Source of the DNA: an uncultured Ignavibacteriaceae bacterium
Lineage (GTDB): Bacteria; Bacteroidota; Ignavibacteria; UBA10030
Assembly (NCBI GenBank): GCA_964480945.1
Contig: CAYZRX010000008.1
Coordinates: 4,572-68,571, forward strand
Direction of reading: 5' to 3'
Length of the DNA stretch: 64,000 bases
The position numbers and the translations under genes are program-made. Positions within the stretch are counted from its first letter, which is position 1. Every line of letters begins with the position of its first letter. The notes beneath the pieces were generated by a model. The model had not been told where the DNA came from. It was given only the letters and a program-made list of their open reading frames with translations, and searched no databases. Of the stretch, positions 1 to 64,000 are shown one piece after another.

Positions 1-312
1 GCTTCCGCGCGGTCGAGCTCATCTTTAAGCGCGGCGCGCGACTTCTGCAAGATCCTTTTGTCCGTCGCAGCGAGATTGATGAGGTAGGTGTCGTGGACCA
101 CCACGGGATCGATGCTTGATTCCGACAAGAGCTTTTTGTAGGTTGAAATGTCATCTTCTGACAGCGGCTTGCCCTTCCATTGTGTGTTGTTCTTCACAAA
201 CATCTGCATCGTGGTGCAGCCAATTTTCATCGCTCGTTCGACAGCGGTGGGTACGCCGCCCGCAATGGACATGTGAGCGCCGAGAAGGATGGTGCGATCG
301 GATGATCGGGAC
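1..312 (-). CDS. nfo: Endonuclease IV (apurinic/apyrimidinic endonuclease); 3' end runs off the window edge
   Basis: Reverse-strand translation from the ATG at 312-310 gives MSRSSDRTILLGAHMSIAGGVPTAVERAMKIGCTTMQMFVKNNTQWKGKPLSEDDI...DTYLINLAATD. This matches the Nfo N-terminus (xylose-isomerase-like TIM barrel). Absent from the ORF track because it is truncated by the window. Confidence 0.8.
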
Positions 313-460
313 ATGGGATGATGTAAATGATCGAGAATCAAATAGCAAAATTACGGACCCAAAATCAATGTGAGAACAGTCTCTGGAATTGCGCCGCCGT
401 TCAACGTTCGCGATCCTGTCCTCTGATGCACTGTTCTGGTCTCTGCTTTTCGACCCCTGT

Positions 461-1639
461 ATGTCGATTCTCTCAGCCCTCCAAAAAAAGAAATCCAGAC
501 TTGTCGTCGGCCTGATGTCCGGGACGTCTGCCGACGGCATCGACGCCGCGCTCGTCCGCATCTCCGGCAAGGGCACCTCAACGCACATCGCCCAGCTTGC
601 GTCTGACACGTATCCGTATCCGGCGCGCCTTCGCAAGCTCATTCTTCAGAATTCGCTTCCCGGCAAAGGCAGCGTAGACGTGCTGTGCGATCTTAACATT
701 CTCATCGCTCATTTCTTCGCTGGTGCGGTCAGGAAGATCTCCCGAAAAGGCCGCGTAGGGCTCCCAGAAATCGATCTCATCGGATCGCACGGACAGACGG
801 TTCACCATCGTCCCGAGCCGAGGAGGATGTTCGGCAAAGCCCTCCGCTCAACTCTTCAAATCGGCGATCCTTCGACGATCGCCAAGCTCACCGGCATTCC
901 CACCGTCGGTGATTTCCGACTCGCTGATATGGCTGTCGGCGGTGAGGGAGCGCCGCTCGTTCCATTTTTCGATTTCCTGATGTTTCGCTCGAAGACCAAG
1001 AACCGTATCCTTCTGAATCTCGGCGGGATCGCTAATTTCACGGTCCTTCCAAAGAACTGCTCGATCACGCAGGTGCTGGCATTCGATACCGGTCCCGCGA
1101 ATATGCTGATCGATGCGCTGATGATGAAACTCTACGGAAAGAAAGAGGACACCGGCGGACGGATCGCGTTGAGAGGCTCGATCATCCCGGGGCTGCTCTT
1201 CGATCTCATGTCTCTTCCCTACTTCAAGCAGCGGCCGCCAAAGTCGACTGGGAGAGAGGTCTTTGGGCCGATGCTGCTCCCGAGAATAGTAAAGTACAAA
1301 GCCGGGTTGCGTCGAGAGGACTTGATTGCCAGCGTGACGGAACTGACAGCGTTTTCGGTCTTCGATCAATACAAACGCTTCGTAGCAGATCGGATGAATG
1401 TGGACGAAGTCCTCGTCAGCGGTGGGGGCGTGCACAACCGCGCCATTATGGAAGCTCTCAAGGACTATTTCCGGCCGGCCAACGTGCGACGGATTGAATC
1501 GACGGGCTTTTCATCCGATGCGAAAGAGGCAGTGTGCTTCGCGGTCCTTGCAAACGAAACGATCTCTGAACGACCGGGAAATCTTCCGGGCGTTACAGGA
1601 GCTGCGCGGCCAGTCGTTCTCGGCAAGATCTGCCTTTGA
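461..1639 (+). CDS. anmK: Anhydro-N-acetylmuramic acid kinase
   Basis: ORF 389-1639 contains LVVGLMSGTSADGIDAALV, the AnmK N-terminal ATP-binding motif. The likely start is the internal Met (MSILSALQKKKSRLVVGL). Confidence 0.85.
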   Translation: MSILSALQKKKSRLVVGLMSGTSADGIDAALVRISGKGTSTHIAQLASDTYPYPARLRKLILQNSLPGKGSVDVLCDLNILIAHFFAGAVRKISRKGRVGLPEIDLIGSHGQTVHHRPEPRRMFGKALRSTLQIGDPSTIAKLTGIPTVGDFRLADMAVGGEGAPLVPFFDFLMFRSKTKNRILLNLGGIANFTVLPKNCSITQVLAFDTGPANMLIDALMMKLYGKKEDTGGRIALRGSIIPGLLFDLMSLPYFKQRPPKSTGREVFGPMLLPRIVKYKAGLRREDLIASVTELTAFSVFDQYKRFVADRMNVDEVLVSGGGVHNRAIMEALKDYFRPANVRRIESTGFSSDAKEAVCFAVLANETISERPGNLPGVTGAARPVVLGKICL

Positions 1640-2850
1640 CGGGAGGTAAGCGGGACATTCCAATGGGCGTTCAGAGGGAAAAGCTTGTCGTGATGTTCAC
1701 GGTGTTCGTCGACGTGATCGGCATTGGCATCGTCATACCGATCCTGCCGTTCTACGTCGGCTCGTTCGGCGCCTCCCCGTTCGTCATAACGCTCCTGTTC
1801 GCCACGTACGCTTTCTGTTCCTTCCTCAGCAGCCCTCTGTTTGGGGCTCTCTCGGACAAGGTGGGCCGGCGGCCCCTTCTGATCGTGAGTATCTCCAGCA
1901 CCGCGCTGGGATGGTTCGTCTTTGCAGGCGCGTCGAGCATCCCGCTCCTCTTCCTCGGACGCATCATCGATGGCTCGGCCGCCGGAAACTTCACCGTAGC
2001 TCAAAGCTCTCTCGTCGATCTTGCCCGAAACGACAAGGAGCGTTCCGCCAATCTGGGACTTATCGGCGCGACCTTTGGGATCGGGTTGATGCTTGGACCG
2101 TTCCTCGGCGGGGTTCTGAGCACGGTATCGCATGCGTTCCCGTTCTGGTTCGTCGGCATCCTCGCAACGACAAACGCCATCCTGGCGTATTTTTTTCTGC
2201 CTGAGACGCACAAGCGGCGCGATTCGCAAGCGAAGCTTTCCTTCAATCCGCTGACCCCTCTGGCGCGCGCGGCTTTGAACGTGAATCTCCGCGGCCTGCT
2301 CATCAGCTGGATCCTCTTTGCACTCTCGATCGCCGCATCGCAGTCAATCTTCGCGTTGTACGGTCAGCATGCCTTTGGGTTTGATGCCCTGACAACGGGT
2401 CTGGTCTTTGCTTTAACAGGAATCTTTGCCGTGCTAAACCAAGCGGTGCTCTTGAAGCGTCTCTGGCTTCCTCATTTCACCGCAAAGCGACTGGAGGCTC
2501 TGATGATCGCGATGCTCGGAATGAGTTTCCTGGTCATGGGTTTGCGCGTGATGTCTCTGTTCATCCTCGCGCTTCCGTTCTTCGCCACCAGCCAGTCCGT
2601 CCTCCGGGTCGTCGTGACGAGCCAGGTCGCGGGGAGGGCCGATCCATTGATGAAGGGCGAGGCCATCGGCATCCTTTCCTCCCTGATGTCTGCCTGCATG
2701 ATCATCGGGCCGATTCTCTCCGGGGCCCTGTTCGAGTTGCACGACAGCCTTCCTTACCTTGGCGCAACGGCGGTCATGGCGCTCTCACTCACAATCGCTC
2801 TAAGGTTTCGACGTCCCCCCGCCCATCGTTCTTCCGAGGCTCAGGCTTGA
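1636..2850 (+). CDS. MFS transporter (DHA1/Tet-like drug:H+ antiporter family)
   Basis: 404 aa with about 12 predicted TM helices. It has the MFS signatures GRIIDGSAAGN and LSDKVGRRPLL. Its start overlaps the anmK stop, so the two are probably co-transcribed. Confidence 0.8.
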   Translation: MTGGKRDIPMGVQREKLVVMFTVFVDVIGIGIVIPILPFYVGSFGASPFVITLLFATYAFCSFLSSPLFGALSDKVGRRPLLIVSISSTALGWFVFAGASSIPLLFLGRIIDGSAAGNFTVAQSSLVDLARNDKERSANLGLIGATFGIGLMLGPFLGGVLSTVSHAFPFWFVGILATTNAILAYFFLPETHKRRDSQAKLSFNPLTPLARAALNVNLRGLLISWILFALSIAASQSIFALYGQHAFGFDALTTGLVFALTGIFAVLNQAVLLKRLWLPHFTAKRLEALMIAMLGMSFLVMGLRVMSLFILALPFFATSQSVLRVVVTSQVAGRADPLMKGEAIGILSSLMSACMIIGPILSGALFELHDSLPYLGATAVMALSLTIALRFRRPPAHRSSEAQA

Positions 2851-2875
2851 TGCAGGGCTGGATCAGCGGGGTCCT

Positions 2876-2918
2876 CCAAAAACAGAAAAGCCCGAACCCT
2901 CTCTGTAGGATTCGGGCT
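2876..2918. terminator. Bidirectional Rho-independent terminator between the convergent MFS and TPR genes
   Basis: Hairpin AGCCCGAA...(14-nt loop)...TTCGGGCT. On the minus strand it is followed by TTTTCTGTTTTT. Confidence 0.5.
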
Positions 2919-2938
2919 TCTGCCTCGCAACAGGATGC

Positions 2939-3742
2939 TCATTCCCCTTTGATCTCATCGAGAAGCTCTTGCGCTTCCGTTCGGAATTGAGCGTCATCTT
3001 CGTCGAGCGTGGGCAGCGTTTTAATGGCGTCAAGGTGCGCGCGGGCCTTGTCGTATTCCTCAAGCTCAATGTAGGCGCGGGCGCAGTCAATGCGGTACAT
3101 GATGAAATCCGGCCTCAGCGCGATCGCCTTCTCATAATTCTTCACCGCATCGTCCAGGTTTGCCCAGCCGAGCCCTAACGGCCAGCGGATGATCCTCGGC
3201 TTTTCGCTCACCTTCATATGCGTCCGACCGAGAACGTAGTACGCGCTTGCGTTCGTCGAATCCAGAACGATTGCTTTCTCGCAGTCGGCCCTCGTCTGTT
3301 TGACCAGATCGAGCGACTCCCACACTCCTTTGAAGAGCGCGATGCGGCCATTAGCGATCGCTCTCCTTGCAAAGCCCATCGAACCATTCGGATTCGCGGC
3401 AACAGCCTTGATGGCAAACTCAAGGGCCTTCTCATACGTTTGAAGCTGCTGGCTCTTTTCCTGATCGTTCTTCGCAGGTTGGTGCTCCCCGATGTCGATG
3501 TACGCCCGGCTGATTCGCCAGAGGGCCTCATAGTTGGTCGTATCCAGCGCGAGTGCTGCCTGGTAGGTCTCGAGAGCTTTTCGGTTGTCGAAGGTCTGCT
3601 CGGCGTACACGTCCCCCTGAGCGAGAAGCTGTTGGACACGAGATGAGTCGGGGGAAGCCGCGAAAGCGCGTGGGACCGAAAAAATAGCAAAGAAACAGGA
3701 AGAGAGGATGAACGCCAATCCCGATCGAAGGGTAGTTTTCAC
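2939..3742 (-). CDS. Secreted tetratricopeptide-repeat (TPR) protein
   Basis: ORF 2939-3958 with a signal peptide (LRSGLAFILSSCFFAIFSVPRAFAA). Repeated TPR-like helices follow (YEKALEF, ARAYIELEEYDKARAHLDAIK). The true start is probably the GTG at 3742 or the Met at 3853; the upstream extension is doubtful. Confidence 0.65.
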   Translation of the reverse strand: MKTTLRSGLAFILSSCFFAIFSVPRAFAASPDSSRVQQLLAQGDVYAEQTFDNRKALETYQAALALDTTNYEALWRISRAYIDIGEHQPAKNDQEKSQQLQTYEKALEFAIKAVAANPNGSMGFARRAIANGRIALFKGVWESLDLVKQTRADCEKAIVLDSTNASAYYVLGRTHMKVSEKPRIIRWPLGLGWANLDDAVKNYEKAIALRPDFIMYRIDCARAYIELEEYDKARAHLDAIKTLPTLDEDDAQFRTEAQELLDEIKGE

Positions 3743-4058
3743 TGTGGTGCTCTCCCGTGTTGTGGGAAAATGGTGAGGTGCCCAGCTGGGCAAAGCGACT
3801 GTGGGACACTGCGTATGGTCGAAATGCGAACTGCATACTCGTGCCGCTTCCATAGAGTGATTCTGTGTTTGTCGATAACGCGACTGCAAATGGAAACGAG
3901 CACTACTGCCTTTTGGGAAAGGGCTCAGACAAGAAACACAAGATTTTCCCGCAACCATAAAGAACTAAAAACAGCGGGATCTCCCGCTTTCTGGATTCCG
4001 CTCCCAAGGCGGGATTCTGAACAGCGGAACCGTTCAGCGGGACTTTCTCGAGGTGGCT

Positions 4059-4640
4059 CTAGGATGTGTGCGAACGGAGCTTCTGAATCTCATCGCGGAT
4101 CTTTGCCGCTTTCTCGTAATCCTCTTTCGTAATGGCTTCCAGAAGTTGTTGCTGGAGCTGTTCGAGTCGCGACGCCTTGGGCTTCGGCTGATCGGTCTCC
4201 GGTTCGGAGGGACCCGGCGACGGAATCTTGTCCGCCTCTTCGTTCTCCGGCATGAACGCTGCCTCATCCATGACCTTGTCCGCCACAAAGATCGGCACCC
4301 CGTAGCGAACGGCAAGCGCGATCGCATCGCTCGGTCTCGAATCGATCTCCTGAGAGTCCATGCTCAGCTTCGCGTAGAACGTCCCGTCGCGCAGCTCGTT
4401 GATGAACACGTCGTTGAGGCTCACCCCGAGCGTGTCCATCACGTTCTTGAGGAGGTCATGCGTTAAAGGCCGGGGAGGTTTGATTCCTTCCATCTCGAGG
4501 GCGATCGATTGCGCCTCGAATGCCCCAATGATGATCGGCAGCCGGCGGGGTCCGTTAATCTCCTTCAGGATCAGCGCATACGCGCCGCCGCTCGACGGGC
4601 TGGTGGACAATCCGAGAATATCGACTTGAATCCTCTCCAC
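4059..4640 (-). CDS. Bifunctional nuclease (BFN/DUF151) with C-terminal UVR motif
   Basis: The N-terminal half (MERIQVDILGLS...AYALILKE...PIIIGAFEAQSIA...RPLTHDL) matches the DUF151 bifunctional nuclease fold. The C-terminus has a UvrB/UvrC-type UVR helix (EAITKEDYEKAAKIRDEIQKL). Confidence 0.7.
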   Translation of the reverse strand: MERIQVDILGLSTSPSSGGAYALILKEINGPRRLPIIIGAFEAQSIALEMEGIKPPRPLTHDLLKNVMDTLGVSLNDVFINELRDGTFYAKLSMDSQEIDSRPSDAIALAVRYGVPIFVADKVMDEAAFMPENEEADKIPSPGPSEPETDQPKPKASRLEQLQQQLLEAITKEDYEKAAKIRDEIQKLRSHTS

Positions 4641-4669
4641 AGAACCTCTTTCGTACTACTTACACGACG

Positions 4670-5653
4670 TTAGCTTTTGCCAAGCAGTTTCTTGACCTCT
4701 GCCGTCAGCACCGGAACAACCTCGAACGCGTCCCCCACGATACCGTACGTTGCCACCTGAAAGATCGGCGCGTCCTTGTCTTTGTTGACAGCTACAATAT
4801 ACTTCGAAGAAGACATTCCCGCAAGGTGTTGGATGGCGCCGGACACAGCCACCGCGATGTAAAGAGATGGAGAGACCGTCTTACCCGTTTGTCCCACTTG
4901 TTCCTCATGAGGACGCCATCCGGCATCCACGACGGCTCGTGAAGCACCGACAGCACCGCCGAGCACTTCCGCCAGTTGTTCGATCATCGCGAAATTCTCC
5001 GGTCCCTTCAAGCCCCTGCCGCCGCTCACAATGATATCCGCTTCGGCAACGTCGAGCTTGCCGGACGATTGCTTGATCTCCTTCACGTGAGAGGCAAAGT
5101 CTGCTTCCTCAAGCGCGAGCGCGATTTTCTCTGTCGGCGCTGCCGTCCCGTCGCTCGTGCCCGAGCTGAAGACGTTCGGTCGAAGGGTCAGCACGTTCAC
5201 CGCCGCGTTCAATTTCACATCGATGAGCGCCTTGCCGGCATACACAGGCCGTGTTGCGATGAGTGCCCCTCCCTCCATCTTGATTTCCGTGCAGTCGACG
5301 GCGAGGCCCGCATCAAGTTTCACCGCGACGCGCGGCGCCAGGTCCTTGCCCATAGCAGTAGCGGGGATGACAACCAGTGTCGCTTGCTGCGATCGGGCGA
5401 CCTCGGCCACGATCTTTGCGTAGGCGGTAGGGGAGTAGAACTGGAGCCGGGGATCTTCCGCAACGAGCACCTTCCGGGCGCCGTATCCACCCAAGGAGGG
5501 CGCAACGGATTGAACGGCCGAGCCGACCACCAACGCCACGACCTCTCCGCCCGCGTCACCGGCCAGTGTTTGTGCAGTCTTGACCGCTTCAAACGCCGGC
5601 TTCTTGAACTTGTTGTCGCGTTGCTCTGCAAATATGAGGATCTTCATGGCCAA
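4670..5653 (-). CDS. etfA: Electron transfer flavoprotein alpha subunit
   Basis: 327 aa with the EtfA FAD-binding C-terminal region ([15 protein letters not shown]...[20 protein letters not shown]). Confidence 0.9.
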
Positions 5654-5731
5654 GAACGATGAAAATGAGAGATTGACAATTGAGTATTTCCAAGCACGGC
5701 GGGGCCCCGACGACTGGGCCGGGATACCTCC

Positions 5732-6478
5732 TTAGATCACCTTCGCTTCTTCATGCAGCAGTCGGACCAATTCGGGCACCGCGCTCGCGTCGGTTCCGAC
5801 AATCCTACCGGCCGGCTTCGCAGGCGGCTTTCGCATTGCGACCGTCTCCACCTTCGGCTGAACAGCGGATGCCGGGCGCTCCTCGATCGGCTTACTCTTT
5901 GCCGCCATAATGCCTTTGAGCGAAGGATACCGCGGTTCGTTCAACCCCTTCTGCGCAGTGAAAACTGCTGGAAGCTTCGTCTCTGCAACCTCATGTCCTC
6001 CCTCGATCTCGCGCTCCGCAATGGCCTTGCCCTCCGCAAGTTCAAGCTTCACCACAACGGAAACCGAAGGAAGGCCCAGCATCTCGGCAACCATCACTCC
6101 CACGGCAGAACCATCGTAGTCGACGGTTTGCTTCCCGAAAAAGATCACATCCGGCGAAAGCTCTTTCAGATAGTCGGCCAGGCCGCGTGCGACCGCAAAC
6201 GAATCCCGGACCGAGTCATCCTTGAGCAACACCCCTTTGTCAACGCCCATCGCGAACGCTTTTCGGAGGCTCTCCTTGTGCACGTCGCTCCCCAGCGAGA
6301 TGACGGTCACTTCTCCACCGTTCTTTTCCTTCAGCCGGAGGCACTCTTCGATGGCAAACTCATCGTACGGGTTGATCACATAGGTCACCCCCGCTTTGTC
6401 GATGGTCTTTCCATCGGGGCCGACGTTCACCTTCGTTGCAGTGTCCGGCACATGGTTGATGCAGGCAGCCAGTTTCAT
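5732..6478 (-). CDS. etfB: Electron transfer flavoprotein beta subunit
   Basis: 248 aa starting MKLAACINHVPDTATKVNV...VINPYDEFAIEECLRLKEK, the EtfB signature. It sits immediately upstream of etfA on the same strand. Confidence 0.9.
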   Translation of the reverse strand: MKLAACINHVPDTATKVNVGPDGKTIDKAGVTYVINPYDEFAIEECLRLKEKNGGEVTVISLGSDVHKESLRKAFAMGVDKGVLLKDDSVRDSFAVARGLADYLKELSPDVIFFGKQTVDYDGSAVGVMVAEMLGLPSVSVVVKLELAEGKAIAEREIEGGHEVAETKLPAVFTAQKGLNEPRYPSLKGIMAAKSKPIEERPASAVQPKVETVAMRKPPAKPAGRIVGTDASAVPELVRLLHEEAKVI

Positions 6479-6629
6479 AGTGTGTTCAGATTCCGGATAT
6501 GTGAGTGCGAATTCAAGGGCTTATCGAAAGACTGAAACAACTGCGGTGAATAGTATAAAAGAAATTCGAGAGCATCAAGCAGAAATTGGTCTCGTACCTC
6601 TGATTCATCATGCTGCCAGTTGACCAGCC

Positions 6630-7577
6630 TCACAGGATTTTTTTCAAGACCGCCGGATCGACGTTCCCTCCGCTAATGATCGCACAGATCTTCTTGCCGG
6701 AGAGATTGAGAGCATTATGGAACACCGCTGCGGGCGCCACCGCTCCCGTCGGCTCGACAACGATCTTCATCCGCTCCAGGAAAAACCGCATCATGTCGAT
6801 CACTTGCTCGTCGGAAACGGTGATGACATCATCGACGTACTTGAGGATGATTTCGAAATTCCTCCTGCCGACGGCCTGTGTTCTCATCCCATCGGCGATC
6901 GTCTTTGGCGGACTGATGCGGACGATTTCTTTCTTCCGGAAGGATTGATAGCAGTCGTTGGCAGGTTCTGTCTCAACGCCGATCACTTTCGCCTTTGGAA
7001 ACAGGTGTTTTGCAGCAAGAGCATTGCCGGCAATCAAGCCGCCACCGCCGACGGGGACAAAGAGGTAGTCGAGATCCTTCACCTCCTGTGCGATCTCGAT
7101 CGTCACTGTCCCCTGGCCTGCGATGATTTTCTCATCGTCAAACGGGGGTACCAGGATGTACCCGTGTTGCTCCTCCAGGACCTTTGCCACACGTTCACGG
7201 TCATCGGAGGAGTCCTCGCAGAACACCACCTCAGCCCCGTACCCCTTCGTGCCCGCTACCTTGTTGGGCGGGGAGCCCTTCGGCATCACCACCGTCGCTT
7301 TCGTGCCCAGAAGTCTTGCGGCCAGCGCAACCCCCTGTGCGTGATTGCCTGATGAGTGGGCCACAACGCCACGCTTCCGTTCGTCAGCTGTCAAGGAGTG
7401 GATTTTGTTATACGCGCCCCGAATCTTAAACGCGCCGATTCGCTGCAGATTTTCCGCTTTGAAGAGAACTTCGTTGCTTGTTGTTTGGTCGAGGGTTCGC
7501 GATGTGAGCAGCGGCGTCTTATGAACCACGCCGGTGAGCACCTCGGACGCGCGTTCGATGTCCTGAAAGCTGATCAT
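6630..7577 (-). CDS. Threonine/serine dehydratase (PLP-dependent, fold type II; no ACT domain)
   Basis: 315 aa with the PLP-lysine motif (FKAENLQRIGAFKIRGAYNKI) and a glycine-rich loop (VPVGGGGLIAG). Catabolic-type. Confidence 0.8.
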   Translation of the reverse strand: MISFQDIERASEVLTGVVHKTPLLTSRTLDQTTSNEVLFKAENLQRIGAFKIRGAYNKIHSLTADERKRGVVAHSSGNHAQGVALAARLLGTKATVVMPKGSPPNKVAGTKGYGAEVVFCEDSSDDRERVAKVLEEQHGYILVPPFDDEKIIAGQGTVTIEIAQEVKDLDYLFVPVGGGGLIAGNALAAKHLFPKAKVIGVETEPANDCYQSFRKKEIVRISPPKTIADGMRTQAVGRRNFEIILKYVDDVITVSDEQVIDMMRFFLERMKIVVEPTGAVAPAAVFHNALNLSGKKICAIISGGNVDPAVLKKIL

Positions 7578-7682
7578 TCCTGAAAAAATGTAGAAAAAAT
7601 GAGGCTGATTGACAAGAGAAATCTCTCCGCGAAAGTTCTTGCTTCTTCAGCCATCGTTGCGTAAAGTTTCTCCAACTAAAGC

Positions 7683-7970
7683 ATGAAACCTATCCGGCAG
7701 AAAGATATCGACGAGCTCTATTGGGCGATTGTCCGCCTCGAGAGTGTGGACGAATGCCGTAGATTCTTCCGCGATCTCTTGACCGAGACGGAGATCCGCG
7801 AGCTCGCAGGACGATGGAAGGCCGCGCAAATGCTCTCGCGCGGCGTTCCCTACACGACGATCGCACGCGAGACAGGAATGAGCTCCCGCACCATCGCCCG
7901 CGTGCACAAGTGGCTCAAACAAGGCAAGGGTGGCTTCACGATGATGCTCCGAAGGACCGAACCTCCGTGA
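7683..7970 (+). CDS. TrpR-like YerC/YecD family DNA-binding protein
   Basis: 95 aa; DELYWAIVRLESVDECRRFFRDLLTETEIRELAGRWKAAQML...YTTIARETGMSSRTIARV matches the YerC/YecD Trp-repressor-like family. Confidence 0.7.
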   Translation: MKPIRQKDIDELYWAIVRLESVDECRRFFRDLLTETEIRELAGRWKAAQMLSRGVPYTTIARETGMSSRTIARVHKWLKQGKGGFTMMLRRTEPP

Positions 7971-8448
7971 TCGATGTCTCCGCACGTTGAATCTCTCTTG
8001 ATGTAACCCCGATAGCAATCCTCGAATGCAAACGGCGTAGTGAGTCGCCGGACGCACGTCGTTTGACCTCCCCTTCGTTGGACCATGCGATGGAAGGGGA
8101 GCTTTGAAAAACACCCCACGCCCGTGCATGTGACTACCACGCACGCCCCTTACATCGAACAGTCGTTGCACCCCTTCTTTTCGCCTCTTTTGATCGTTCA
8201 CGCGTTTCGGAGAAAGACCGATCGGGAACGGCAAATCATTCCACCGTTGCGGTGAGACCGCTCTATACCGACGGCAGAAGACTTCCTCCGCTTCGTGCAA
8301 ACTACAGTGTAGGTGGTGATGACTTTCGGCAGGTGCTCCCGCGCATCTGATGTTTCTGCCCGGTGGTGAAGAATTCAGGCTGAGGTCGCCGGGGCAAGAG
8401 TTTGAAACAGGAAGGGAGCTGAGAATCAAGAGTGAGCGGACGGTGTTC

Positions 8449-8841
8449 TCACTCTTTGTGGACGAACTCGTGGCCGGCTTTCTGAAGCGCCTGTACGGCA
8501 TTGACGAGTTGCTCCTCCATGACAAAGACGTAGTCCGTGGTGAACGTGCTGATGGCGAAGACAGAGATGTTCGCCTCCGCGAGGGGTTGTGTAATCGACG
8601 CCAGGACACCCACCTCCTGCAGTTTCATTTCTCCCTCAACCTTGAGACACCGCCAGCCAAGCTCCTGCTGCACATTGTTCGGCGCCATAAAATCGGGGCA
8701 AACGATGCAGAGCTCCTCGTCGGTCCGGAGAATGAAGCACATCTCGCATTTCGCGAGGATTGCCGGGATCTCACCAAACTGGGGAAGCTTGTTGATGGTG
8801 AAGGTGTCGTTCAACAGATGGAGAGCGAGGGTTCTCGCCAT
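8449..8841 (-). CDS. ACT domain-containing protein
   Basis: ORF 8449-8955; the probable start is the internal Met (MARTLALHL...). The C-terminal part (VGVLASITQPLAEANISVFAISTFTTDYVFV) is a regulatory ACT fold. Confidence 0.55.
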   Translation of the reverse strand: MARTLALHLLNDTFTINKLPQFGEIPAILAKCEMCFILRTDEELCIVCPDFMAPNNVQQELGWRCLKVEGEMKLQEVGVLASITQPLAEANISVFAISTFTTDYVFVMEEQLVNAVQALQKAGHEFVHKE

Positions 8842-9006
8842 GACGGAAACCTGTTGGAAGAGAGACGGCGCTCCTTGTGCGTGATCCATACAAATGTACC
8901 ACATATCGCGCTCCCTCGCAAGTTTTCTCCGCCAGAACGTTGAAGGTCGTGACAAAATTCAGTAGCTTCTCGGGCAACGTTTTGACCCCCTCAAGGACCT
9001 CCGCGC

Positions 9007-9678
9007 ATGGACACCACAAAGGCAGCGCTTCTGGTCGGTGCAAGCGGGCTTGTCGGCGGGCACCTTCTGCAGCTCCTGCTGCATGAACAGCGGTACAAGC
9101 CGGTCGAGGTCCTTGTGCGCAGAAGTCTGTCGATTCGTGATCCTCAATTGAACGAGCACATCATTGATTTTGACCACCTCGACCGGAACGCAGAGCTCTT
9201 CCGTGCGGACGATGTGTTTTGCTGCCTCGGCACCACGATCAGGACCGCGGGCTCGCAGGAGGCCTTTCGAAAGGTCGATTTTACCTATGTCGTGCAAGCT
9301 GCGGCCCTGGCGTCAAAGAATGGGGTGAAGCAGTTTCTTCTCGTTTCGTCGCTCGGGGCAAACCCCCGATCCAGAGCCTTTTACAGCCGCGTGAAGGGTG
9401 AAGTCGAAGAGGCCGTTTCAAAACTTCCGTTTCGTGGCGTGCATATTTTCCGTCCGTCGTTCCTGCTCGGCGAACGGGAAGAAAGGCGCCGGGGCGAGAG
9501 GGTCGCAATTATGCTCGTGAAACTGCTCCAGCCGCTGATGATCGCCGGCTGGAAAAGGCTCCGGCCGATTCACGCAAGGACGGTCGCAGCAGCGATGGTT
9601 CGGGTGGCGGGAATGAACAAGCAGGGCGTCAACATTTTCGAATCGGATCAAATTCAGATCCTGGGATCGTCGCACTAA
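9007..9678 (+). CDS. NAD(P)H-binding oxidoreductase (atypical SDR, YraR/HTATIP2-like)
   Basis: 223 aa with an N-terminal Rossmann motif (ALLVGASGLVGGHLL) and a NAD-dependent epimerase/dehydratase-like fold. Confidence 0.7.
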   Translation: MDTTKAALLVGASGLVGGHLLQLLLHEQRYKPVEVLVRRSLSIRDPQLNEHIIDFDHLDRNAELFRADDVFCCLGTTIRTAGSQEAFRKVDFTYVVQAAALASKNGVKQFLLVSSLGANPRSRAFYSRVKGEVEEAVSKLPFRGVHIFRPSFLLGEREERRRGERVAIMLVKLLQPLMIAGWKRLRPIHARTVAAAMVRVAGMNKQGVNIFESDQIQILGSSH

Positions 9679-9722
9679 ACTCAATTTCACACTTTCTCAC
9701 AGACCATAGGGCCAGAATAACA

Positions 9723-11105
9723 ATGCGCAGTCGACCATTTCTCCTCATCCTTCTTTCGCACATCATTCTTTCGGCAGCCCTCGTCGCACAGACACAGGGT
9801 TCTGAGCCGTACGACTCCCTCGCACACCAGACTGTGAAGGAGGCGCTGGGGTCCAACAAAGCGTACGAGATGCTCTCCGATCTCTGCACGAACGTCGGCC
9901 ACAGGCTGAGCGGTTCGCCTGCGGCGGCGAAAGCGGTACAGTGGGCAGAGAAGAAAATGCAGGAACTCGGATTCGATAACGTGCATCTGGAGCCCGTGAT
10001 GGTCCCTCACTGGGTACGCGGGCCTTTCGAGCGCGCGTATGTTCTTAATCCATCGGGAAAACGCGAAAATCTCGCGATCGCTGCGCTCGGAGGTACCATC
10101 GGCACACCGAAAGGAGGCATCACGGCAGAAGTCCTCGAGGTCAAGTCATTTGAAGAGTTGCACAAGCTCGGTGAGAAAGCGAAAGGCAAGATTGTCTTCT
10201 TCAGCCGTCCGATGGATCGCACGCTCGTCAATACGTTTGAAGCCTACGGAAGAGCCGTGGATCAGCGCGGGGCCGGCGCAGTCGAGGCCGCCAAGGTCGG
10301 CGGCGTTGCAGCCTTGGTGCGGTCGATGACAACGCGACGCGACAACGTGCCCCACACCGGAGCGATGCATTACGATGACTCGGTAAAGAAAGTGCCGGCC
10401 GCGGCAGTGAGCATCATCGGCGCGGAACGGTTAAGCGCGCTGGTTGCCTCGGGAACGCCCGTGCGCGTCCATATGGAATTCTCTGCCCAAACCCTGCCCG
10501 ATGTCGAATCAGCCAACGTCATTGGCGAGCTGAGAGGAACGGAGAAGCCGGAGGAGGTCATCGTCATCGGTGGACATCTGGATAGTTGGGACAAAGGTCA
10601 GGGAGCAAACGATGATGGCGCCGGGTGCGTTCAGTCGATCGAGGCTTTGCGTTTGCTCAAGACGCTCGGGCTGAAACCGAAGCGCACCATTCGCGCAGTG
10701 ATGTTTATGAACGAGGAGAACGGATTGCGCGGCGGCATCGCTTACGCCGAGAAGCAACGGCCCGGCGAAAAGGCCGTCGCGGCGATTGAGTCGGATATGG
10801 GAAGCTTCCAGCCGGTGGGTTTTGGGATCGGCGATTCTGCCGCTTATGAGAAGCTCCTTCCTTGGGCTCCCGTGTTCAGATTCCTCAATGCCGACCATTT
10901 CCAGCTCGGCGGGGGCGGTGCCGATATCAGCCCCCTCGCGCGCCAGGGAGTGCCGCTCATGGATTTGATACCCGAGGTCCAGCGCTACTTCGACTATCAC
11001 CACTCCGACAATGATACAATTGAAGGCGTCAATGAGCGCGAGCTTGCGCTCGGCGCCGCTGCTCTCGCGATCTTCTCCTACATAATCGCGCAGGAAGGCT
11101 TGTAA
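9723..11105 (+). CDS. M28 family aminopeptidase with PA domain, secreted
   Basis: Signal peptide present. Zn-ligand motifs IGGHLDSWDKGQGANDDGAGC and FMNEENGLRGG. Confidence 0.85.
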   Translation: MRSRPFLLILLSHIILSAALVAQTQGSEPYDSLAHQTVKEALGSNKAYEMLSDLCTNVGHRLSGSPAAAKAVQWAEKKMQELGFDNVHLEPVMVPHWVRGPFERAYVLNPSGKRENLAIAALGGTIGTPKGGITAEVLEVKSFEELHKLGEKAKGKIVFFSRPMDRTLVNTFEAYGRAVDQRGAGAVEAAKVGGVAALVRSMTTRRDNVPHTGAMHYDDSVKKVPAAAVSIIGAERLSALVASGTPVRVHMEFSAQTLPDVESANVIGELRGTEKPEEVIVIGGHLDSWDKGQGANDDGAGCVQSIEALRLLKTLGLKPKRTIRAVMFMNEENGLRGGIAYAEKQRPGEKAVAAIESDMGSFQPVGFGIGDSAAYEKLLPWAPVFRFLNADHFQLGGGGADISPLARQGVPLMDLIPEVQRYFDYHHSDNDTIEGVNERELALGAAALAIFSYIIAQEGL

Positions 11106-11210
11106 GCCGAAGTCCGACTTCTGTCGTTGAAGAAGATTGACTTCGCAGCGGCTCCACGACGGAAGAAGTCAACCTTCATCCAAGAAGTCGGACTTCTCCT
11201 CAGCACCGTC

Positions 11211-12293
11211 ATGATGAAGACCGAACTCCTCATCGCAACCATGGCTTTGTCCCTGGTTTCTTGCGCGCCGTATGCCAGGAAGCCCGAGTTGTCCGGCGAG
11301 ATCGACGCACTTTTCCAGGCTTATAGCCAGAGTGGCGCCCCCGGCGCCTGCGTATCGGTCATCAAAGACGGCCAGGTACTCTACAGCAAGGGATACGGCT
11401 TGGCGAACCTCGAAGAGCGCATCCCCGTGACGACAGCGACAAACTTCCGGCTCGCCTCCGTGACGAAACAATTCACTGCGATGGCAATCATGATGCTGGC
11501 TGATCGCGGTAAGCTCTCGTTCGATGATTCGCTGGCGAGAGTCTTGCCTGGAACTCCAGCATACTTGCAAGGCATCAGGATCCGACATCTGCTCAATCAT
11601 ACCTCAGGCATCGTTGACTACGAGTCGCTGATTCCCGACTCCCAGACTGTCCAGGTGCTTGACCGCGACGTGCTCGCACTCCTGAGCACAATCGATACGA
11701 CGTACTTCCCCGCCGGCTCGAAGTTCCAGTACAGCAATTCCGGCTACGCTCTCCTCTCACTTGTTGTCGAGGCTCTCTCTCACCAGTCGTTTGCCGAATT
11801 CCTGAAGGAGAATATCTTCGACCCGCTCGGGATGGCGCACACGCTTGCCTATCAGCAGGGAATCTCGACGGTTCCAAATCGAGCGTACGGTTACTCGCTC
11901 ACCGACAGCGGGTTTGTCTGCACGGACCAGAGCGTCACAAGCGCTGTGCTCGGAGATGGCGGGGTCTACTCATCGGTCGATGACTTCTTCAAATGGGATC
12001 AAGCGCTCTACACGGAAGACCTGGTCCGTGCATCCACACTTCAGCAGGCGCTCACGCCGGCAACGCTCAACGACGGTAGCTCGACAACGTACGGATTCGG
12101 TTGGTTCATCGAGCCGTATCGAGGAGTCCCGACCGTTTATCATACCGGATCGACACGCGGGTTTCGGAACGCGATCCTTCGTTTCCCCGGTCAACGCTTG
12201 ACAATCATCATCCTCACCAACCGCAACGAAGGCGAGCCGATCAAGATCGCGAGAAGCATCGCGGATTTGATACTGTTTGAAAAAACTCGCTGA
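11211..12293 (+). CDS. Serine hydrolase, beta-lactamase/transpeptidase fold (class C-like esterase/peptidase), lipoprotein
   Basis: ORF 11127-12293; the likely start is the internal Met before the lipobox LVSCA. It has the SxxK active-site motif (ASVTKQF) and a YSNSGY motif. Confidence 0.8.
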   Translation: MMKTELLIATMALSLVSCAPYARKPELSGEIDALFQAYSQSGAPGACVSVIKDGQVLYSKGYGLANLEERIPVTTATNFRLASVTKQFTAMAIMMLADRGKLSFDDSLARVLPGTPAYLQGIRIRHLLNHTSGIVDYESLIPDSQTVQVLDRDVLALLSTIDTTYFPAGSKFQYSNSGYALLSLVVEALSHQSFAEFLKENIFDPLGMAHTLAYQQGISTVPNRAYGYSLTDSGFVCTDQSVTSAVLGDGGVYSSVDDFFKWDQALYTEDLVRASTLQQALTPATLNDGSSTTYGFGWFIEPYRGVPTVYHTGSTRGFRNAILRFPGQRLTIIILTNRNEGEPIKIARSIADLILFEKTR

Positions 12294-12590
12294 CACCGAC
12301 GAATCGTGCCGGACGGATCATGCCGGGTGACGCGAGGCCCGACATACCCAGGCAGTAGCGCATCGGCTGCTCTGACGGTCACAAACCGATGTGACGGGCT
12401 TAGATCCGTTGCCTGACTCCTGGGACAACATCTGCCGTACATTGGCTGCGTCGGGATCCACCAACTCTCTTGATCCCCCCATTAACACTTTGCTCTACGT
12501 CCATCTTTCCATTCATCCGCTGTCAAATTGGCTTTTCGATAAAAATTGAATAAACTTTCGGAGTCTTCTCTTCACACCGGGAGGTTCACC

Positions 12591-14744
12591 ATGACGAAAC
12601 GTTCTCTGTTCCTTTCGTTCACCCTTGTTGTCTTTCTCGCGGTCGGTCTTGCTGATGAGGGGATGTACCCGATCAGCGAGATCCACAAGCTCAACCTGCG
12701 GGCAAGGGGCCTAAAGATCGATCCGAAGGAGCTTTACAACCCGAACGGCGTAAGTCTCATTGATGCGATCGTTCAGCTCAGCGGCTGCACCGGATCGTTC
12801 GTCTCGAAGGATGGCCTCATTCTCACCAATCATCACTGCGCGTTCGGATTTGTCCAGGCCGCCAGCACGGCGGAGAAGGATTATGTGACGGACGGTTTCA
12901 TCGCCTGGAATCGATCCGAGGAGATCCCCGCAAAGGGCCAGACGGTCCGCATTACGGAGTCCTATCGCGATGTCTCCAAACAGGTTCTCAGCGCCGTCAG
13001 TGACAGAATGGAGTTGGCTGAACGGTCCAAGGCCATCGATCGAGCAATGCGTGCGATCGTCGTCGAGACGGAGAAGCGGAACCCCGGCAAGCGCGCCGAG
13101 GTGGCGGAGATGTTCGCCGGCAAGACGTACGTACTCTTTGTGTACACCTATCTGAGGGATGTCCGCCTCGTGTATGTCCCCCCGCGGTCAATCGGAGAAT
13201 TCGGGGGCGAGAACGACAATTGGGTTTGGCCGCGGCATACAGGAGACTTCTCGTTTTTCCGCGCGTACGTCGCTCCGGACGGCTCCCCGGCGGATTATTC
13301 CGCTGACAACGTTCCGTATCACCCGAAGAAGTTCCTCAAGGTAAATCCCTCCGGCGTCGATGAGGGAGACTTCGCCTTCATCCTGGGTTACCCCGGGCGG
13401 ACGTACCGACACAGAACATCCCACTACCTCGCGTACGAGGAGAAGTACCGGATGCCGTACGTCGCGGACCTCTACGAGTGGGAGATCGCCACGATGGAGC
13501 AAATGGGGAAGAACGACCGGGAGATTGCGCTGAAGCACGATGCGCGTATCAAAGGACTGGCGAACACCATGAAGAACTACCGTGGTAAACTGCTCGGTAT
13601 GAAGCGGCTCTCTCTCGTGGACCGTAAGTTTGAAGAGGAAGAAGCTCTGCAGCGGTTCATCGAATCCGACCCCGCTCGAAAGGCACTTTACGGTGCAGTT
13701 CTCGATGAGATCGGCAAGATTTATCAGGAAATGTCCGATCAAGCGGCTTCCGAGCTCGTTCTTGACTACCTTCGCAGGAGTTCGACGATGCTGGGGTACG
13801 GCTTCGCGGTGTACGAATCCACTCTGGAGCTCCAGAAGCCGGACCTGGAGCGGCTCTCCCCCTACACGGAGCGGAATCTCCCCAATACGAAGAAGTACCT
13901 GCCCCGGGCCCTCCAAAACTATTATGAGCCCACTGATAAGGCAATTCTCAAACACATGTTGATGCAGGCCGCCAACCTGCCACAGGCTCAACGCATACCT
14001 GCAATTGATGAAATCATTCAGGGAGGAAACGCCGAGGAGGCGATCGATCGGTTCATTCAAGACGCATTCGCTCAATCGAAACTGAACGACGAACGATTCC
14101 TGATGGATTCCTTCGGGAAGAAGCCAGCCGAAGTCGAGCAAATGGATGACCCGTTCGTTCAGCTCGCCAGGGCACTGTATCCAACCTATCAGAAGTTGCG
14201 TGAGATCCGCCAGCAGCGCAACGGCGCTCTGTCAAAGCTGTCGGCGCTCCTGGTGGATGTCAAGCAGCAATTCCAGAGGACAAGCTTCATTCCCGACGCG
14301 AACAGCACACTGCGCCTGACGTTCGGGCATATCAAAGGCTACTCGCCTCGCGATGCAACCTACTACAAGCCGATCACGACACTCACCGGCGTCATAGAGA
14401 AGACGACGGGCGAATATCCGTACGGCACGCCTCAGAAGGTCCGCGATCTTTACAACGCAAAGGACTTCGGGCGCTACCGCAACGCCAAGCTGAACGATGT
14501 CCCCGTTGCAATTCTGTACGACATGGACACGACCGGCGGGAATTCCGGAAGCCCCGTGCTGAACGCGCGCGGCGAACTTGTGGGGGTAAATTTCGATCGC
14601 GCATTCGAAGCCACGATCAACGACTACGCATGGAGCGAGTCGTACAGCCGATCGATCGCCGTGGATATCCGCTATGTTCTCTGGGTGACGGAGAAAGTCG
14701 GAGGCGTAAGCTACCTTCTGGCAGAGATGGGTCTTCAGCGCTGA
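12591..14744 (+). CDS. S46 family dipeptidyl-peptidase (DPP7/DPP11-like)
   Basis: Signal peptide (MTKRSLFLSFTLVVFLAVGLA). Conserved S46 N-terminal block GCTGSFVSKDGLILTNHHCAFG. Catalytic Ser region GGNSGSPV near the C-terminus. Confidence 0.85.
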   Translation: MTKRSLFLSFTLVVFLAVGLADEGMYPISEIHKLNLRARGLKIDPKELYNPNGVSLIDAIVQLSGCTGSFVSKDGLILTNHHCAFGFVQAASTAEKDYVTDGFIAWNRSEEIPAKGQTVRITESYRDVSKQVLSAVSDRMELAERSKAIDRAMRAIVVETEKRNPGKRAEVAEMFAGKTYVLFVYTYLRDVRLVYVPPRSIGEFGGENDNWVWPRHTGDFSFFRAYVAPDGSPADYSADNVPYHPKKFLKVNPSGVDEGDFAFILGYPGRTYRHRTSHYLAYEEKYRMPYVADLYEWEIATMEQMGKNDREIALKHDARIKGLANTMKNYRGKLLGMKRLSLVDRKFEEEEALQRFIESDPARKALYGAVLDEIGKIYQEMSDQAASELVLDYLRRSSTMLGYGFAVYESTLELQKPDLERLSPYTERNLPNTKKYLPRALQNYYEPTDKAILKHMLMQAANLPQAQRIPAIDEIIQGGNAEEAIDRFIQDAFAQSKLNDERFLMDSFGKKPAEVEQMDDPFVQLARALYPTYQKLREIRQQRNGALSKLSALLVDVKQQFQRTSFIPDANSTLRLTFGHIKGYSPRDATYYKPITTLTGVIEKTTGEYPYGTPQKVRDLYNAKDFGRYRNAKLNDVPVAILYDMDTTGGNSGSPVLNARGELVGVNFDRAFEATINDYAWSESYSRSIAVDIRYVLWVTEKVGGVSYLLAEMGLQR

Positions 14745-14788
14745 CAGAAGCGCAAACTGCACATCATTATGTTGTGGAGGAAATCGCT

Positions 14789-15868
14789 ATGAACAGGAAC
14801 CTTGCCACACTCACTTTGACCGTTCTCTCGATCGCATACGTCTTCGGGCAAGCCCCAATACAGGAGAAGCTGCCCGACGAAAAGCAACTCATCGACAAGA
14901 AATTCGAGGCCCTCGATCATCGCCTGGACCAGCTGGCGAAGGCGATCGACGATGTCCTTTGGTACAACAAAGTCGGCGACGTGGCGAATATCGACAAGGT
15001 CTACATCGTCGGTCCGCCGCCGGCGAAGGTCAAAAACCCAACGGCGATGGGCGCGAAGAATCCCGTCAAATTCTGGTCCTACATTTTCATCCCGCAGAAG
15101 ATCGACCGGAGCAAGAAGTATCCACTGCTGGTTTTTCCCCATGGCGGCGTTCACGGGGATTTCACGACGTACTATACGCACATCATCCGAGAGATGATGG
15201 CGCAGGGCTATATCGTTGTCGCACCCGAATACCGCGGAAGCACCGGCTACGGCAAGGGGTTCTACGAGCGGATCGACTACGGCGGGCTGGAGGTTGAGGA
15301 TAATCATGCAGCGCGGGACTATATGACCGAGAATTTCGACATCGTCGACGGCTCCCGTGTGGGCGCAATCGGTTGGAGTCACGGTGGTCTCATCACGCTG
15401 ATGGACATTTTTGAGCACCCCGACGGCTACAAGGTCGCCTTCGCCGGCGTCCCGGTGAGCGATCTTATCCAGCGGATGGGGTACTATGATGACGAATACC
15501 GAGCCCTTTACTCCGCTCCCTATCACATCGGCAAGACGGCAAACCAGGATGTGCAGGAGTACCGCCGCCGGTCGCCCGTCAACCACGTCCAGCAGCTCAA
15601 GACCCCGCTCCTCATTCATACCAACACGAGTGATGATGACGTGAACGTGCTGGAAGTGGAACATCTGATCGAAGCGTTGAAGGCGGCTGGTAAGAAGTTC
15701 GAGTACGAGATCTTTCAAGATATACCGGGCGGCCACAGCTTTGACCGGATCGACACAAAGAAAGCCAAAGAGATTCGGGTCAAGATCTACACGTTCCTGG
15801 CACGCTATCTCAACCCGCCCCACCCGATCAAGTCGGTCGACGATCTCGAGAGGGCGGCGTATCGCTAA
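14789..15868 (+). CDS. S9 family alpha/beta hydrolase (prolyl oligopeptidase / dienelactone hydrolase-like), secreted
   Basis: Likely start at the internal Met (MNRNLATLTLTVLS, signal peptide). Nucleophile elbow GWSHGG; PEYRGSTGYG motif. Confidence 0.8.
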   Translation: MNRNLATLTLTVLSIAYVFGQAPIQEKLPDEKQLIDKKFEALDHRLDQLAKAIDDVLWYNKVGDVANIDKVYIVGPPPAKVKNPTAMGAKNPVKFWSYIFIPQKIDRSKKYPLLVFPHGGVHGDFTTYYTHIIREMMAQGYIVVAPEYRGSTGYGKGFYERIDYGGLEVEDNHAARDYMTENFDIVDGSRVGAIGWSHGGLITLMDIFEHPDGYKVAFAGVPVSDLIQRMGYYDDEYRALYSAPYHIGKTANQDVQEYRRRSPVNHVQQLKTPLLIHTNTSDDDVNVLEVEHLIEALKAAGKKFEYEIFQDIPGGHSFDRIDTKKAKEIRVKIYTFLARYLNPPHPIKSVDDLERAAYR

Positions 15869-15967
15869 GAAGAAGGTTCACGAGGGCTACACCACAGAAG
15901 AAGTCAACCTTCTACAGCGACAGAAGTCGGACATCTACCAGAAACAAACACCAGATCAAAAACCTGA

Positions 15968-16654
15968 ATGGAATTCCTCCGAGACGTTATCGAGTTCGTT
16001 CTCCACCTTGACCGGCATCTGCTCGAGCTCTGCACCGCGTACGGAACATGGGTGTACGCGATCATATTCGTTGTCATCTTCTGCGAGACAGGACTGGTGG
16101 TAACACCTATCCTCCCGGGAGACTCCCTCCTCTTTGCCGTGGGATCCCTGACAGCCATCGGCGCGCTCGACCTGGGGACTTCAATGATCGTGCTCGCCCT
16201 CGCCGCTATCCTTGGCGATACCGTGAATTACTGGATTGGAGATTACGTCGGGCCGAAGGTGTTTCATCAGGAACACGGGCGGCTCCTGAACAGGGAGTAT
16301 CTTCTCCGCACGCACAGGTTTTACGAGCGGCACGGCGGGAAGACGATCGTGATCGCGCGGTTCCTGCCGATCATTCGCACCTTTGCACCGTTCGTCGCCG
16401 GCATCGGAACGATGACCTACCGGCGGTTTCTTCTCTTCAACGTCACGGGAGGCATCCTCTGGGTTTGCCTTTTCGTTCTCGCGGGTCATTTCTTCGGGAG
16501 CATTCCTGTCATCAAGAACAACTTCAGCCTCGTCATCATTTTTCTCGTGCTGATCCCTGGAATTCCGAGCTTAGTGGAGTTCATCCGGATTCAGATTCAA
16601 CGACGAAAGTCCAAAACAGCCTCGTCGGAGGAACCTCGCCCGCCACAACCATAA
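15968..16654 (+). CDS. DedA family membrane protein
   Basis: 228 aa; [19 protein letters not shown]...[22 protein letters not shown] is typical of DedA/SNARE-associated proteins. Confidence 0.85.
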
Positions 16655-16668
16655 AGAGGAGACAGGCA

Positions 16669-17064
16669 ATGCGGCGACAAAACATTTCCAGCGGTGCTCC
16701 GTGGGAACCGATCGTCGGGTACTCCCGAGCCGTGCGGGTCGGACCCTCTGTTCACGTGGCTGGCACAACAGGAGTAGGGCCTGATGGAAAGGTCGTGGCC
16801 AAAGGCGATGTTTACGCTCAAGCGGTCCAGGCGTTCAAGATTATCGAGGCCGCGCTTCAGAAGGCGGGCGCGAGCATGAACGATGTCGTCCGGACCCGCA
16901 CGTTTCTCACGAACATTGCCGATTGGGAGAAGGTCGGGCAAGCGCACGGCGAATTCTTCCGCGATGTCAGGCCGGCGGCAACGATGGTCGGCACGACCGG
17001 ACTCGTCGACCCCGAGATGCTCGTCGAAATCGAGGTCGACGCCATCATCCCCGATCACAAGTGA
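16669..17064 (+). CDS. ridA: RidA/YjgF family reactive-intermediate deaminase
   Basis: ATG at 16669 preceded by the RBS AAGAGGA. The 132-aa product carries the RidA signature (VRTRTFL...VEIEVDAII). The longer listed ORF 16048-17064 is an out-of-frame overlap with DedA. Confidence 0.85.
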
Positions 17065-17203
17065 CTCGCCGATTGGATGGAAGCATTGAGAGAATGCGCA
17101 CGCAACATCCGATTTCTTGTAAGCGTCAAAAGCGCCTATCGTCACTCTCTTCTTCGACGGGGGCACCGAAAACCATCTCTCATCCAGAAAGGAAGGTGAA
17201 GCC

Positions 17204-17620
17204 ATGAAGCGGATCTTGACTCCCGGCCTCGTCGCCGGTCTTGTCATGCTCATTGTTGCAATGGTCGTCGGCCGACTGACGACGCTCGCCCTGCCATCCA
17301 TCGCACAAGAGTATGAGAACACGAACCTTTTTCGAACCTGGTCGGATCCAATCGTGTACGTCTATTTTCTCTACCCATTCTTCCTCGGCATCGCTCTCGC
17401 TTGGGTCTGGGGCAAAACGAAGGGGATCATCGGGGAGGGCAGCCTCTGGGTGCAGGGGAGCAGGTTTGCCCGCGCATTCTGGCTCGTGTCCGCACTGCCG
17501 GGTATCCTGATGACCTATAGTACATTCCCGATTTCGCTCGCCGTGGCGCTCTCATGGCTTCTAAGCTCACTTGTACAGCTGCTCTGCGCCGGATTTGTCT
17601 ATGCGAAGATGAACAAGTGA
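17204..17620 (+). CDS. Hypothetical small integral membrane protein
   Basis: 138 aa with three or four hydrophobic helices and no recognisable domain. Preceded by an SD-like AAGGAAGGTGAAG. Confidence 0.5.
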   Translation: MKRILTPGLVAGLVMLIVAMVVGRLTTLALPSIAQEYENTNLFRTWSDPIVYVYFLYPFFLGIALAWVWGKTKGIIGEGSLWVQGSRFARAFWLVSALPGILMTYSTFPISLAVALSWLLSSLVQLLCAGFVYAKMNK

Positions 17621-17731
17621 CCTGTTTTCACCTAGGCGGTCTTCCGGCGGAACGAATCCTCCTACGTCAAGCGTTAATCCTTAAATAACGGCTCGTTCTT
17701 CGGGAATAAAGTATTTCGAGGAGACATTCGT

Positions 17732-18259
17732 ATGGCGGATCTACGGTATCCTGTGGGCACGTTTCAACCCGCCGGTCAGATCAACGACGCTGAGCGCCGC
17801 GCGCTCATCCATCAGATCGCTGATGCCCCCGCGAGGCTTCGGGAGGCCGTGCAAGGCCTTACGGAAGAACAGCTCGAGACCCCGTATCGTCCGGAGGGCT
17901 GGACCGTCCGGCAGGTGGTGCATCATCTCCCCGACAGCCACATGAATGCGTACATCCGATTCAAGCTGGCGGTCACCGAGCAAGAGCCGACCGTGAAGCC
18001 GTACGAGCAGCAGCTTTGGGCGCAGCTCGCCGATGCGAAGAGTGCTCCGGTCGAATTGTCCCTGGCGCTGTTCGACGCACTCCACCAACGATGGGTCCTG
18101 TTCCTCAAATCGCTCAAGCCGTCTGATTTCTCCAGGACATACAATCACCCGGAAAGCGGCGTGTCAAATCTTGACCGGCTTCTTCAGCTGTACGCGTGGC
18201 ACGGCCGCCACCACGTCGCGCATATCACATCGCTGCGGGAGCGGATGGTCTGGAAATAG
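17732..18259 (+). CDS. DinB/YfiT family metal-dependent hydrolase/transferase
   Basis: 175 aa with a conserved His triad context (VVHHLPDSHMNAY...WHGRHHVAHI) typical of DinB_2/YfiT. Confidence 0.8.
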   Translation: MADLRYPVGTFQPAGQINDAERRALIHQIADAPARLREAVQGLTEEQLETPYRPEGWTVRQVVHHLPDSHMNAYIRFKLAVTEQEPTVKPYEQQLWAQLADAKSAPVELSLALFDALHQRWVLFLKSLKPSDFSRTYNHPESGVSNLDRLLQLYAWHGRHHVAHITSLRERMVWK

Positions 18260-18335
18260 CTTGTGGCTTTGATCATCATCCGTTTCGCACGCCTCAAGTC
18301 ACATCGCACAACCTGGGCTCCGTCCCGACCCTCGT

Positions 18336-18815
18336 ATGAAGACAACAATCCGCCAGGCAACCGGCAATGACGCTTCGGCCATCGTACGGTTCAACATGTT
18401 CATAGCCGAAGAAACCGAACACTTTCAACTCGATCGCGACCGGCTCGGCAAGGGAGTGGAAGCAATCCTGAGTGATTCCTCCAAAGGAGTTTATTTTCTT
18501 GCAGAGCTCGACGGCAACGTCGTCGGCCAACTCATGATCACCTATGAATGGAGCGACTGGCGGAACGGAAACTTTTGGTGGATCCAGAGCGTCTATGTCG
18601 ACAGGCCCCACCGGGGCAAAGGGGTTTTCCGGTCACTCTACCAGCATGTCTATGATCTCGCTTCCCAGCGCGAAGATGTGTGCGGCTTTCGCTTGTACGT
18701 CGACAGCCAAAACAAGCGCGCCAAAAACACCTACGAGCAACTTGGGATGAAGGAAGCTCGTTACGAGTTGTACGAGATCGATTTTGTCCTGAAAGAGCCA
18801 GCGCGCTTTTCTTAA
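18336..18815 (+). CDS. GNAT family N-acetyltransferase
   Basis: 159 aa; acetyl-CoA-binding motif region (VGQLMITYEW...RGKGVFRSLYQHV). Confidence 0.8.
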   Translation: MKTTIRQATGNDASAIVRFNMFIAEETEHFQLDRDRLGKGVEAILSDSSKGVYFLAELDGNVVGQLMITYEWSDWRNGNFWWIQSVYVDRPHRGKGVFRSLYQHVYDLASQREDVCGFRLYVDSQNKRAKNTYEQLGMKEARYELYEIDFVLKEPARFS

Positions 18816-18833
18816 AGAGAAGGGATTGAATTC

Positions 18834-19487
18834 ATGACTTCCTGCTGTACCTCGTCCGCAGCTTGCAGCGGCAACAACTTGTTTTTCTCCCGGTGGTCGA
18901 ATTCCTACGGCAAACGGTTCCGACGCAAGGGTCTCGAGAAAGCACAGAAGCGGCTGCTCGAGGGTGTACGATGTGAGCCGCTCCAGGCGCGGGAGGTGCT
19001 CGACATCGGCTGCGGCGTCGGCGCCCTCCATCTCTCGTTGCTGAAAGAGGGGGCGGGACGATCGATCGGTGTGGACATGTCGGAAGGGATGATTCGGCAG
19101 GCTCAACAACTGGCCGCCGAACTCGGCATCCGAGAAAAAACGAGCTACCTCCTTGGAGATTTTGTCACACTGGCGGACCTGCTCCCGGAAAGCGACATCA
19201 CGCTGCTCGACAAGGTCGTCTGCTGCTATGAGCAACTCGATCCTCTGATCGAAAAATCCACCGTCAGGACAAACAGGATTTACGCACTGACACATCCGCG
19301 CGACAGTTTCCCTATCCAGGCGGCGTTCAAGACGCAGATCTTCCTTGGGAAGCTCTTTCGCTGGAGCTTTCACCCTTTCTGGCACGACTGGGAACGGATG
19401 AAATCGCTCATTTGCTCGAAGGGATTTCATTTGATCTACGAAAATTCGACGCTTGTTTGGAACGTTCTCGTCTTCAAGCGTACCTAG
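18834..19487 (+). CDS. Class I SAM-dependent methyltransferase
   Basis: Motif I (VLDIGCGVGALHLSL) followed by the acidic post-motif (GVDMSEGMI). Confidence 0.75.
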   Translation: MTSCCTSSAACSGNNLFFSRWSNSYGKRFRRKGLEKAQKRLLEGVRCEPLQAREVLDIGCGVGALHLSLLKEGAGRSIGVDMSEGMIRQAQQLAAELGIREKTSYLLGDFVTLADLLPESDITLLDKVVCCYEQLDPLIEKSTVRTNRIYALTHPRDSFPIQAAFKTQIFLGKLFRWSFHPFWHDWERMKSLICSKGFHLIYENSTLVWNVLVFKRT

Positions 19488-19721
19488 GAAGATTCCCGAA
19501 GTCCCCGCAGCCAAGCGCCAGTCCGTGACTTTGGGACCGTCACCCGGATGAGACATGGAACGTGATGATATCTCGCGACTCTTGGGTCGCGCGTTTCGGT
19601 GCCCTTCGTTGACTGCACCTTCAAAAATGGCTACCTTTCAATTGTTCCGGACAAGCTTATCCTCTGGGAGCGGCTGAAGGCCATGATTTTCTCTATTCTC
19701 GGTCCGCCAGGTGGCGATGCG

Positions 19722-20264
19722 ATGAAGATGCTCGCCTGGCTGATCGCGATCATGGTAACCTTGTGGGTTCTTACGGTGGCCTCCAAGTGGCTTGCTGAGA
19801 AAATCTGGAAAGGAAAAGCAAGGATGCTCGACACGCTCGGCGACTACAAGACGGTTGTTGCGCAAGCGTTGCCGCGACTCTTGAGAATCTCGGATGCCGA
19901 GAGCGACGTCCACCCCTCACCGGAGAAATGGTCGAAGAAGGAGATCCTGGGCCACCTCATCGATTCCGCCAGCAACAACCACCAACGCTTTGTGAGAGCG
20001 CAGCTGAGCAGTGAAATCAAGCTGCCGGAGTACGAACAGGAAACGTGGGTGAGAACGCAGGGATATCAGGGCGAATCGTGGGAGAACCTTGTTCACCTCT
20101 GGAGGTTGTACAATCTCCATTTGCTGCACGTCGCCGAAGCGATTCCAGACGACCGGCTGAAGAGCCGGTGTTTCATCGGAGAGAACGAACCGGTAACGCT
20201 CGAATTTCTGGTGACCGACTACGTGAGACACGTGAAACATCACCTTGACCAGATATTTTCGTAA
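19722..20264 (+). CDS. DinB-family protein with N-terminal membrane anchor
   Basis: ORF 19599-20264; the start is probably the internal Met before the TM helix (MLAWLIAIMVTLWVL). The C-terminal region (EILGHLIDSASNNHQRF...YVRHVKHHLDQI) is DinB_2-like. Confidence 0.6.
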   Translation: MKMLAWLIAIMVTLWVLTVASKWLAEKIWKGKARMLDTLGDYKTVVAQALPRLLRISDAESDVHPSPEKWSKKEILGHLIDSASNNHQRFVRAQLSSEIKLPEYEQETWVRTQGYQGESWENLVHLWRLYNLHLLHVAEAIPDDRLKSRCFIGENEPVTLEFLVTDYVRHVKHHLDQIFS

Positions 20265-20343
20265 CGAGGCCGTCTCGCTCAGCGCATACCGACGGGATCA
20301 TCGACAGTCCATCGCGCTCATCCTCCACACCCCCTGATCCGCC

Positions 20344-21045
20344 GTGCGTCTCGCAATCATCTCCGACATCCATGGGAACCTCGAAGCGCTGACGACCGCA
20401 CTCGAGCTCATCAAGAAGCATGCTGCCGATGAAATCGTCTGCCTCGGCGATGTCGTCGGCTACGGCGCGAATCCAAATGAATGCCTCACCATTGTTCGCG
20501 AACGGTGCAGCGTGATCCTCCGCGGCAATCACGACGCGGCCGCTGTCGATCTATCGGTCGCGGACCAGTTCACCATCAACGCCCGCCTTGCCGCCATTTG
20601 GACGAACAACGTTCTGCTCAAGGAGAATAAAGAACTCCTGGAGACCCTTCCTCTCACAAAGTCCCGCGGCGACATCCTCCTTGCGCACGGATCGCCGTAC
20701 GAGCCTGAGGAATGGCATTACATCATATCAGAGTATGAAGCCAAGGAGGCGTTCCAGGCCTTCGCCGAACAGCTCTGCTTTGTGGGGCACTCCCACATAC
20801 CGGTGATCTTCTCAGAGAAAGGAACGACCGCCCTCGTCGCACGGGGGGACCGGTTCATCATCAATGTGGGCAGCATCGGGCAGCCTCGCGATGGGAACCC
20901 CCAACTCAGCTTCGGGATTTTCGACACGAGCTCGTGGACATATGAGAACATCCGCGCCGAGTACGATATTCCCGCGGCAGCGCAGAAGATCAGGAAAGCC
21001 GGACTTCCGCGTGCACTTGCCGATCGCTTGATGTTTGGAGTTTAG
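20344..21045 (+). CDS. Metallophosphoesterase (YfcE/calcineurin-like)
   Basis: Motifs MRLAIISDIHGN...VCLGDVVGYG...RGNHD...GHSH. Confidence 0.8.
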   Translation: MRLAIISDIHGNLEALTTALELIKKHAADEIVCLGDVVGYGANPNECLTIVRERCSVILRGNHDAAAVDLSVADQFTINARLAAIWTNNVLLKENKELLETLPLTKSRGDILLAHGSPYEPEEWHYIISEYEAKEAFQAFAEQLCFVGHSHIPVIFSEKGTTALVARGDRFIINVGSIGQPRDGNPQLSFGIFDTSSWTYENIRAEYDIPAAAQKIRKAGLPRALADRLMFGV

Positions 21046-21079
21046 GGGGGCTTGAGCCAGGGAGGGAGGGCGCGACGTC

Positions 21080-21910
21080 CTACTGAGTCGTCAACACCGC
21101 CAACAGCTTTTCCTTCTTCATCGTCGAGGAGGCAACACAGAGGGTTCCGTTCACCGTCCAGACGACTACGTTGCAGTTCGGGTGATTTGGGTCGGTGTAC
21201 CAACCGGATTTCGCGAGCGCAGTTTTCGCTGCCGGCGGAAGCGAGAGCTTCGGACCTTTGAGCGCTTCGTCCTGGCTGACCTGATAGACGTACAACATCT
21301 CGCCCCCGATCTTGTAGAGCACGTGAGCGACTTTCACTCCTTCATACTCGGACCAGATCGCGCTGTACGAATCGCAGGGAACCTTTAAGACGTTTACCGT
21401 AAAGTCCACATTGTTTCTCTCGAAGAAGTCCGCAATGCTTTCCGGAGAGCAGGCTACGAGGGCGGGCTGAAACTGGCCGGAACGAATGAGAGCAAAGTTC
21501 TTGAACGTGAGATTGATGACATCATTCGGCGCGTTATGCGCGCTCATGTCATAGGTGGACTCGTTCGGAAGCGTCAGAAGCACGATGAACGCGGCAAAGA
21601 CCACCCCGCCGGCCAAAGTCGGAATAAGGACCCCGGGTGAGAGGAGCCTCTCAATCCATCCTCCCGCTCGTCCAAGGGACTCGCGATAAGCCTGTTTGAG
21701 GGATTTGCCAACAGATGCCCGGACTGAGTCCGGCGTGACGGCATATGCGATGTGTTGCTGGACGACTTGCTTCGAAAGCTTCTCCAACTCGTAAGCGTTG
21801 CGGCATCTGCGGCAACCCTCCAGGTGCATCCGAAACTCCTGCTCAACGTCCGCCGGCAGAACCCTATCAATGGCATCGCCAAAATACTCTTCAACAAGAC
21901 TGCATTCCAC
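21080..21910 (-). CDS. Anti-sigma factor (zf-HC2 type, single TM)
   Basis: N-terminal HLEGCRRCRNAYE zinc-finger anti-sigma motif and a central TM helix. Immediately downstream of the ECF sigma gene. Confidence 0.7.
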   Translation of the reverse strand: MECSLVEEYFGDAIDRVLPADVEQEFRMHLEGCRRCRNAYELEKLSKQVVQQHIAYAVTPDSVRASVGKSLKQAYRESLGRAGGWIERLLSPGVLIPTLAGGVVFAAFIVLLTLPNESTYDMSAHNAPNDVINLTFKNFALIRSGQFQPALVACSPESIADFFERNNVDFTVNVLKVPCDSYSAIWSEYEGVKVAHVLYKIGGEMLYVYQVSQDEALKGPKLSLPPAAKTALAKSGWYTDPNHPNCNVVVWTVNGTLCVASSTMKKEKLLAVLTTQ

Positions 21911-21957
21911 AGCACAACCTCACTCAACCGTGTAACAAGGATGATCCATCATATTCC

Positions 21958-22551
21958 TCAGTCAGACTTAATAACCCCCTGTTTCTTAGCATACTCATAC
22001 AGCTTCGCCTGCAGCAACTTCCTCCCCCGGTGCAACCGGGACCGTACCGTGCCGATCGGGCACTCGACGAACTCTGCGATCTCCTCATACGTCAGTCCTT
22101 CAATGTCGCAGAGAATAACCACGGTGCGGAAATCATCTGGCAGGCTCTCCAACGCCCTCGTAACCTCATCACCGAGCAAATTACCGAAGAGTTTTTGCTG
22201 AAGATCGTTCGGGTCTGTTGACTCAGCCCGGATGGTATTGTAGAAGTTTTCGATCTCATCGTAGTCAACCTTGTCCGGCTCTTTCGTTTCCTTCCGGTAC
22301 CGATTGATATACGAATTCTTCATGATGCGAAAGAGCCATGCGCGTATGTTCGTCCCCTTCTCGTATTTATCCCAAAACCGATAGGCTTTGAGATAAGTCT
22401 CCTGCAGCAAATCTTGCGCATCATTTTCGTTTCCCGTGGTGCGGAGAGCAAAGTTGTAGAGCACATCCATATGAGGCAGGGCTTCTGCCTCAAACTCCGC
22501 TTGCTTTTTCCGCGTACCGCGGGATACGACTGCTACCAAAGGTAGAACCAT
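21958..22551 (-). CDS. RNA polymerase sigma-70 factor, ECF subfamily
   Basis: 197 aa; sigma-2 region (DAQDLLQETYLKAYRFW) and sigma-4 region (TYEEIAEFVECPIGTVRSRLHRGRKLL). Confidence 0.85.
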   Translation of the reverse strand: MVLPLVAVVSRGTRKKQAEFEAEALPHMDVLYNFALRTTGNENDAQDLLQETYLKAYRFWDKYEKGTNIRAWLFRIMKNSYINRYRKETKEPDKVDYDEIENFYNTIRAESTDPNDLQQKLFGNLLGDEVTRALESLPDDFRTVVILCDIEGLTYEEIAEFVECPIGTVRSRLHRGRKLLQAKLYEYAKKQGVIKSD

Positions 22552-22779
22552 GGGTTGCCTTCAAAGTTCCCAGTCACACGAGCCTCCAACAACTGCCGGG
22601 GAAACCATGGCAACCTGCTGTCTGAACACCAATCATTCGGTTCGAGTTCCGAGCAGGAAGGGTTCCGGGAGGTTACTTTCTCAAAGGCCGTGAGGTGTAA
22701 GTCGGAGGAAAAAATCATTCGTTGAAATTTAACAAAATCCTGCAATCTTAGCAAGCGGGGCGAATCTTGGGAACCATTC

Positions 22780-23982
22780 CTACTTCCTCGATTTCAGAAG
22801 ATCGATCTCCTCCGTCGAAACCTGCTGGTCGATTTCTCTGATCAGATCGCTGACCTGAGCATGACGCAGATCGAATTCTTCAAACGACACAAACGTGCTG
22901 AGATCCCCGATATCGACCACCTTTCCCATTAGCTTCCTCACGCCTGTCTTCGGATCCACCTCTTCGTCGACATTGATGCCGATGTCGACGGTGACGGCCG
23001 GTGCACGATCATCGGTCTTCAACATGGTGTTTCGAAAGATGAGGTCGTACATGTACTTTGTATTGAACGGAAGTTCCTCGTACACGCTCACGTTTGCGTG
23101 TTGATATTCTCCTGTCGCAAGAGCATGGAGCGTCGTCAGCAGACCGACGTAGTTCAGCTTCCGGAGAAACATCTTCTCTGGATCTCCGGGCCACCCTCCT
23201 GACTCCACCAGCACGGTGCTCGTCCCCCACTTCTGCACATTGTCTCCAAAGGCGCGCGGCTCAAAGGTATCATCGTATTTCGAGACATTCTTTGGAATGA
23301 ACTTCCGCAAGACCGCGGCAAACGTCGCCGCAACCTTCATCGCTTCCGATCGAACACGATTCAAGGACCTCGATTCATCGAATGCCGGCGCAAGCAGTGC
23401 GATGCCGCTCACCTGTTTCGTGTTCCCCACTGTCGTGCGCGGATCCTGGTCGTGAAGATTGAACCCAAACTCCGGCCGATATCGGTCGCACACTTCCTTC
23501 AAAACGCGCGCCTCCGGCGTCCTCAATGCCAAGGCATCGCGGTTCATATCGACCAGCTGCGCCGTCCGGCGCTGGAACCTCTCGGCGCCATCGGGATTCA
23601 GCATAGGGACCATCAAGAGCGTTAATTGATCCGAGATTGCCGTCGCGACGGGATGATCAGCGGTCTTCACGAAAAAGCTCAGCATATCGAGCAGCGCCAT
23701 CGTGGCTGTCGACTCATCGCCATGCATCTGAGACCAGAGCAACACCTTCGTCTTCCCGCGACCGAGCTTCAACAATGAGATCGGTCGTCCCTCTGCCGAC
23801 TGTCCGATCGGCGTTATCTCAAAGACGTTCGACGCGCGGAGCGGCTCGAGCCACCGCAACATAGTTGCCTGCGTGAAGCGCCGCGACGAAATTTCTGCGA
23901 GCCGATACGTGGTATATGTATCGGACAATTCGCGCGCAATCTTCGCCTGTCCTTGCGCGCTCGTGACAGAGCCAGTGCTCAT
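22780..23982 (-). CDS. M14 family zinc carboxypeptidase-like protein
   Basis: 400 aa; HGDE zinc-binding motif (LLWSQMHGDESTATMA) and an M14-like fold. Confidence 0.65.
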   Translation of the reverse strand: MSTGSVTSAQGQAKIARELSDTYTTYRLAEISSRRFTQATMLRWLEPLRASNVFEITPIGQSAEGRPISLLKLGRGKTKVLLWSQMHGDESTATMALLDMLSFFVKTADHPVATAISDQLTLLMVPMLNPDGAERFQRRTAQLVDMNRDALALRTPEARVLKEVCDRYRPEFGFNLHDQDPRTTVGNTKQVSGIALLAPAFDESRSLNRVRSEAMKVAATFAAVLRKFIPKNVSKYDDTFEPRAFGDNVQKWGTSTVLVESGGWPGDPEKMFLRKLNYVGLLTTLHALATGEYQHANVSVYEELPFNTKYMYDLIFRNTMLKTDDRAPAVTVDIGINVDEEVDPKTGVRKLMGKVVDIGDLSTFVSFEEFDLRHAQVSDLIREIDQQVSTEEIDLLKSRK

Positions 23983-24222
23983 GAAGGAAACCTACCCAGG
24001 AGTGTTGAGGGACGCACGCGCGCTTGGAGTTGTCGTTGTTCCATGATGGCCCTGCTGCAGCCATCCGGCTTGCTAGAAACTCTGCCAAGATAAGGGAATT
24101 TTCACTTACTCGCATGGGGCGCCGGGTGCCCATAGAAAGCAAGGAGGTCGGACGTTTCGTCCGACCTCCCATAGTTTGATCGTCTGCTCGTCGTGCGCCC
24201 TGCAAGGAGCGTCTTGTATACC

Positions 24223-25911
24223 TCAGAACGGTCTCGCGAATCGGAAGATGAAGCGAGCCGGCTCGCTTCGATCGGTCCGCCACACGAACGCCAGCCTGAA
24301 TGAGCCGCTCCGCGTCGCCACACCCACACCGACATCGTGTTTGAATTCGGAAAACTTGACGTCGCTGAATCCCTGACTCCACGTATCGCTCGGCGCGGCC
24401 GTTCGCATGAGGCCTGCGTCGGTGAGAACCAAGAAGTTAATATCACGCAAGAGCCCGCTTGGCCAGAAGTCGAGATCACCCAGAAAATCACTACTGATGA
24501 TATACTCTGCATTGAGCAGAATCATCCTGGTTCCAACCTCAGACTTGAATGGATAGCCATTGAGCGTGCTGAGGCCGCCAATTTCGAATGTCTTCTGGAG
24601 TGGGACGGTTCCCTCTGTGGTCCCGACACGAAGACGCAGGTTGACGTTGTCGTAACGCGCCAGGGGCTGGTACCGGCGAATATCGGCAACGTACTGGTTG
24701 AATCCGAAATCACTGCCGAAATTTCTGTCCGCAAACTCACCCGTCACAAAGATGCTCCACCCCTCCGGGCCATAGATGGTTTTCGTTACGGTGCTCAGCC
24801 CGGCCGAAGCCAGGATGCTCCGCATTTCCCCCTCATCGATTTCAGGATTGGCCCGGAACCTCTTGTCGCCGCCGAAGATCGACCATTCGGTCCGGTTCTC
24901 CATAGACCGATACCGGTCAGCCAGGTACTCTACTTTTACCTGACCTGTGAGAAAATCCTGCTGTACCGCGTAGTCCGCGCTGATACCGTATCCCATCCGG
25001 CGGAAGTAGTCACGGTAGTCCTCGTGAATCAAGATGGCGGCAGCCGTGTTTTCCCCCACGCCGATGATCCAGCGATCCTTGCTGTCCGTCAGATTGTGGC
25101 CTTCCACCCCGATTTCAAACAACTGACCTTCGTCGAAGGCAAACTGACGGCTGATGCCGAGATTCCCCCTCCAACCGCGCGACTTGAATCCGTACCCGAA
25201 CGATCCGTAGGCGGCGTATGATCTCCTCGCGTCCCAATAGTACTTTTTGTCGGATCCCACGCCGAGGAACAGGCCTTCTACCCTGTTGTAGCGGAAGATA
25301 AAATTGTCGAGATCGGTCGTCTCACGCACCCAGCTCGCGTTCAACCTCGTCGACGACCTGGTGAATTTTCTCTCGGTCTCGCGGTAGGCTTTCTCGGTCG
25401 AGCTCGTCTTGTCAATGTACCCGTCGATTCTCGCCGATTCATCCTTCATGACCTCGCCGTTGATGACCTTTGCGTTTCCGGTGATATGACCGTCATCTTT
25501 CAAGTAGAGGTCCCCGCCGACAACCAGAACGTCACCGTCGACCTCGCCGTACACCGTCAGATCCCCCGCTTTGACCACGACGTTCGAGCGAATCGTATCT
25601 TGCTCGTCGATGACGGTGCTTCCTTCATAGGTCAGGTTGTCATCTTCACGAACCGGCGCCGCCGAGCGGACTTTCTTTGTCCGCTTGGGAGGGATGGTAT
25701 CGCCGACGAGAATGTACTCGTCGTTCCGAGCACCCCTCAACCCCTTCGTAATGCTCTCGATGAAATTCTCGACAGCCGTGCTGATCCGTTCGCCGAGCTC
25801 CTCACGGTTGTCCCGGTCTGAGTTTCCCTGCTGCTTCGATTGCGCGCCGACGGTCGAGGTAAAGAAGAGGATGCTCGATACCAGGAAGATCGTGTTCATG
25901 ATTGATTTCAT
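24223..25911 (-). CDS. Hypothetical outer-membrane protein with N-terminal bactofilin-like beta-helix repeat region
   Basis: Signal peptide (MKSIMNTIFLVSSILFFTSTVGAQS). The repeat region (VVVKAGDLTVYGEVDGDVLVVGGDLYLKDDGHITGNAKVINGEV) resembles polymer-forming bactofilin/DUF583. The C-terminal about 350 aa has an alternating aromatic pattern ending in Phe, which is a beta-barrel OMP signature. Confidence 0.5.
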   Translation of the reverse strand: MKSIMNTIFLVSSILFFTSTVGAQSKQQGNSDRDNREELGERISTAVENFIESITKGLRGARNDEYILVGDTIPPKRTKKVRSAAPVREDDNLTYEGSTVIDEQDTIRSNVVVKAGDLTVYGEVDGDVLVVGGDLYLKDDGHITGNAKVINGEVMKDESARIDGYIDKTSSTEKAYRETERKFTRSSTRLNASWVRETTDLDNFIFRYNRVEGLFLGVGSDKKYYWDARRSYAAYGSFGYGFKSRGWRGNLGISRQFAFDEGQLFEIGVEGHNLTDSKDRWIIGVGENTAAAILIHEDYRDYFRRMGYGISADYAVQQDFLTGQVKVEYLADRYRSMENRTEWSIFGGDKRFRANPEIDEGEMRSILASAGLSTVTKTIYGPEGWSIFVTGEFADRNFGSDFGFNQYVADIRRYQPLARYDNVNLRLRVGTTEGTVPLQKTFEIGGLSTLNGYPFKSEVGTRMILLNAEYIISSDFLGDLDFWPSGLLRDINFLVLTDAGLMRTAAPSDTWSQGFSDVKFSEFKHDVGVGVATRSGSFRLAFVWRTDRSEPARFIFRFARPF

Positions 25912-26082
25912 AAGGCCACCTTTGGTATAGACTTTGCCTCTCAAAACTACGCTGATTCCGGGGAGAAAGTTTCGGCCTCAATATGGTCATTTTCAGCCTG
26001 TCGGTGGGATTGACATCCTATAATTTCCAAACATTGAGAATTTTCTTATATTGGCCTCGAGCTTGAAATCCTGAGGGTATCT

Positions 26083-26793
26083 ATGCGCTTAGCAATCAAC
26101 ATCGATCACATTGCCACACTCCGAAACGCCCGCGGCGGATCGGAGCCGGATCCTGTCGAGGCAGCTGGGGTTTGCGAAGCCGCGGGTGCACTCGGTATCG
26201 TCTGTCATTTGCGGGAGGATCGCCGCCACATCCGCGATGCCGATGTGCACCTCCTGCGAAAGACGATCAAGACGAAGCTCGATCTCGAGATGGCCGCAAC
26301 CGACGAAATCATCAAGATCGCGATCGAGGTGAAACCGGCCTTCGTCACACTGGTTCCCGAGCGGCGCCGGGAGCTGACGACGGAGGACGGACTGGATGTG
26401 AAGGCAAACAAAGCTCACCTTGAGGAGACGATTGGGACGTTTCATCGGCACGGCATCAAGGTCAGTCTCTTCATTAATCCGGTTCAGGAACAGATCGAGC
26501 TCTCGAAATCGATCGGCTCCGATATGATTGAGATTCACACCGGGGAGTATGCCGAGGCGCGCGACGAACAGGAACGTCAGAACCAACTCGCGCGCGTTCA
26601 GCACGCGGCCCGAAGCGCCAAGTCGCTCGGCCTGGACGTCCACGCCGGTCACGGGCTCAACTATGGGAACGTCACTCCGATCGCCGCAATCCAGGAGATC
26701 GACGAATTGAGCATCGGTTACGCCATCGTTGCGCGCGCGATGTTCGTCGGCTTGGATCAGGCGGTACGAGAAATGCTCCGCCTCGTCCACTAA
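26083..26793 (+). CDS. pdxJ: Pyridoxine 5'-phosphate synthase
   Basis: MRLAINIDHIATLRNARGGSEPDPV...CHLREDRRHI is the PdxJ signature. Confidence 0.9.
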   Translation: MRLAINIDHIATLRNARGGSEPDPVEAAGVCEAAGALGIVCHLREDRRHIRDADVHLLRKTIKTKLDLEMAATDEIIKIAIEVKPAFVTLVPERRRELTTEDGLDVKANKAHLEETIGTFHRHGIKVSLFINPVQEQIELSKSIGSDMIEIHTGEYAEARDEQERQNQLARVQHAARSAKSLGLDVHAGHGLNYGNVTPIAAIQEIDELSIGYAIVARAMFVGLDQAVREMLRLVH

Positions 26794-26839
26794 TTTCTCT
26801 GAAGCACATCGGGAAGCGAATGATCCCGGGGAGGTACTC

Positions 26840-29260
26840 ATGCGACCGTTATCGGCTATCTTCTTCAGTCTCCTCATCCCCTCGCTGGTCCTGGGCCAGG
26901 GGAAATATCCGTCATATTATCAGCAGAGCGATTTTCTTCTAACGTCACCTGGGGCGATGACGTTCGGCCTTTACGGCTTCGACAACCCGGCGCTCCCTTC
27001 GCTGCTCCGTGAACCCGACTTCGCGTTCCTCTGGACGGATCAAACCGGCAGATGGAATGATTTCAACCACTGGGGATTTTTCGCTGCAGCACCGCATGTC
27101 GGATTCGGCCTCATCCATCAGAAAATCGGCTCCCTCTACGTCACCGACTATCGCCTTTCGCTCGCGTCGGGTAACAGGACCGTGAGCTTCGGCATTGGCT
27201 ATGGCTGGTCAACCGGGTACACGCGCACGTTCAATCGGTCGAGCCTCGTTACAGTCGGAAGTTTGTTTCGACCGGGTTTCTTTCTCTCATTGGGGCTTGT
27301 CGGCACGTTCGGCATGCAGAGCACCACCACCAACGAGGGCATGGTCGACCTTGCCATTCGACCCTTCAGGAGCGAGCTGCTCACGCTCTTCAGCGACTAC
27401 GCTTTGCAGAGCCGACAAAGCCTTGCCGATGGCCATTGGAGCGCCGGGGCCGCACTCGAGGCTCTGCCCGGAATCCGGATCACAGGGCGCTATTTCGATT
27501 CGAAAGGGTTCGCCCTCGGCGTCCAGTTCAGCCTGGGCCGCGTCGGCCTGACAACACAGGCTCATTATGACGAGAATCGACAGTATGGCTACAATACCTA
27601 CGGAATCCGGCTCGGTGCGTTCGACCGGACGCTGTTGAAAGGGCACGGGACCAGTTATCTCGATCTGAGCTTGCTCGGGCCCCTCAAGTACCAGCGATAT
27701 CAGCTTTTCGACAGGTCGAACACGCTCGAAGGGCTCCTCGAAACCATCGACGCAGCCAAAGAGGATCCGGCCGTTGCCGGGATTTCCATCAACACCTCCG
27801 GCATGACCGCGGACAAAGAGCTTCTCTGGGAGATACGGGAAAAGCTGAGGGACTTCAAATCGACCGGGAAGCATGTAGTGATATTCATCGACCGCGTCGG
27901 GATGAATGAATATCACTTCGCCTCTGTCGCGGACAGGATCGTGATGGACACGCAGGGGATGATCCAAATCGGCGGGTTTGTCATGGGTCGCACGTACCTC
28001 AAAGGGACGCTCGAGAAGGTTGGGATCGGGTACGATGAGTGGCGCTTCCTGAAGTACAAATCCGCTTACGAGAATCTCTCCCGCGACAACATGTCCGACG
28101 CCGACCGGGAACAGCGGCAGAAGCTTGTCGACGATTCCTACAGGCTCGCCAAAGCGGATATCTGCACGGGTCGAGGCTTTACTCCGCAGCAGTTTGACAA
28201 CATGATCAACGACGAGGTTGTCTATCTCCCGCAGGACGCTCTCGCGAAGGGCTTGGTCGACACTCTGGGGAGGTGGGAGACCGTCAAAGATATCATCGGG
28301 AACCTAGAGGGTGGGGAAAAGAGATTCGTCGGCGCCGGATCGCTGGAGAAATTTATCCAGCCGACCGATAACCGCTGGAGCGAGCCTCCGAAGATCGCCG
28401 TTGTCTACGCGCTGGGTGCCTGCGCCATGGATCAGGGCACTACAGCCCGGAAACTGGTTCGCGACGTCCAGGCCGTCGTCGACGATCCGAATGTGAAAGC
28501 CATCGTGCTGCGCGTCGACTCCCCCGGCGGAGATGCGATGGCGTCCGATTACATAGCGGAAGCGTTGAAGAAAGCCAAAGGAAAGAAACCGGTCATTGTT
28601 TCGCAGGGGGCCGTTGCAGGCTCAGGCGGGTACTGGCTCTCGATGTACGGCGATACGATCGTCGCCGCACCCACGACGATCACCGGCTCCATTGGCGTCA
28701 TCGGCGGGTGGGTCTACAACAAGGGAATAAAGGAAAAGTTGGGGATGTCCACCGACTATGTCAAGATAGGCGAGCACGCCGATCTGGGATTCGGCTTCAC
28801 TCTGCCTTTCATCGGCCTGGGCTTACCCGACCGTGACCTGACCGAGCCCGAGCGGTCAAGAATGGAATACACCATCAAGACGATGTATAATGAGTTCGTT
28901 CGCAAGGTGGCCGATGGACGGAAAAAAAACCCGGATCAAATTGAGGCCATTGCCCAGGGCCGGGTTTGGTCGGGGTACGACGGGTTGAAGAACGGCCTGG
29001 TGGATGTCCTCGGCGGTCTCGAGACAGCAGTCGACATCGCCAAAGAGAAGGCCGGTATCCCTCGAATGCAGGAGGTAACGATCCTCGAGCTCCCGAAAAC
29101 GGGATTGATCGATTTCAGCCGGTTTATCCCCCGGTTCTTCGGGCTCGAAATCAAGGAAAAGGATGCGGTTCTGGCACATCTGCAATTCGTCTTGGCACAC
29201 AACGGTCAACCGATGCCCATTTTACCTCTTGAAGACATCGATTTCTCGCGTCTCTACTGA
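26840..29260 (+). CDS. sppA: Signal peptide peptidase SppA (67K type, two S49 domains) with an N-terminal beta-barrel-like extension of about 290 aa
   Basis: ATG at 26840 followed by a signal peptide (MRPLSAIFFSLLIPSLVLG). S49 motifs IVLRVDSPGGDAMAS and GSGGYWLSM; a second degenerate S49 domain precedes them. The N-terminal region is Gly/aromatic-rich with alternating hydrophobic residues, not a simple TM anchor. Confidence 0.8.
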   Translation: MRPLSAIFFSLLIPSLVLGQGKYPSYYQQSDFLLTSPGAMTFGLYGFDNPALPSLLREPDFAFLWTDQTGRWNDFNHWGFFAAAPHVGFGLIHQKIGSLYVTDYRLSLASGNRTVSFGIGYGWSTGYTRTFNRSSLVTVGSLFRPGFFLSLGLVGTFGMQSTTTNEGMVDLAIRPFRSELLTLFSDYALQSRQSLADGHWSAGAALEALPGIRITGRYFDSKGFALGVQFSLGRVGLTTQAHYDENRQYGYNTYGIRLGAFDRTLLKGHGTSYLDLSLLGPLKYQRYQLFDRSNTLEGLLETIDAAKEDPAVAGISINTSGMTADKELLWEIREKLRDFKSTGKHVVIFIDRVGMNEYHFASVADRIVMDTQGMIQIGGFVMGRTYLKGTLEKVGIGYDEWRFLKYKSAYENLSRDNMSDADREQRQKLVDDSYRLAKADICTGRGFTPQQFDNMINDEVVYLPQDALAKGLVDTLGRWETVKDIIGNLEGGEKRFVGAGSLEKFIQPTDNRWSEPPKIAVVYALGACAMDQGTTARKLVRDVQAVVDDPNVKAIVLRVDSPGGDAMASDYIAEALKKAKGKKPVIVSQGAVAGSGGYWLSMYGDTIVAAPTTITGSIGVIGGWVYNKGIKEKLGMSTDYVKIGEHADLGFGFTLPFIGLGLPDRDLTEPERSRMEYTIKTMYNEFVRKVADGRKKNPDQIEAIAQGRVWSGYDGLKNGLVDVLGGLETAVDIAKEKAGIPRMQEVTILELPKTGLIDFSRFIPRFFGLEIKEKDAVLAHLQFVLAHNGQPMPILPLEDIDFSRLY

Positions 29261-29303
29261 CGCCACTTTTACGGCATTCTGCCTGACAAGGGAGGATTTC
29301 ACA

Positions 29304-30764
29304 ATGACGAACGCACGCACTCTATTCATTTTCCTCTTCCTTTTCCCCCTCGCGGCGCTTTCCCAGGTTGGGTTCCCGCCGTTCACCAACGACTTTCCCC
29401 CGGAAGAGTTCGCTCAGCGGCGCGGCGGGGTTTATGATGCCATCGGGATCGGCGCCGTCGCACTCGTGCAGGGCGCGCCGAGCCCCACCGCCTACGTCCG
29501 GTTCCGACAATCCAATGAATTCTATTATCTCTGCGGCATCGAGGTCCCCCACGCGTACCTTCTCCTCGACGGTACCCAGAGGCGCGCCGCCCTGTACCTC
29601 CCCCATCGAAACCAAGGTCGAGAGCGAAGCGAGGGCAAGCTACTCTCCGCTGAGGATGAGGCGCTCATCAATCAGCTTTCCGGCATCGACGCGGTTTACG
29701 GCCTTGATCTTCTCGCTGAACACCTCGGCCGCCTCGCAAGAAACAGCTCCGTGAAAAGCCTGTATACGCCGTTCAGTCCGGCCGAGGGCTTCGCGACCAG
29801 CCGAGACCTCGCCGTGCGCTCCAACAATGACGTGATGGCCGATCCCTTCGACGGGCAGGCCTCCCGGGAAGATCGGCTTGTACAGCTTCTTCACTTGCGA
29901 TTTCCGCAGTTTGAAGTACGTGACCTCTCTCCGATACTGGACAACCTGCGGTTGATCAAGAGCCCGCGCGAGATCGCGTTGATCAAGAAGGCGACGATCC
30001 TCTCCGGCCTGGCATTGATGGAATGTATGCGCTCGACGAAGCCGGGTATCATGGAGTACGAGCTCGACGCAGCGGCAAAATACATCTACTATCGACACGG
30101 CGCACAGGGAGAAGCCTATTTCTCCATCGTCGCAAGCGGCCCGAACGCTCTCCTCGGGCACTACCACGCAGGCAAGCGACGGATGGAGGACGGGGACCTT
30201 GTGCTGATGGATTTCGCTCCCGACTTCGGCTACTATATGAGCGACCTAACGCGCACGTGGCCCGTAAACGGGAAGTTCAGCGCTTCACAGCGTGAACTGT
30301 TCGTGTTCTACACCAGCTGCTACCGCGCGATCCTCAAGGCAATCCGGCCCGGTGCGACCGCTCAGGCCATTCTGCAGGATGCGGTGAAAGAAATGGATGG
30401 AATTCTGACCGGAACGAAGTTCTCCAAGCCGTCTTACGAGAAAGCCGCGAACTCCTTCGTCAGCGGTTTTCGAGCATCGGCGAGAAACCCGCGGGCCAGG
30501 TTAGGCCATTGGGTCGGCATGGCCACCCACGATGACGGGGAGGACAGCGGACCACTTCGGGCCGGCATGGTCTTCACCATAGAACCCGCGTTCAGCATTC
30601 CGGAGGAGCAAATCAACATCCGATTCGAGGACCTCATCGTGATTGGAGAGAGACGCGCCGAGATCCTCTCCGATTTTGTGCCCCTGGACGTCGATAGCAT
30701 CGAGAAACTCATGCGCGAGCCTGGCTTGCTCCAACGCTATCCGCGCTCAGAGATGATGAAGTAA
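29304..30764 (+). CDS. Xaa-Pro aminopeptidase (M24B), secreted
   Basis: ATG at 29304 after GGAGG; signal peptide present. M24 metal-ligand regions (VLMDFAPDFGYYMSDLTRTWP, HWVGMATHD, FTIEPAF). Confidence 0.8.
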   Translation: MTNARTLFIFLFLFPLAALSQVGFPPFTNDFPPEEFAQRRGGVYDAIGIGAVALVQGAPSPTAYVRFRQSNEFYYLCGIEVPHAYLLLDGTQRRAALYLPHRNQGRERSEGKLLSAEDEALINQLSGIDAVYGLDLLAEHLGRLARNSSVKSLYTPFSPAEGFATSRDLAVRSNNDVMADPFDGQASREDRLVQLLHLRFPQFEVRDLSPILDNLRLIKSPREIALIKKATILSGLALMECMRSTKPGIMEYELDAAAKYIYYRHGAQGEAYFSIVASGPNALLGHYHAGKRRMEDGDLVLMDFAPDFGYYMSDLTRTWPVNGKFSASQRELFVFYTSCYRAILKAIRPGATAQAILQDAVKEMDGILTGTKFSKPSYEKAANSFVSGFRASARNPRARLGHWVGMATHDDGEDSGPLRAGMVFTIEPAFSIPEEQINIRFEDLIVIGERRAEILSDFVPLDVDSIEKLMREPGLLQRYPRSEMMK

Positions 30765-31244
30765 CCAAGCGTCAGAAAGTTCTGCAACACAGAAGCGTCG
30801 CCCTATATGTGATCGCTCGTATCGTTCGTTTTGCTGCGGTGAGACGCAGCCACGATTTCTACCGCCACTGAACAGGGGGGTCTCAGGGAGAAGTATCACC
30901 CCGCCAGCAAGATCGCTTTTCCACCCCTTTCCCGTCCGGCATCGCCGATTCTCAGAATGATCAGCCGAAGGGCTCGCCTTCGCTGAAGGGCATATCCCCG
31001 CAGTCCGGCCAAACGATTCGGTGTGTTCCAGGCGCCTGTCGCAAATTGAAACATCGTCTCAGTTTGTTTCAGATACAGGCCGGTGATCTGGCTTGCCAAT
31101 TCTGAGAAAGCGAGTATTTGCGGCCTGAAATCAATGAAACTCTGAGGTGGTACGTCCTTTGAACTACCCCCGGTAGTTCTCTTCCATTTTCTTGCGGTCT
31201 CACCTCGTCAAAGATGAACGAGTGAAAGGAGAGAGGGTAGCTCT

Positions 31245-31736
31245 ATGAACACCGGTCAGACGCTTCTTACCATCGTGGCGATCGTGTTGCTGGGATCGAA
31301 CGTCGTCAGCGTCAACAGAACGTTCGCGCAACATGGCGTCATCCTTCAGCAGACGGAGATCGGAATTTTCGGGATCTCTCTCGGGATGTCCATCATCGAA
31401 GAATCTCAGGGCAAAGCATTCGATCAGGCGACCGTGGACAGCGTAGCGGCGACGGTCAACGATTTGAGCACGACCCTGGGGCGAGAGTCCGGCGAGATAG
31501 CGCGGACCGACTTCAACGACTTCGATGACTACAACGGCTGGCGTGACACGATGTACGTGCAGGGTGTGGATCGGTTCAGGCGATGGGCTACCGTATGCTA
31601 CGTCGACACATCGAACCTGGACGGCTCCTCCGCCAACCGAACGTGGCATAAGAAGCTTACGGTCTACGTGAAAGCCGACAACTCGCAAGATACGGTCAAG
31701 ATGTCCTACATTTTCAGCTACTGGTCATTCCGGTGA
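31245..31736 (+). CDS. Cassette 1 gene A: small N-terminally anchored pseudopilin-like protein (GspI/PilV-like candidate)
   Basis: 163 aa starting MNTGQTLLTIVAIVLLGSNVVSV (short polar leader plus one hydrophobic helix). RBS AAGGAGAG. Paralog of 34098-34592; the N-terminal 60 aa are about 90% identical and the C-terminal SYIFSYWSFR is conserved. Confidence 0.6.
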   Translation: MNTGQTLLTIVAIVLLGSNVVSVNRTFAQHGVILQQTEIGIFGISLGMSIIEESQGKAFDQATVDSVAATVNDLSTTLGRESGEIARTDFNDFDDYNGWRDTMYVQGVDRFRRWATVCYVDTSNLDGSSANRTWHKKLTVYVKADNSQDTVKMSYIFSYWSFR

Positions 31737-31745
31737 GGTGACATC

Positions 31746-32393
31746 ATGGGTGCTAGCACAATATTCGACATTGTGAGCTCAACGGTCGTGGGCTCTCTTC
31801 TCCTGCTGATGGCCCTGCGGCTCAATGCGCAGGCGGTGGAGACGAACGCCGTCTACCAGAACAACCTCAACCTTCAGCAAAGCATCGTTGCTTTGGTGGA
31901 TGTGGTCGAATCCGATTTTCGCAAAATCGGCTACTGCAAGGATTTCCACAAGATTCAGCCCCCGAACATTGCCATCGTTTCCGCTGATTCCAATGCCATC
32001 AAGTTCATGACGGACGTTCCGAGCAGCCCGGGTGATATGGGCGACGGCGTGGTGGACACAATCGAGTACTACCTGGGACCGACCAGTGAGCTTGCAAGCA
32101 CGCCCAACCCGGATGATCGATATCTGTACCGCATCGTCGACGGAAACAAGGGGAAAGGCTGGAACCTGGGTGTGACGCAGTTCAGCTTGAGGTACTACGA
32201 TGCGCTTGGCGATACGATTCCTTTCCCGGTCCCGGATCCCAGGCTCATCTACACAATGGAAGTCAATATCTCTCTGGAGAGTCCGGCACCGCTGTTGAAA
32301 TCAGAATACACCTCGGCGGCCGCGGACTCGGCAGACTACAAAGTGTACTGGCGGCAGATTCGCCTGGCATCACGAAATCTTCGAAACCGTTAA
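31746..32393 (+). CDS. Cassette 1 gene B: pseudopilin-like protein (GspJ/PilW-like candidate)
   Basis: 215 aa with an N-terminal hydrophobic helix (IFDIVSSTVVGSLLLLMAL). About 90% identical to its paralog 34597-35244. Starts 9 bp after gene A, so operonic. Confidence 0.6.
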   Translation: MGASTIFDIVSSTVVGSLLLLMALRLNAQAVETNAVYQNNLNLQQSIVALVDVVESDFRKIGYCKDFHKIQPPNIAIVSADSNAIKFMTDVPSSPGDMGDGVVDTIEYYLGPTSELASTPNPDDRYLYRIVDGNKGKGWNLGVTQFSLRYYDALGDTIPFPVPDPRLIYTMEVNISLESPAPLLKSEYTSAAADSADYKVYWRQIRLASRNLRNR

Positions 32394-32408
32394 GGAGGGA
32401 GGCTCGTC

Positions 32409-33623
32409 ATGGGTAAAGCATCGCTTTTGATGGTCATCGGGTTCAGCACTGCTCTGTTGATGATCGGCTCGAACATCTCCAAAGTCTCCAACAGCGCTAT
32501 GGACAATTATCTGTCCTACTACAGATCCAGCATGGCACACGACATTGCCGCCGCAGGGACAAATATGGCCGCCCGAGCGCTCTGGGAGAACATGGCTTGG
32601 AAAGCTGGCTTTGGACGCAAGTCGTTCATGGGCGGAACTTTCCAGTCAACGGTCACCGACCTCGGCATGAACCAGGTCAAAGTTGTAACTACGTCGACGT
32701 ACATGGATGAGACCTCTGTAATCTCCGTGATTCTGCAACCGAGCAGTTTTTCCCGGTTCGGCTACTACAGCGTCCAGGAAGGCAACATCTTCTGGATCAC
32801 CGGCGATACGGTGTGGGGACCGATGCACACGCAGGACAACTTTCATGTCTCCGGCGACCCTGTTTTCATGCAGCGAGTGACATCGCTGAAGGGTCTGCAG
32901 AAGAACAACAAATCCGACCATCCGCAGTTCCTGGGCGGCTACGAGAGCGGGGTCAACGTCTCGCTCCCTTCGAATCTGACTCCACTCGTGAATGCTGCCG
33001 GCAATGGCGGGAAGCTCTTCACCGGCGGCGACTCCGTCTGCATACAGTTTCAGTCGAACGGCAACGTGAAGTGGAAACAGGGCGCGACCAATGGGTGGAA
33101 TACCGACCCACTCTCGAGTTTCGCGCCGAATGGTGTCATCTACGTGCAAGGTGCAAATATGCACGTCTCCGGCACGCTGTCAGGCAGAGTGACCGTCGGG
33201 GCCGGTGGAACAAATGGCAACAGCAAACAAGGCAATATCTACATTGATGATGATGTAAAGCTGAATTCCAATCCACAACAAGGTTCGTCTTCGGACATGC
33301 TGGGACTGGTAGCTGAGAACGATGTGATCATTACGGACAACGTTGCCAACAAGAAAGACGTGGTAATCCAGGCTTCAGTGTTTTCCCGAAGCGGCAGTTT
33401 TGAAGCGGAGAACTACGACAAGCGTGCTGTGTCCGGCACGATCCAGCTTCTGGGAGGAATAATACAAAGCCAAAGGGGCCCCGTCGGGACTTTCAGCGGC
33501 AACCCGCCAAAACTCGTAAGTGGATATCTGAAGAACTATATGTACGACACCCGGTTCCTGTACGATGCGCCACCCTATTTCCCCACCACGGGAAACTTCG
33601 AGATCGTCTCTTGGTTTGAGTAG
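32409..33623 (+). CDS. Cassette 1 gene C: PilX_N/GspK-like N-terminal domain protein with beta-helix-like body (candidate tip/adhesin subunit)
   Basis: 404 aa; N-terminus MGKASLLMVIGFSTALLMIGSNISK...SSMAHDIAAAGTNMAARAL resembles the PilX N-terminal domain architecture (TM helix, then an A..AA.AG helix). Repeated GD..G / I.I.DN segments suggest a parallel beta-helix. Strong RBS AAGGAGGGAGG. Confidence 0.55.
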   Translation: MGKASLLMVIGFSTALLMIGSNISKVSNSAMDNYLSYYRSSMAHDIAAAGTNMAARALWENMAWKAGFGRKSFMGGTFQSTVTDLGMNQVKVVTTSTYMDETSVISVILQPSSFSRFGYYSVQEGNIFWITGDTVWGPMHTQDNFHVSGDPVFMQRVTSLKGLQKNNKSDHPQFLGGYESGVNVSLPSNLTPLVNAAGNGGKLFTGGDSVCIQFQSNGNVKWKQGATNGWNTDPLSSFAPNGVIYVQGANMHVSGTLSGRVTVGAGGTNGNSKQGNIYIDDDVKLNSNPQQGSSSDMLGLVAENDVIITDNVANKKDVVIQASVFSRSGSFEAENYDKRAVSGTIQLLGGIIQSQRGPVGTFSGNPPKLVSGYLKNYMYDTRFLYDAPPYFPTTGNFEIVSWFE

Positions 33624-33660
33624 TTTCGTATAGAACGTTCACCAGGCTCGCCTCCCCCAA

Positions 33661-33687
33661 AGATCGCCCTCGCGGCGATCTTTTTTT
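33661..33687 (+). terminator. Rho-independent terminator of cassette 1
   Basis: AGATCGCC-ctcgc-GGCGATCT hairpin followed by TTTTTTT, 38 bp after the gene C stop. Confidence 0.8.
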
Positions 33688-33969
33688 GTACTCGCGTCTT
33701 GCGGAAACGTGCGCATGAGCGTGCGTCCCGTCACAGAGCAGAGGAACGCGTACGACGATCAAGACGTTATGAGCTGCTCTGAGGAATGTTCGCCCGCCAT
33801 ATTCGCCAATCTTTTCAGGAAGAAGTATTCGCGGGTTGGGCGGCTATTTATTGGTGGGAGGAGCAATTTCGGATGAGCCTCGTCGCGGCCGGCGACACCG
33901 GGCTTGATTCTTCCCGGCGAGCTGACGACAAAGTGTCTTGCAGCAATTGGCGAGTGTGAGAGGGGTCAT

Positions 33970-33998
33970 TTGACGTTGTTCCGAAAATCGATTATAAT
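33970..33998 (+). promoter_or_regulatory. Consensus sigma70-type promoter for cassette 2
   Basis: TTGACG, a 17-nt spacer, then TATAAT (perfect -10, near-perfect -35). About 95 nt upstream of the cassette 2 ATG. Confidence 0.6.
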
Positions 33999-34097
33999 GG
34001 CAACGTGACGGGGGGCCTCGCGCCCGCGCTCCCTACCGATCCGCTTCCGCGCCAACGAAGGCATACTCATCACTGAGTTCGAGGGAGGCACACTCCT

Positions 34098-34592
34098 ATG
34101 AACACCGGCCAAACGCTCCTCACCATTATCGCCATTGTGCTTCTGGGTTCGAACGTCGTTAGCATCAACAGGACGTTTGCGCAGCACGGCGTGATCCTCC
34201 AACAAACGGAGATCGGCATCTTCGGCATCTCGCTCGGCATGTCGATCGTCGAGGAGGCCCAGGGTAGAGCGTTCGACGAGAACACGATCGACAGCCTTGC
34301 CCAGACTACGAATCAGCTCAGCTCAGCGCTCGGCCGGGAATCCGGTGAAACAACACTCCACACCGGCTTCGACGATTTCGATGATTATAACAGTTGGAGC
34401 GATTCCGTCTCCGTGCCGGGCGTTGACATCTTCAAACGATGGGCCACCGTTGTCTATGTAGACTCCACCAATCTCGACGGCACAGCGAGTGGACGGAGGT
34501 GGAGCAAGAGGCTGGATGTCTTCGTAAAAGGCACCAGCTCCCAGGACACGATGAAGCTCTCCTACATATTCAGTTACTGGTCATTCAGGTGA
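34098..34592 (+). CDS. Cassette 2 gene A: small pseudopilin-like protein (paralog of 31245-31736)
   Basis: 164 aa; MNTGQTLLTIIAIVLLGSNVVSI...; RBS GAGGGAGG. The central region has diverged from its paralog while the termini are conserved. Confidence 0.6.
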   Translation: MNTGQTLLTIIAIVLLGSNVVSINRTFAQHGVILQQTEIGIFGISLGMSIVEEAQGRAFDENTIDSLAQTTNQLSSALGRESGETTLHTGFDDFDDYNSWSDSVSVPGVDIFKRWATVVYVDSTNLDGTASGRRWSKRLDVFVKGTSSQDTMKLSYIFSYWSFR

Positions 34593-34596
34593 CGCC

Positions 34597-35244
34597 ATGG
34601 GTGCTAGCACAATCTTTGATATCGTCAGTGCGACTGTCGTCGGCTCGCTGCTTCTTCTGATGGCACTGCGGCTCAACGCACAGGCCGTCGAAACGAATGC
34701 CGTGTACCAGAACAATCTGAACCTTCAGCAGAACATCGTGGCGTTAGTCGACGTTGTGGAATCGGACTTCCGGAAGATCGGCTACTGCCGAGACTACACG
34801 AGAATTCAACCGCCGAACAGCGCCATCATCAGCGCCGATTCGAACTCTATCAAGTTCCTCACCGATATTCCGAGCAGCCCGGGTGATATGGGTGATGGCG
34901 TTGTCGACACGGTCTATTACTACCTCGGACCGACCAGCGAGCTTGCGAGCACGCCCAACCCAGACGACCGATATCTGTACCGGATCGTCAATGGAAACAC
35001 TGCGAAGGGCTGGAACCTCGGTGTCACACAGTTTAGCCTGAAGTACTATGATGCGCTGGGGGACACGATCCCATTTCCTATCCCCGACCCCCGATTGATC
35101 TACACGATGGAAATCAACATCTCACTCGAAAGCCCCGCGCCCCTGACGAGGATCGAATATACAACGGCGGCTGCGGACTCGGCGGATTTCCGGGTGTACT
35201 GGCGGCAGATTCGCCTCGCCTCACGCAATTTGCGGAACCGATAA
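34597..35244 (+). CDS. Cassette 2 gene B: pseudopilin-like protein (paralog of 31746-32393)
   Basis: 215 aa, about 90% identical to the cassette 1 homolog. Confidence 0.6.
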   Translation: MGASTIFDIVSATVVGSLLLLMALRLNAQAVETNAVYQNNLNLQQNIVALVDVVESDFRKIGYCRDYTRIQPPNSAIISADSNSIKFLTDIPSSPGDMGDGVVDTVYYYLGPTSELASTPNPDDRYLYRIVNGNTAKGWNLGVTQFSLKYYDALGDTIPFPIPDPRLIYTMEINISLESPAPLTRIEYTTAAADSADFRVYWRQIRLASRNLRNR

Positions 35245-35259
35245 GGAGAGGAGCATACC

Positions 35260-36495
35260 ATGGGTAAAGCGGCGCTTATTATGGTCATGGGATTCAGCAC
35301 GGCACTGCTGATGATCGGGTCCAATATCTCCAAGATCTCGAATCGGGCGATGGACAATTACGTCCACTACTACAATTCCAGCATGGCGCATAACGTCGCC
35401 GCAGCGGGCACCAACATGGCTGCTCGAGCGCTCTGGGAAAATTTCGCCTGGCAAGCCGGGTTCTCCAACAAGAAGTTTGCCGGCGGCACATTCAACACCA
35501 CCGTGACGACCGCCGGTGTCAACCAAATCCGGCTGACAACGACCTCGACATTCCAGGGTGAGACGGCAACCATCTCCGTGCTGCTCCAGCCCAGCAGTTT
35601 CTCACGTTTCGGCTACTACAGCAATATCGAAGGAAACATCTGGTGGATCACGGGGGACACGGTGTGGGGACCCATGCACACGCAGGACAACCTCCGCGTC
35701 TCAGGCGAGCCGGTGTTCATGCAAAGGACCACCTCGCTCAAGAGCATCATCTACGACCACGGGCCTCCCCCAAGGGACAATCCCAAGTTCCTGGGAGGAT
35801 ACGAAACCGGAGTAAATGTGAGCCTGCCGTCCGATCTCACCCCTTTGCTGACAGCGGCGAACAATGGCGGAAAAGTGTTCAACGGTCCGGACTCCGTCTA
35901 TATTGAGTTTCAGTCGAACGGAAACGTGAAATGGAAGCAGGGAGCTGCCTCCCCGTGGAGTGTCGACCCCCTCTCAACGTTTGCCCCGAACGGGGTCATC
36001 TATGCCAACGGGACGAACGTCCACGTCAGCGGGACGATAAGCGGGAGAGCGACCCTCGGTGCTGGAGGAACGACCGGCAACAACAAGCGCGGCAATATCT
36101 TCATCGACGATGATATCTTCTATGCACATGACCCCGGCGCAGGGTCTTCCACCGATCTGTTGGGGCTCGTCGCGGAAAACAATATCCTCATCTCGGACAA
36201 TTCCGCCAATAACAACAATGATGTTACGATTCAAGCATCGTGTTTCTCCCGTTCAGGCGGTTTCACGGCGGAGGATTACGGCAGCCGCGGTGTGGAGGGG
36301 CGAATCAAGCTCCTTGGTGGAATCCAACAGAACAAAAGAGGCGCGGTTGGAACCTTCGACACCGACAGACACGGCGACCCATATCTGAAGAACGGTTATC
36401 TGAAGAATTATCTCTATGATAGTCGGCTTATGTACGACGCACCCCCGTTCTTCCCGACAACCGGCAACTATGAGATCATCTCATGGTTTGAATAA
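35260..36495 (+). CDS. Cassette 2 gene C: PilX_N/GspK-like N-terminal domain protein with beta-helix-like body (paralog of 32409-33623)
   Basis: 411 aa, about 70-75% identical to the cassette 1 homolog. The same N-terminal A..AAAGTNMAARALWEN motif and C-terminal ...EI.SWFE. Confidence 0.55.
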   Translation: MGKAALIMVMGFSTALLMIGSNISKISNRAMDNYVHYYNSSMAHNVAAAGTNMAARALWENFAWQAGFSNKKFAGGTFNTTVTTAGVNQIRLTTTSTFQGETATISVLLQPSSFSRFGYYSNIEGNIWWITGDTVWGPMHTQDNLRVSGEPVFMQRTTSLKSIIYDHGPPPRDNPKFLGGYETGVNVSLPSDLTPLLTAANNGGKVFNGPDSVYIEFQSNGNVKWKQGAASPWSVDPLSTFAPNGVIYANGTNVHVSGTISGRATLGAGGTTGNNKRGNIFIDDDIFYAHDPGAGSSTDLLGLVAENNILISDNSANNNNDVTIQASCFSRSGGFTAEDYGSRGVEGRIKLLGGIQQNKRGAVGTFDTDRHGDPYLKNGYLKNYLYDSRLMYDAPPFFPTTGNYEIISWFE

Positions 36496-36538
36496 TCGGA
36501 GTTGAGACCGTCGTGGCTTGCGTAGCAGAGCTTTACAG

Positions 36539-36566
36539 AGATCGCCCCCGCGGCGATCTTTTTTTG
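36539..36566 (+). terminator. Rho-independent terminator of cassette 2 (near-identical to the cassette 1 terminator)
   Basis: AGATCGCC-cccgc-GGCGATCT followed by TTTTTTT. Confidence 0.8.
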
Positions 36567-36726
36567 ATCCCCCTGAACTCTGTGCACCGGGTCAAGCAGT
36601 TTGTACTGGAAATTGCAGAAATTAGTATCAAGATTATAACCATCTGGCTAGTTTCCGACACAATCGCGGGGGCACACGGCATTTCACAGAAGTCCACCAT
36701 CCATCGAGTATCCTCTCTTTAACGCC

Positions 36727-37866
36727 ATGGCAACCAGTATCTATGATCTCCCGACCCCAGCACTGCTGATCGATCAGGATATCCTGGAGCGCAACCTGAC
36801 GCGCATGCAGGATCGGGCAAATTCTCTCGGCGTCTCCCTCCGTCCGCATATCAAGACGCACAAGTGCATCGAGATCGCCAACCACCAGCTCGAGCTCGGA
36901 GCGCGGGGAATTACGGTATCGACTTTCTACGAGGCCGAACAGTTCGCGGCAAAGGGCTTCAATGACATCACCTGGGCGTTTCCTCTCCCGCCGGTGTACG
37001 CCCCGAAGGTCGTGGAATTGTACGAGAAATCTCGAATCCGCGTTGTTATCGACAGCCCGGAAGCGAAGGCAATCCTTGACGACATCGCGACCACGGCCGG
37101 GCAACGCATCCACGTCTGGCTCAAAGTTGACTGCGGGTACCATCGCGCTGGCGTGAACCCTCGTTCCGAGCTCGCCGAGTCGCTGCTTCAGTCGCTCAGC
37201 GAGTCGGGGACGCTTATTTTCGACGGGATCCTCAGCCATTCGGGCCAGGCCTACCTCGCGCGAAACCGGGCGGAAATCGTGGGCTATGCCGAGCAGGAAC
37301 GCTTCATCATGGTGGAATTTGCAGAGAGAATGAGATCTCAGGGCTGCAAGATACCGACGATCAGTATTGGCTCGACACCGACCATGTGGGTTGCAGAGAG
37401 TCTCAAGGGCATCGACGAGATCCGGCCCGGCAACTATGCTTTCAACGATTACACACAGGTGATGCTGGGAAGCTGCGGTATCGGCGACTGCGCCCTGAGC
37501 GTGCTTGCATCGGTGATCTCCCACCAGCAAGGCGCTTCCCACTTTATCACGGACGCGGGCGCCCTTGCGCTCTCGAAAGACGTCGGACCAACCCACATCC
37601 GAAACGATATGGATATGGGAAGCATTTACGAGGATTACGACCGGAAGCGGCTCCACGCCCACGTCCATGTCCGCAGTCTCTCCCAGGAACACGGCAAGGT
37701 TGTAACGGCGGATACGCAGATTATCGAAGGGAAGTTCAAGATCGGGGACAGGATCCGGGTCCTCGAACACCACTCATGCCTCACCGCCGCGAACTTCGAT
37801 CAATACCACGTCGTGAAGGGGGAAGAGGTCATCGATCGCTGGAAAATTCTGCGGGGAAGAACCTGA
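36727..37866 (+). CDS. Alanine racemase N-terminal domain protein (DSD1 family: D-serine deaminase / D-threonine aldolase-like, PLP-dependent)
   Basis: 379 aa; LLIDQDILERNL...LRPHIKTHKC is the PLP-lysine context of fold-type III DSD1/alr-like enzymes. Confidence 0.75.
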   Translation: MATSIYDLPTPALLIDQDILERNLTRMQDRANSLGVSLRPHIKTHKCIEIANHQLELGARGITVSTFYEAEQFAAKGFNDITWAFPLPPVYAPKVVELYEKSRIRVVIDSPEAKAILDDIATTAGQRIHVWLKVDCGYHRAGVNPRSELAESLLQSLSESGTLIFDGILSHSGQAYLARNRAEIVGYAEQERFIMVEFAERMRSQGCKIPTISIGSTPTMWVAESLKGIDEIRPGNYAFNDYTQVMLGSCGIGDCALSVLASVISHQQGASHFITDAGALALSKDVGPTHIRNDMDMGSIYEDYDRKRLHAHVHVRSLSQEHGKVVTADTQIIEGKFKIGDRIRVLEHHSCLTAANFDQYHVVKGEEVIDRWKILRGRT

Positions 37867-38269
37867 TCCGGTCTCGGATGACGCGCGGCACCACGACCAA
37901 GAGGGTCACCATTGCGCCGAGGAGAAGAGAAACGATCGAGCTCACACGTTCCCGTCTTTGACATTCCCACAATAGCTTCGTACTTTGTCTGCCGTTCAAC
38001 GGCTGCGAGCACTTTTAGCAGCTCTCTCACCCTCTGCTCGCCAGAGGTTCTCTTCGCACGCGTCACCGGTAAGCGCGGTAGTCCGCCGGATGTCCCTATC
38101 ATGTTGACGCAATGTTCGCTTGCTCATGGGGCCAAAAGGAGATCCCCGCCCATTAAAGAGGCGGAGCCCTGACTGACGTGCTTGCACGCCTTCGGGTTGA
38201 TTCAAATTTTCGACAGGTGGAGAAGATAGATTTTTTGAATCTTTAACAATATCTTTCGGGGTCGTCGAA

Positions 38270-39586
38270 GTGCTTGATGGGACAATGAGTTACGAGAATT
38301 TCAACTTCATCTACCTATCGGAGATCGTCGGGCTGCCGGTGTTCAGCCTCAGCAGCGGCAAGAGAATCGGTCGTATCATCGACCTCGCCGCGCGGACCAG
38401 CCACGTCTATCCGAAGATCACGGCCCTCATCACCAAGCTGAGGGACAAGAAGGTTCCCGTCTATATTCCGTGGAACAGCGTCCGGCTTACGGCTTTGAAG
38501 CGGCATGTTTCCGTTGAATACCCGCCGGAGTCCGACTACGGCGACGTCCACTCGATCGAAAACGAGATCCTCATCAAGGAAACGTTTCTGGACAAGCAGA
38601 TCATCTCGACGTCGGGCTACAAGCTTGTCCGCGTGAACGATCTTCAATTGCTCATCGATAATTCGTCCAAGGAGAATCCGAACCTCTGGCTGGTCCATAT
38701 CGATATCGGATTCAAGGGACTGCTGAGACGGCTCGGTTGGGCCAACGTCGCCAACGGCATCTTCCGGTGGGTCGTTTCCCGAGACATCAACGACAAGTTT
38801 GTAGCGTGGAAGCACGTTCAACCGACGACGACGACGAACGTCTACGGCTCCGTCCACCTCAAGACGGATACGTCGAAGCTCTCAACGTTTCACCCGGCCG
38901 ACCTTGCAGACATTCTCGAGGACCTCGGGACCGACGAACGCATCTCGCTCTTTGAATCGTTCAACCCGAGCCTCGCTGCCACGACCCTCCAGGAAATGCC
39001 GATGAATGTCCGCGTCCAGATCGCGGAGACGTTAGAAACGGAAAAGCTGGCAGCCATCATCAACGAGATGCAAATGGACGAGGCGGTCGACTTGCTGGAC
39101 GAGCTCTCCCTCGAAAAGCGCACGGCGGTTTACGCTGTGATGACGACCGAGAAGGTTTCAGAGATCAAGGAGCTTTCCAGGCTCTCCATCTACAGCGTCG
39201 GCAGCATTATGAACACAAACTTCATCACTGCGAAGGCCGCCCAGACTGTGCGGGAGGTGCTCAAAGCGGTCAAAGCCGAGAGCAAGAAGGCGGAGCTGCT
39301 CCACTACGTGTACATCATCGACGATGAGGAACACCTCAAGGGGCTGGTCACGCTGAGGCAACTGTTGATTACGAAGGGGACCACCCCCATGGCCTCAATC
39401 ATGCGCGGCAACCTCATCTCCGTTCGAGTCGACACCGGCATCAAACACGTGGCCCAGTTGTTCTTCAAATACAATTTTCGAGCACTGCCCGTTGTGGACG
39501 AAGAGGAACGGATTCGGGGGATCATCTCCATGCGGGACGCCCTCGAATCGATCTTCCCCGAAATGAAGCAAGCATCCGAGGGATAG
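38270..39586 (+). CDS. Soluble MgtE N-terminal domain + tandem CBS domain protein (no membrane domain), with N-terminal PRC-barrel-like region
   Basis: 438 aa; MgtE_N region (ADLADILEDLGTDERISLFESF...LQEMP) and a CBS pair (IMNTNFITAKAAQTVREV...YVYIIDDEEHLKGLVTLRQLL...ALPVVDEEERIRGIISMRD). The ORF ends without TM helices, 2 bp before the next gene. Confidence 0.75.
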   Translation: MLDGTMSYENFNFIYLSEIVGLPVFSLSSGKRIGRIIDLAARTSHVYPKITALITKLRDKKVPVYIPWNSVRLTALKRHVSVEYPPESDYGDVHSIENEILIKETFLDKQIISTSGYKLVRVNDLQLLIDNSSKENPNLWLVHIDIGFKGLLRRLGWANVANGIFRWVVSRDINDKFVAWKHVQPTTTTNVYGSVHLKTDTSKLSTFHPADLADILEDLGTDERISLFESFNPSLAATTLQEMPMNVRVQIAETLETEKLAAIINEMQMDEAVDLLDELSLEKRTAVYAVMTTEKVSEIKELSRLSIYSVGSIMNTNFITAKAAQTVREVLKAVKAESKKAELLHYVYIIDDEEHLKGLVTLRQLLITKGTTPMASIMRGNLISVRVDTGIKHVAQLFFKYNFRALPVVDEEERIRGIISMRDALESIFPEMKQASEG

Positions 39587-39587
39587 C

Positions 39588-40844
39588 ATGAGGTTGCTTC
39601 AAAGACTGAAAGAACATCCGGCTCTTCGGAATCTGTTGATCTTCCTGAGCGTCGTCGGTCCGGGCATCATCACGGGGAGCGTCGACAACGACGCAGGCGG
39701 AATTACGACGTATTCGGTGGCAGGAGCACTCTACGGCTATAGACTCCTGTGGACGCTGATCCCGTCGTTCGTTGTGTTGCTGGCCGTTCAGGAGATGAAC
39801 GCCCGTATGGGGATTGTCACGGGCAAAGGGCTGGCGGACCTGATTCGAGAGAACTTTGGGGCCCGGATTACGTTCTACATCTTCATTTGCCTGCTCATCG
39901 CGGATGTCGGCAACACGGCGACCGAGTTTGCCGGCGTCGCGGGCAGCATGATGGTGCTCGGTGTCAGCAAGTACGTTTCCGTTCCGCTCGCTGCGATCGC
40001 CGTCTGGATTCTCGTCGTCAAGGGAAACTACAAAATAGCAGAAAAAGTCTTTCTCCTCTTGAGCGTTTTTCTGCTTTCCTACGTTGTCTCGGCTGTCCTG
40101 GCAAAGCCCGACTGGGGAGACATCGGTGTCGCGTTGATCTCGCCGACCATCGAGTGGGATCATACCTATTTCATTACCGTTCTGGGGCTGGTGGGTACGA
40201 CCGTCGCTCCATGGATGCAGTTCTACATGCAATCTTCCGTGATCGAGAAGGGTATCAAGATTGGCGATTACAAGTTCACGGTGTGGGACGTTGCGATCGG
40301 CTGCATCGCAACGATCGTTGTCGCTTTCTTCATCATCGTTGCCTGCGGGGCCACGCTCCACACCAACAATGTCACGATCACGGAAGCCAAGGATGCTGCG
40401 TTCGCGCTCAAGCCGTTTGCCGGAGCCCTCGCATCCGAGGTCTTCGCATTCGGCTTGTTCGCCGCCTCCATCTTCTCCGCCGCGATCCTGCCGCTGGCAA
40501 TGGCTTTTTACATTTGTGAAGCATTCGGATTTGAAGCGGGGATCGACAAGAAATTCGCCGAGGCGCCGCAATTCTACACGCTCTTCACCCTGACCATCGT
40601 CATCAGCGTGACGGTTATTCTTCTTCCTAACGCGCCGCTGATCGCCATTACCATCTGGACCCAAGTGTTGAACGCGATCCTTCTGCCCATTGTCCTCGTT
40701 TGCATGATGATCATCGTGAACAAGACGGAGATCATGGGTGAGTACACGAACAAGCGGTATCAAAACATCATCGGCTGGTCGACGTCGATCCTATTGATCA
40801 TCATGAGCGCCGTCCTAGTAATCTCAGGCTTTGGCCCGGGGTAA
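39588..40844 (+). CDS. NRAMP (SLC11) family transporter with non-canonical metal-site residues (NRMT-like; candidate Mg2+ transporter)
   Basis: 418 aa with about 11 TM helices. TM1 motif DAGG where canonical MntH has DPGN; TM6 motif GTTVAPW where canonical has GA.IMPH, so both the Asn and the Met are lost. Confidence 0.8.
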   Translation: MRLLQRLKEHPALRNLLIFLSVVGPGIITGSVDNDAGGITTYSVAGALYGYRLLWTLIPSFVVLLAVQEMNARMGIVTGKGLADLIRENFGARITFYIFICLLIADVGNTATEFAGVAGSMMVLGVSKYVSVPLAAIAVWILVVKGNYKIAEKVFLLLSVFLLSYVVSAVLAKPDWGDIGVALISPTIEWDHTYFITVLGLVGTTVAPWMQFYMQSSVIEKGIKIGDYKFTVWDVAIGCIATIVVAFFIIVACGATLHTNNVTITEAKDAAFALKPFAGALASEVFAFGLFAASIFSAAILPLAMAFYICEAFGFEAGIDKKFAEAPQFYTLFTLTIVISVTVILLPNAPLIAITIWTQVLNAILLPIVLVCMMIIVNKTEIMGEYTNKRYQNIIGWSTSILLIIMSAVLVISGFGPG

Positions 40845-40902
40845 CAGCGGCCTCCGTCGGCACCAGCACACAGCAAGAGCAACCAGAACAAGAGAGAAAA
40901 CC

Positions 40903-41688
40903 ATGACCTCCCTCGAGAAGAAAATTGTCCTCATCACCGGCGCGAGCAGCGGTATCGGCCTCGCGTGTGCACATGCATTTGCCCAACAAGGCGCCCGGCT
41001 CATTCTCACAGCCCGCCGAAAGCAAAAACTCGATGCTCTCGCAAAAGAGCTGAAGCAAGAGCACGGCACGGAATCGTGTGTCTTCGAGCTTGATGTGCGG
41101 AACCAGTCAGCGGTCCAGACCACTCTTCACAACCTTCCCACGGAATGGCAGGAGATCGAGGTGCTCGTGAACAATGCCGGGCTGAGCCGGGGTCTCAACA
41201 AGCTCCACGAGGGCAAGATCCAAGATTGGGAGGAAATGATTGACACGAATATCAAGGGATTACTCTACGCAACCCACCAGGTCCTCCCAGGGATGGTCGC
41301 AAGGGGCCGGGGGATGATCATCAACATCGGCTCCATCGCCGGGCACGAGGTCTACGTGGGAGGCAACGTGTACTGCGCGACGAAGCATGCCGTCGATGCG
41401 ATTACGCGCGGGTTGCGCTGGGATCTGGTTGACACGCCGATCCGCGTCTGCACGGTCGACCCCGGCCTGGTGGAGACGGAGTTCAGCATGGTGCGGTTCC
41501 GGGGGGACGAGCAGCGAGCGAAAACCGTCTATCAGAATATCACACCTCTGCGACCTGAAGATATCGCCGAGATGGTTGTCTTTTGTGCCACCAGACCGGC
41601 GCACGTCGAGGTGGCTGAAATGATCGTTCTCCCGACGAGTCAGGCCTCCGCCTCTCTCGTTCACAGGACACCGAGCGCGAAACAATAG
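40903..41688 (+). CDS. SDR family NADP-dependent oxidoreductase (YdfG-like)
   Basis: Likely start at the internal Met (MTSLEKKIVLITGASSGIGLA). NNAG and YxxxK motifs (YCATKHAV). Confidence 0.85.
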   Translation: MTSLEKKIVLITGASSGIGLACAHAFAQQGARLILTARRKQKLDALAKELKQEHGTESCVFELDVRNQSAVQTTLHNLPTEWQEIEVLVNNAGLSRGLNKLHEGKIQDWEEMIDTNIKGLLYATHQVLPGMVARGRGMIINIGSIAGHEVYVGGNVYCATKHAVDAITRGLRWDLVDTPIRVCTVDPGLVETEFSMVRFRGDEQRAKTVYQNITPLRPEDIAEMVVFCATRPAHVEVAEMIVLPTSQASASLVHRTPSAKQ

Positions 41689-41742
41689 AACCCGCCGAGT
41701 GTTTGATGGTGAGACTGCGGCCGCATCACCCGGCCGCGGGCC

Positions 41743-42039
41743 TCACATCTTATCTTGCACGCTCTTCATTTTTTCTTCCATCGTCTGGTCACGATCTGTT
41801 CTCGTGCCGAACTTCAGCGTGCTCGAGATCCTCGGCGCCCCCATGCCGTGGATGATCTCATGGCATCGTTTGACCGCGGCAAAGACTTCATCCCATTCCC
41901 CTTCGATGTTGGTGCCGTACGCGTGGAGGTGGAATTTCAAACCCGCCTCTTGAAAAATCTTCTCGCACGCAGCGATGTAACGCGAGACGGACACTCCAAC
42001 ACCTATCGGAATGACACAAAGATCGGCGATGACCTTCAT
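41743..42039 (-). CDS. MTH1187/YkoF family thiamine-binding protein
   Basis: 98 aa; MKVIADLCVIPIGVG.SVS.YIAAC matches the DUF77/MTH1187 ferredoxin-like fold. Confidence 0.7.
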   Translation of the reverse strand: MKVIADLCVIPIGVGVSVSRYIAACEKIFQEAGLKFHLHAYGTNIEGEWDEVFAAVKRCHEIIHGMGAPRISSTLKFGTRTDRDQTMEEKMKSVQDKM

Positions 42040-42289
42040 AGCTGATTCTCCTTTCGCAAGAGCATCTCTCCGTGGAAGTTGACAATTTGACGGTACAATA
42101 TCAAACTTCGAGATGCTGTCATCGATTTCCTGGTTTTGGCAACGCGGGTTTGCAACAAAAGGAACTCTTTGCTACACTGCTCAGTAAAATCTGCGGGAGG
42201 TTCTTCAGGGAAAATCCGGAGCCTTTTTGTTATCCTCTCGGTGGAGAGAGAACTGAAGCGACTCCGCCGGGGTGCCCCCAGCGTTGGAT

Positions 42290-42544
42290 ATGGAAAAACC
42301 GCACTGTCCAAACTACGATGTCTGTCTGCTCGTGCAGACCCCAAATATCCTCTGCGATCCGCAACGAAGGGAGTTCTACCTCGACCGTTACTGCCTTCGG
42401 GGCAGCGATGCTTGGGAAGCGTGCAAGCGCTACATTGCGAAGAACGTCCTGAATTTTTGTCCCGATTTTGTTTTGCCCGATTCTCCCCTTTCACCTTCTG
42501 AGATCATCGACGAATTCGATCGCCTCTCGAATGGCGATCAGTAG
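42290..42544 (+). CDS. Hypothetical small cysteine-rich protein
   Basis: About 85 aa from the internal Met (MEKPHCPNYDVC...LCDPQ...YCLRG...AC...FCPDF) with 7 Cys. No recognised domain. The frame and start are uncertain and it overlaps another frame's ORF. Confidence 0.3.
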   Translation: MEKPHCPNYDVCLLVQTPNILCDPQRREFYLDRYCLRGSDAWEACKRYIAKNVLNFCPDFVLPDSPLSPSEIIDEFDRLSNGDQ

Positions 42545-42562
42545 ATCAGCGAGGAAGTAAGC

Positions 42563-42880
42563 ATGCCAACAATGGAAATTGATGGAAGGACATTTGAAGT
42601 AGATGGCGACGGTTTCTTATCAGATCCTTCTCTTTGGAATGAGGAAGTTGCCCGGTTGATAGCAAGACACGACGGCATTACGGAGATGAGTGACAAACAC
42701 TGGGCGATCGTGAAGTTCATCCGCAAGAACTGGGAGGAAAAGGGGATGGCACCGATGATCCGTTCGATCTGTCAGGTGACTGGAGTGAAGCTCAAGGAGA
42801 TTTATCAGCTTTTCCCCCTTGGTCCTGCACGCGGCGCGTGCCGTGTCGCAGGCCTGCCCAAGCCCGATGGTTGCGTCTAA
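42563..42880 (+). CDS. dsrC: DsrC/TusE family sulfur-relay protein (two-cysteine DsrC type)
   Basis: 105 aa; the C-terminal arm LFPLGPARGACRVAGLPKPDGCV matches the DsrC consensus (LFPxGPAKxACRIAGLPKPTGCV). It has both the penultimate Cys and the Cys 10 residues upstream. Confidence 0.85.
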   Translation: MPTMEIDGRTFEVDGDGFLSDPSLWNEEVARLIARHDGITEMSDKHWAIVKFIRKNWEEKGMAPMIRSICQVTGVKLKEIYQLFPLGPARGACRVAGLPKPDGCV

Positions 42881-42895
42881 GGGAGTCGGATCGGA

Positions 42896-43516
42896 ATGAC
42901 CTGGTACCACTCTCTGGCATCAGCTGCCCTCGTTGTCTGCCTGATAAGCCTGTCGTATCATTTCATCAGACTTCTCAGGTTGGGGCCGCCAAAGGATTTC
43001 TCCGTACGGAGAGGCAACTTGAAACCCGCGATCATCTATTCGTTCCTGGGAGCGATGAACCCGCGGAAGAAGGAATCTGCATACTTGCACCTCCCGACCT
43101 ATGCAGCGGGGCTTTTCTATCACGCCGGGACCTTCACCTCGATCGTCCTTTTCTTTCTGTTCTTTTTCAATTTCCACATTGAGAGATCGTTACGGTGGGG
43201 CATTATCAGTTTGCTGGCGGTATCAGGAGCCTGCGGCATCGGGATCCTCGCGAAGAGAACGGCGGTGAGAAGGCTCCGGCACCTCTCCAACCTCGATGAC
43301 TATGTAGCAAACATCCTCGTGACACTTTTCCAGTTCCTTACCCTTGCTTTGTTGGTGAAGGAAGTATTTGCTCCATTCTATTTCCTCTGCGTCAGCCTCC
43401 TGTTGCTGTATCTCCCGTTCGGGAAGCTGAAACATGCTCTCTATTTCTTCGCCGCGCGGTATCACCTTGGACTGTTCTACGGTTGGCGCGGGGTCTGGCC
43501 TCTCAGAAAGTCGTGA
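42896..43516 (+). CDS. Integral membrane protein, candidate HdrE/DsrM/NarI-like di-haem cytochrome b anchor
   Basis: 206 aa with about five hydrophobic helices and His residues within them (SYHFIRLL, LFYHAGTF, FFNFHIERS, KHALYFFAARYHLG). Sits 10 bp upstream of the HdrD-like gene. The assignment rests on context and topology only. Confidence 0.4.
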   Translation: MTWYHSLASAALVVCLISLSYHFIRLLRLGPPKDFSVRRGNLKPAIIYSFLGAMNPRKKESAYLHLPTYAAGLFYHAGTFTSIVLFFLFFFNFHIERSLRWGIISLLAVSGACGIGILAKRTAVRRLRHLSNLDDYVANILVTLFQFLTLALLVKEVFAPFYFLCVSLLLLYLPFGKLKHALYFFAARYHLGLFYGWRGVWPLRKS

Positions 43517-43525
43517 ACGAACGGT

Positions 43526-44818
43526 ATGGCCAGTCTTTCCACAGAAAAGCTCAGAGCGCTCCAAGTCCTGGCGGAAGTGAAGGACAGCCGGCTGGTATCG
43601 CACCTCAACAGCTGTGTTCACTGTGGATTGTGTGCAGAGAGCTGCATGTACTACGTTGCGACGAACGATGAACGGTTTGCCCCGGCGCTGAAAGTCGACC
43701 TTCTCTCTTCCATTTATCAGCGGTACTACACGTTCGCGGGCAAGCACTTTCCGCTCCTTGGGAACGCACGCGATCTCGATAACTTCACAACGAGCGAAAT
43801 GGTGGATCTCTTCTTCGGCTCCTGCACACTCTGCGGGCGATGCACGACGCATTGCTCCATCGGTGTCGATATCACGTACCTGGTACGAGTAGGAAGGGAG
43901 ATGCTTGCAGCCATGGGACGCGTTCCGGCGAGCCTGCAATCGACCGTCAACGCCGCCCTTCAGACGGGCAACAACATGGCCATCCCAACCGAGGAGTTTA
44001 CGAGCACGCTGTCGTGGCTGGAGGACGAGCTCAAGGATGAGGTGAACGATCCCCAGGCGTCCATACCGCTCAACCAAGTTGGTGCAAACGTCCTCTACAC
44101 ATTGAATCCGCGGGAGCCCAAGTTTTTCCCGCTTTCCATCTCCGCCATGGCGAAGATATTCTATGCCGCCAACGAGAGCTGGACGCTCTCGACGTCGATG
44201 TATGATGTCACCAACTATGCGTACTTCTCCTGCAACCCCAAGGATGCGATCACCATCGCCAAGCGGTTGTACGAGGAGGTCGAAAGAATCGGCGCGAAAC
44301 GCTGCGTGCTTGCGGAATGCGGCCACGGATCGAGAGCCTTTCGCTGGGAAGCGCCAAACTACCTTCAGAAGCGGTTTTCTTTCGAAACCCTGACTTCCGT
44401 CGAACTCCTGGCTGAATACATCCGCGAGGGCCGGATCAAGCTTGACAAAGAAAGAAATCGGGAGGTGATGACGCTGCACGATCCCTGTAACCTCGTGAGA
44501 GAGGGGGGCATCGTTGACGAACAACGATACGTTTTGAAGCACGCAGCGACCACGTTCGTTGAAATGACGCCGCATGGAGTCGACAACTTCTGCTGCGGTG
44601 GGGGCGGCGGCCAGCTCTCGATGAGCGAATACGGCGATCGACGCATGAAGATCGCCGAGATCAAGGCAGACCAGATCCGGAAGACGGGCGCTTCGACGGT
44701 CGTAACGCCTTGCCACAACTGCGTCGACCAGTTGATCCAGATCAATAACAAATTCAAGCTCGGCGTGAACATCAAGACGCTTGCTGAAGTCGTCGCCGAT
44801 GCAATCGTACTAGAATAG
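43526..44818 (+). CDS. HdrD/DsrK/GlpC-like iron-sulfur protein (2x[4Fe-4S] ferredoxin + two CCG domains)
   Basis: Two ferredoxin-like motifs, CVHCGLCAESC and CTLCGRCTTHC. C-terminal CCG domains: CVLAECGHG in the first; NFCCGGGGGQ...PCHNCVDQ in the second. Confidence 0.8.
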   Translation: MASLSTEKLRALQVLAEVKDSRLVSHLNSCVHCGLCAESCMYYVATNDERFAPALKVDLLSSIYQRYYTFAGKHFPLLGNARDLDNFTTSEMVDLFFGSCTLCGRCTTHCSIGVDITYLVRVGREMLAAMGRVPASLQSTVNAALQTGNNMAIPTEEFTSTLSWLEDELKDEVNDPQASIPLNQVGANVLYTLNPREPKFFPLSISAMAKIFYAANESWTLSTSMYDVTNYAYFSCNPKDAITIAKRLYEEVERIGAKRCVLAECGHGSRAFRWEAPNYLQKRFSFETLTSVELLAEYIREGRIKLDKERNREVMTLHDPCNLVREGGIVDEQRYVLKHAATTFVEMTPHGVDNFCCGGGGGQLSMSEYGDRRMKIAEIKADQIRKTGASTVVTPCHNCVDQLIQINNKFKLGVNIKTLAEVVADAIVLE

Positions 44819-44857
44819 TTCATCGTCAACCCATCAGACACACTGCGAATACGAGCC

Positions 44858-46021
44858 ATGAGTGCATTAGTCTACCTTGACAACTCCGCGACAACGTTTC
44901 CCAAGCCCGAGGCGGTGTACGACTTCATGAATAGTTTCTACCGCAAGCACGGTGTTAACCCGGGTCGATCGGGATTTGATGCCGCACTGGAAGCGGAAGA
45001 GATCGTGATGAACACACGGAAACTGCTGGCAGACTTCTTCCATGCCGAGGGTGACCCAAACAGGTTGACCTTCAGTTATAACGCCAGCGATTCGCTGAAC
45101 ATGATCATCCAGGGCCTGGCAGAGAAGGGCGATCACGTCGTCACGACCATGCTGGAACATAATTCGGTCCTGCGTCCGCTCCATCACCTTCAGCTGAACG
45201 GCCTCGTCGAAGTCACCCATGTTCCATTTGACGACCATGGATATGTTCACCCCGACGACATCAAGCATGCCCTCCGCAAGAACACCAAGATGGTGGTGGT
45301 CAACCATTGCTCCAATGTCATTGGTACCATCCAGCCGCTTGCCGAGATCGGCAAGATCTGTAAACAGGCCGGCGTCTTTTTCATCGTCGATACCACTCAG
45401 AGCGCCGGGACCGTGCCGATCGACATGCAAGCGATGGGGATCGATGTGGTTGCCTTCACCGGGCACAAATGCCTCATGGGACCAACCGGCATCGGCGGCT
45501 CGTATGTCATGGAGAACGTACCGGTGAAGTACACCCGGTTCGGCGGCACGGGAGTACGTTCTGCGCAACAGACCCATCTCGAAGAATTTCCCTACCGCCT
45601 GGAGTGCGGCACGCTCAACCTGCTCGGCGTCGCAGGCTTGAACGCAGGAGTGAAGTGGGTGCTCGAGAACGGGGTAGATCGTTTGCACGCCAAGGAGATG
45701 GCGTTGTGGGACAAACTCCGGAAGCACCTTCAGGCCATCGAGAACGTCAAGACGTATTGTGCGGAAAGCACGCAAAATCATAATGCGGTACTGTGCTTCA
45801 ACATCAAGAACTTCGAAGCCGGAGACGTCGGCACCATGCTCGACGTCGATCATAACATCGCCTGCCGCACGGGTCTGCACTGCGCGCCGAAAGTGCATGT
45901 AGGGCTGGGCACCGACAAAATTCACGGCACGGTGCGACTCAGCATTGGCGCCTTCAACACCGAGGAACACATCGACAAAGCCGTTGAGGCGGTGAAGGAA
46001 ATAGCCGAGATCAGAAAGTAA
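44858..46021 (+). CDS. Cysteine desulfurase family protein (class V aminotransferase fold, PLP)
   Basis: 387 aa; N-terminus VYLDNSATTFPKPEAVYDFM and PLP-lysine region VDVVAFTGHKCLMGPTGIGG. Resembles the NifS/CsdA-related 'cysteine desulfurase family protein' subfamily. Confidence 0.8.
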   Translation: MSALVYLDNSATTFPKPEAVYDFMNSFYRKHGVNPGRSGFDAALEAEEIVMNTRKLLADFFHAEGDPNRLTFSYNASDSLNMIIQGLAEKGDHVVTTMLEHNSVLRPLHHLQLNGLVEVTHVPFDDHGYVHPDDIKHALRKNTKMVVVNHCSNVIGTIQPLAEIGKICKQAGVFFIVDTTQSAGTVPIDMQAMGIDVVAFTGHKCLMGPTGIGGSYVMENVPVKYTRFGGTGVRSAQQTHLEEFPYRLECGTLNLLGVAGLNAGVKWVLENGVDRLHAKEMALWDKLRKHLQAIENVKTYCAESTQNHNAVLCFNIKNFEAGDVGTMLDVDHNIACRTGLHCAPKVHVGLGTDKIHGTVRLSIGAFNTEEHIDKAVEAVKEIAEIRK

Positions 46022-46403
46022 TCCTCTCTAGATGAGCACTACCTCCTCCACAGGGGAAATTCTCGGTCTGCGCTTGGGTAATCCATCGTCTTGCACGAAT
46101 GGGTGAATCTCGACGTTTGGGCCAGCCTGCGAAGTCCTCAACGACAAAACGCTTCCCATTAAGCTCAGGATGTCTTAACTTCCCTCCTGCCGGGACTCGT
46201 TGATCCCGGACCCGGACAGCCTGCTTCGAGAGGCTGTTCCATCCAGCTTCACCCTTTTCGTCTTCGGCAATTTGAAAGCGCTGCCGTACCAGCCGTCATC
46301 GTTCGCAATGGCCGCTGATTGCAGATTGGAGGGGAGAACAAGTTCGCTGAGAGCGGGGTTTATGATTGAAGAATAACGGGGATCGATAGAAGAAGGAGTT
46401 GAT

Positions 46404-47915
46404 ATGTCAGTCGCGAAAGTAGCGCCGGAACGTCCTCAGCGCGAGGATCTTGAAGACTATTTTGGTCCGTTCCGCCAGCATATTGTCGGACACCATTATC
46501 CTGTCCGAACGCCTTATGGAGAGAAGGAGTTAGTCTACGCCGACTGGATTGCCAGCGGACGTTTGTATCGCCCGATCGAGGAACGGCTGCTCAGCGAGTT
46601 CGGACCGCTGGTCGGGAACACGCACTCCGAGTCGAGCAGTACCGGCTCCGCAATGACCCACGCCTACCACCTCGCACACCAGATTATCAAGAGGCACGTC
46701 CACGCAGGTCCGCAGGACGCGCTCCTCTTCGCCGGATTTGGAATGACCGCTGCGGTCACGAAGCTACAGCGTCTGCTCGGCCTCAAAGTTCCCGAACAAT
46801 TCAAGGACTACTTCACGCTCCCTGAAGAGCTTCGGCCGGTTGTTTTCGTGACCCATATGGAGCACCACTCCAATCAGACAACGTGGTATGAGACTCTCGC
46901 CGACGTTCACGTGATCAAGCCCGATGCCAATGGGTTGATTGATATCGATGATCTCTACGCCCTGCTCGGCCGGTACAAAGACAGAAAGTTGAAGATCGGG
47001 TCCTTCATCGCCTGCTCCAATGTAACGGGCATTCAGACACCGTACCATCAGCTCGCGCGCATCATGCATGAGCACGGGGGGATTTGTTTCATCGACTTCG
47101 CAGCCTCCGCCCCCTATGTCGATATTGACATGCATCCCGCCAATCCTCTCGAGCGCCTCGATGCCATCACGTTCTCGCCGCATAAGTTTCTCGGCGGACC
47201 CGGAGCATCGGGAGTACTCGTGTTTGACTCGAGCCTCTATACGCTCAAATCGCCGGAGCAGCCGGGAGGCGGCACCGTGCTCTGGACGAACCCCTGGGGC
47301 GAGTATCGGTTTTTCCCAGACATCGAAGTACGCGAGGATGGCGGGACACCTGGGTTTCTCCAAGCGATTCGGGCGGCGATGGCTGTCGAGCTGAAAGAAG
47401 AGATGGATCCGCAGAAGATGCTGGAGCGGGAACACCGATCGGTTTTGAAGACTCTCCGTGGGCTGCGCGAGATTCCCGGCCTCACGGTCCTCGCTGACAA
47501 CATCGAAGACCGGCTCGGCGCCATTTCGCTCTATCTCGAGAACATTCACTACAATCTTGTCGTGAAGCTGTTGAACGACCGGTTCGGGATTCAGACGCGC
47601 GGAGGGTGCTCGTGTGCCGGGACGTATGGACATTACCTGCTTCATGTCGACAAGTACGCATCGAAACGGATCACGGATAAGATCGATGAGGGGGATCTTT
47701 CGATCAAGCCGGGATGGGTGCGCCTCTCGCTTCATCCAACGACGACGGATGAGGAGATCGACTACATTCTTGATGCTGTGCGCGAGATCGGACGAAACGC
47801 GAAGCAGTGGGAGCGTGACTACACCTACGATCCTCACACCAACGAGTACACACACAAGCTCGATCGAGGCGAGCTACGACAGAAGGTTCAGGGGTGGTTC
47901 AGGTTCGAGTCTTAA
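46404..47915 (+). CDS. Aminotransferase class V-fold PLP-dependent enzyme (about 500-aa cysteine desulfurase/selenocysteine lyase-like)
   Basis: 503 aa; PLP-lysine motif ITFSPHKFLGGPGASGVLVFD, then a longer C-terminal extension than NifS-like proteins have. Confidence 0.7.
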   Translation: MSVAKVAPERPQREDLEDYFGPFRQHIVGHHYPVRTPYGEKELVYADWIASGRLYRPIEERLLSEFGPLVGNTHSESSSTGSAMTHAYHLAHQIIKRHVHAGPQDALLFAGFGMTAAVTKLQRLLGLKVPEQFKDYFTLPEELRPVVFVTHMEHHSNQTTWYETLADVHVIKPDANGLIDIDDLYALLGRYKDRKLKIGSFIACSNVTGIQTPYHQLARIMHEHGGICFIDFAASAPYVDIDMHPANPLERLDAITFSPHKFLGGPGASGVLVFDSSLYTLKSPEQPGGGTVLWTNPWGEYRFFPDIEVREDGGTPGFLQAIRAAMAVELKEEMDPQKMLEREHRSVLKTLRGLREIPGLTVLADNIEDRLGAISLYLENIHYNLVVKLLNDRFGIQTRGGCSCAGTYGHYLLHVDKYASKRITDKIDEGDLSIKPGWVRLSLHPTTTDEEIDYILDAVREIGRNAKQWERDYTYDPHTNEYTHKLDRGELRQKVQGWFRFES

Positions 47916-47974
47916 GTTCCAAGTCTTGAGTTTCAAGTTTTGAGTTTTCAGTTTCAAGTTTTCAGTTTCGAGTT
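47905..47974. repeat. Tandem heptanucleotide repeat (10 x YYRAGTY) spanning the stop codon of the upstream gene, followed by a polypyrimidine tract to about 48032
   Basis: The units tcgagtc ttaagtt ccaagtc ttgagtt tcaagtt ttgagtt ttcagtt tcaagtt ttcagtt tcgagtt can be read directly. Downstream on the plus strand is CT-rich sequence (tcttcttctcactccttacttcttactctttactccctactgctttttttatccc). Confidence 0.75.
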
Positions 47975-48032
47975 ATCTTCTTCTCACTCCTTACTTCTTA
48001 CTCTTTACTCCCTACTGCTTTTTTTATCCCAC

Positions 48033-49757
48033 CTACTTTCCCTCATACATCACCTTCCCACCGACGATTGTGTAAAGCACCGTTGTAGTCGGAATCTCAT
48101 CGTCTGGAACGGTCATAATGTCTTTTGAAAGTACCGTAACGTCGGCCAGTTTGCCCGGCGTGAGCGAGCCTTTGATGTTCTCCTGAAAGGCTGCGTACGC
48201 CCCGTTGAGTGTATATGATTTCAGCGCTTCGGCACGGGTCATACACTGGTCAGGATAGAAGAGCGAGCCGTCCTTGAGCTTGCGTGTGACGCTGGCATAG
48301 AAGCAGGGAATGGGATTTACATCCTCCACCGGCGCATCGGTACCGTTGGCCACGATGGCACCCGACTTCATCAGCTTTTGCCAGACGTATGCTCCCTCCT
48401 CGGCCCGTTTCGCTCCGAGCCGGGCAAGAACGAAAGGTCCATCCGACGTGCAGTGAATTCCCTGCATCGCGGCAATGACGCCGAGCTGGCCGAAGCGGGG
48501 GATATCCGACGCACTCAAATGCTGGGCATGCTCAATGCGCCAGCGGAGTCCCTTTTTGTCCGGATGGGCTTTGAATGTTGACTCGTAAATATTCAGTGTT
48601 TCCCGATTCGCCCGATCACCGATAGCGTGCACGCAGAGCTGGAAGCCATTCTGGATGGCGATCTCTGCCGCCTCCCTGAGTTCGTCGAGCGGCGTTACAT
48701 TGAGGCCGGTGCTTGTTGGGAGATCGCTGTACGGCTCCAGCAGCCAGGCGCCGCGTGAACCGAGGGCACCATCCATATAGCACTTGATCGCTCGCACCGT
48801 CAGGTGCTTGTTCCCATAGTCGATGATCTTGTACGCGGCAAGCTTGCTTCGCAGCTGGTCGTTGCTCGCCCTCACCATCACCCAGAGCCTCACTCCCATC
48901 TTTCCCTCATCGATCATCTTCTTGAACAGGTCGATCGTCGCGAACGATGAACCGGCATCCTCGAAGGTCGTGATGCCCTTCTTCAGACAATCCTCAGCGG
49001 CGAGCATCGCCTGTTTTCGAGCCTGGGCATCGAGTTCCTCTGGGCTCATGGCTGCTCGCGCTTTAGCAATCACCTTTGAGACAAGCCCCTGCGCGGTTTC
49101 CCGGAGGAGCCCTGTCGGATTGCGGTTCTTGTCCCTCAGAATTTCCCCGCCGGGCGGGTTTGGCGTCGATTTAGTAATGCCGGCAAGCTGCATCGCTTTA
49201 GCATTCACGAAACCGGCGTGACCGCTCGCGTGCGTCAGCATCACAGGATTGTTCGGGGATACTTTGCTCAGCGACGTGTGCACTGGAAACCCCTCAACGT
49301 TCGGCGTCGGCCTCCTCTCCCACTTCTCCTGATGCCAGCCCCGGCCCAAAATCCACTGGCCCGGCTTCGCTTTCTTGACCGCGTCCGCCACCATCGCCAC
49401 GATCTCGTCCCAGTTCTTCACTTTTGTCAGGTCGAGGTTCATCTTCGCCTGACCGATGCTCATGAAATGAGCGTGTGCATCGATGAAGCCTGGGATCGCG
49501 AGTCTTCCCTTCAGGTCGATCACCTTCGTGTTCGGGCCGACGTAGAATTGAATTTCCTTGTTTGTGCCGACGGCGACGATCAGATCACCGCGGGCAGCGA
49601 GCGCCTCGGCTTCCGGCTTCTTGTCATCGACCGTAACGATCTTTCCGTTGCGCAGAACGAGATCAGCGGGCTGCTGACTCCGTGCACAACCTGCAGTTAC
49701 GGCGAGCAGTCCGATGCTCGCGAGGGCTATCAATAGTTCTCGAATGTGATAACGCAT
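48033..49757 (-). CDS. Amidohydrolase family metal-dependent hydrolase (Amidohydro_3-like), lipoprotein
   Basis: 574 aa; lipobox LAVTAGC; metal-binding HxH (PGFIDAHAHF) and conserved downstream His/Asp residues. Confidence 0.8.
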   Translation of the reverse strand: MRYHIRELLIALASIGLLAVTAGCARSQQPADLVLRNGKIVTVDDKKPEAEALAARGDLIVAVGTNKEIQFYVGPNTKVIDLKGRLAIPGFIDAHAHFMSIGQAKMNLDLTKVKNWDEIVAMVADAVKKAKPGQWILGRGWHQEKWERRPTPNVEGFPVHTSLSKVSPNNPVMLTHASGHAGFVNAKAMQLAGITKSTPNPPGGEILRDKNRNPTGLLRETAQGLVSKVIAKARAAMSPEELDAQARKQAMLAAEDCLKKGITTFEDAGSSFATIDLFKKMIDEGKMGVRLWVMVRASNDQLRSKLAAYKIIDYGNKHLTVRAIKCYMDGALGSRGAWLLEPYSDLPTSTGLNVTPLDELREAAEIAIQNGFQLCVHAIGDRANRETLNIYESTFKAHPDKKGLRWRIEHAQHLSASDIPRFGQLGVIAAMQGIHCTSDGPFVLARLGAKRAEEGAYVWQKLMKSGAIVANGTDAPVEDVNPIPCFYASVTRKLKDGSLFYPDQCMTRAEALKSYTLNGAYAAFQENIKGSLTPGKLADVTVLSKDIMTVPDDEIPTTTVLYTIVGGKVMYEGK

Positions 49758-49983
49758 GGGCTTGAACCTCCTGTTGTCAGGTGTTACATTCTAGGGCGAG
49801 AGAGCTACCGTTGCAGCTTGGGATGCTCTGGCGCGTGGCGCGAGAAGATTGGCAAATTTTCTGGCGATGTCAAGTCGAGGGGTCTTCTCGCGGTCACGAT
49901 CGTCCTTCTGATAACTTCCCAGTGAGAGCTCTCCGGCACCCTCACGTCACCGTATCCTCGACAACAAAACGCTGGACGAACCG

Positions 49984-50931
49984 ATGCTTCGGGCCCTCTG
50001 CTCGCTTCTGCTCATTCTTGTGATCGTCTCCGCGCGGACGTACGCGCAGGCAGCGGATGTCCCGTGGCTTTCCCTGAAACGGCTGTCGGTGATGGCGAAT
50101 GCTTCCTATCATTACGTTCCCTGGAAGAAGTACAATGAATCTCTTCTTGTTGCGCAAGACGCGATTCGGTACTCTCCTTCGTACCCTGATCCGCGTGGGG
50201 AGTTGGAAGAAGTCCTCGGCGATGGCACTTTTGATTTCACAATGGGTTATCGGATCATTTCCGGTCTATCGTTTGGGATCACAGCCGGGTATCTGAGAAC
50301 CAGCAGCGACGGCTACTTATCCTACAATCCAGGGTACACAGTCTACGTAGGAGGAGAACCCGTAGCTGATGCGAAGCAATTGGTCGAGCAGAATATCCGA
50401 TTCAGCGCTCCGTATCTTGGCGTCGGATTTCGGTATACGCATCATTTGACAGGGCCGTTCCGGCTATTCGCGAGCGCTTCTTTCGAGCGCTATTATGGCT
50501 TGTTTAGTTTTCACTACCAGGACGTTCAGCCGTGGCAACGAGATCTGTTCTCCGCGGACTTAAGAGAGACGAGATTCGGATTGCGGTGTGGTGTGGGTCT
50601 GTCATTGAGGGTAGACGAATCCCTGAGCGCGTCCGCAGCTATTGATTACCGATGGCTGAGGTTCGAGCACCTCCGGGGAGGTGGCACGTACTCATTCGAA
50701 TATCGAGGGTATTCTTCATACGGAGAGTCCCACCCTTTCAACGCACAGCTCGGCGAAGCGGACGGATACTTTGGTCTCCACATTGCGACAGAGGACCAAC
50801 CGTATGTCAGCGATTACCTCCTCCATACACTCTGGAGGAGCTCGGCCGCTGGACCGTGGTGGAAGACACAACCAGCTTCTCTTGATCTATCGGGATTTGG
50901 CCTAACCATGGGATTATCGTATGTTTTCTAA
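49984..50931 (+). CDS. Hypothetical outer-membrane beta-barrel protein
   Basis: Signal peptide (MLRALCSLLLILVIVSARTYAQA), alternating hydrophobic beta-strand pattern, and a C-terminus ...GLSYVF with terminal Phe. Confidence 0.5.
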   Translation: MLRALCSLLLILVIVSARTYAQAADVPWLSLKRLSVMANASYHYVPWKKYNESLLVAQDAIRYSPSYPDPRGELEEVLGDGTFDFTMGYRIISGLSFGITAGYLRTSSDGYLSYNPGYTVYVGGEPVADAKQLVEQNIRFSAPYLGVGFRYTHHLTGPFRLFASASFERYYGLFSFHYQDVQPWQRDLFSADLRETRFGLRCGVGLSLRVDESLSASAAIDYRWLRFEHLRGGGTYSFEYRGYSSYGESHPFNAQLGEADGYFGLHIATEDQPYVSDYLLHTLWRSSAAGPWWKTQPASLDLSGFGLTMGLSYVF

Positions 50932-52054
50932 GGCATCGCGGATCATATCGATCTGTTTGGTTTGCATAGTCCTTCTCGACGGATGCACCGAGAAGCTGCC
51001 GCTGGACCCCATCTATACCGATGACACAGACTGGGCGCCGAGCATCGCCCTCACCTCAAACGGTTACCAAAGAATCACGCTGTACGTCGAGCAACCGCCC
51101 CGCAAAGAACTCCTGAGGAATATCCTGTTCTACACAGCTGAGATCAGAGAAAGCCGATCCGGCGTGGATGTGTCCATCGACACACTAAAGGTAACAGCGA
51201 TACCGGCAGCCTACGTTTATCTTGGCCCCGGTTACATCTCTACATATCAGTCCAGCCCAATTCTGGAGTACGGCACAGATTACACTGTGCGTTTCGTGGT
51301 GCACTACCGTACGGGAATTTCTCGGTATCTCAATGAACTACCATTCACGACGCCGCTGGAACGCGGCAGAGTGTTGAAACGAGTACCTCTGCCTCCAGAG
51401 ATACTGAATGACAGTTATGGGGCCGGTGACATCCTTGCATTCCACAACGCCAGTCTCCTCATCCTTCGGAACGAGAAACTGGTTCGTGTCGATACTGCAA
51501 GTGGTCAACCAACGCTCCTGAAGAGCGACTTCGCTCCTCCGACCTCCCACCTGAACGAGACTTTTCGCAGCTTGACCGTCGCCGGAGACACGGCGTATAC
51601 GTTTTACGGTTCCATGAACCATTTCAGAATTGTCTCATTGAATCTAAATACTCTTCAGGTAGACTCTTCACTGAACATCTCGAATCCCGACTGGAATCTG
51701 ATCAACATGGTTTGCCAGGGCTCTTCCCTTTATGCTCTTTGGGAGTCCTCAGGGCGTCAGCAATTTACACTTGTCGACCGGCAAAATGGGCAGCTCGCGA
51801 ACACTCTTCCGTCGGCTCCAGCAAGAATTCCGTACCCGTATACTGTTGTGTCCGATGGCAGCAATTTTTGGTATTCGCACATGAGCTGGTACGATGACCG
51901 CCTCATCCAGTTCGACCCATCTACCCTCACCTTCTGGGAAGAAGACCGAAACCCCGTCTTTTCGACAGAGGGTCTGGCGTGGGACGGTGCCAACTTCTGG
52001 GTTGTCGACCTTGAGACCAACACCATAGCCAAGCTCCAGCTTGAAGGGCTCTAA
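50921..52054 (+). CDS. Hypothetical lipoprotein (possible beta-propeller)
   Basis: Lipobox LLDGC at the N-terminus and no recognisable catalytic motifs. Overlaps the upstream OMP gene by 11 bp, suggesting an operon. Confidence 0.5.
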   Translation: MFSKASRIISICLVCIVLLDGCTEKLPLDPIYTDDTDWAPSIALTSNGYQRITLYVEQPPRKELLRNILFYTAEIRESRSGVDVSIDTLKVTAIPAAYVYLGPGYISTYQSSPILEYGTDYTVRFVVHYRTGISRYLNELPFTTPLERGRVLKRVPLPPEILNDSYGAGDILAFHNASLLILRNEKLVRVDTASGQPTLLKSDFAPPTSHLNETFRSLTVAGDTAYTFYGSMNHFRIVSLNLNTLQVDSSLNISNPDWNLINMVCQGSSLYALWESSGRQQFTLVDRQNGQLANTLPSAPARIPYPYTVVSDGSNFWYSHMSWYDDRLIQFDPSTLTFWEEDRNPVFSTEGLAWDGANFWVVDLETNTIAKLQLEGL

Positions 52055-52356
52055 CGATCCATCGGTCTGCACTCCCCTCCCGCACAACGCCGTCGCAACA
52101 ATATCCATTGCATCTCTTGGCCAAGAAAGTGTACATTCGATTCGCTTCAGTCAAGACATTGATTCCATCATTGCCTATCATTGTCCCATGATGGTTGACC
52201 AAGCGCCGTGCTGGGCACAACGTTTCGGCTGCACGCGCGCGAAGCCCATCGGCAACCGCAGCCACGGGCCTGCGCGTACGATCTGGATATTGACAGAAAA
52301 GATAAGTATGTACATACCAACCGACATCAACCACGTTCTGGAGAAAGGCATCTACC

Positions 52357-52857
52357 ATGGCTGCACAGAAAGCTGAAGACCTCCTCGCGACAGCCCGTTC
52401 CATCATGAAGGAAGCGGATTACTGTTTCTTCATGAGCCATGGAGAGTCAGGGGAAATCAATGCCCGGCTGATGCATCCTTTTGAGCCCGACAGCGAGTTC
52501 AACATGTGGCTCGGTGCGAGCCCCAGCTCGCGCAAGGTGCACGAAGTCCTCAAGCAGAACAAGGTAACACTCGCCTTCATCAACCCGCGCAGCACGGCAT
52601 ACGTTACCATCGTGGGAACCGCCGCTCTCGATAGCAGCGTCGAGCTCAAGCGAAAGTACTGGAGGGCGTACTGGACGGATATGTATCCCGGCGGCCCAGA
52701 CGCAGATGATTATGTTCTCATCAAGGTCATCCCGCGCCGGATCGAGTTGATGAATTTTGCCGACAGCGCGCTCCCTCAACCGTACGGCTTGAAGCCTTCC
52801 GGTCTTGCCAGACAGGATGGCGGCTGGAAGGTCATCGAAGATGGCGATGAGCTCTGA
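52357..52857 (+). CDS. Pyridoxamine 5'-phosphate oxidase-like FMN-binding protein (general stress protein 26 family)
   Basis: 166 aa with a PNPOx split-barrel pattern (VTLAFINPRSTAYVTIVGTA...YVLIKVIPRRIE). Confidence 0.7.
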   Translation: MAAQKAEDLLATARSIMKEADYCFFMSHGESGEINARLMHPFEPDSEFNMWLGASPSSRKVHEVLKQNKVTLAFINPRSTAYVTIVGTAALDSSVELKRKYWRAYWTDMYPGGPDADDYVLIKVIPRRIELMNFADSALPQPYGLKPSGLARQDGGWKVIEDGDEL

Positions 52858-52879
52858 GATCAGAAAACCGGAGAACCCT

Positions 52880-53851
52880 ATGCCTCGGAAAATTCTCACT
52901 TTCGTCTGTCTCGTCGCCGCCGTTGTCCTGCTGTTCGGCTGCAGCACAAAACAACAGCAAAAGACGAAGCGGATCGCGGGGATCGTTTTCCAGGAGGATC
53001 AGTTCTTTCGCCTTGTGCTTTTCGGCATGCGCGACGCCGCGAAGAAGGACAGCGTGGAGCTCCTGGAAGCAAACAGCGCGGGCAAGCCGGACAAGGAGGT
53101 CCAGCTTATCAACACCTACATCGCGACGAAGGTTGACGCCATCGTCATCTCCCCGCTGAGCGCGAAGGCTTCCGTCAGCGCGCTGACGCGCGCACACAAT
53201 AGCGGGATCGTCATCGTTACGTACAATACCGCGGTCGACAGCGATGTGCCTTCGTCCTACATCGAGAGCGATCAGGTTGACCTGGGAGCGTCAACCGGCA
53301 GGGCTGCGCGCGCCTACATCGAGAAGAGCCTGGGAGGAAAGGCGAAGGTCGCTATCATCGCGGTCGCGTCACAGGTCCCGGAACAGAGCATGATGAGGGT
53401 CGGAGGCTTCAAGAGCGAGATCACCAAGCTCCCCGGCGTCAAGATCATTGCCGAGCAGGATGCGTGGCTGGCCGAACAAGCGGTGAAGAAGGTCGGGGAC
53501 ATTCTGACGGCCAACCCGGACGTCAACATCGTCTGGGCCGCGAACGAAGGAGGAACCGTCGGAGCAGTGATGGCGGTGAAGAACGCCGGCAAGGCCGGAA
53601 AAGTCGCGGTCTTCGGGACGGACATGAGCGACCAGCTTGCAAATTTCCTACTCGACAACGACAACGTGCTGCAAGCTGTCACGGGCCAGCGTCCGTTCGA
53701 GATCGGCTCGATGGCGGTTGATGCCGCCGTCAAGGTCCTGAGCGGCGAGAAGGTTGAGAAGAAGATTTCCCTGCCGGGCACTCTCTTCACTCGGGAGAAG
53801 CCGGACGAAGTGAGGCAGTTCAAGGAACAACTCAAAGAACTCAGCAAATAG
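52880..53851 (+). CDS. Sugar ABC transporter substrate-binding protein (ribose/xylose-type periplasmic binding fold), lipoprotein
   Basis: Start at the internal Met with lipobox LLFGC. Periplasmic_Binding_Protein_type_1 pattern (IAGIVFQEDQFF...VDAIVISPL...VAVFGTDMSD). Confidence 0.8.
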   Translation: MPRKILTFVCLVAAVVLLFGCSTKQQQKTKRIAGIVFQEDQFFRLVLFGMRDAAKKDSVELLEANSAGKPDKEVQLINTYIATKVDAIVISPLSAKASVSALTRAHNSGIVIVTYNTAVDSDVPSSYIESDQVDLGASTGRAARAYIEKSLGGKAKVAIIAVASQVPEQSMMRVGGFKSEITKLPGVKIIAEQDAWLAEQAVKKVGDILTANPDVNIVWAANEGGTVGAVMAVKNAGKAGKVAVFGTDMSDQLANFLLDNDNVLQAVTGQRPFEIGSMAVDAAVKVLSGEKVEKKISLPGTLFTREKPDEVRQFKEQLKELSK

Positions 53852-53867
53852 CATCAACTCCATCCGA

Positions 53868-55382
53868 ATGGACGCACCGGTCCACAGACTCGAGACCGTT
53901 TCCCTTCGTAAAGAATACCCTGGAACCCTCGCTTTGAATGACGCCTCCCTGTCATTCGAGAGCGGAAAGGTCCATGCCCTCATCGGGAAGAACGGCGCCG
54001 GCAAGAGCACGCTGGTGAAGATCCTCGCCGGTGCAATTCGGCCGACCCGCGGTTCGATTGTGCTGAACGGAGAGCACGTGCAGCTGCGATCCCCTGCGGA
54101 TGCACTGCAGCGCGGCATCATCGCCGTCCATCAAGAGCTGAGTCTCGTTCCGGAGCTTTCAGTGGCGGAAAACATCCTGCTCGGACGCCTTCCGACGAAA
54201 CAGGGTTGGGGCAGGATTGTAATCGATTGGAAGAGCGTCTTCGCCCGCACGGAGGAGGTTCTCCAAAGTCTTGGCATCGAGTTCGACCTCCGGGCGAGGG
54301 CAAGCACCTTGGGGGTCGCGCAGCAGCAGGTGGTCGAGATCGCCAAAGCGATGTCCTATCGCCCCTCCGTCTTGATCCTCGATGAACCCACCTCTGCCCT
54401 CGCTCAGCACGAAACGGATCGGCTGTTCGAGCTCGTACGAAGGCTCGCAGGTCAGGGGGTCATCCTCCTTTACATCACTCACCGGCTGCAGGAGCTGCAG
54501 CGGATCGCAAACACGGTGACCGTGCTCCGCAACGGATCGGTGGTCGGCACGATCGACATCGCCGATGCAAGGCCGTCGACCATCGTGCAGATGATGTTCG
54601 GGGAGAACCTGCAGAAGGCGCGCCCCGCGGAGCTGGTCGCGCGGAATGAGCCGTTCCTTGCCGTGAGGAACCTCTCGAAACGCGGTGCCTTTCAAAACAT
54701 CAGTTTTGCCGTGAACAGAGGGGAGATTGTTGGGATCGCGGGTCTTCTGGGTGCCGGAAGAACCGAATTGCTCCGAGCGATCTTCGGAGCAGACCCGCCG
54801 GATGAGGGGGATCTTCTGCTCGAAGGTACGCCGGTTCGACCGACCAGCCCGCAGCAGATGAAGAACCTCGGCGTAGCACTCACCCCGGAGAACAGAAAGG
54901 AACAGGGATTGGTGCTTCTTCTGAGCACCAGCGTCAACCTGTGTCTGGCCAGCCTCGATCGGATCGCGACCCACGGATTCCTGACACGCTTGCGCGAGCG
55001 GGCCGTCGTCGACAAGAACGTTCGCGAGCTCGATATCTCCGTCGCGAACGTCGATGCGCCCATTACGTACCTCAGCGGCGGCAATCAGCAGAAGGTCGTC
55101 ATCGGAAAGTGGCTGAACACGCAGCCTCGCCTGGTGCTTCTCGATGAACCGACGCGCGGCATCGACCTTCAGGCGAAGCAGCAGATGTTCCAGCTCGTTT
55201 GGGAGATGAGCAAGCGGGGCATCAGCTCCATCGTCGTCTCGAGCGAGCTCGAGGAGCTGCTCGATCTCTGTCACCGCATTCTCATCATGCGACAGGGGCA
55301 GATCGTCGGCGAAGTCCAGCCGCAGGAGATATCTCTTGATAAGCTCTTCGCAGCCTGCATGGAAGAACAGGAAGTCCAATGA
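53868..55382 (+). CDS. Sugar ABC transporter ATP-binding protein (duplicated ABC domains, RbsA/MglA-like)
   Basis: Two Walker A motifs (GKNGAGKST; GLLGAGRTEL), LSGGNQQKV signature motifs, and Walker B motifs LILDEPT/VLLDEPT. Confidence 0.9.
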   Translation: MDAPVHRLETVSLRKEYPGTLALNDASLSFESGKVHALIGKNGAGKSTLVKILAGAIRPTRGSIVLNGEHVQLRSPADALQRGIIAVHQELSLVPELSVAENILLGRLPTKQGWGRIVIDWKSVFARTEEVLQSLGIEFDLRARASTLGVAQQQVVEIAKAMSYRPSVLILDEPTSALAQHETDRLFELVRRLAGQGVILLYITHRLQELQRIANTVTVLRNGSVVGTIDIADARPSTIVQMMFGENLQKARPAELVARNEPFLAVRNLSKRGAFQNISFAVNRGEIVGIAGLLGAGRTELLRAIFGADPPDEGDLLLEGTPVRPTSPQQMKNLGVALTPENRKEQGLVLLLSTSVNLCLASLDRIATHGFLTRLRERAVVDKNVRELDISVANVDAPITYLSGGNQQKVVIGKWLNTQPRLVLLDEPTRGIDLQAKQQMFQLVWEMSKRGISSIVVSSELEELLDLCHRILIMRQGQIVGEVQPQEISLDKLFAACMEEQEVQ

Positions 55383-56353
55383 TCACGCATTCAAGGTTTC
55401 GCATGTGGCTGAACGAGGGGATCCTCGAGATCATCCTCATTCTGTTCTGCGTCGCTCTGTCGTTCATAGCGCCCGGATTTCTAACGCCGGAAAATCTCCT
55501 CAACGTTTTGCGAAACGTCTCTATGCAGGGCGTCATCGCCTTCGGGATGACGATGGTGATCATCTCCGGAGAGATCGATTTGAGCGTCGGGTCGGCCGTT
55601 GCATTCGCCAGCTGCCTGGCTGCATTTCTGACCCAGGCGCTGAGCGGTGCGGGCATCGGGATGCCGCTGGCGATCGCCGTTGCCATCCTCGTCACGCTCG
55701 CCGTTGGATTTCTGATCGGCGCGTTTACCGGGCTTATGAGAACCAGGTACCAAGTCCCCTCCTTCATCACGACGCTCGCCCTGCTGACGGGGCTTTCCGG
55801 GGCAGCCGAGCTCATCACCAACGGCTTTCCGCTCACACCTTTTCCCGACTGGTACAACTTTATCGGCGGCGGCTACGTGCTCGGGGTGCCATTTCCGGCC
55901 TTGATATTTCTTTTGACATTTGTCGTACTGCAATTGCTGATGAACTACACCCCCTTTGGCCGCTCCGTCTACGCCGTCGGTGGAAACGCCGAGGCCGCGC
56001 GACTGAGCGGCATCAATGTCAAACGCGTGAAGATTCTTGTCCTGGGGACGACTGCGTTCCTCGCCGCTATCAGCGGCATCATGGTTTCCTCTGAGATCAT
56101 GTCCGGTACGGCAACGACAGCCAAAGGGTGGGAGCTCGACGTCATTGCGGCGGTCATTATTGGGGGAACGAGCTTGATGGGAGGGGTAGGAAGAATTTGG
56201 GGAACGATGGTCGGCGTCGTGTTCCTCGGGGTGATCATGAACGGGATGACGCTGCTCAACGTGAGCGAGTACTGGCAGCATGTCGTGCGGGGGGCTCTGA
56301 TTCTGGTCGCAGTCCTTCTGAATCTTCTGCAAAAGGGGAGAGAACAACGATGA
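55379..56353 (+). CDS. Sugar ABC transporter permease (RbsC/AraH-like)
   Basis: 324 aa with about 9 TM helices. Overlaps the ATPase gene stop by 4 bp. Confidence 0.85.
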   Translation: MITHSRFRMWLNEGILEIILILFCVALSFIAPGFLTPENLLNVLRNVSMQGVIAFGMTMVIISGEIDLSVGSAVAFASCLAAFLTQALSGAGIGMPLAIAVAILVTLAVGFLIGAFTGLMRTRYQVPSFITTLALLTGLSGAAELITNGFPLTPFPDWYNFIGGGYVLGVPFPALIFLLTFVVLQLLMNYTPFGRSVYAVGGNAEAARLSGINVKRVKILVLGTTAFLAAISGIMVSSEIMSGTATTAKGWELDVIAAVIIGGTSLMGGVGRIWGTMVGVVFLGVIMNGMTLLNVSEYWQHVVRGALILVAVLLNLLQKGREQR

Positions 56354-57372
56354 ACGGTCACCAGCGTATCATGGCCGCCTTCAACGGCCAGCAATCCGAT
56401 ACGACACCTGTCATGCTCCACAATTTCATGATGGCGGCCCGGGAAGCCGGTATGACCATGCAAGAATTTCGAAGCAACCCGAACGAGATGGCGCGGGCGT
56501 TCATCGAAGCGGTCGAGAAGTACGAATACGACGGCATCATGATCGACGTCGATACTGTAACGCTTGCGGGAGCGGCCGGCGTGCCGATCGATTTTCCAGA
56601 CGACCAGCCTGCCCGATTGGGCGGTGCGCGATTGAAGGAGCTGGAAGAGGTAAAGGGCCTCGAGCCGGTCGACATCCGCAATTACCGCGGCGTTCAGATC
56701 TGGCTGGAGGCTACATCAATCCTCAAACATCATTTCGACGATGCGATCCTCATCCGGGGCAACTGCGACCAATCGCCGTTCACGCTCGCCGGCATGCTGC
56801 GGGGCCTCGAACCATGGATGCTCGACCTTGCCGATCCGGATCGCCACGCGCTCGCGCACCAGCTTCTGGAATACTGCACCGACATCACGCTCCAGTTCAT
56901 CCGTCTCATGGCGCAAACCGGCGCGCACATGACGTCGAACGGCGATAGCATGGCGGGTCCTGAATTGATCTCACCCGACATGTTCCGGGAGTTCGCTCTA
57001 CCCTATGAGAAACGGATCGCCGACCGTGCGCACGAGTTGGGACTTCCGTACATCCTCCACATTTGCGGGAACACCGATCGCATCATCGACGACATGCTCG
57101 CGACCGGATCCGACGGCCTCGAGTTGGATTACCGAACCGATGCGGTGCTCGCTCACGGGAAAATGAAGGACCGGGCGGTGTTCGTCGGCAACATCGATCC
57201 GAGCGGCGTTCTCGCACTTGGGACGCCAAGTCTCGTCGAAGAGAAGACGCACGAGCTCCTGACCATCTTTGCCGACACCCCGCGGTTCGTGCTTAACGCC
57301 GGCTGCGCAATTCCGCCGATCACTCCTCCGGAGAATCTGCGGACGATGATCCACGCCGCCCGCAGCTTCTGA
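56350..57372 (+). CDS. Uroporphyrinogen decarboxylase (URO-D) family protein (MtaA/CmuA-like methyltransferase fold)
   Basis: Start ATGA overlaps the permease stop. The protein from MNGHQRIMAAFNGQQSDTTPVM... onward matches the URO-D/MtaA family N-terminus. The listed ORF 56128-57372 has an out-of-frame 5' extension. Confidence 0.7.
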   Translation: MNGHQRIMAAFNGQQSDTTPVMLHNFMMAAREAGMTMQEFRSNPNEMARAFIEAVEKYEYDGIMIDVDTVTLAGAAGVPIDFPDDQPARLGGARLKELEEVKGLEPVDIRNYRGVQIWLEATSILKHHFDDAILIRGNCDQSPFTLAGMLRGLEPWMLDLADPDRHALAHQLLEYCTDITLQFIRLMAQTGAHMTSNGDSMAGPELISPDMFREFALPYEKRIADRAHELGLPYILHICGNTDRIIDDMLATGSDGLELDYRTDAVLAHGKMKDRAVFVGNIDPSGVLALGTPSLVEEKTHELLTIFADTPRFVLNAGCAIPPITPPENLRTMIHAARSF

Positions 57373-57396
57373 CCTGCTGTAGCGAACGCAAGATTG

Positions 57397-57693
57397 CTAC
57401 TCGACAAGCGTGTATATCTCGCGCCTCCCTGATTCCACCAGCGGCACAAACTTCTGATACCAAGCGCGGAAGTCACTGTGGGACATGACATCGCGCAGAG
57501 CCTTTTCGAAGGCAGCCATGGAGTCGTAGGTTGATTCCGTCACGAAGGTGTAAAACTCTCCTGTGAGATCCACCATGGCTCGAGACGGGCTGCCGCCGTG
57601 TGCCGCTTCGAGCTTCGCCCCCTCCTTCCAGAGCTCTTTCGCCTCCCTGGCTTTCCCAAATTTCAGTCGAAAGACATCCCGGACGAGAATCAT
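57397..57693 (-). CDS. Hypothetical small protein (about 98 aa; possible ABM/Dabb-like alpha+beta fold)
   Basis: Internal Met at 57693 preceded by a strong SD, AAGGAGGA. The longer ORF 57397-57996 has a low-complexity N-terminal extension and is probably not real. Confidence 0.5.
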   Translation of the reverse strand: MILVRDVFRLKFGKAREAKELWKEGAKLEAAHGGSPSRAMVDLTGEFYTFVTESTYDSMAAFEKALRDVMSHSDFRAWYQKFVPLVESGRREIYTLVE

Positions 57694-57925
57694 AGAACTA
57701 TCCTCCTTTTGGCAGTTGATTGATGTGTGACTGTTTGAAACAGCAGAAGTACGAAGGTGAGATATCCCGGTGAACAACCTACTCACTGCAAGGGTTGCGG
57801 CACCGGCGGATTGAATTCCACTCCCGTTTTCGATACCTTCTTTGAGAACTTTCTCACTTCTCGGTCGAAGGGGGATGTCTCCCTTTCCTTGACCTCCACG
57901 CAATAAGGCCGCCCTGAGAATCACC

Positions 57926-59125
57926 ATGAGCATTGTGCTCGAAGCGCAAGAGATCGGCACGTTGAAGAGAAGAAACAAGATTTTAACCCTGCTCATTATG
58001 AGTTGTTTTGCTCTCTCACTTGCCTTACTCGGCTGTGGATTTGACTACCTGATGGGGAGGATCAAGGGTCTTCAGGTACTTACCATCCCCGTGGCATTCG
58101 TCTTTGTGGGATCGCTGTTATACAATCTCGTCAATGGACTGAATGAACGCCTCTTCAGAAGCTCACCGCATGCAATTGAAGAGCCGGCGGGAGAGGCCGA
58201 ATATGAGAAGAACAGAATTCTCCTCTGGATGGCCTGGACAACGTTGCTTGTTCTCGTCTGGGAGCTTTCTTTCTTGGGCCAGCACATCTTCGGCGCGCCC
58301 AAGCCATTGCTGGTTCTCGGTGAGACCTCCCCGTACGGTCTTCTTGCCGGAGCGGTTCTCGGTATCGGAGCGGCTTTCTCCGCTCTTCAGTGGGGCGCCT
58401 ATTCCATCCTGCAATCAGTGGAGGCACAACCGGCCGACAGAACGTTCGAGGCCGATGCTCTTCTTCTGGGCGTCGTCGAGGAAATCTGCAGGACTGCTGC
58501 CATTCCGCTGCCAGCGACGTTCATTGTTCCGGATGAGGCTCCGAACGCGTTTGCAGTCGGTCGAAGCCCGAATCACGCTTCCCTTGTCGTCTCTCAAGGA
58601 CTCATTGAGGACCTGACCCGCGATGAAATCAAAGGAGTCATAGCGCACGAGATAAGCCACATCAGGAGTTACGATATTCGGGCCAGAACCGTTGTTACAG
58701 CGCTCTTCGGATCCGCGATTTTGGCTTCTCATGGTGTCGAAACATTGGCGCTTCCAAAAGTGGCGGGAGTGAAGAAAGCACTGCTCCTTATCTTTTGGAT
58801 CGCATCGTTTCTTGCGGTTCCAGCAGCCAGAGTGGCCCTCATCGTACTCACCTTCCGCCACCGAGAGTATCTCGCCGATGCATCAGCCGCCGTACTGACG
58901 CAGAACCCCCATGCCCTCACCGAAGCGCTTCTGAAGATTGAGCAAGGTGCCGGATCGTCCGTTATGATCAAGGGCAACGTTGCCCACCTTTGCATCATCG
59001 ATCCATTGAACGGCGCGGCAAACTCCAAAGAGGGGTGGATCGCCGATCTCCTGGCAACTCATCCGCCGACACCGAAGCGAATTCTTGCCCTCGAGTCGAT
59101 GGTCCCTAGCCACGCGCCACACTAG
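57926..59125 (+). CDS. M48 family zinc metalloprotease (HtpX-like), membrane-bound
   Basis: HEISH zinc-binding motif (VIAHEISHIRSYD) and several TM helices. Confidence 0.8.
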   Translation: MSIVLEAQEIGTLKRRNKILTLLIMSCFALSLALLGCGFDYLMGRIKGLQVLTIPVAFVFVGSLLYNLVNGLNERLFRSSPHAIEEPAGEAEYEKNRILLWMAWTTLLVLVWELSFLGQHIFGAPKPLLVLGETSPYGLLAGAVLGIGAAFSALQWGAYSILQSVEAQPADRTFEADALLLGVVEEICRTAAIPLPATFIVPDEAPNAFAVGRSPNHASLVVSQGLIEDLTRDEIKGVIAHEISHIRSYDIRARTVVTALFGSAILASHGVETLALPKVAGVKKALLLIFWIASFLAVPAARVALIVLTFRHREYLADASAAVLTQNPHALTEALLKIEQGAGSSVMIKGNVAHLCIIDPLNGAANSKEGWIADLLATHPPTPKRILALESMVPSHAPH

Positions 59126-59231
59126 TTAGCTCGTCAGATGTTTGTTTGAATCGTTGAATTCCACTCACGTTTTCTTTACCTTTTTTATCACTCTCCTGAA
59201 CCCCTTCATCAACCACGAGGAGCAACAATCC

Positions 59232-61625
59232 ATGCGCTCCATCTCCGTCCGTTCTGCACTCATCCTTTTTCTCTTCATCACCCTTACAGTCGACGTCGGC
59301 TCTCAAACCATGCCCCAACCCGGGAGGCCTTCCCGCGGCTGGCTCACGGTCGATACGATCATGCGCGATCCAAAGTGGATGGGCACCTCACCGAGCAGCG
59401 TTTTTTGGTCGGAGGATGGCGAGAACGTTTATTTCAATTGGCGGCAGAAGGGGGACGAAGACGACTCTCTGTACGTTGTCGGTGCAAAGGGGGGCACGCC
59501 GCGACGGGTTCCGCTCGACGAGCGCAAGAAGCTCCCTTCACGGTACGGCACGTATAGCAAGGACAAAACCAGGAAGCTCTACACGAAGGATGGGGACATC
59601 TTTCTGTACGATATCCGGCGCAAGAAGGAAACGCGCCTCACAAACACTGTTGCGATGGAATCCAACCCGCGGTTCACCTTTGACGAGCAGAAGGTGGTCT
59701 TCGAGCGTGACAGGAATCTCTTTCTCCTCGACCTGGCCTCCACGGCCGAGCTTCAGCTTACCAACCTGCAGTCCGGATCCGCGCAGAGAGACGCAACAAA
59801 GACCGATGAGGAAAAATATCTTGAAAAACAACAGCTCGAGCTTTTCGAGGTGCTCCGCGAACGAAAGGCAAAGGGAGAAGCACAGAAGAAGCTGCAAGAA
59901 GCGCTTGAGCTGAAACACCCGAAACCGTACTCCATCGGCCAGAAGTCCGCCTTTTCGTTCGTCCTTTCGCCCGACGAACGGTTCATCACATTCGCTCTGA
60001 TTCAGAGACCAACGGATACGAAGCGGACGATCGTACCGAACTATGTTACAGAGAGCGGTTTCACGGAGGACATTCCGGGACGAACAAAGGTCGGCGAACC
60101 CCTTTCAACAAGTGAATTTTACGTCTATACTGTCGACCTTGACTCCATGATGCAGGTAAAGTATGACGACCTGCCCGGCATATTTCCCAAGCGCTCACCA
60201 GGCGACACAAGCAAAGTGCACGCGAAGGCCCGGCCTGTTTTCTTCAACGGCCCTTACTGGTCCGACGACGGTAAGCATGCGTTCGTGCAGGTCTTCTCCC
60301 AGGACAACAAGGACCGCTGGCTTGTGATGCTGGATGCGGAGAACGCGAAGCTCACCACACTCCTGGACCACCAGCATGATGATGCCTGGATCGGCGGTCC
60401 CGGCATCCGCGGGTTCGGCTTCTCCACCACCGGCGGCTGGCTGCCGGATTCGAGACGGATCTACTTCCAGTCGGAGGCGGACGGCTGGTCCCACCTCTAC
60501 ACCGTGACGCTCGACGGCAAGATCAAGACCCAGCTCACGACGGGGAAGTTCGAGATCTATAACCCTCGCATCTCTCGCGACAAGAAGCGCTGGTATTTTA
60601 CTTCGAACGAAGTTCATTTCGGCGAGCACCAGTTCTATTCGATGCCGCTGGACGGAGGAACAAGAACCCGCATAACCACCATGGAAGGATGGAACGAGGG
60701 AATCCTCTCGCCCAGCGAGGATCGGATTGCCCTCCTGTACTCCTTCAGCAACAAGATGGACGAGCTGTACCTCATGGACAACAAACCCGGCGCAAGAGCA
60801 ACGCAAATCACGAGCTCCCCCTCGGAGGAGTTTCGTTCGTACGACTGGCGGGCACCGGAGGTGCTGGCCTTCAAAGCGCGCGACGGCGCCGATGTGCCCC
60901 TGCGCCTCTACAAGCCCGACAAACCCAACGGCGCGGCGGTCATCTTCGTGCACGGCGCGGGCTACCTTCAGGATGCTCATAAAGGGTGGAGTGATTACTT
61001 CCGCGAGTACATGTTCAATAATCTCCTCGCGGACAAAGGGTACGCCGTCATCGATATCGATTACCGCGGCAGTGCAGGGCTGGGCCGCGACTGGCGCACG
61101 GCGATCTACCGGCACATGGGAGGAAAGGATCTGGATGACCAGGTTGACGGCGCGAAGTGGCTGGTGGAACAGCACGGGATCGATGCGAAGCGCATCGGCC
61201 TCTACGGCGGATCGTACGGGGGTTTCCTCACACTGATGGCGCTGTTTACGACCCCCGATGTGTTCGCGGCGGGCGCAGCGCTTCGGCCGGTGACCGACTG
61301 GGCTCATTACAATCATGGTTACACATCGGACATCCTTAACATTCCACAGGAGGACAGCGTGGCCTATCGGCGCAGCTCGCCGATCTACTTCGCCGACGGC
61401 CTCAGGGGCGCCCTTCTGATTTGTCATGGAGTCGTCGACGTGAACGTCCACTTCCAGGATGCCGTCCAGCTCGCGCAACGCCTGATCGAGCTGAAGAAGA
61501 AGAATTGGGAGCTCGCCGTCTATCCTGTGGAAAGCCACGGGTTTCGAGAACCGACGAGCTGGATGGATGAATATGGACGGATCCTAGAGCTGTTCGAAAC
61601 TAACCTGCGGAAGAGCAATCGGTAG
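59232..61625 (+). CDS. S9 family peptidase with N-terminal beta-propeller (dipeptidyl aminopeptidase/acylaminoacyl peptidase-like), secreted
   Basis: Start at the internal Met with a signal peptide (MRSISVRSALILFLFITLTV). Catalytic region GGSYGGFLT; C-terminal alpha/beta hydrolase fold with conserved Asp/His (VHFQDAV...YPVESHGF). Confidence 0.8.
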   Translation: MRSISVRSALILFLFITLTVDVGSQTMPQPGRPSRGWLTVDTIMRDPKWMGTSPSSVFWSEDGENVYFNWRQKGDEDDSLYVVGAKGGTPRRVPLDERKKLPSRYGTYSKDKTRKLYTKDGDIFLYDIRRKKETRLTNTVAMESNPRFTFDEQKVVFERDRNLFLLDLASTAELQLTNLQSGSAQRDATKTDEEKYLEKQQLELFEVLRERKAKGEAQKKLQEALELKHPKPYSIGQKSAFSFVLSPDERFITFALIQRPTDTKRTIVPNYVTESGFTEDIPGRTKVGEPLSTSEFYVYTVDLDSMMQVKYDDLPGIFPKRSPGDTSKVHAKARPVFFNGPYWSDDGKHAFVQVFSQDNKDRWLVMLDAENAKLTTLLDHQHDDAWIGGPGIRGFGFSTTGGWLPDSRRIYFQSEADGWSHLYTVTLDGKIKTQLTTGKFEIYNPRISRDKKRWYFTSNEVHFGEHQFYSMPLDGGTRTRITTMEGWNEGILSPSEDRIALLYSFSNKMDELYLMDNKPGARATQITSSPSEEFRSYDWRAPEVLAFKARDGADVPLRLYKPDKPNGAAVIFVHGAGYLQDAHKGWSDYFREYMFNNLLADKGYAVIDIDYRGSAGLGRDWRTAIYRHMGGKDLDDQVDGAKWLVEQHGIDAKRIGLYGGSYGGFLTLMALFTTPDVFAAGAALRPVTDWAHYNHGYTSDILNIPQEDSVAYRRSSPIYFADGLRGALLICHGVVDVNVHFQDAVQLAQRLIELKKKNWELAVYPVESHGFREPTSWMDEYGRILELFETNLRKSNR

Positions 61626-61727
61626 ATCGGGCGATCGAGCCATCGAACCATTTCAAGGCGAGTCACATGCCGATGAGAAGATACGTCGATGAATCAAGAG
61701 TTTGAGTTTTCTCACGGGAGGCTTTCC

Positions 61728-63800
61728 ATGCATCGCAACCAGCATTTGATCGCCGCCAGCGTACTGTTTGTTTTCATCACCACGGCGCTGATGGCACAAG
61801 AGAGTTTCACTTTGAAGAGCGTCATGAGTTCTCCGTTTCCCTCGGATCTTGCTGTCTCCCCGAGGGGGGAGAAGATCGCCTGGGTTTTCAACGCCGAGGG
61901 AAAGAGGAATATCTGGATCGCCGAGGCGCCGGAGTTCAAGGGACGCCAGCTCACCCGCTACACAGAAGACGATGGCCAAGAAATCACGGACCTTGCGTTT
62001 TCGCCTGACGGCCTCCTCATCGCGTACGTGCGAGGCGGTCCAAAGAACGGTTCTGGTGACTACCCCAACCCGACGAGCGATCCCGAGGGCGTGCGGCAGG
62101 AGGTGTGGATTGCGAGCCTGAGCGACGGAAACACGTGGAAGCTTGCCGAGGGAACCAATCCGTTGTTCTCCCCCTCCGGAGAGATCGTGATCTTCAGCAG
62201 GGAAGATCAGCTTTGGTCGCTCCCCGCAAGCGGCGGCACGGAGCACAAGCTCTTCGAGATTCGAGGCCGGCTCTCCTCCCCCTCTTGGTCACCCGACGGC
62301 TCGCAGCTCGCCTTCGTCTCTGCGCGCGGGGACCACAGCTTCGTTGCGGTCTATGAGCCTCACGCCGACCAGCTGCGTTTCATCGAACCGAGCACCGACA
62401 GGGACATCGAGCCGCGCTGGTCTCCCGATGGAAAACGGATCGCGTTCATCCGCCTCTTCAATGTACGGGACACCTATTCCAAGGACCACGAGCGCGTCAC
62501 CCCGTGGTCCATTCGGGTAGCCGATCTTCAGACCGGGCAGCAAAAGGAAGTCTGGAGGTCAGACACAACGGAGATGGGATCGTTCTCGCGTCAGCTCTTT
62601 GGCGAGAGCATTCTGCAGTGGGGATTGGGCGATCGTTTGGTCTTCGGCTCAGAACGCAGCGGTTGGGCGCATCTGTATTCGATCTCCGCGAATGGGGGCG
62701 AGATCATGGAGCTCACTCCGGGCAACTACGAAGTAGAGAACGTCGCGTGGTCGCCCGACCGCCCTTTCGTGGTTGTTGCCAGCAATGCCGGTGACATCGA
62801 CCGGCGTCACCTCTGGAAAGTCGACGTCGCCAGCGGCAAGCGAGAACAAATTACCTCCGGCAACAGCATTGAGATGAGCCCTGCGATCCTGGGCAGAGGC
62901 GATCTCATCGCTTTCGTCCGATCGACAGCCAAGGATCCGCTGGTCCCGTACATCTCGTTGGTGAATGGCTCGAAGATGCGCCAAGTCGCGCCGGACGCCC
63001 TTCCTGCTGATTTCCCTTCGTCCCGGTTGGTGGAGCCTGAGCAAGTCATCTTCAAAGCTGCCGATGGGCTCGAAATCCACGGTCAAGTGTTCAAACCGAA
63101 GAACACTTCCGGGCGACTTCCGGCGATCATCTTCATGCACGGCGGTCCTCCCCGGCAGATGCTCCTCGGCTGGCACTATATGTATTACTACCATAATGCC
63201 TATGCGTTCAACCAGTATCTTGCTAACCGGGGCTACACGGTCTTGTCGGTCAATTACAGGAGCGGGATTGGCTATGGGCGGACTTTCCGCGAAGCCCAGC
63301 ATCGCGGCGCCCGAGGCGCATCAGAGTATCAAGACATCGTCGCAGCGGGCCTCTACCTTCGCTCCCGCGCTGATGTCGACGGCAAACGGATTGGCCTGTG
63401 GGGCGGATCGTACGGCGGGTATCTGACTGCTCTGGGATTGGCTCGCAACTCCGATCTTTTCGCTGCCGGGGTCGATCTCCACGGGGTGCATGATTGGTCG
63501 GTGTTCCGACGATTCAATTTGGGACCACAAGGAGGCGGTGATGCCGTGCGGATCGCCCGCGAATCCTCCCCCGTCGCATCGGTCGATACATGGCGGTCTC
63601 CCGTTCTCCTCATCCACGGCGACGACGATCGGAACGTCGATTTCAGTCAGACTGTTGATCTCGTACGCCTGCTGCGCGAGCGCGGCGTCACGTTTGAGGA
63701 GCTAATATTTCCTGACGAGGTGCACGATTTTCTGCTTCACCGCAGCTGGCTCCAAGCATACGAGGCGGCGGACGGATTTTTCCAGAGGTATCTCAAATAG
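61728..63800 (+). CDS. S9 family peptidase with TolB-like beta-propeller repeats, secreted
   Basis: Signal peptide (MHRNQHLIAASVLFVFITTALMAQ). Propeller repeats (AFSPDG, SWSPDG, RWSPDG, AWSPD). Catalytic GGSYGGYLT. Terminal EVHDF. Confidence 0.8.
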   Translation: MHRNQHLIAASVLFVFITTALMAQESFTLKSVMSSPFPSDLAVSPRGEKIAWVFNAEGKRNIWIAEAPEFKGRQLTRYTEDDGQEITDLAFSPDGLLIAYVRGGPKNGSGDYPNPTSDPEGVRQEVWIASLSDGNTWKLAEGTNPLFSPSGEIVIFSREDQLWSLPASGGTEHKLFEIRGRLSSPSWSPDGSQLAFVSARGDHSFVAVYEPHADQLRFIEPSTDRDIEPRWSPDGKRIAFIRLFNVRDTYSKDHERVTPWSIRVADLQTGQQKEVWRSDTTEMGSFSRQLFGESILQWGLGDRLVFGSERSGWAHLYSISANGGEIMELTPGNYEVENVAWSPDRPFVVVASNAGDIDRRHLWKVDVASGKREQITSGNSIEMSPAILGRGDLIAFVRSTAKDPLVPYISLVNGSKMRQVAPDALPADFPSSRLVEPEQVIFKAADGLEIHGQVFKPKNTSGRLPAIIFMHGGPPRQMLLGWHYMYYYHNAYAFNQYLANRGYTVLSVNYRSGIGYGRTFREAQHRGARGASEYQDIVAAGLYLRSRADVDGKRIGLWGGSYGGYLTALGLARNSDLFAAGVDLHGVHDWSVFRRFNLGPQGGGDAVRIARESSPVASVDTWRSPVLLIHGDDDRNVDFSQTVDLVRLLRERGVTFEELIFPDEVHDFLLHRSWLQAYEAADGFFQRYLK

Positions 63801-63818
63801 AATGTGAGAGGAGAACGC

Positions 63819-64000
63819 ATGTCTCCAAACGTTCGTGTACGGATGTTCCGTTACCTCTGGATGGCTCTCGCGGCTACAACCGCGGTCATCGCAGGAGCCA
63901 GTACCGGACACGCGATTTCAAAACCCTTCCTGACCTGTGGAATCTTCATTGGGAAGATTGAAGAGGGAGCCCGCGTGTTCACGCCAACCCGATTCTTGCC
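63819..64000 (+). CDS. Hypothetical protein, 5' fragment (runs off window)
   Basis: ATG at 63819 preceded by GAGGAGAA. The N-terminus looks like a signal peptide (MSPNVRVRMFRYLWMALAATTAVIAGA). Confidence 0.3.
   Translation, partial: MSPNVRVRMFRYLWMALAATTAVIAGASTGHAISKPFLTCGIFIGKIEEGARVFTPTRFL

Follow-up and report, generated by a model that had tools for sequence, protein, structure and literature searches.

Do the three adjacent genes at this locus, designated A, B and C, encode pilins and, if so, are their products cut by a prepilin peptidase? In type IV filaments, a class III leader, a cleavage site with Gly at position -1, a glutamate at position 5 (Glu5) and a dedicated prepilin peptidase are regarded in reviews as defining and nearly universal (PMC4471445, PMC6668835). 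A preliminary description of the locus had read the three products as pilin-like anchors devoid of the Gly-Phe...Glu5 prepilin signature, and had suggested that they are either matured by a divergent peptidase or left uncleaved in the membrane. We examined this proposal using the ORFs of the window (the whole 64-kb stretch of DNA that was analysed), structural models and homologous loci from related genomes and metagenomes.

Genes A, B and C are adjacent and co-directional, all on the + strand. Gene A (31245..31736) encodes a small minor-pilin-like subunit of 163 aa and starts MNTGQTLLTIVAIVLLG; gene B (31746..32393) starts MGASTIFDIVSSTVVGSLLLLMAL and specifies a 215-aa protein resembling the PpdB/PulJ(GspJ)/PilW minor pilins; gene C (32409..33623), which starts MGKASLLMVIGFSTALLMIG, codes for a 404-aa candidate tip minor pilin of the ComZ/PilX/GspK type with a predicted beta-solenoid. 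An intrinsic-terminator-like hairpin followed by a T-run closes the cassette at 33659..33691 (+ strand; 10-bp stem AAAGATCGCC..GGCGATCTTT, then TTTTG). The window contains a second, paralogous A-B-C cassette, at 34098-36495 on the same strand. Its members are A' (34098..34592, 164 aa, 73% amino acid identity to A, with the same MNTGQTLLT start), B' (34597..35244, 215 aa, 88% identity, MGASTIFD start as in B) and C' (35260..36495, 411 aa, 70% identity, beginning MGKAALIMVMGF). This cassette is preceded by a match to a sigma-70-type promoter at 33970..33998 (+ strand; TTGACG-17-TATAAT, 11/12, a consensus match only) and is closed by another intrinsic-terminator-like hairpin with a T-run at 36537..36569 (+ strand). 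The hairpins of the two cassettes are nearly identical. No regulatory element common to both cassettes was identified, the upstream regions being unalignable past the start codon. Over 84 loci the order A-B-C is near-universal; the unit occurs in one to three tandem copies and A is always its first gene.

Translation starts could be assigned with confidence. In-frame stop codons lie 9 (A), 3 (B) and 5 (C) codons upstream of the starts, and 7, 14 and 5 codons upstream in the second copy, and a GGAGG/AGGAG-type ribosome-binding site (Shine-Dalgarno, SD) is present within the short gap separating each upstream stop from the following start. With stops only 3-14 codons away and SD sites in place, the starts are secure and a longer leader is not encodable. 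The N-termini quoted in the preliminary description agree with the ORF translations; the span given there, 31245-32420, stops 12 nt into gene C.

Protein A begins MNTGQTLLT, with a hydrophobic helix at approximately residues 6-23. Numbered after Gly4, it has Gln at +1 and Thr at +5; numbered from Met1, the same Gln is residue 5. Protein B begins MGASTIFD, Asp8 being at +6 after Gly2. Protein C opens MGKASLL (full N-terminus, MGKASLLMVIGF), carries Lys or Arg at position 3-4 and has no acidic residue in its helix. As in the class III signal peptides recognized by PilD, GspO or TadV, a Gly near the N-terminus precedes some 20 hydrophobic residues with which a long alpha-helix begins. Those peptides, however, have 6-26 hydrophilic leader residues, usually Phe or Met at +1, and Glu5 (PMC4471445). 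Here, the segment ahead of the helix comprises 1-4 residues, uncharged in A, B and the MGQQQ proteins described below, with only 1-3 residues before the conserved Gly; a hydrophilic leader of 6-26 residues ending in Gly is not present, and both Glu at +5 and Phe/Met at +1 are absent from A, B and C. The earlier observations of Thr at +5 in A and of no Phe at +1 in any of the three are therefore correct in the numbering after Gly. The Gly itself had been counted among the missing elements, which is not so: it is invariant in family alignments of 111-112 sequences (G4 in A, G2 in B and C). Since it is retained, the missing parts of the prepilin signature are Phe and Glu only.

Homologs of A, B and C number in the hundreds and all come from Ignavibacteria. 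Their N-termini are conserved over 637 (A), 673 (B) and 910 (C) database homologs and, for B, also over 861 representative clusters at 50% identity whose N-termini were inspected. Invariant residues are G4, Q5 and L8 in the A family (112 sequences), and Gly2 plus an Asp in the B family, at position 8 or, in a shorter form, at position 6. N-terminal extensions differ in length by 2 residues at most, and the first 25 residues are richer in information than the remainder (3.60 vs 3.05 bits in A, 3.53 vs 3.29 in B, 3.28 vs 2.91 in C). In roughly 10% of A and B homologs no Gly precedes the helix, as in MSxMLDLIGS (B) and MTQIFLG (A). No covariation was found between the position of the Asp in B and the Lys/Arg in C; both residues are always present, so that nothing covaries. 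None of the A, B and C homologs examined carries the standard class III motif, whose presence had been proposed as a mark of degenerate pseudogenes, and the N_methyl (Pfam) and TIGR02532 models gave no match at E values up to 1 with A, B, C, their paralogs or the MGQQQ proteins described below. Chance, wrong start codons and pseudogenes were ruled out by the upstream stops and SD sites and by N-terminal conservation across homologs: sequences kept over hundreds of homologs, as the best-conserved part of the protein, do not reflect chance or decay.

The AF2 model of C (pLDDT 91) consists of a helix at residues 3-60, a four-stranded sheet at 68-113, a beta-rich domain and a last strand at 393-403. 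Its top Foldseek matches are three chains of Thermus thermophilus ComZ (6qvi; E 2e-9 to 2.5e-7, probability 1.0), at a global TM-score of only 0.40. Similarity to ComZ is undetectable in sequence, a search of the C profile against PDB sequences yielding only noise; a weak match to DUF4900 was found in C, C' and 53 of 103 members of the C family. In the model, C has the ComZ/GspK-type fold, the order of secondary-structure elements placing a predicted beta-solenoid before the final strand. ComZ, which forms the tip complex of the competence pilus with PilA2 (6QVI), has the same succession of long N-terminal helix, small sheet, large beta-rich domain and final strand and, like C, is encoded beside smaller minor pilins, although C is the shorter protein (404 aa vs 498-518 residues in the crystallised ComZ chains). 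ComZ was itself missed by PilFind; its hydrophobic helix occupies residues 5-27 and it is described as a GspK-like tip pilin (PMC6561018). Its Thermus neighbours PilA1-3 are canonical and detected by PilFind, whereas here A, B and the candidate major pilins are all non-canonical. A beta-solenoid is found in all cyanobacterial PilX homologs, where it is proposed to serve as a tip plug (bioRxiv 10.64898/2026.02.12.705559).

The model of A (AF2, pLDDT 88.9) combines an N-terminal helix at residues 3-55 (53 residues) with a sheet of five strands. In the models of both A and C, about 20 hydrophobic residues open a helix of some 50 residues, in the helix-on-sheet architecture of pilins. Foldseek retrieved nothing below E 0.24 with the A model, the best pilin match being Streptococcus sanguinis PilA (E 1.3, TM 0.35); the assignment of A thus rests on architecture and gene context. 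For B, a match to NCBIfam PRK10557, 'prepilin peptidase-dependent protein', was obtained (E 3e-4; 1e-4 for B'), at scores of 20-22 bits against a curated cutoff of 120 and over the N-terminal 70 residues only. The same model matches 56 of the 111 members of the B family, and in source records B homologs are either named PulJ by JGI or annotated, weakly, as PF27121 PpdB. A Pfam scan of all 111 members gave no match in the release used, the A and B profiles had no matches among PDB sequences, and profile-profile comparisons of A with B and of B with C were not significant. Judged by these sequence matches, B is weakly PpdB/PulJ-like.

The cassette as a whole recalls GspI-GspJ-GspK and PilV-PilW-PilX, which are likewise sets of three co-transcribed subunits of rising size with the largest last, and whose second member finds a counterpart in the PpdB/PulJ-like B. 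It differs from them in having no fourth, GspH/FimU-like subunit, and A is not assignable to GspI/PilV by structure search. GspK/PilX, the largest subunit, is known to lack Glu5, as C does; the GspI/PilV and GspJ/PilW subunits, unlike A and B, keep a normal leader and Glu5.

Neither pilus machinery genes nor canonical pilins occur within the 64-kb window; linkage to such machinery therefore rests on related genomes. At nine genome loci the cassette abuts genes for proteins starting MGQQQ, candidate pilins, together with genes for T2SSF (E 8e-28), a PilB-like T2SSE (2.5e-104) and a PilT-like T2SSE (3.5e-37) proteins. In one locus (L081), it is embedded in the complete arrangement pilin-pilin-PilC-PilB-(A-B-C)-PilT-PilM/N-294 aa-secretin. 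Metagenomes contain an operon of the form pilin-PilC-PilB-PilT-M/N-p304-secretin in about 20-30 loci, 19 of which reach the secretin, and A-B-C adjoins this operon in 12 loci. The position of the cassette beside or inside a pilin-PilC-PilB-PilT-PilM/N-secretin operon suggests that a lineage-wide type IVa-like pilus draws its priming and tip minor pilins from it.

The small candidate major pilins of this operon start MGQQQLLL, with Gln4 and Gln5 invariant and either Gln or Thr after the Gly. The preliminary description had called a whole set without the motif unusual; it was right and even understated the case, as these proteins lack the motif too. They have no Pfam or NCBIfam match, and the best PDB matches of their profile are to Geobacter PilA, at weak E values (0.14-0.56). 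An hhalign comparison of A with the MGQQQ proteins gave a Met-anchored register pairing Q5 with Q5 and L7L8 with L7L8, a weak alignment (E 0.009) covering the first 20 residues only. Cytophaga hutchinsonii, from the same superphylum as Ignavibacteria, has a 'type II secretion-like' cluster that is placed with type IVa pili and not with classical T2SS (PMC6668835), and whose minor pseudopilins are highly divergent. That cluster holds its own Peptidase_A24, CHU_3197 (PMC5553014), whereas the Ignavibacteria operon has no A24 gene and includes a PilT-like ATPase.

Altogether, the predicted fold of C, the weak PpdB/PulJ signals in B, the helix and sheet of A and the machinery linkage in related genomes support the pilin-like reading, and we consider it very probable that A, B and C are pilins. 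Our preferred explanation goes further, and we hold it with about as much belief as doubt: A, B, C and their paralogs would form the minor-pilin priming and tip set of a type IVa-like machine specific to Ignavibacteria, and would be made in uncleaved form. The N-terminal hydrophobic helix would hold each protein in the inner membrane, and the three helices would bundle into a complex of the GspI-J-K/PilV-W-X kind that starts filament assembly on the PilC/PilB platform. Acting as an adhesin or receptor, the beta-solenoid of C may close off the tip, a role that has been put forward for Thermus ComZ and cyanobacterial PilX, and the two cassettes may provide alternative tips; in cyanobacteria, multiple minor-pilin sets per genome prime distinct pili.

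As to processing, the pilins would be synthesized already mature, losing the initiator Met at most, with prepilin peptidase making no cut. A neutral Gln would stand in place of Glu5; neither A nor the candidate major pilins show variation at Gln5 (counted from Met1). In the tip complex, a charged pair between Asp in B and the position 3-4 Lys/Arg in C may take over the contact that Glu5 usually makes with the N-terminus. Met-Gly is a good substrate for methionine aminopeptidase, and loss of Met would move the 'Gln5' register by one. Taken alone, the absence of cleavage seems to us an evenly balanced proposition, and it is the reading we prefer. That Ignavibacteria build a retractile type IVa pilus wholly from leaderless pilins, independently of a peptidase, with Gln for Glu5 and the Asp(B)-Lys/Arg(C) pair in the tip complex, is put forward more tentatively, as something we incline to doubt.

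Two other readings deny the proteins a place in the filament. One holds that the N-termini are Sec signal peptides cut by signal peptidase I, leaving A, B and C as soluble periplasmic or secreted proteins. Candidate sites do occur, Ala-Gln-Ala at residues 28-30 of B, right after the hydrophobic stretch, and Thr-Phe-Ala at 26-28 of A; yet the AxA motif of B, for all its resemblance to the kind of site that the preliminary description had named as telling against membrane anchoring, is not kept in the wider B family. Sec signal peptides are expected to be poorly conserved, whereas the first 25 residues are the best-conserved part of each of these proteins. The N-terminal ends of A and B also lack positive charge (B has an Asp there), AF2 predicts one unbroken, high-confidence helix in A (3-55) and in C (3-60), the modelled fold of C is matched by a tip pilin and the genes are tied to pilus machinery. 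We regard Sec export as very improbable. The proteins might instead be permanent single-pass inner-membrane proteins that never enter the filament, for example accessories of the assembly platform. The lack of a cleavable leader and of Glu5 would fit such a role, as would the failure of A to match solved pilins significantly, but C has the predicted fold and domain order of ComZ, a GspK-type tip pilin, B resembles PpdB/PulJ, gene order and sizes (about 165, 210 and 400 aa) parallel those of GspI-J-K, and PilM/N-like platform parts are encoded by separate genes of the same operon. The tip-pilin fold and the machinery linkage thus disfavour the mere bitopic anchors envisaged earlier, and this alternative appears improbable.

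Greater weight must be given to a reading that leaves the minor-pilin identity intact and in which an unlinked, possibly divergent A24 prepilin peptidase cuts after the conserved Gly. The ultrashort leader removed would be Met-Gly in B, C and the candidate major pilins and Met-Asn-Thr-Gly in A. In that case the first residue of A and of the candidate major pilin would be Gln; as this residue can cyclise to uncharged pyroglutamate, Glu5 would not be needed. Prepilin peptidases strictly require only the Gly at -1 and some systems have shortened leaders (PMC4471445); the Gly is invariant at position 2 (B, C, MGQQQ proteins) or 4 (A) in the main forms, and most members of all four families have it close to the N-terminus, which, given this requirement, argues for cleavage. 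An uncharged leader of two residues is nevertheless far outside the reported 6-26 aa (PMC4471445), the Gly is missing before the helix in the roughly 10% of A and B homologs noted above, and in the candidate major pilins it is the residue following the Gly that varies (Gln/Thr) while Gln4 and Gln5 do not. Positive charge is absent from the extensions of A, B and the MGQQQ proteins, which also speaks for the absence of cleavage, as does the weak Met-anchored alignment of A with the MGQQQ proteins.

The search for the enzyme bears on the same choice. An A24 gene was found neither in the complete operon of L081 nor in any other conserved operon inspected. Crude motif screens of about 2.2 Mb of related loci revealed neither a class III motif nor, in the flanks of the related genes, GxGDxK[LF], the motif of A24 peptidases. 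These screens carry little weight, as genes for prepilin peptidases frequently lie apart from pilus loci and are shared between systems (PMC6668835). In the Melioribacter genome paper, pilD of M. roseus is reported as not found, although that 2013 annotation may have overlooked a divergent prepilin peptidase. Another Ignavibacteriales genome is reported to contain a canonical PilA-like pilin (PMC7399161), suggesting that at least some members of the order possess a peptidase. On this evidence, cleavage after the Gly is a real possibility, if one we find somewhat unlikely, and we keep synthesis of uncleaved pilins as the preferred reading. Literature searches on leaderless pilins, Ignavibacteria pilD and these sequence motifs yielded no earlier account.

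PilFind, the N_methyl models and the MacSyFinder pilin profiles all search for the canonical features. A whole bacterial class appears to run a full PilB/PilC/PilT/secretin machine with candidate major and minor pilins that none of these definitions captures, and this may explain why pilA was not found in the Melioribacter genome paper. If the pilins are truly uncleaved, they offer a test of what the leader and Glu5 are for (membrane orientation, subunit registration, neutralisation of the N-terminal charge) and, if no peptidase is needed, an exception to the dependence of type IV filaments on a dedicated prepilin peptidase. If they are cut after a two-residue leader, the minimal substrate of prepilin peptidase would have to be redefined. 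Either way, the families can serve as annotation models for several hundred 'hypothetical protein' clusters, and the solenoid of C is a likely adhesin or receptor of these polysaccharide-degrading bacteria.

Genes A (31245-31736, 163 aa), B (31746-32393, 215 aa) and C (32409-33623, 404 aa) are co-directional and tightly spaced, with a terminator-like hairpin 3' of gene C (33659-33683). After a gap of 475 bp, a second cassette is formed by the paralogs A' (34098-34592), B' (34597-35244) and C' (35260-36495) and closes with a near-identical hairpin at 36537-36561. The tandem duplication, one such hairpin per copy, spans 31245-33691 and 34098-36569. Protein identity amounts to 73% for A/A', 88% for B/B' and 70% for C/C'; the much better preservation of B fits a conserved core subunit accompanied by diversifying exposed subunits. 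The duplication may be old, because the related genome L006 also has two cassettes in tandem, arranged as in the window.

The high-confidence predicted structure of C (pLDDT 91) begins with an N-terminal helix of 58 residues, continues through a sheet of four strands and a large beta-rich domain, and finishes in a conserved strand. The sole significant structural matches in the PDB were the three Thermus thermophilus ComZ chains (E 2e-9 to 2.5e-7, probability 1.0), and by its modelled fold C belongs with ComZ and the beta-solenoid PilX proteins. Subunits of the GspK/PilX type are known to lack Glu5. ComZ, a tip pilin resembling GspK, has a beta-solenoid inserted ahead of the last strand; it binds DNA jointly with PilA2, is missed by PilFind and has its hydrophobic helix starting from residue 5 (PMC6561018), so that a non-canonical start is not unique to C. 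A beta-solenoid is reported in all cyanobacterial PilX minor pilins, and distinct minor-pilin sets prime distinct pili in cyanobacteria (2026 preprint, bioRxiv 10.64898/2026.02.12.705559). B gave weak, recurrent matches to the PpdB "prepilin peptidase-dependent protein" model (E ~1e-4; 56 of 111 family members), and its homologs are annotated at source as PulJ or PF27121 PpdB. The prediction for A packs a helix of 53 residues against a sheet of five strands (pLDDT 88.9); since neither structure nor sequence searches returned a significant match, it is assigned by architecture and gene position only. Altogether, the identity of the cassette as a minor-pilin set is well supported.

The N-terminal sequences quoted in the preliminary description match the open reading frames of A, B and C exactly. 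All cassette ATGs have a GGAGG/AGGAG-type ribosome-binding site just ahead of them and an in-frame stop 3-14 codons upstream, which rules out a start-codon choice artefact as the source of the short N-termini. Database homologs (637 for A, 673 for B and 910 for C) are essentially all full-length, with starts identical in type. In the family alignments, G4, Q5 and L8 of A are invariant and T9 nearly so (M[NG]TGQxxLT); B has invariant G2 and D8; C has invariant M1 and G2 followed by Lys or Arg. An exhaustive profile search with B yielded 861 clusters at 50% identity, and in the best 150 of these, full-length relatives start with MG-x-S-T-[IL]-x-D or the two-residue-shorter M-[SAT]-x-x-L-D; neither a GFTLxE motif nor an extended leader occurs in any of them. 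In each of A, B and C, information content is higher in the first 25 residues than in the remainder, and the number of residues ahead of the helix varies by at most 2 across homologs, a combination typical of a pilin assembly helix. Such conservation is not expected of a Sec signal peptide. Judging from these alignments, the N-termini are conserved and under selection. Directly after the hydrophobic helix, B carries Ala-Gln-Ala at residues 28-30 (31827-31835; 34678-34686 in B'), which resembles a cleavage site of signal peptidase I and which predictors would probably flag as such. The triplet is kept in close relatives and not in the wider B family.

Matches to C in genomes numbered 298, the best 80 coming from genomes labelled Ignavibacteria or Melioribacteraceae, the Rosettibacter primus isolate, and MAGs labelled Bacteroidota and Chlorobiaceae, labels that are broader or probably wrong. 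Over 84 loci, the A-B-C order is near-universal, in 1-3 tandem copies and at times with extra C paralogs. Extra or orphan C genes without their own A and B occur in L001 (9998-11248), L017 (2-3930), L019 (4169-8357) and L080 (7176-11215), with up to three consecutive C genes at loci with extra copies; this suggests exchangeable tip modules. At L065 (8872-9985), two short ORFs stand in place of A and two in place of B, next to an intact C, reflecting either a decaying cassette or assembly frameshift errors.

In nine of the 84 loci, the cassette adjoins one or two small genes (115-135 aa) starting MGQQQLLLIVLGVIIVGIAI, along with a T2SSF/PilC platform gene (E 8e-28; NCBIfam PilC 1e-40), a 596-aa PilB-like ATPase (2.5e-104), a 411-aa PilT-like ATPase (3.5e-37) and PilM/N-like genes. 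In L081 a single strand encodes two pilins in a row, then PilC and PilB, the A-B-C cassette, PilT, PilM/N, a protein of 294 aa, the secretin (PF00263, 5e-28) and, after it, response regulators. The small genes (MGQQQ hereafter) lie at 4414-5299 (+) in L081 and 7651-8534 (-) in L053, and are found also in L033, L048, L061, L065, L067, L068, L082 and about 80 metagenome loci (L085-L164). A metagenome scan with the MGQQQ family gave at least 540 relatives. At loci of sufficient length, the operon pilin(1-3)-PilC-PilB-PilT-PilM/N-p304-secretin, p304 being a protein of about 300 aa, occurs some 20-30 times, 19 of them complete to the secretin; MGQQQ genes always come first, and A-B-C is directly adjacent in twelve loci. 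MGQQQ proteins have a GGGG loop past the helix and no Pfam or NCBIfam match. Their best PDB matches, Geobacter PilA, are non-significant and align across the hydrophobic and amphipathic helix. Because of these matches and the small-pilin layout, we regard MGQQQ as candidate major pilins and A-B-C as the minor pilins that go with them in one machine; MGQQQ proteins probably escape motif-based pilin finders. The 513-567-aa gene after PilT (L053 1594-3135, -; L081 12711-14414, +) has only faint matches, to PilN (E 8e-4) and the Akkermansia Amuc_1101 PilM-like family (E 0.014), and may encode a fused PilM-PilN; the ~300-aa protein that follows has no match.

Canonical pilins carry 6-26 hydrophilic leader residues ending in Gly, then a hydrophobic stretch broken by Glu5 (PMC4471445). 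Here, in contrast, the helix comes after only 1-4 residues, which bear no charge in A, B and MGQQQ, and Glu5 is absent. We lean slightly towards the idea, at about even chances, that A, B, C and MGQQQ undergo no prepilin-peptidase cleavage, because the A, B and MGQQQ extensions hold no positive charge needing removal and about 10% of A and B homologs lack any Gly ahead of the helix. Numbered from Met1, Gln5 is invariant in both A and MGQQQ and is followed by Leu-Leu, and profile alignment of the two picks this register, weakly; the shared register argues in the same direction. So does the lack of an A24 (prepilin peptidase) gene in any pilus operon examined, as does the M. roseus genome paper, which found pilB, pilC, pilT and pilQ and not pilA or pilD.

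Less probably, though still a serious candidate, cleavage would follow the conserved Gly and take a 2-4-residue leader off all four families. In its main form each family has this Gly as an invariant residue, the one that prepilin peptidases require (PMC4471445); moreover, the peptidase genes are frequently unlinked from pilus loci (PMC6668835), and a canonical PilA is reported in one Ignavibacteriales genome (PMC7399161).

The fold of C and the non-canonical start of ComZ are already known. We found no description in the literature of a complete PilB/PilC/PilT/secretin system in which, throughout a whole class, the class III signature is missing from the candidate major pilins and from every minor pilin, and this absence across one machine appears to be new. 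The related Cytophaga cluster, unlike the operons here, retains its own A24 peptidase (PMC5553014).

The 64-kb window holds no pilus machinery genes. Immediately 5' of the cassette are the genes for SppA and aminopeptidase P, an arrangement not seen in related loci with examined gene annotations, and a D-serine dehydratase-like enzyme is a further neighbour. Peptidase genes are unusually many (M28, S46 dipeptidyl-peptidase, M14 carboxypeptidase, S49 SppA, M24 aminopeptidase P and two S9 prolyl oligopeptidase/DPP-IV-like; 9723-11105, 12546-14744, 22780-23982, 26729-29260, 29163-30764, 59142-61625 and 61689-63800), which suggests a lifestyle based on protein degradation.

On the model of GspI-J-K, PilV-W-X and ComZ-PilA2, the helices of A, B and C would bundle in the inner membrane and prime polymerisation. 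The only charges in these helices are an invariant Asp of B and an invariant Lys/Arg of C, both present in 114 of 114 B-C pairs; a salt bridge between them within the tip complex is a reasonable guess. The solenoid of C would end at the pilus tip, and duplicated cassettes would supply alternative tips.

Follow-up and report, generated by a model that had tools for sequence, protein, structure and literature searches.

Two adjacent genes on the forward strand of a 64,000-nt stretch of DNA (the window) form an operon in which a soluble, MgtE-like sensor protein (ORF A) is encoded directly ahead of an Nramp-related Mg2+ transporter (NRMT; ORF B). The operon, which belongs to an Ignavibacteria/Bacteroidota-like genome, serves the uptake of Mg2+ and probably of Mn2+ too. 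On balance, we favor an explanation of the whole locus as a Mg2+ (and probably Mn2+) uptake operon in which ORF A would be the feedback regulator of the NRMT; from the evidence assembled below we infer that it may gate the transporter in trans.

Organization of the locus

ORF A occupies 38285..39586 (433 aa; Pfam PRC, MgtE_N, and two CBS domains) and ORF B 39588..40844 (418 aa; Pfam Nramp), where a preliminary description of this DNA had located them. The stop codon of ORF A ends at 39586 and the ATG of ORF B stands at 39588, a gap of 1 nt instead of the 2 bp reported there. With the genes only 1 nt apart, their co-transcription and translational coupling are very likely. The same description ended the upstream leader at 38269 and thereby implied a GTG start at 38270. 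At least 1875 homologues of ORF A have lengths of 431–433 aa, so ATG 38285 is probably the true start.

ORF B has the metal site of an NRMT

ORF B matches the Pfam Nramp profile (PF01566) with an E-value of 9e-94 over profile positions 1–356 of 357, placing it in the SLC11/Nramp fold. Its full length aligns with EleNRMT from Eggerthella lenta (PDB 7qia; E = 5e-108, 365 bits), whereas the best MntH match reaches 105 bits (~1e-29) and the NCBIfam model for MntH gives 143 bits, under its cut-off of 430. The TM1 metal-site motif N34-D35-A36-G37-G38 (DxxG; 39687..39701) aligns to D55 and G58 of EleNRMT, and the TM6 motif G203-T204-T205-V206-A207-P208-W209 (TxxA; 40194..40214) to T224, A227, and W229; the EleNRMT counterparts read NDAGG and GTTIAPW, those of ORF B NDAGG and GTTVAPW. 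Across the metal site, D35, G38, T204, A207, Q359, and E113 of ORF B correspond to D55, G58, T224, A227, Q379, and E133 of EleNRMT in the alignment. Translation and this alignment bear out the substitutions that had been read from the sequence beforehand, DAGG for DPGN in TM1 and T..A-P-W for A..M-P-H in TM6. The assignment to the NRMTs made on that basis stands as well, on every binding-site residue and on the difference in score between EleNRMT and MntH. Among 81 related NRMTs, 79 keep the TM1 motif and 80 have GTT[IV]APWM. The NRMT consensus is DxxG-TxxA/T (PMC8806188).

The proton-pathway histidines of α6b are lost. ORF B reads APWMQFYMQS where DraNramp has (M/A)PHVIYLHS, with the first His replaced by Trp and the second by Met. 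EleNRMT (PDB 7qia, 7qic, 7qji, 7qjj; Ramanadane et al. 2022 eLife, PMC8806188) resembles ORF B in the D/G pair of TM1, the T/A pair of TM6, the retained α10 Gln and α3 Glu, and the loss of the α6b histidines; it differs in that the second His is Asn rather than Met, and the overall identity is only ~45%. EleNRMT is an uncoupled Mg2+/Mn2+ transporter, in which Mg2+ transport requires T224 and Mn2+ transport does not (PMC8806188). Its sequence thus clearly identifies ORF B as an NRMT, a LeuT-fold SLC11 transporter with the transition-metal-site Asn and Met replaced and the proton-relay histidines lost. Because the metal-site residues match those of EleNRMT and the α6b histidines are missing, uncoupled Mg2+/Mn2+ transport is to be expected; by homology, hydrated Mg2+ should enter the cell through ORF B with no coupling to protons.

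ORF A resembles the cytosolic half of MgtE

The C-terminal part of ORF A comprises a helical MgtE_N domain (residues 196–299, 38870..39181; PF03448, 3e-21) and a CBS pair (residues 305–423, 39197..39553; 3e-22). ORF A matches 2oux and 2yvy, both cytosolic domains of MgtE, at ~E = 1e-30, and its AF2 model (mean pLDDT 83, 74-sequence alignment) fits the Mg2+-bound MgtE structure 2yvy with a TMt of 0.83 and an rmsd of 2.1 Å. After CBS2 there is only an ~11-residue tail, FPEMKQASEG, that ends within what corresponds to the plug helix of MgtE. Pfam finds no match in ORF A to the five-helix MgtE pore domain (PF01769, with its PX6GN and P(D/A)X4PX6D motifs), TIGR00400 stays below its cut-off (134 against 233 bits) with an alignment limited to positions 25–251 of 450, and the Pfam and NCBIfam profiles revealed neither a DNA-binding nor an enzymatic output domain. 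ORF A is therefore soluble and poreless, corresponds in its architecture to the MgtE cytosolic half, and cannot itself act as a channel. The preliminary description was right to see MgtE_N and a CBS pair in it, and no pore domain, but overlooked an N-terminal module of ~195 aa.

From the work of Hattori et al. in 2007 and 2009, D91, D95, and D247 of TtMgtE are said to be Mg2+ ligands. ORF A residues D265 and D269 align with D91 and D95, and D418 with D247. The acidic residues at these three positions are invariant among close homologues (alignment A1); in wider alignments of 74–100 sequences D269 is nearly invariant and D265 is not. The MgtE cytosolic domain senses ATP as well as Mg2+ (PMC5529423). 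The ATP-site residues Y170, R187, and F227 of TtMgtE are kept in ORF A as Y341, R358, and F398, but at two of the five ATP contacts the side chain differs (D188 to Q359, N203 to R374). Compared with the MgtE channel of T. thermophilus (PDB 2yvx, 2yvy, 2zy9, 5x9h), ORF A thus shares the MgtE_N and CBS-pair architecture and fold; it differs in lacking PF01769, with the chain cut ~8 residues into the plug helix, in the changes at D188 and N203, and in the added N-terminal PRC module.

The N-terminal module is a predicted double barrel

The first ~195 residues of ORF A constitute a conserved extra module. Residues 6–77 (38300..38515) form a PRC-barrel domain (PF05239, 24.6–26.6 bits against a cut-off of 21.2), which AF2 models as a β-barrel with a pLDDT of 80–92. 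Residues 94–185 (38564..38839) are predicted to form another PRC-like barrel, into which a helical hairpin is inserted. A first AF2 run on 24 close homologues left residues 81–194 under a pLDDT of 50; the run with 74 sequences gave the final model, in which this barrel reaches 81–91 and its strand order mirrors that of domain 1. A sequence repeat of domain 1 was considered and rejected for this region: hhalign aligns only 14 columns (PVYIPWNSVR with DKFVAWKHVQ) and Pfam returns no match to residues 94–185 at E ≤ 10, so that the label PRC-like derives from the AF2 topology.

The second barrel is the best conserved block of ORF A, above the MgtE-like half: residues 100–152 average 62.5% pairwise identity, MgtE_N 55%, and the CBS pair 43%. 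D103, Q105, D119, G142, R148, and W175 are invariant across 74–100 sequences, and D140 is nearly so. The same module heads some full-length MgtE channels (P0294, P0317, P0333, P0369) and is therefore no NRMT-specific docking device. These 'long' channels (~600 aa) resemble ORF A in having the 200-aa N-terminal module (~33–34% identity) followed by MgtE_N and CBS domains; they retain the pore domain PF01769, whereas ORF A is poreless and paired with an NRMT instead. A literature search found no paper describing a PRC-bearing MgtE subclass. We tentatively raise the possibility that the barrel module, and not the MgtE-like half, acts as the effector or binds an additional ligand, in which case PRC-MgtE_N-CBS might be a portable cytosolic Mg2+ gate for two membrane folds that are unrelated to each other, acting on the MgtE pore in cis and on a LeuT-fold NRMT in trans.

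The two genes are paired across phyla

The co-occurrence anticipated for this gene pair was found almost throughout a survey of related NRMT loci from Ignavibacteriota, Bacteroidales, Omnitrophota, Acidobacteriota, Spirochaetota, Firmicutes, Verrucomicrobiota, and Fibrobacteria. In 76 of the 77 loci, from at least 8 phyla, a sensor gene lies directly upstream of the NRMT gene on the same strand; the exception is an NRMT in locus L007. The gap between the genes is mostly −4 to +19 nt, and the divergence of the sensors correlates with that of the NRMTs (r = 0.74).

The pairing of an NRMT with an MgtE-like partner has been known since 2014 (PMC4072509), and the locus adds no new type of system. 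According to the available text of Shin et al. 2014 (PLoS Genet, PMC4072509), most NrmT genes have an MgtE-like neighbor, for which feedback regulation was proposed, with 'metal chaperone activity' as an alternative. The NrmT operons presented there by Shin, Wakeman, Winkler et al. (C. acetobutylicum Ca_c0685, A. capsulatum Acp2976-2977) share the gene order, the transporter clade, and the proposed feedback role with our locus. They differ in the partner, which here is one 433-aa protein and not two split genes; as far as that text is available, it calls the partner 'small' and leaves a double PRC-barrel module of ~195 aa unmentioned. In the only published test, reported in the same source for the A. 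capsulatum pair, co-expression of the partner left rescue by the transporter unchanged, and the transporter rescued a Mn2+-uptake mutant fully and a Mg2+ mutant only weakly (PMC4072509). We found no paper after 2014 that addresses the role of the partner.

A model for control of the NRMT by ORF A

In the mechanism that we favor, ORF A would dimerize via its CBS pairs. It would bind cytosolic Mg2+ where acidic residues (D265, D269, D418) line the contact of the N domain with the CBS pair, possibly together with an adenine nucleotide. The Mg2+-bound, compact form would dock on the NRMT and reduce transport, resulting in post-translational feedback on Mg2+ uptake. The near-constant pairing, the short gaps, and the correlated divergence of the two proteins speak for this explanation of the locus, as do the fit of ORF A to Mg2+-bound 2yvy and the invariance of its ligand-aligned acids in alignment A1. 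The M-boxes that precede sensor genes at seven loci of firmicutes (see below) tie the clade to Mg2+. Against it, ORF A lacks most of the plug helix, which transmits gating in MgtE, and carries Gln and Arg at two of the five ATP-contacting positions. No sensor gene adjoins the NRMT of L007, and EleNRMT, characterized alone as a monomer in a paper that is silent on any partner protein, is functional by itself in liposomes (PMC8806188). The A. capsulatum experiment, as far as described in the available text, also speaks against gating, both in the lack of an effect of the partner and in the rescue of Mn2+ rather than Mg2+ deficiency (PMC4072509).

The same lack of effect would suit a partner that does not gate the NRMT at all: a cytosolic metal chaperone or buffer, the role raised by Shin et al. 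(PMC4072509, available text), or a sensor with another output, adjacent merely for co-expression. That the barrel module is better conserved than the MgtE-like half, and that it also occurs in full MgtE channels and hence is not specific to NRMTs, points in this direction too. However, near-universal adjacency, with tight or overlapping genes in a fixed order over at least 8 phyla, is typical for subunits of one complex, and the profile searches of ORF A detected no DNA-binding or enzymatic domain through which another output could run. We regard a non-gating partner as unlikely.

A second alternative concerns the metal. In this lineage, which has no M-box, the pair might serve Mn2+ instead of Mg2+, with the transporter importing Mn2+ and the partner sensing it. 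EleNRMT transports Mn2+ as well (PMC8806188), M-boxes are absent here and in loci L001, L081, and L084, and the A. capsulatum orthologue that preferentially rescued the Mn2+ mutant likewise has a partner and no M-box (PMC4072509, available text). Yet ORF B and EleNRMT have the same metal-site residues, among them T204 as the equivalent of the T224 needed for Mg2+ only (PMC8806188), and NRMTs 64–72% identical to ORF B are located behind M-boxes. A pair dedicated to Mn2+ thus appears improbable, and feedback control of an NRMT that carries Mg2+ remains our preferred reading.

The upstream interval contains no detectable riboswitch

The ~400-bp interval ahead of ORF A had been described as a gene-free leader that could hold an M-box-type riboswitch. 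It is indeed devoid of detectable genes (37867–38284), but we see no sign of a functional leader. Its larger part, a spacer that follows a D-Ser-dehydratase-like gene (37867..38224), is not conserved and has diverged even from the corresponding sequence in L081, whose sensor is 88% identical. A hidden gene or a transposase relic was also considered for this spacer and rejected; its three ORFs have no Pfam match at E ≤ 10. The sole block common to the window, L081, and L084 is the ~60 nt before the sensor start codon (38225..38284, forward strand; ATAGATTTTTTGAATCTT..TATCTTTC), which is probably a promoter with a short 5′ UTR. The TATCTTT[CG] motif within it resembles what we take to be the Bacteroidota −7 element, TAnnTTTG. 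A sigma-70 promoter scan, which is uninformative for Bacteroidota-type promoters, found nothing upstream of the sensor gene.

Searching 37700–38400 with Rfam models yielded no M-box (RF00380) at E ≤ 10 and no family at E < 1, only chance-level matches. As a positive control, the same search finds M-boxes with 97–154 bits in seven firmicute orthologous loci, where they precede the sensor gene; it is the NRMTs of these loci that are 64–72% identical to ORF B. The M-box that features in many of the NrmT operons of Shin et al., including that of C. acetobutylicum, is thus missing at this locus, as it is in A. capsulatum, and because A. capsulatum also lacks one, it is not obligatory for such operons (PMC4072509, available text). 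An equivalent position of the firmicute M-boxes and a similar length of the L081 interval (~414 nt) are what speaks for a regulatory leader, be it an M-box, another riboswitch, or a Mg2+-responsive element; given the empty Rfam search, a fold no better than that of shuffled sequences (MFE z = +0.74), conservation confined to the last ~60 nt, and a T-run hairpin (38166–38134) that sits on the opposite strand, such a leader is very improbable.

Among the loci tested, M-box control is confined to those of firmicutes; therefore, protein-level control may be the sole Mg2+-responsive layer in lineages like this one. In the proposed mechanism, Mg2+-responsive control in this lineage, which has no M-box, would fall mainly to the protein partner.

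Implications

The locus points to the role of the MgtE-like partner as the question of interest. The survey provides leads: the near-obligatory pairing in at least 8 phyla, and the strongly conserved double PRC-barrel module, which the partner has in common with some full MgtE channels and of which we found no mention in the available portions of the NRMT literature. If the partner gates the NRMT in trans, a regulatory domain of the MgtE channel family would have found a second use, as a separate subunit serving a transporter of unrelated fold.

A conserved NRMT transporter and its upstream partner

Two co-directional ORFs occupy 38270–40844 of the window. The downstream one, ORF B (39588–40844, 418 aa), matches the whole Pfam Nramp profile (E = 9e-94). 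Among solved structures its top match is the Nramp-related Mg2+ transporter (NRMT) of Eggerthella lenta, EleNRMT (7qia; E = 4.9e-108, 365 bits), versus at most 105 bits for any MntH/NRAMP structure; against the NCBIfam model for MntH it reaches 143 bits, far below the cut-off of 430. In the translation, the TM1 motif NDAGG (39687–39701) and the TM6 motif GTTVAPW (40194–40214) align with N-D55-A-G-G58 and G-T224-T-I-A227-P-W of EleNRMT, as the preliminary description had read them. ORF B keeps the DxxG-TxxA form of the NRMT signature, DxxG-TxxA/T, and Mg2+ transport by EleNRMT requires T224 (Ramanadane et al., PMC8806188). Both α6b histidines are substituted in EleNRMT, which transports without proton coupling (PMC8806188); W209 and a Met stand at these positions in ORF B, and Q359 and E113 are the retained equivalents of EleNRMT Q379 and E133. 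By sequence and binding-site residues, the transporter is an NRMT.

The stop codon of ORF A (433 aa) ends at 39586, leaving a 1-nt spacer before the NRMT ATG at 39588, with GAGGGA 8 nt 5′ of that ATG. ORF A most likely starts at ATG 38285 because its close homologues are all 431–433 aa long. It matches MgtE_N (3e-21), two CBS domains (3e-22) and, at residues 12–72, a PRC barrel in Pfam. Residues 204–431 align with the crystallised MgtE cytosolic domains 2oux and 2yvy (E about 1e-30), and the C-terminal 230 residues of the AF2 model superpose on Mg2+-bound 2yvy (TMt 0.83, rmsd 2.1 Å). The MgtE equivalog model is covered only at positions 25–251 of 450, and domain model searches found no pore domain in ORF A. 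The view of this protein as the cytosolic half of MgtE holds. D265, D269 and D418, invariant among close homologues, align with D91, D95 and D247 of Thermus thermophilus MgtE, which we take to be Mg2+ ligands. The ATP site of the CBS pair is partly retained (Y, R and F conserved; D188 replaced by Q and N203 by R), so nucleotide binding is uncertain. The plug helix, which couples sensor to pore in MgtE, is nearly all absent.

A predicted double-barrel module at the N-terminus

Residues 1–195 of ORF A form a conserved module rather than a linker, a feature that the preliminary description overlooked. When 24 close homologues are aligned, conservation in ORF A peaks in the block at residues 95–152 (EILLKKTFLDKQIISTSGYKLVRVNDLQLLID...LWLVHIDIGFKGLLRRLGW). 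Among 75 sensors from many phyla, mean pairwise identity is 62.5% at residues 100–152, 55% in MgtE_N and 43% in the CBS pair. Alignments of 74–100 sequences, reaching down to ~26% identity, place most invariant columns in this middle block (D103, Q105, D119, G142, R148, W175), which Pfam does not recognise even at E ≤ 10. AF2 failed to fold it from a shallow alignment; with 74 diverse sequences (mean pLDDT 83), residues 94–185 are modelled as a small β-barrel with an inserted helical hairpin, whose strand order mirrors that of PRC domain 1.

A search of residues 1–200 against 1.84 billion representative proteins (E ≤ 1e-3) returned 778 clusters, in almost all of which the module is N-terminal in proteins of 415–450 aa. 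Four matches of ~600 aa (P0294, P0317, P0333, P0369) carry the PF01769 pore domain after the CBS pair, so a subclass of complete MgtE channels shares the PRC module with the sensor; in P0366 and P0373, of similar length, PF01769 fell below threshold. The module is thus not specific to NRMT partners, and by sequence the soluble sensor looks like a long MgtE channel minus its pore. Since the module is the most conserved part of the sensor and is common to long MgtE channels, it may, speculatively, be a site of ligand sensing or coupling. Our literature search found no paper linking PRC barrels with MgtE, and no description of the ~600-aa class (PRC module, MgtE_N, CBS, PF01769) was found in the searchable literature.

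Co-occurrence of sensor and NRMT

An NRMT-alignment scan of one genome per GTDB species gave at least 576 relatives. We analysed the best 80 of these loci (63–82% identity to ORF B), checking every ORF with domain profiles (hmmsearch); the survey spans identities of at least 63%, with distant NRMTs such as EleNRMT (45%) outside it. These 80 come from Ignavibacteriota, Bacteroidales, Omnitrophota, Spirochaetota, Acidobacteriota, Verrucomicrobiota and Fibrobacteria, and also from Clostridia and Alicyclobacillus. Three had too little upstream DNA to be judged. The sensor lies directly upstream of the NRMT, on the same strand, in 76 of the remaining 77, bearing out the expectation that the pair recurs elsewhere. 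In 74 of the 76, one ORF encodes the second barrel, MgtE_N and CBS domains together; of the other two, one is frameshifted (L062) and one is an ORF of just 275 aa (L080). Within this best-80 set, the sensor stop and NRMT start are mostly −4 to +19 nt apart, and NDAGG and GTT[IV]APWM occur in 79 and 80 of 81 NRMTs, respectively. Pairwise identities of the two proteins correlate (r = 0.74), the sensor evolving faster (mean identity 48% versus 71%). The operon is tight and widely conserved.

Among the judged loci, only a Spirochaetota MAG (L007, 4483–7269; NRMT 71% identical) lacks an adjacent sensor gene, its place upstream being taken by divergent, unrelated TPR-like and amidohydrolase-like genes. 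In a Bacteroidales MAG (L044, 4260–10145), two whole sensor–NRMT pairs lie adjacent and convergent, a local operon duplication.

The upstream interval and genomic surroundings

An M-box-type riboswitch had been suggested for the leader. An Rfam scan of 37700–38400 (E ≤ 10) gave three chance-level matches and no M-box, and the 418-nt interval upstream of the sensor (37867–38284) folds no better than shuffles (z = +0.74). ORFs inside it have no Pfam match. A related locus, L081 (sensor 88% identical), has the identical gene order and a 414-nt gap; in alignments with it and with L084 (sensor 76% identical), conservation is limited to the ~60 nt immediately 5′ of the ATG. This block contains TATCTTT[CG], presumably akin to the −7 element of Bacteroidota promoters. 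Most simply, the region would consist of a gene-proximal promoter and short 5′ UTR preceded by a non-functional spacer; the riboswitch proposal fails. At Rfam gathering thresholds, L001, L081 and L084, all close relatives, likewise gave no M-box; M-boxes precede the sensor gene (97–154 bits) in seven firmicute loci (L014, L021, L026, L057, L070, L077, L078).

Within the spacer, a terminator-like hairpin (38166–38134, minus strand; eight pairs, six G-C, then a T-run) opposes the operon strand, and no minus-strand gene terminates there. In L021 (Clostridium manihotivorum), an MntH-like second Nramp gene (9287–10600), scoring 112 bits against the NRMT profile, and another M-box (12720–12876) lie a few kb 3′ of the M-box/sensor/NRMT operon.

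Upstream in the window, a two-gene cassette occurs twice in tandem (31746–33623 and 34597–36495), each copy a 215-aa ORF with a hydrophobic, pilin- or pseudopilin-looking N-terminus and, after it, an ORF of 404 or 411 aa that matches DUF4900 weakly; the genes of this cassette also precede the operon in L081 and L082. Downstream, the listed TTG start of a short-chain dehydrogenase ORF (40831–41688) overlaps the 3′ end of the NRMT gene; because relatives in L081 and L084 are 257–261 aa long, the true start is probably an internal Met (MTSLEKK), ~60 nt past the NRMT gene. A sulfur-relay-like cluster (42563–47915) encodes a DsrC-like protein (2.8e-35), a 206-aa membrane protein without Pfam match and an HdrD/DsrK-like Fe-S protein that has a CCG domain; two class-V aminotransferase (cysteine-desulfurase-like) genes come next.

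Implications for sensor function

The sensor–NRMT pairing is a published association, rediscovered here. Shin et al. (PMC4072509) describe an MgtE-like partner gene split in two in C. acetobutylicum, speculate that the partner gives ‘cytoplasmic feedback regulation of transport’ and report tests of the A. capsulatum pair, which lacks an M-box. There, the transporter fully rescued a Mn2+ mutant and rescued a Mg2+ mutant only at millimolar Mg2+; partner co-expression was without effect on rescue. The EleNRMT paper (PMC8806188) does not discuss the partner, and our literature search found no work on it after Shin et al. Gating of the NRMT by the sensor is a hypothesis, and the near-total lack of a plug helix speaks against the MgtE mechanism simply carrying over to this pair.

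Our data establish the identities of both proteins, and the M-box ties the orthologous firmicute operons to Mg2+. To the published pairing they add modest new points: the predicted double-barrel module, the finding that certain complete MgtE channels also carry it and, across the loci tested, the confinement of M-boxes to the firmicute ones.

Follow-up and report, generated by a model that had tools for sequence, protein, structure and literature searches.

Gene content of the locus

The 64-kb window, the whole stretch of DNA that we analysed, carries on its plus strand five genes spaced 9–39 bp apart, which encode a small five-cysteine protein, a DsrC, a membrane protein, an HdrD-like protein and a cysteine desulfurase; a second class-V PLP enzyme follows downstream of the desulfurase after a 382-bp gap. 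A preliminary description of this DNA had named the DsrC, membrane, HdrD-like and desulfurase genes, all of which we recovered at the same positions. Its start at position 42272, however, is not that of dsrC but the mechanical GTG start of a small cysteine-rich ORF that it did not mention, and the second Aminotran_5 protein (46404–47915) lies beyond its end coordinate.

The small ORF probably begins at an ATG at 42290 (42290–42544, plus strand, about 84 residues). Its product carries an FCPDFVLPD motif and five cysteines (C12, C18, C41, C51 and C63) that are invariant in an alignment of 38 sequences, and the gene sits immediately 5′ of dsrC in 38 of 70 related loci. Searches of Pfam and the PDB returned no match, and a single-sequence AF2 model was poor (pLDDT 59.7). 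The gene comes first in the cluster but is an accessory member, and its product falls outside known families.

The DsrC-family sulfur carrier (42563–42880, plus strand, 105 residues) matches PF04358 at 121 bits and TIGR03342 at 102.5 bits (cut-off 53.5). Its C-terminal arm, ...GACRVAGLPKPDGCV, ends in ACRVAGLPKPDGCV, and the protein therefore has the arrangement CysB-X10-CysA with CysA penultimate. CysA (C104) and CysB (C93), together with C70, are invariant among 74 homologues. The closest PDB relatives are true DsrCs (1ji8, 2xsj_C and 2v4j_C); the protein scores 100–110 bits against solved true DsrCs and 39 bits against the ‘Sulfurtransferase’ chain of 7syb, which we take to be TusE-type. 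Given the two invariant cysteines, these scores and a TusE equivalog score of 69 bits (cut-off 191), we rejected a TusE identity. The earlier reading of this gene as a true two-cysteine DsrC, and not a member of the TusE clade, is thus upheld. One departure from known DsrCs is a KPDGCV terminus, replacing KPTGCV, in every member.

The next gene (42896–43516, plus strand) encodes a 206-residue NarI/DsrM/HmcE-like membrane anchor with no Pfam match and, within NCBIfam, only weak matches to HmcE (27 bits) and TmcC (23 bits). The AF2 model (pLDDT 86.9) has five helices, and the best eight Foldseek matches in the PDB are all NarI (probability about 1, TM about 0.5), which bears out the five-helix, His-containing protein described earlier. 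The expectation of a haem-ligand histidine pattern held in part: the NarI fold and the proximal pair are present, H76 and H180 aligning with H56 and H205 of NarI and with the DsrM histidines, but F86 and Y162 occupy the positions of the distal ligands. The protein probably binds a single haem b, and the distribution of Lys and Arg residues suggests an N-out/C-in topology. Since haem ligands are conserved on the cytoplasmic side only, the complex probably lacks the two-haem transmembrane redox loop of NarI and DsrM. We found no recognisable quinone site in this protein.

The HdrD/DsrK-type Fe-S protein (43526–44818, plus strand, 430 residues, cytoplasmic) contains two CX2CX2CX3C motifs and a CCG motif, and matches the Pfam families CCG and Fer4_8. 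The preliminary description had assigned it two [4Fe-4S] motifs and more than one CCG domain; both motifs stand, but Pfam finds a single canonical CCG domain (residues 316–403), and the N-terminal CCG-like region retains a single invariant cysteine. All eight ferredoxin cysteines, C265 and C321/C356/C357/C396/C399 show no variation across 77 sequences. NCBIfam scores of 287 bits for TmcB (cut-off 735), 284 for HmcF (750) and 250 for DsrK (400) compare with 25–41 bits for the GlpC models and 20 bits for the LutB/LldF model. A tree places these HdrD-like proteins in a clade of their own, outside DsrK (100% bootstrap) and outside HmcF/TmcB (99% bootstrap). By profile and phylogeny the protein belongs to the DsrK/HmcF/TmcB superclade and not with GlpC, the affiliation that would have counted against the earlier interpretation. 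It is presumed to be a DsrC disulfide/trisulfide reductase.

The last gene of the cluster (44858–46021, plus strand) encodes a 387-residue PLP cysteine desulfurase of group II that belongs to the TIGR01977/EF2568 family (Aminotran_5, 298 bits; TIGR01977, 437 bits, cut-off 377); its best matches in the PDB are also cysteine desulfurases (5b7s, SufS). Its H203-K204 pair and C342, within an RTGLHCAP motif of RXGXHCA type, are invariant in 70 sequences, so that both the PLP lysine and the catalytic cysteine are conserved, and it is the presumed persulfide donor. The downstream class-V PLP enzyme (46404–47915, plus strand, 503 residues; Aminotran_5, 136 bits) is divergent, reaching only 114 bits with the SufS subfamily model (cut-off 475) and about 90 bits with its best PDB relative, SufS. 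It combines an SPHK lysine with a GGCSCAG motif, and all of 16 sequences retain K261, C402 and C404.

Conservation of the gene neighbourhood

Counting only loci in which the contig reaches the gene position, the Ignavibacteria and Bacteroidales neighbourhoods have the membrane gene 5′ of the HdrD-like gene in 77/77 cases, DsrC in 72/72 and the desulfurase in 71/72, the last directly downstream of the HdrD-like gene with a median gap of 44 bp. The cluster is retained in hundreds of Ignavibacteria, Bacteroidales and related anaerobes; its gene order recurs in the genomes of about 80 species, and beyond it no gene family is common to more than 8 of these roughly 80 loci. A sister version in Zixibacteria, Aminicenantes and a third assembly, with an HdrD-like protein about 50% identical, retains DsrC (also ending in KPDGCV), the membrane protein, the HdrD-like protein and the desulfurase; its desulfurase gene, an orthologue 58–60% identical, is inverted yet still adjacent. 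Recurrence of the order in so many genomes and in a sister clade of 50% identity puts the arrangement far beyond chance. The two desulfurase-like genes described earlier are both present, but the first alone is a constant partner; the second lies within the flanks of 14/53 loci, downstream in the window and immediately 5′ of the whole cluster in many Bacteroidales, and is an accessory partner.

Four Bacteroidales loci append genes for TusA-like, DsrE-like and MvhD-like proteins and an HdrA-NfnB fusion. Pairs of TusE-like and DsrE-like genes lie within a few kb in three loci (L035, L043 and L051), and some module-bearing loci encode single-cysteine TusE-like paralogues separate from the DsrC of the module. 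The link between DsrC and desulfurase proposed in the preliminary description is strongly backed by this conservation across several phyla and by the added TusA and DsrE genes. A Pfam survey agreed with it as well that no dsrAB-like ORF exists anywhere in the 64-kb window, and we found no dsrABDNJOPT, apr or sat genes in the window or in about 85 related loci. The near-complete Zixibacteria TRIP_5 genome, which bears the sister module, was reported without dissimilatory sulfate-reduction genes (PMC6849830).

A candidate sulfur relay and its alternatives

The cluster points to an undescribed, probably quinone-linked path from cysteine sulfur to sulfide. We put at about 50% the probability that it is a self-contained, membrane-anchored sulfur relay and reductase working without DsrAB. 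Desulfurases of this family remove sulfur from L-cysteine, yielding alanine and an enzyme persulfide, here expected on C342. The sulfane sulfur would then pass to DsrC, at CysA (C104) in its flexible C-terminal arm, a transfer we infer because desulfurases of group II normally depend on a dedicated acceptor, for which the cluster offers DsrC as the sole candidate. By known DsrC chemistry, CysB (C93) would resolve the persulfide, giving H2S and a DsrC disulfide or trisulfide, and, by analogy with DsrMK and HdrDE, oxidised DsrC would be reduced at the CCG cluster of the HdrD/DsrK-like subunit. Electrons would pass from menaquinol through the NarI-like haem-b subunit and the two [4Fe-4S] clusters to the CCG site, for a net reaction of L-cysteine + 2[H] (quinol) → L-alanine + H2S.

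Comparative genomics is the basis on which we deduce the link to quinone, the way in which electrons flow and the persulfide transfer to DsrC, and the quinol link is the weakest step of the model because both distal haem ligands and any recognisable quinone site are missing from the membrane subunit. From tabulated free energies we estimate E0′ for cysteine/alanine + H2S at about −0.1 V, slightly below menaquinone, so that quinol-driven reduction would run near equilibrium. If the model is correct, cysteine sulfur would serve as an electron sink for the quinone pool, which we favour, or as a controlled supply of sulfide. Two further observations speak against it: SclA/EF2568, the one characterised TIGR01977 member, is selective for selenocysteine, and dsrAB is present in some Ignavibacteria and Zixibacteria MAGs, with the dsrC-dsrM2-dsrK2 triad of Ca. 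Thermonerobacter adjoining dsrAB.

The latter observation leads to the possibility that a sulfite reductase, DsrAB or another, is encoded elsewhere in the genome and is served by DsrC and a DsrMK-type complex, with the desulfurase a bystander. A two-cysteine DsrC with a DsrM-like and DsrK-like pair in the order dsrC-M-K, an order also found beside dsrAB in Ca. Thermonerobacter, fits this reading, as do the dsrAB-bearing MAGs, but we consider it improbable: the HdrD-like protein scores 250 against a DsrK cut-off of 400 and lies outside that clade, the membrane subunit lacks the distal ligands kept by true DsrM, KPDGCV replaces KPTGCV throughout, dsrABDNJOPT are absent from the window and the related loci, the desulfurase stays adjacent even when inverted, TRIP_5 has the module without reported sulfate-reduction genes, and the host lineages are overwhelmingly non-sulfate-reducers. 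A canonical Dsr identity for the module itself was rejected on the sub-threshold DsrK/HmcF/TmcB scores, the proximal-only histidines and the KPDGCV end. A biosynthetic role, in which desulfurase-loaded DsrC feeds tRNA thiolation or Moco, thiamine or Fe-S assembly and the membrane/HdrD-like pair only resets oxidised DsrC, has a precedent in the E. coli IscS-TusA-TusBCD-TusE relay, where a desulfurase feeds a DsrC-family protein, and would account for the TusA-like and DsrE-like genes of four loci and the TusE-like/DsrE-like pairs near L035, L043 and L051. We regard it as rather unlikely. CysB is invariant and the C-terminus is of DsrC and not TusE type, some module-bearing loci encode separate single-cysteine TusE-like paralogues, enzymes of thiolation or cofactor synthesis form no conserved part of the neighbourhoods, and a constant membrane redox complex is hard to justify for pure transfer.

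The selenocysteine selectivity of SclA/EF2568 raises the idea that the PLP enzyme is a selenocysteine lyase, that selenium is bound to DsrC, for instance in a selenotrisulfide, and that the HdrD-like enzyme reduces it to selenide; two thiols vicinal in space can indeed bind selenium. This seems highly improbable, as the desulfurase scores 315 against the SclA model (cut-off 525) and has Asn at the position equivalent to SclA H100 (H101-N102), the neighbourhoods show no conserved selD, selA, yedE or yedF family, and trace-element trafficking needs no membrane quinol link. We give just as little credence to a NifS-like role in which the desulfurase does no more than supply sulfur for the HdrD-like subunit's Fe-S and CCG clusters, DsrC being the sole substrate and oxidised by other means. 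Desulfurases are sometimes encoded beside the Fe-S enzymes that they mature, as with NifS, and the HdrD-like protein requires three clusters, but the gene cluster holds no NifU/IscU/SufBCD scaffold, the idea offers no source of oxidised DsrC and a dedicated desulfurase is not known from canonical dsrMK, hmc or tmc operons.

Comparison with known systems

The module invites comparison with DsrC and the minimal DsrMK of sulfite and sulfate reducers such as Gram-positive SRB. Both have a two-cysteine DsrC with a C-terminal arm, the order dsrC-M-K, a NarI-fold membrane subunit and a cytoplasmic protein that combines two [4Fe-4S] motifs with a CCG site, and the proposed chemistry is alike, oxidised DsrC being reduced with membrane-derived electrons. 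In contrast to minimal DsrMK, the module has no DsrAB partner in the window or related loci and a cysteine desulfurase as its constant partner; its Fe-S subunit, 35–37% identical to true DsrK, is below cut-off and outside that clade, its 206-residue membrane subunit has the proximal His pair only, and its DsrC ends in KPDGCV instead of KPTGCV. The Fe-S subunit has its best HMM similarity to the HmcEF and TmcBC pairs of the Desulfovibrio Hmc and Tmc transmembrane complexes (TmcB 287 bits, HmcF 284 bits), whose membrane subunits are of similar size (profile lengths 218–226), but it is far under the equivalog cut-offs (735 and 750) and outside the HmcF/TmcB clade (99% bootstrap), and neither a periplasmic cytochrome c nor any other Hmc/Tmc subunit accompanies the module.

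In architecture the module also resembles HdrDE, the membrane-bound heterodisulfide reductase of Methanosarcina, which couples a b-type cytochrome anchor to HdrD, a fusion of HdrC and HdrB, and takes electrons from a membrane carrier to reduce a disulfide. The substrate of the module would be a protein, DsrC, and not CoM-S-S-CoB, its host is bacterial and uses menaquinone, and it has one canonical CCG motif. The SufS-SufE, SufS-SufU and CsdA-CsdE pairs likewise set an RXGXHCA-type desulfurase beside a small dedicated cysteine-bearing protein, but here the acceptor would be DsrC and SUF scaffold genes are absent; we found no description of a group-II desulfurase paired with DsrC as acceptor. 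Delivery of persulfide sulfur to a DsrC-family protein, by a PLP desulfurase or by sulfur carriers, is also the principle of the IscS-TusA-TusBCD-TusE relay of E. coli and of the DsrEFH-to-DsrC transfer of Allochromatium vinosum, whose TusA-like and DsrE-like components join the module in four Bacteroidales loci but not in the core cluster or the window. TusE, by contrast, is a single-cysteine protein that lacks a redox partner; in the module CysB is invariant and the membrane reductase is always present.

Gene layout and content of the window

Six genes lie together on the + strand of the window between 42.27 and 47.92 kb. They encode a small Cys-rich protein (42272/42290-42544; no family match), DsrC (105 aa, 42563-42880), a membrane protein of 206 aa (42896-43516), an HdrD-like Fe-S protein (430 aa, 43526-44818; CCG and Fer4), a cysteine desulfurase (387 aa, 44858-46021) and a second Aminotran_5 protein (503 aa, 46404-47915; Aminotran_5, 136 bits). 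Gaps of 18, 15, 9 and 39 bp separate the first five genes, with 382 bp before the sixth. A sigma-70 and terminator scan at the cluster found promoters at chance level and one weak terminator-like site past the desulfurase, and comparing the k-mers of 72 upstream regions turned up no operator in common, the recurrent words being AT-rich or Bacteroidetes -7-like. No tRNA or Rfam family was detected in the 64 kb (Rfam at gathering or E-value thresholds), and an exact-sequence look-up of the HdrD-like protein returned no match. An antisense ORF (152 aa, 42036-42494, - strand) runs across the Cys-rich gene into the intergenic region upstream; since it is the + strand ORF that other loci conserve, the antisense one is most likely spurious.

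A Pfam survey of window ORFs from about 160 aa upwards identified no dsrAB, apr, sat, sox, tusA or dsrEFH, which upholds the absence of dsrAB from the window asserted in the preliminary description. The same survey placed many peptidases, ETF, a CysK-like PALP enzyme, URO-D and a sugar ABC transporter in the rest of the window. Peptidase genes are unusually dense (9723-15868, 22780-23982, 26729-30764 and 57926-63800; families M28, S46, S9 (three times), M14, S49, M24 and M48), and this density points to a proteolytic, amino-acid-degrading host lifestyle able to supply cysteine. The PALP-family enzyme (6630-7577, - strand; 315 aa, 293 bits) is probably a cysteine synthase or a related beta-replacement enzyme, and a 193-aa ORF (4059-4640) adjoining the gene for the ETF alpha subunit (4670-5653, - strand) may encode ETF beta. 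An MgtE-N/CBS-domain protein gene followed after 1 bp by an Nramp transporter gene (38270-40844, + strand) is kept in the closest relative, L003. A three-gene cassette is present as a tandem duplicate at 31245-33623 and 34098-36495 (+ strand; products of 163/215/404 and 164/215/411 aa), with paralogue pairs that are 73%, 88% and 69% identical. Its proteins match no Pfam family except for a weak DUF4900 hit, and each begins with a hydrophobic N-terminal segment, suggesting that they are pilin- or pseudopilin-like.

Conservation of the cluster across loci

Named homologues mark the source of the window as a genome of Ignavibacteria type. Scanning a single genome for each species retrieved 210 HdrD-like relatives, and the best 80 of these loci belong to Ignavibacteria and Bacteroidales MAGs (64-82% identity). 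Comparison by tblastn with the window proteins revealed an identical gene order across these 80 loci. Counting only loci whose contig extends far enough, the membrane protein gene lies upstream of the HdrD-like gene in 77 of 77 and the DsrC gene in 72 of 72; the TIGR01977 desulfurase gene follows directly 3' in 71 of 72, at a median gap of 44 bp, the sole exception being L050 (7266-10476). The Cys-rich protein gene is found upstream less often (38/70), and the gene for the 503-aa PLP enzyme occurs within the flanks of 14 of 53 loci. When all flanking ORFs were clustered, no further gene family appeared in more than eight loci, and the module is therefore self-contained. In L024 (5350-5958) the membrane gene matches as three separate segments, a pattern suggestive of a frameshift or of faulty assembly.

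The closest cluster outside the module family, represented by P0121 (50% identity), has members named Zixibacteria, Aminicenantes and Eisenbacteria. Three of its loci (Zixibacteria, Aminicenantes and one further assembly) carry genes for DsrC, a membrane protein of ~210 aa and the HdrD-like protein, with an Aminotran_5 gene immediately 3' on the opposite strand. We regard this gene of the sister clade as the orthologue of the window desulfurase on the basis of their 58-60% identity, and that it has stayed adjacent through an inversion is good evidence that desulfurase and module are linked in function. The membrane subunit falls into at least 1000 distinct 90%-identity clusters, and a search of a plasmid collection gave one distant match, from Methylovirgula.

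Some loci extend the module. In four Bacteroidales loci (L030, L032, L033 and L034; L030:8627-12754) the desulfurase gene is followed by genes for a DsrE-like protein (PF13686), a TusA-family protein (CPGP motif; matches to TusA 3lvj_C and 1dcj), an MvhD-like protein (matching 5odc_D) and a 928-aa fusion of HdrA with NfnB/GltD. TusA and DsrE are classic persulfide carriers feeding DsrC-family proteins. The presence of HdrA with MvhD suggests that in these lineages electrons also enter by a second, soluble route that may be NAD(P)H- or ferredoxin-linked and is possibly bifurcating. A Crp/FNR-family protein (cNMP-binding and HTH_Crp_2 domains; L030:2121-2822, - strand), encoded divergently upstream in eight Bacteroidales loci, is a candidate regulator of the cluster.

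Family assignments and conserved residues

The window DsrC matches both PF04358 (121.4 bits, cut-off 24.9) and TIGR03342 (102.5 bits, cut-off 53.5). Its C-terminus, GAC93RVAGLPKPDGC104V, has CysA (C104) in the penultimate position and CysB (C93) ten residues upstream. C70, C93 and C104 are invariant among 74 homologues, and CysA and CysB are invariant in the sister clade too. The published DsrC motif, AGLPKPTG(not N)C, allows one mismatch (DiSCo, PMC8477390), and AGLPKPDGC has one, T to D. This substitution (KPDGC, not KPTGC) is invariant in the module family and common to the sister clade; KPDGC acts as a signature of the module. The best solved relatives are genuine DsrCs (1ji8, 109 bits; 2xsj_C, 106; 2v4j_C, 101; 1yx3, 91), and the 'Sulfurtransferase' chain 7syb, which we take to be of TusE type, reached 39 bits. 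We rejected a TusE identity, as the protein scores 69.2 bits with the TusE equivalog NF008562 (cut-off 191) and CysB is present and invariant. Three loci (L035:2255-3063, L043:1251-2020 and L051:11459-12212) carry, a few kb from the module, a second DsrC-family gene lacking CysB, whose product ends in KPASCI or KPSSCV and is TusE-like. Each adjoins a DsrE-like gene, with which it probably belongs to a tusBCDE-type tRNA-thiolation set, and the existence of this separate single-Cys paralogue in some Bacteroidales loci means that the module DsrC is not the organism's TusE.

In the HdrD-like protein, C30/33/36/40, C100/103/106/110, C265, C321, C356-C357, C396 and C399 are invariant across 77 sequences, and the protein has the hallmarks of CCG proteins: two CX2CX2CX3C [4Fe-4S] motifs together with CXnCCGXmCXXC (Pfam CCG and Fer4_8). 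It falls below the cut-offs for DsrK (NF045796, 250.4 bits against 400), HmcF (NF045711, 284 against 750) and TmcB (NF045724, 287 against 735), sharing 35-37% identity with DsrK (cluster representatives P0135 and P0145) and 30-33% with HmcF and TmcB; the flanking-ORF families of the loci include no other Hmc or Tmc genes. A GlpC/LutA-type identity was rejected, since GlpC (25-41 bits), GlcF (45) and LutB/LldF (20) score far below the 250-287 bits of DsrK, HmcF and TmcB. We labelled 30 cluster representatives by NCBIfam (true DsrK, P0135 and P0145; true HmcF, P0167; near-TmcB, P0156). In a rough neighbour-joining distance tree, bootstrapped 300 times, the module falls neither in the DsrK clade (bootstrap 100%) nor in the HmcF/TmcB clade (99%) and forms a clade of its own (100%), with 49% for its union with the sister clade. 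Two relatives are fusions: P0124 (587 aa) has a C-terminal DVU0259/DivK-like receiver domain and P0126 (670 aa) an N-terminal extension of ~240 aa.

The 387-aa protein is a group-II desulfurase of the TIGR01977 (EF2568) family (437 bits, cut-off 377), and among solved structures it is closest to cysteine desulfurases. All of 70 sequences keep H203-K204, with the PLP lysine, and RTGLHC342AP; the group-II consensus has its catalytic Cys in RXGXHCA. The 503-aa PLP enzyme is distantly related to SufS; it has terminal extensions and contains the motif GGCSCAG. For the Cys-rich protein, a PDB profile search gave only a spurious S21 match, and a single-sequence AF2 model reached a pLDDT of 59.7.

The membrane protein matches no Pfam family, PF02665 included, has nothing meaningful in a PDB sequence search, and shows weak NCBIfam similarity to HmcE (27 bits) and TmcC (23 bits) and an hhalign match to a DsrM (E = 0.0016). 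An AF2 model built from an alignment of 54 homologues contains five confident helices (pLDDT 86.9), and the top eight Foldseek matches in the PDB are all NarI (probability ~1.0, TM ~0.5, E ~0.1), with subsequent matches at probability <=0.38; the modelled protein thus displays the five-helix NarI fold. The distribution of K/R indicates an N-out/C-in topology, as in NarI. H76 and H180 are conserved in 100% of the family and H65 in 96%, all three being kept in the sister clade; H22 (97%) is not kept there.

A di-haem anchor has four axial His, on TM2 (i, i+10) and TM5 (i, i+18). Our reference DsrM comes from L084, the single locus retrieved when a metagenome scan was run with a true DsrK as query, and has all four at these spacings. 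On this metagenome contig of low GC, dsrM and dsrK form a compact pair (L084:4232-6867), and a small multi-haem DsrJ-like gene (three CXXCH) lies on the opposite strand. On TM5, LYLPFGKLKH180 aligns with LFPFSRLIH205 of E. coli NarI and YFPFSKLVH of the L084 DsrM; the distal-ligand position, 18 residues upstream, is Y162 in the window and F or W in the sister clade. On TM2, H76 aligns to NarI H56 and F86 occupies the H66 position, in a register that was set by MAFFT and is not as certain as that of TM5. We therefore rejected a di-haem NarI/DsrM/HmcE anchor: by alignment, the proximal (cytoplasm-side) haem pair, H76/H180, is kept and the distal pair lost, the TM2 register being the less secure part of this assignment. 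The subunit is read as a predicted mono-haem anchor, which argues against a two-haem transmembrane loop of the NarI/DsrM type. The preliminary description named a dsrC-like gene of the TusE clade and an HdrD-like protein of GlpC/LutA type as grounds against it, and the results speak against both (TusE equivalog below cut-off with CysB invariant; GlpC, GlcF and LutB/LldF scores far lower); the haem-ligand histidine pattern on which its quinone-linked anchor depended is borne out for the proximal pair and not for the distal one.

A possible route from cysteine to sulfide

Judged from sequence, these analyses show four core proteins with intact predicted catalytic residues in obligatory co-location, and a very well conserved, widely distributed, putative DsrC/DsrMK-like unit tied to a cysteine desulfurase and not to DsrAB. 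Our tentative interpretation, to which we assign a probability of roughly 0.3, is that anaerobes of the FCB group that do not reduce sulfate (Ignavibacteria, Bacteroidales and Zixibacteria), together with Aminicenantes, possess a DsrAB-independent, DsrC-based 'cysteine reductase' respiratory branch, in which the desulfurase moves sulfur from cysteine onto DsrC and the mono-haem NarI-like/HdrD-like complex reduces it with quinol, and in some lineages also with NAD(P)H through HdrA-Nfn/MvhD. The persulfide formed on C342 of the desulfurase would pass to CysA (C104) of DsrC, and CysB (C93) would resolve the DsrC persulfide, releasing H2S and leaving a disulfide or trisulfide. The CCG cluster would then reduce DsrC with electrons from the membrane haem b and ultimately menaquinol, for a net conversion of cysteine + 2[H] to alanine + H2S. 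We estimate E0' for this net reaction at about -0.1 V from tabulated formation energies, which would make cysteine usable as a sink for electrons from NADH or H2 and only marginally so for those of menaquinol. Given this marginal potential and the odd membrane subunit, the quinol step is the weakest link. The oxidative (rDsr-like) direction was rejected, as nothing in the loci is able to consume a DsrC trisulfide.

DsrC and the membrane pair could instead serve a distant DsrAB, with dsrAB possibly located elsewhere in the host genome, outside the 64-kb window. dsrAB is known from five Ignavibacteria and two Zixibacteria MAGs, and in Ca. Thermonerobacter a dsrC-dsrM2-dsrK2 triad, which may be orthologous to the module, stands beside dsrAB (dsrAB-D-N-hyp-L-dsrC-dsrM2-dsrK2); both observations count against DsrAB independence. 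Neither the window nor the ~85 retrieved loci contain dsrAB, and the module of a Kapaibacterium MAG has a restriction system at its flanks instead of dsr genes. The sister module is carried by L085, the Zixibacteria TRIP_5 genome (3,508,505 bp, 99.94% complete), and its authors reported dissimilatory sulfate-reduction genes in the two Desulfatiglans genomes of that culture only (PMC6849830). Selenium handling is another candidate function, as SclA/EF2568, a member of the TIGR01977 family, prefers selenocysteine; the window enzyme scores 314.6 bits as an SclA selenocysteine lyase (NF040779, cut-off 525) and has Asn (N102) at the position of SclA H100, and we rejected that identity. The module might also form a biosynthetic sulfur relay, to be weighed beside the probable tRNA-thiolation genes of some Bacteroidales loci, or its desulfurase might act in cluster maturation, next to a protein with two [4Fe-4S] motifs.

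If the cysteine reductase branch is real, cysteine sulfur would serve as a terminal electron acceptor, and anoxic habitats would have a source of sulfide that has not been counted so far. The chemistry, if correct, would give DsrC a role outside the Dsr pathway, provide the uncharacterised TIGR01977 desulfurases with a dedicated acceptor, and open a way from cysteine to sulfide, possibly energy-linked, to bacteria that are abundant in sediment, groundwater and digesters. The scoring of sulfur-cycle genes in metagenomes would be affected as well. DsrC and DsrK-type proteins are taken to mark dissimilatory sulfite reduction or the oxidation of sulfur. DsrC matches in DsrAB-free genomes are currently treated as false positives or paralogues (PMC8477390). 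The literature that we searched in full text holds no description of this module paired with a TIGR01977 desulfurase, though an earlier mention may exist. By its scores, tree position and ligand pattern the module stands apart from DsrK, HmcF, TmcB, TusE and di-haem DsrM, and by analogy its mode of working would be like that of DsrC with DsrMK, or of HdrDE.
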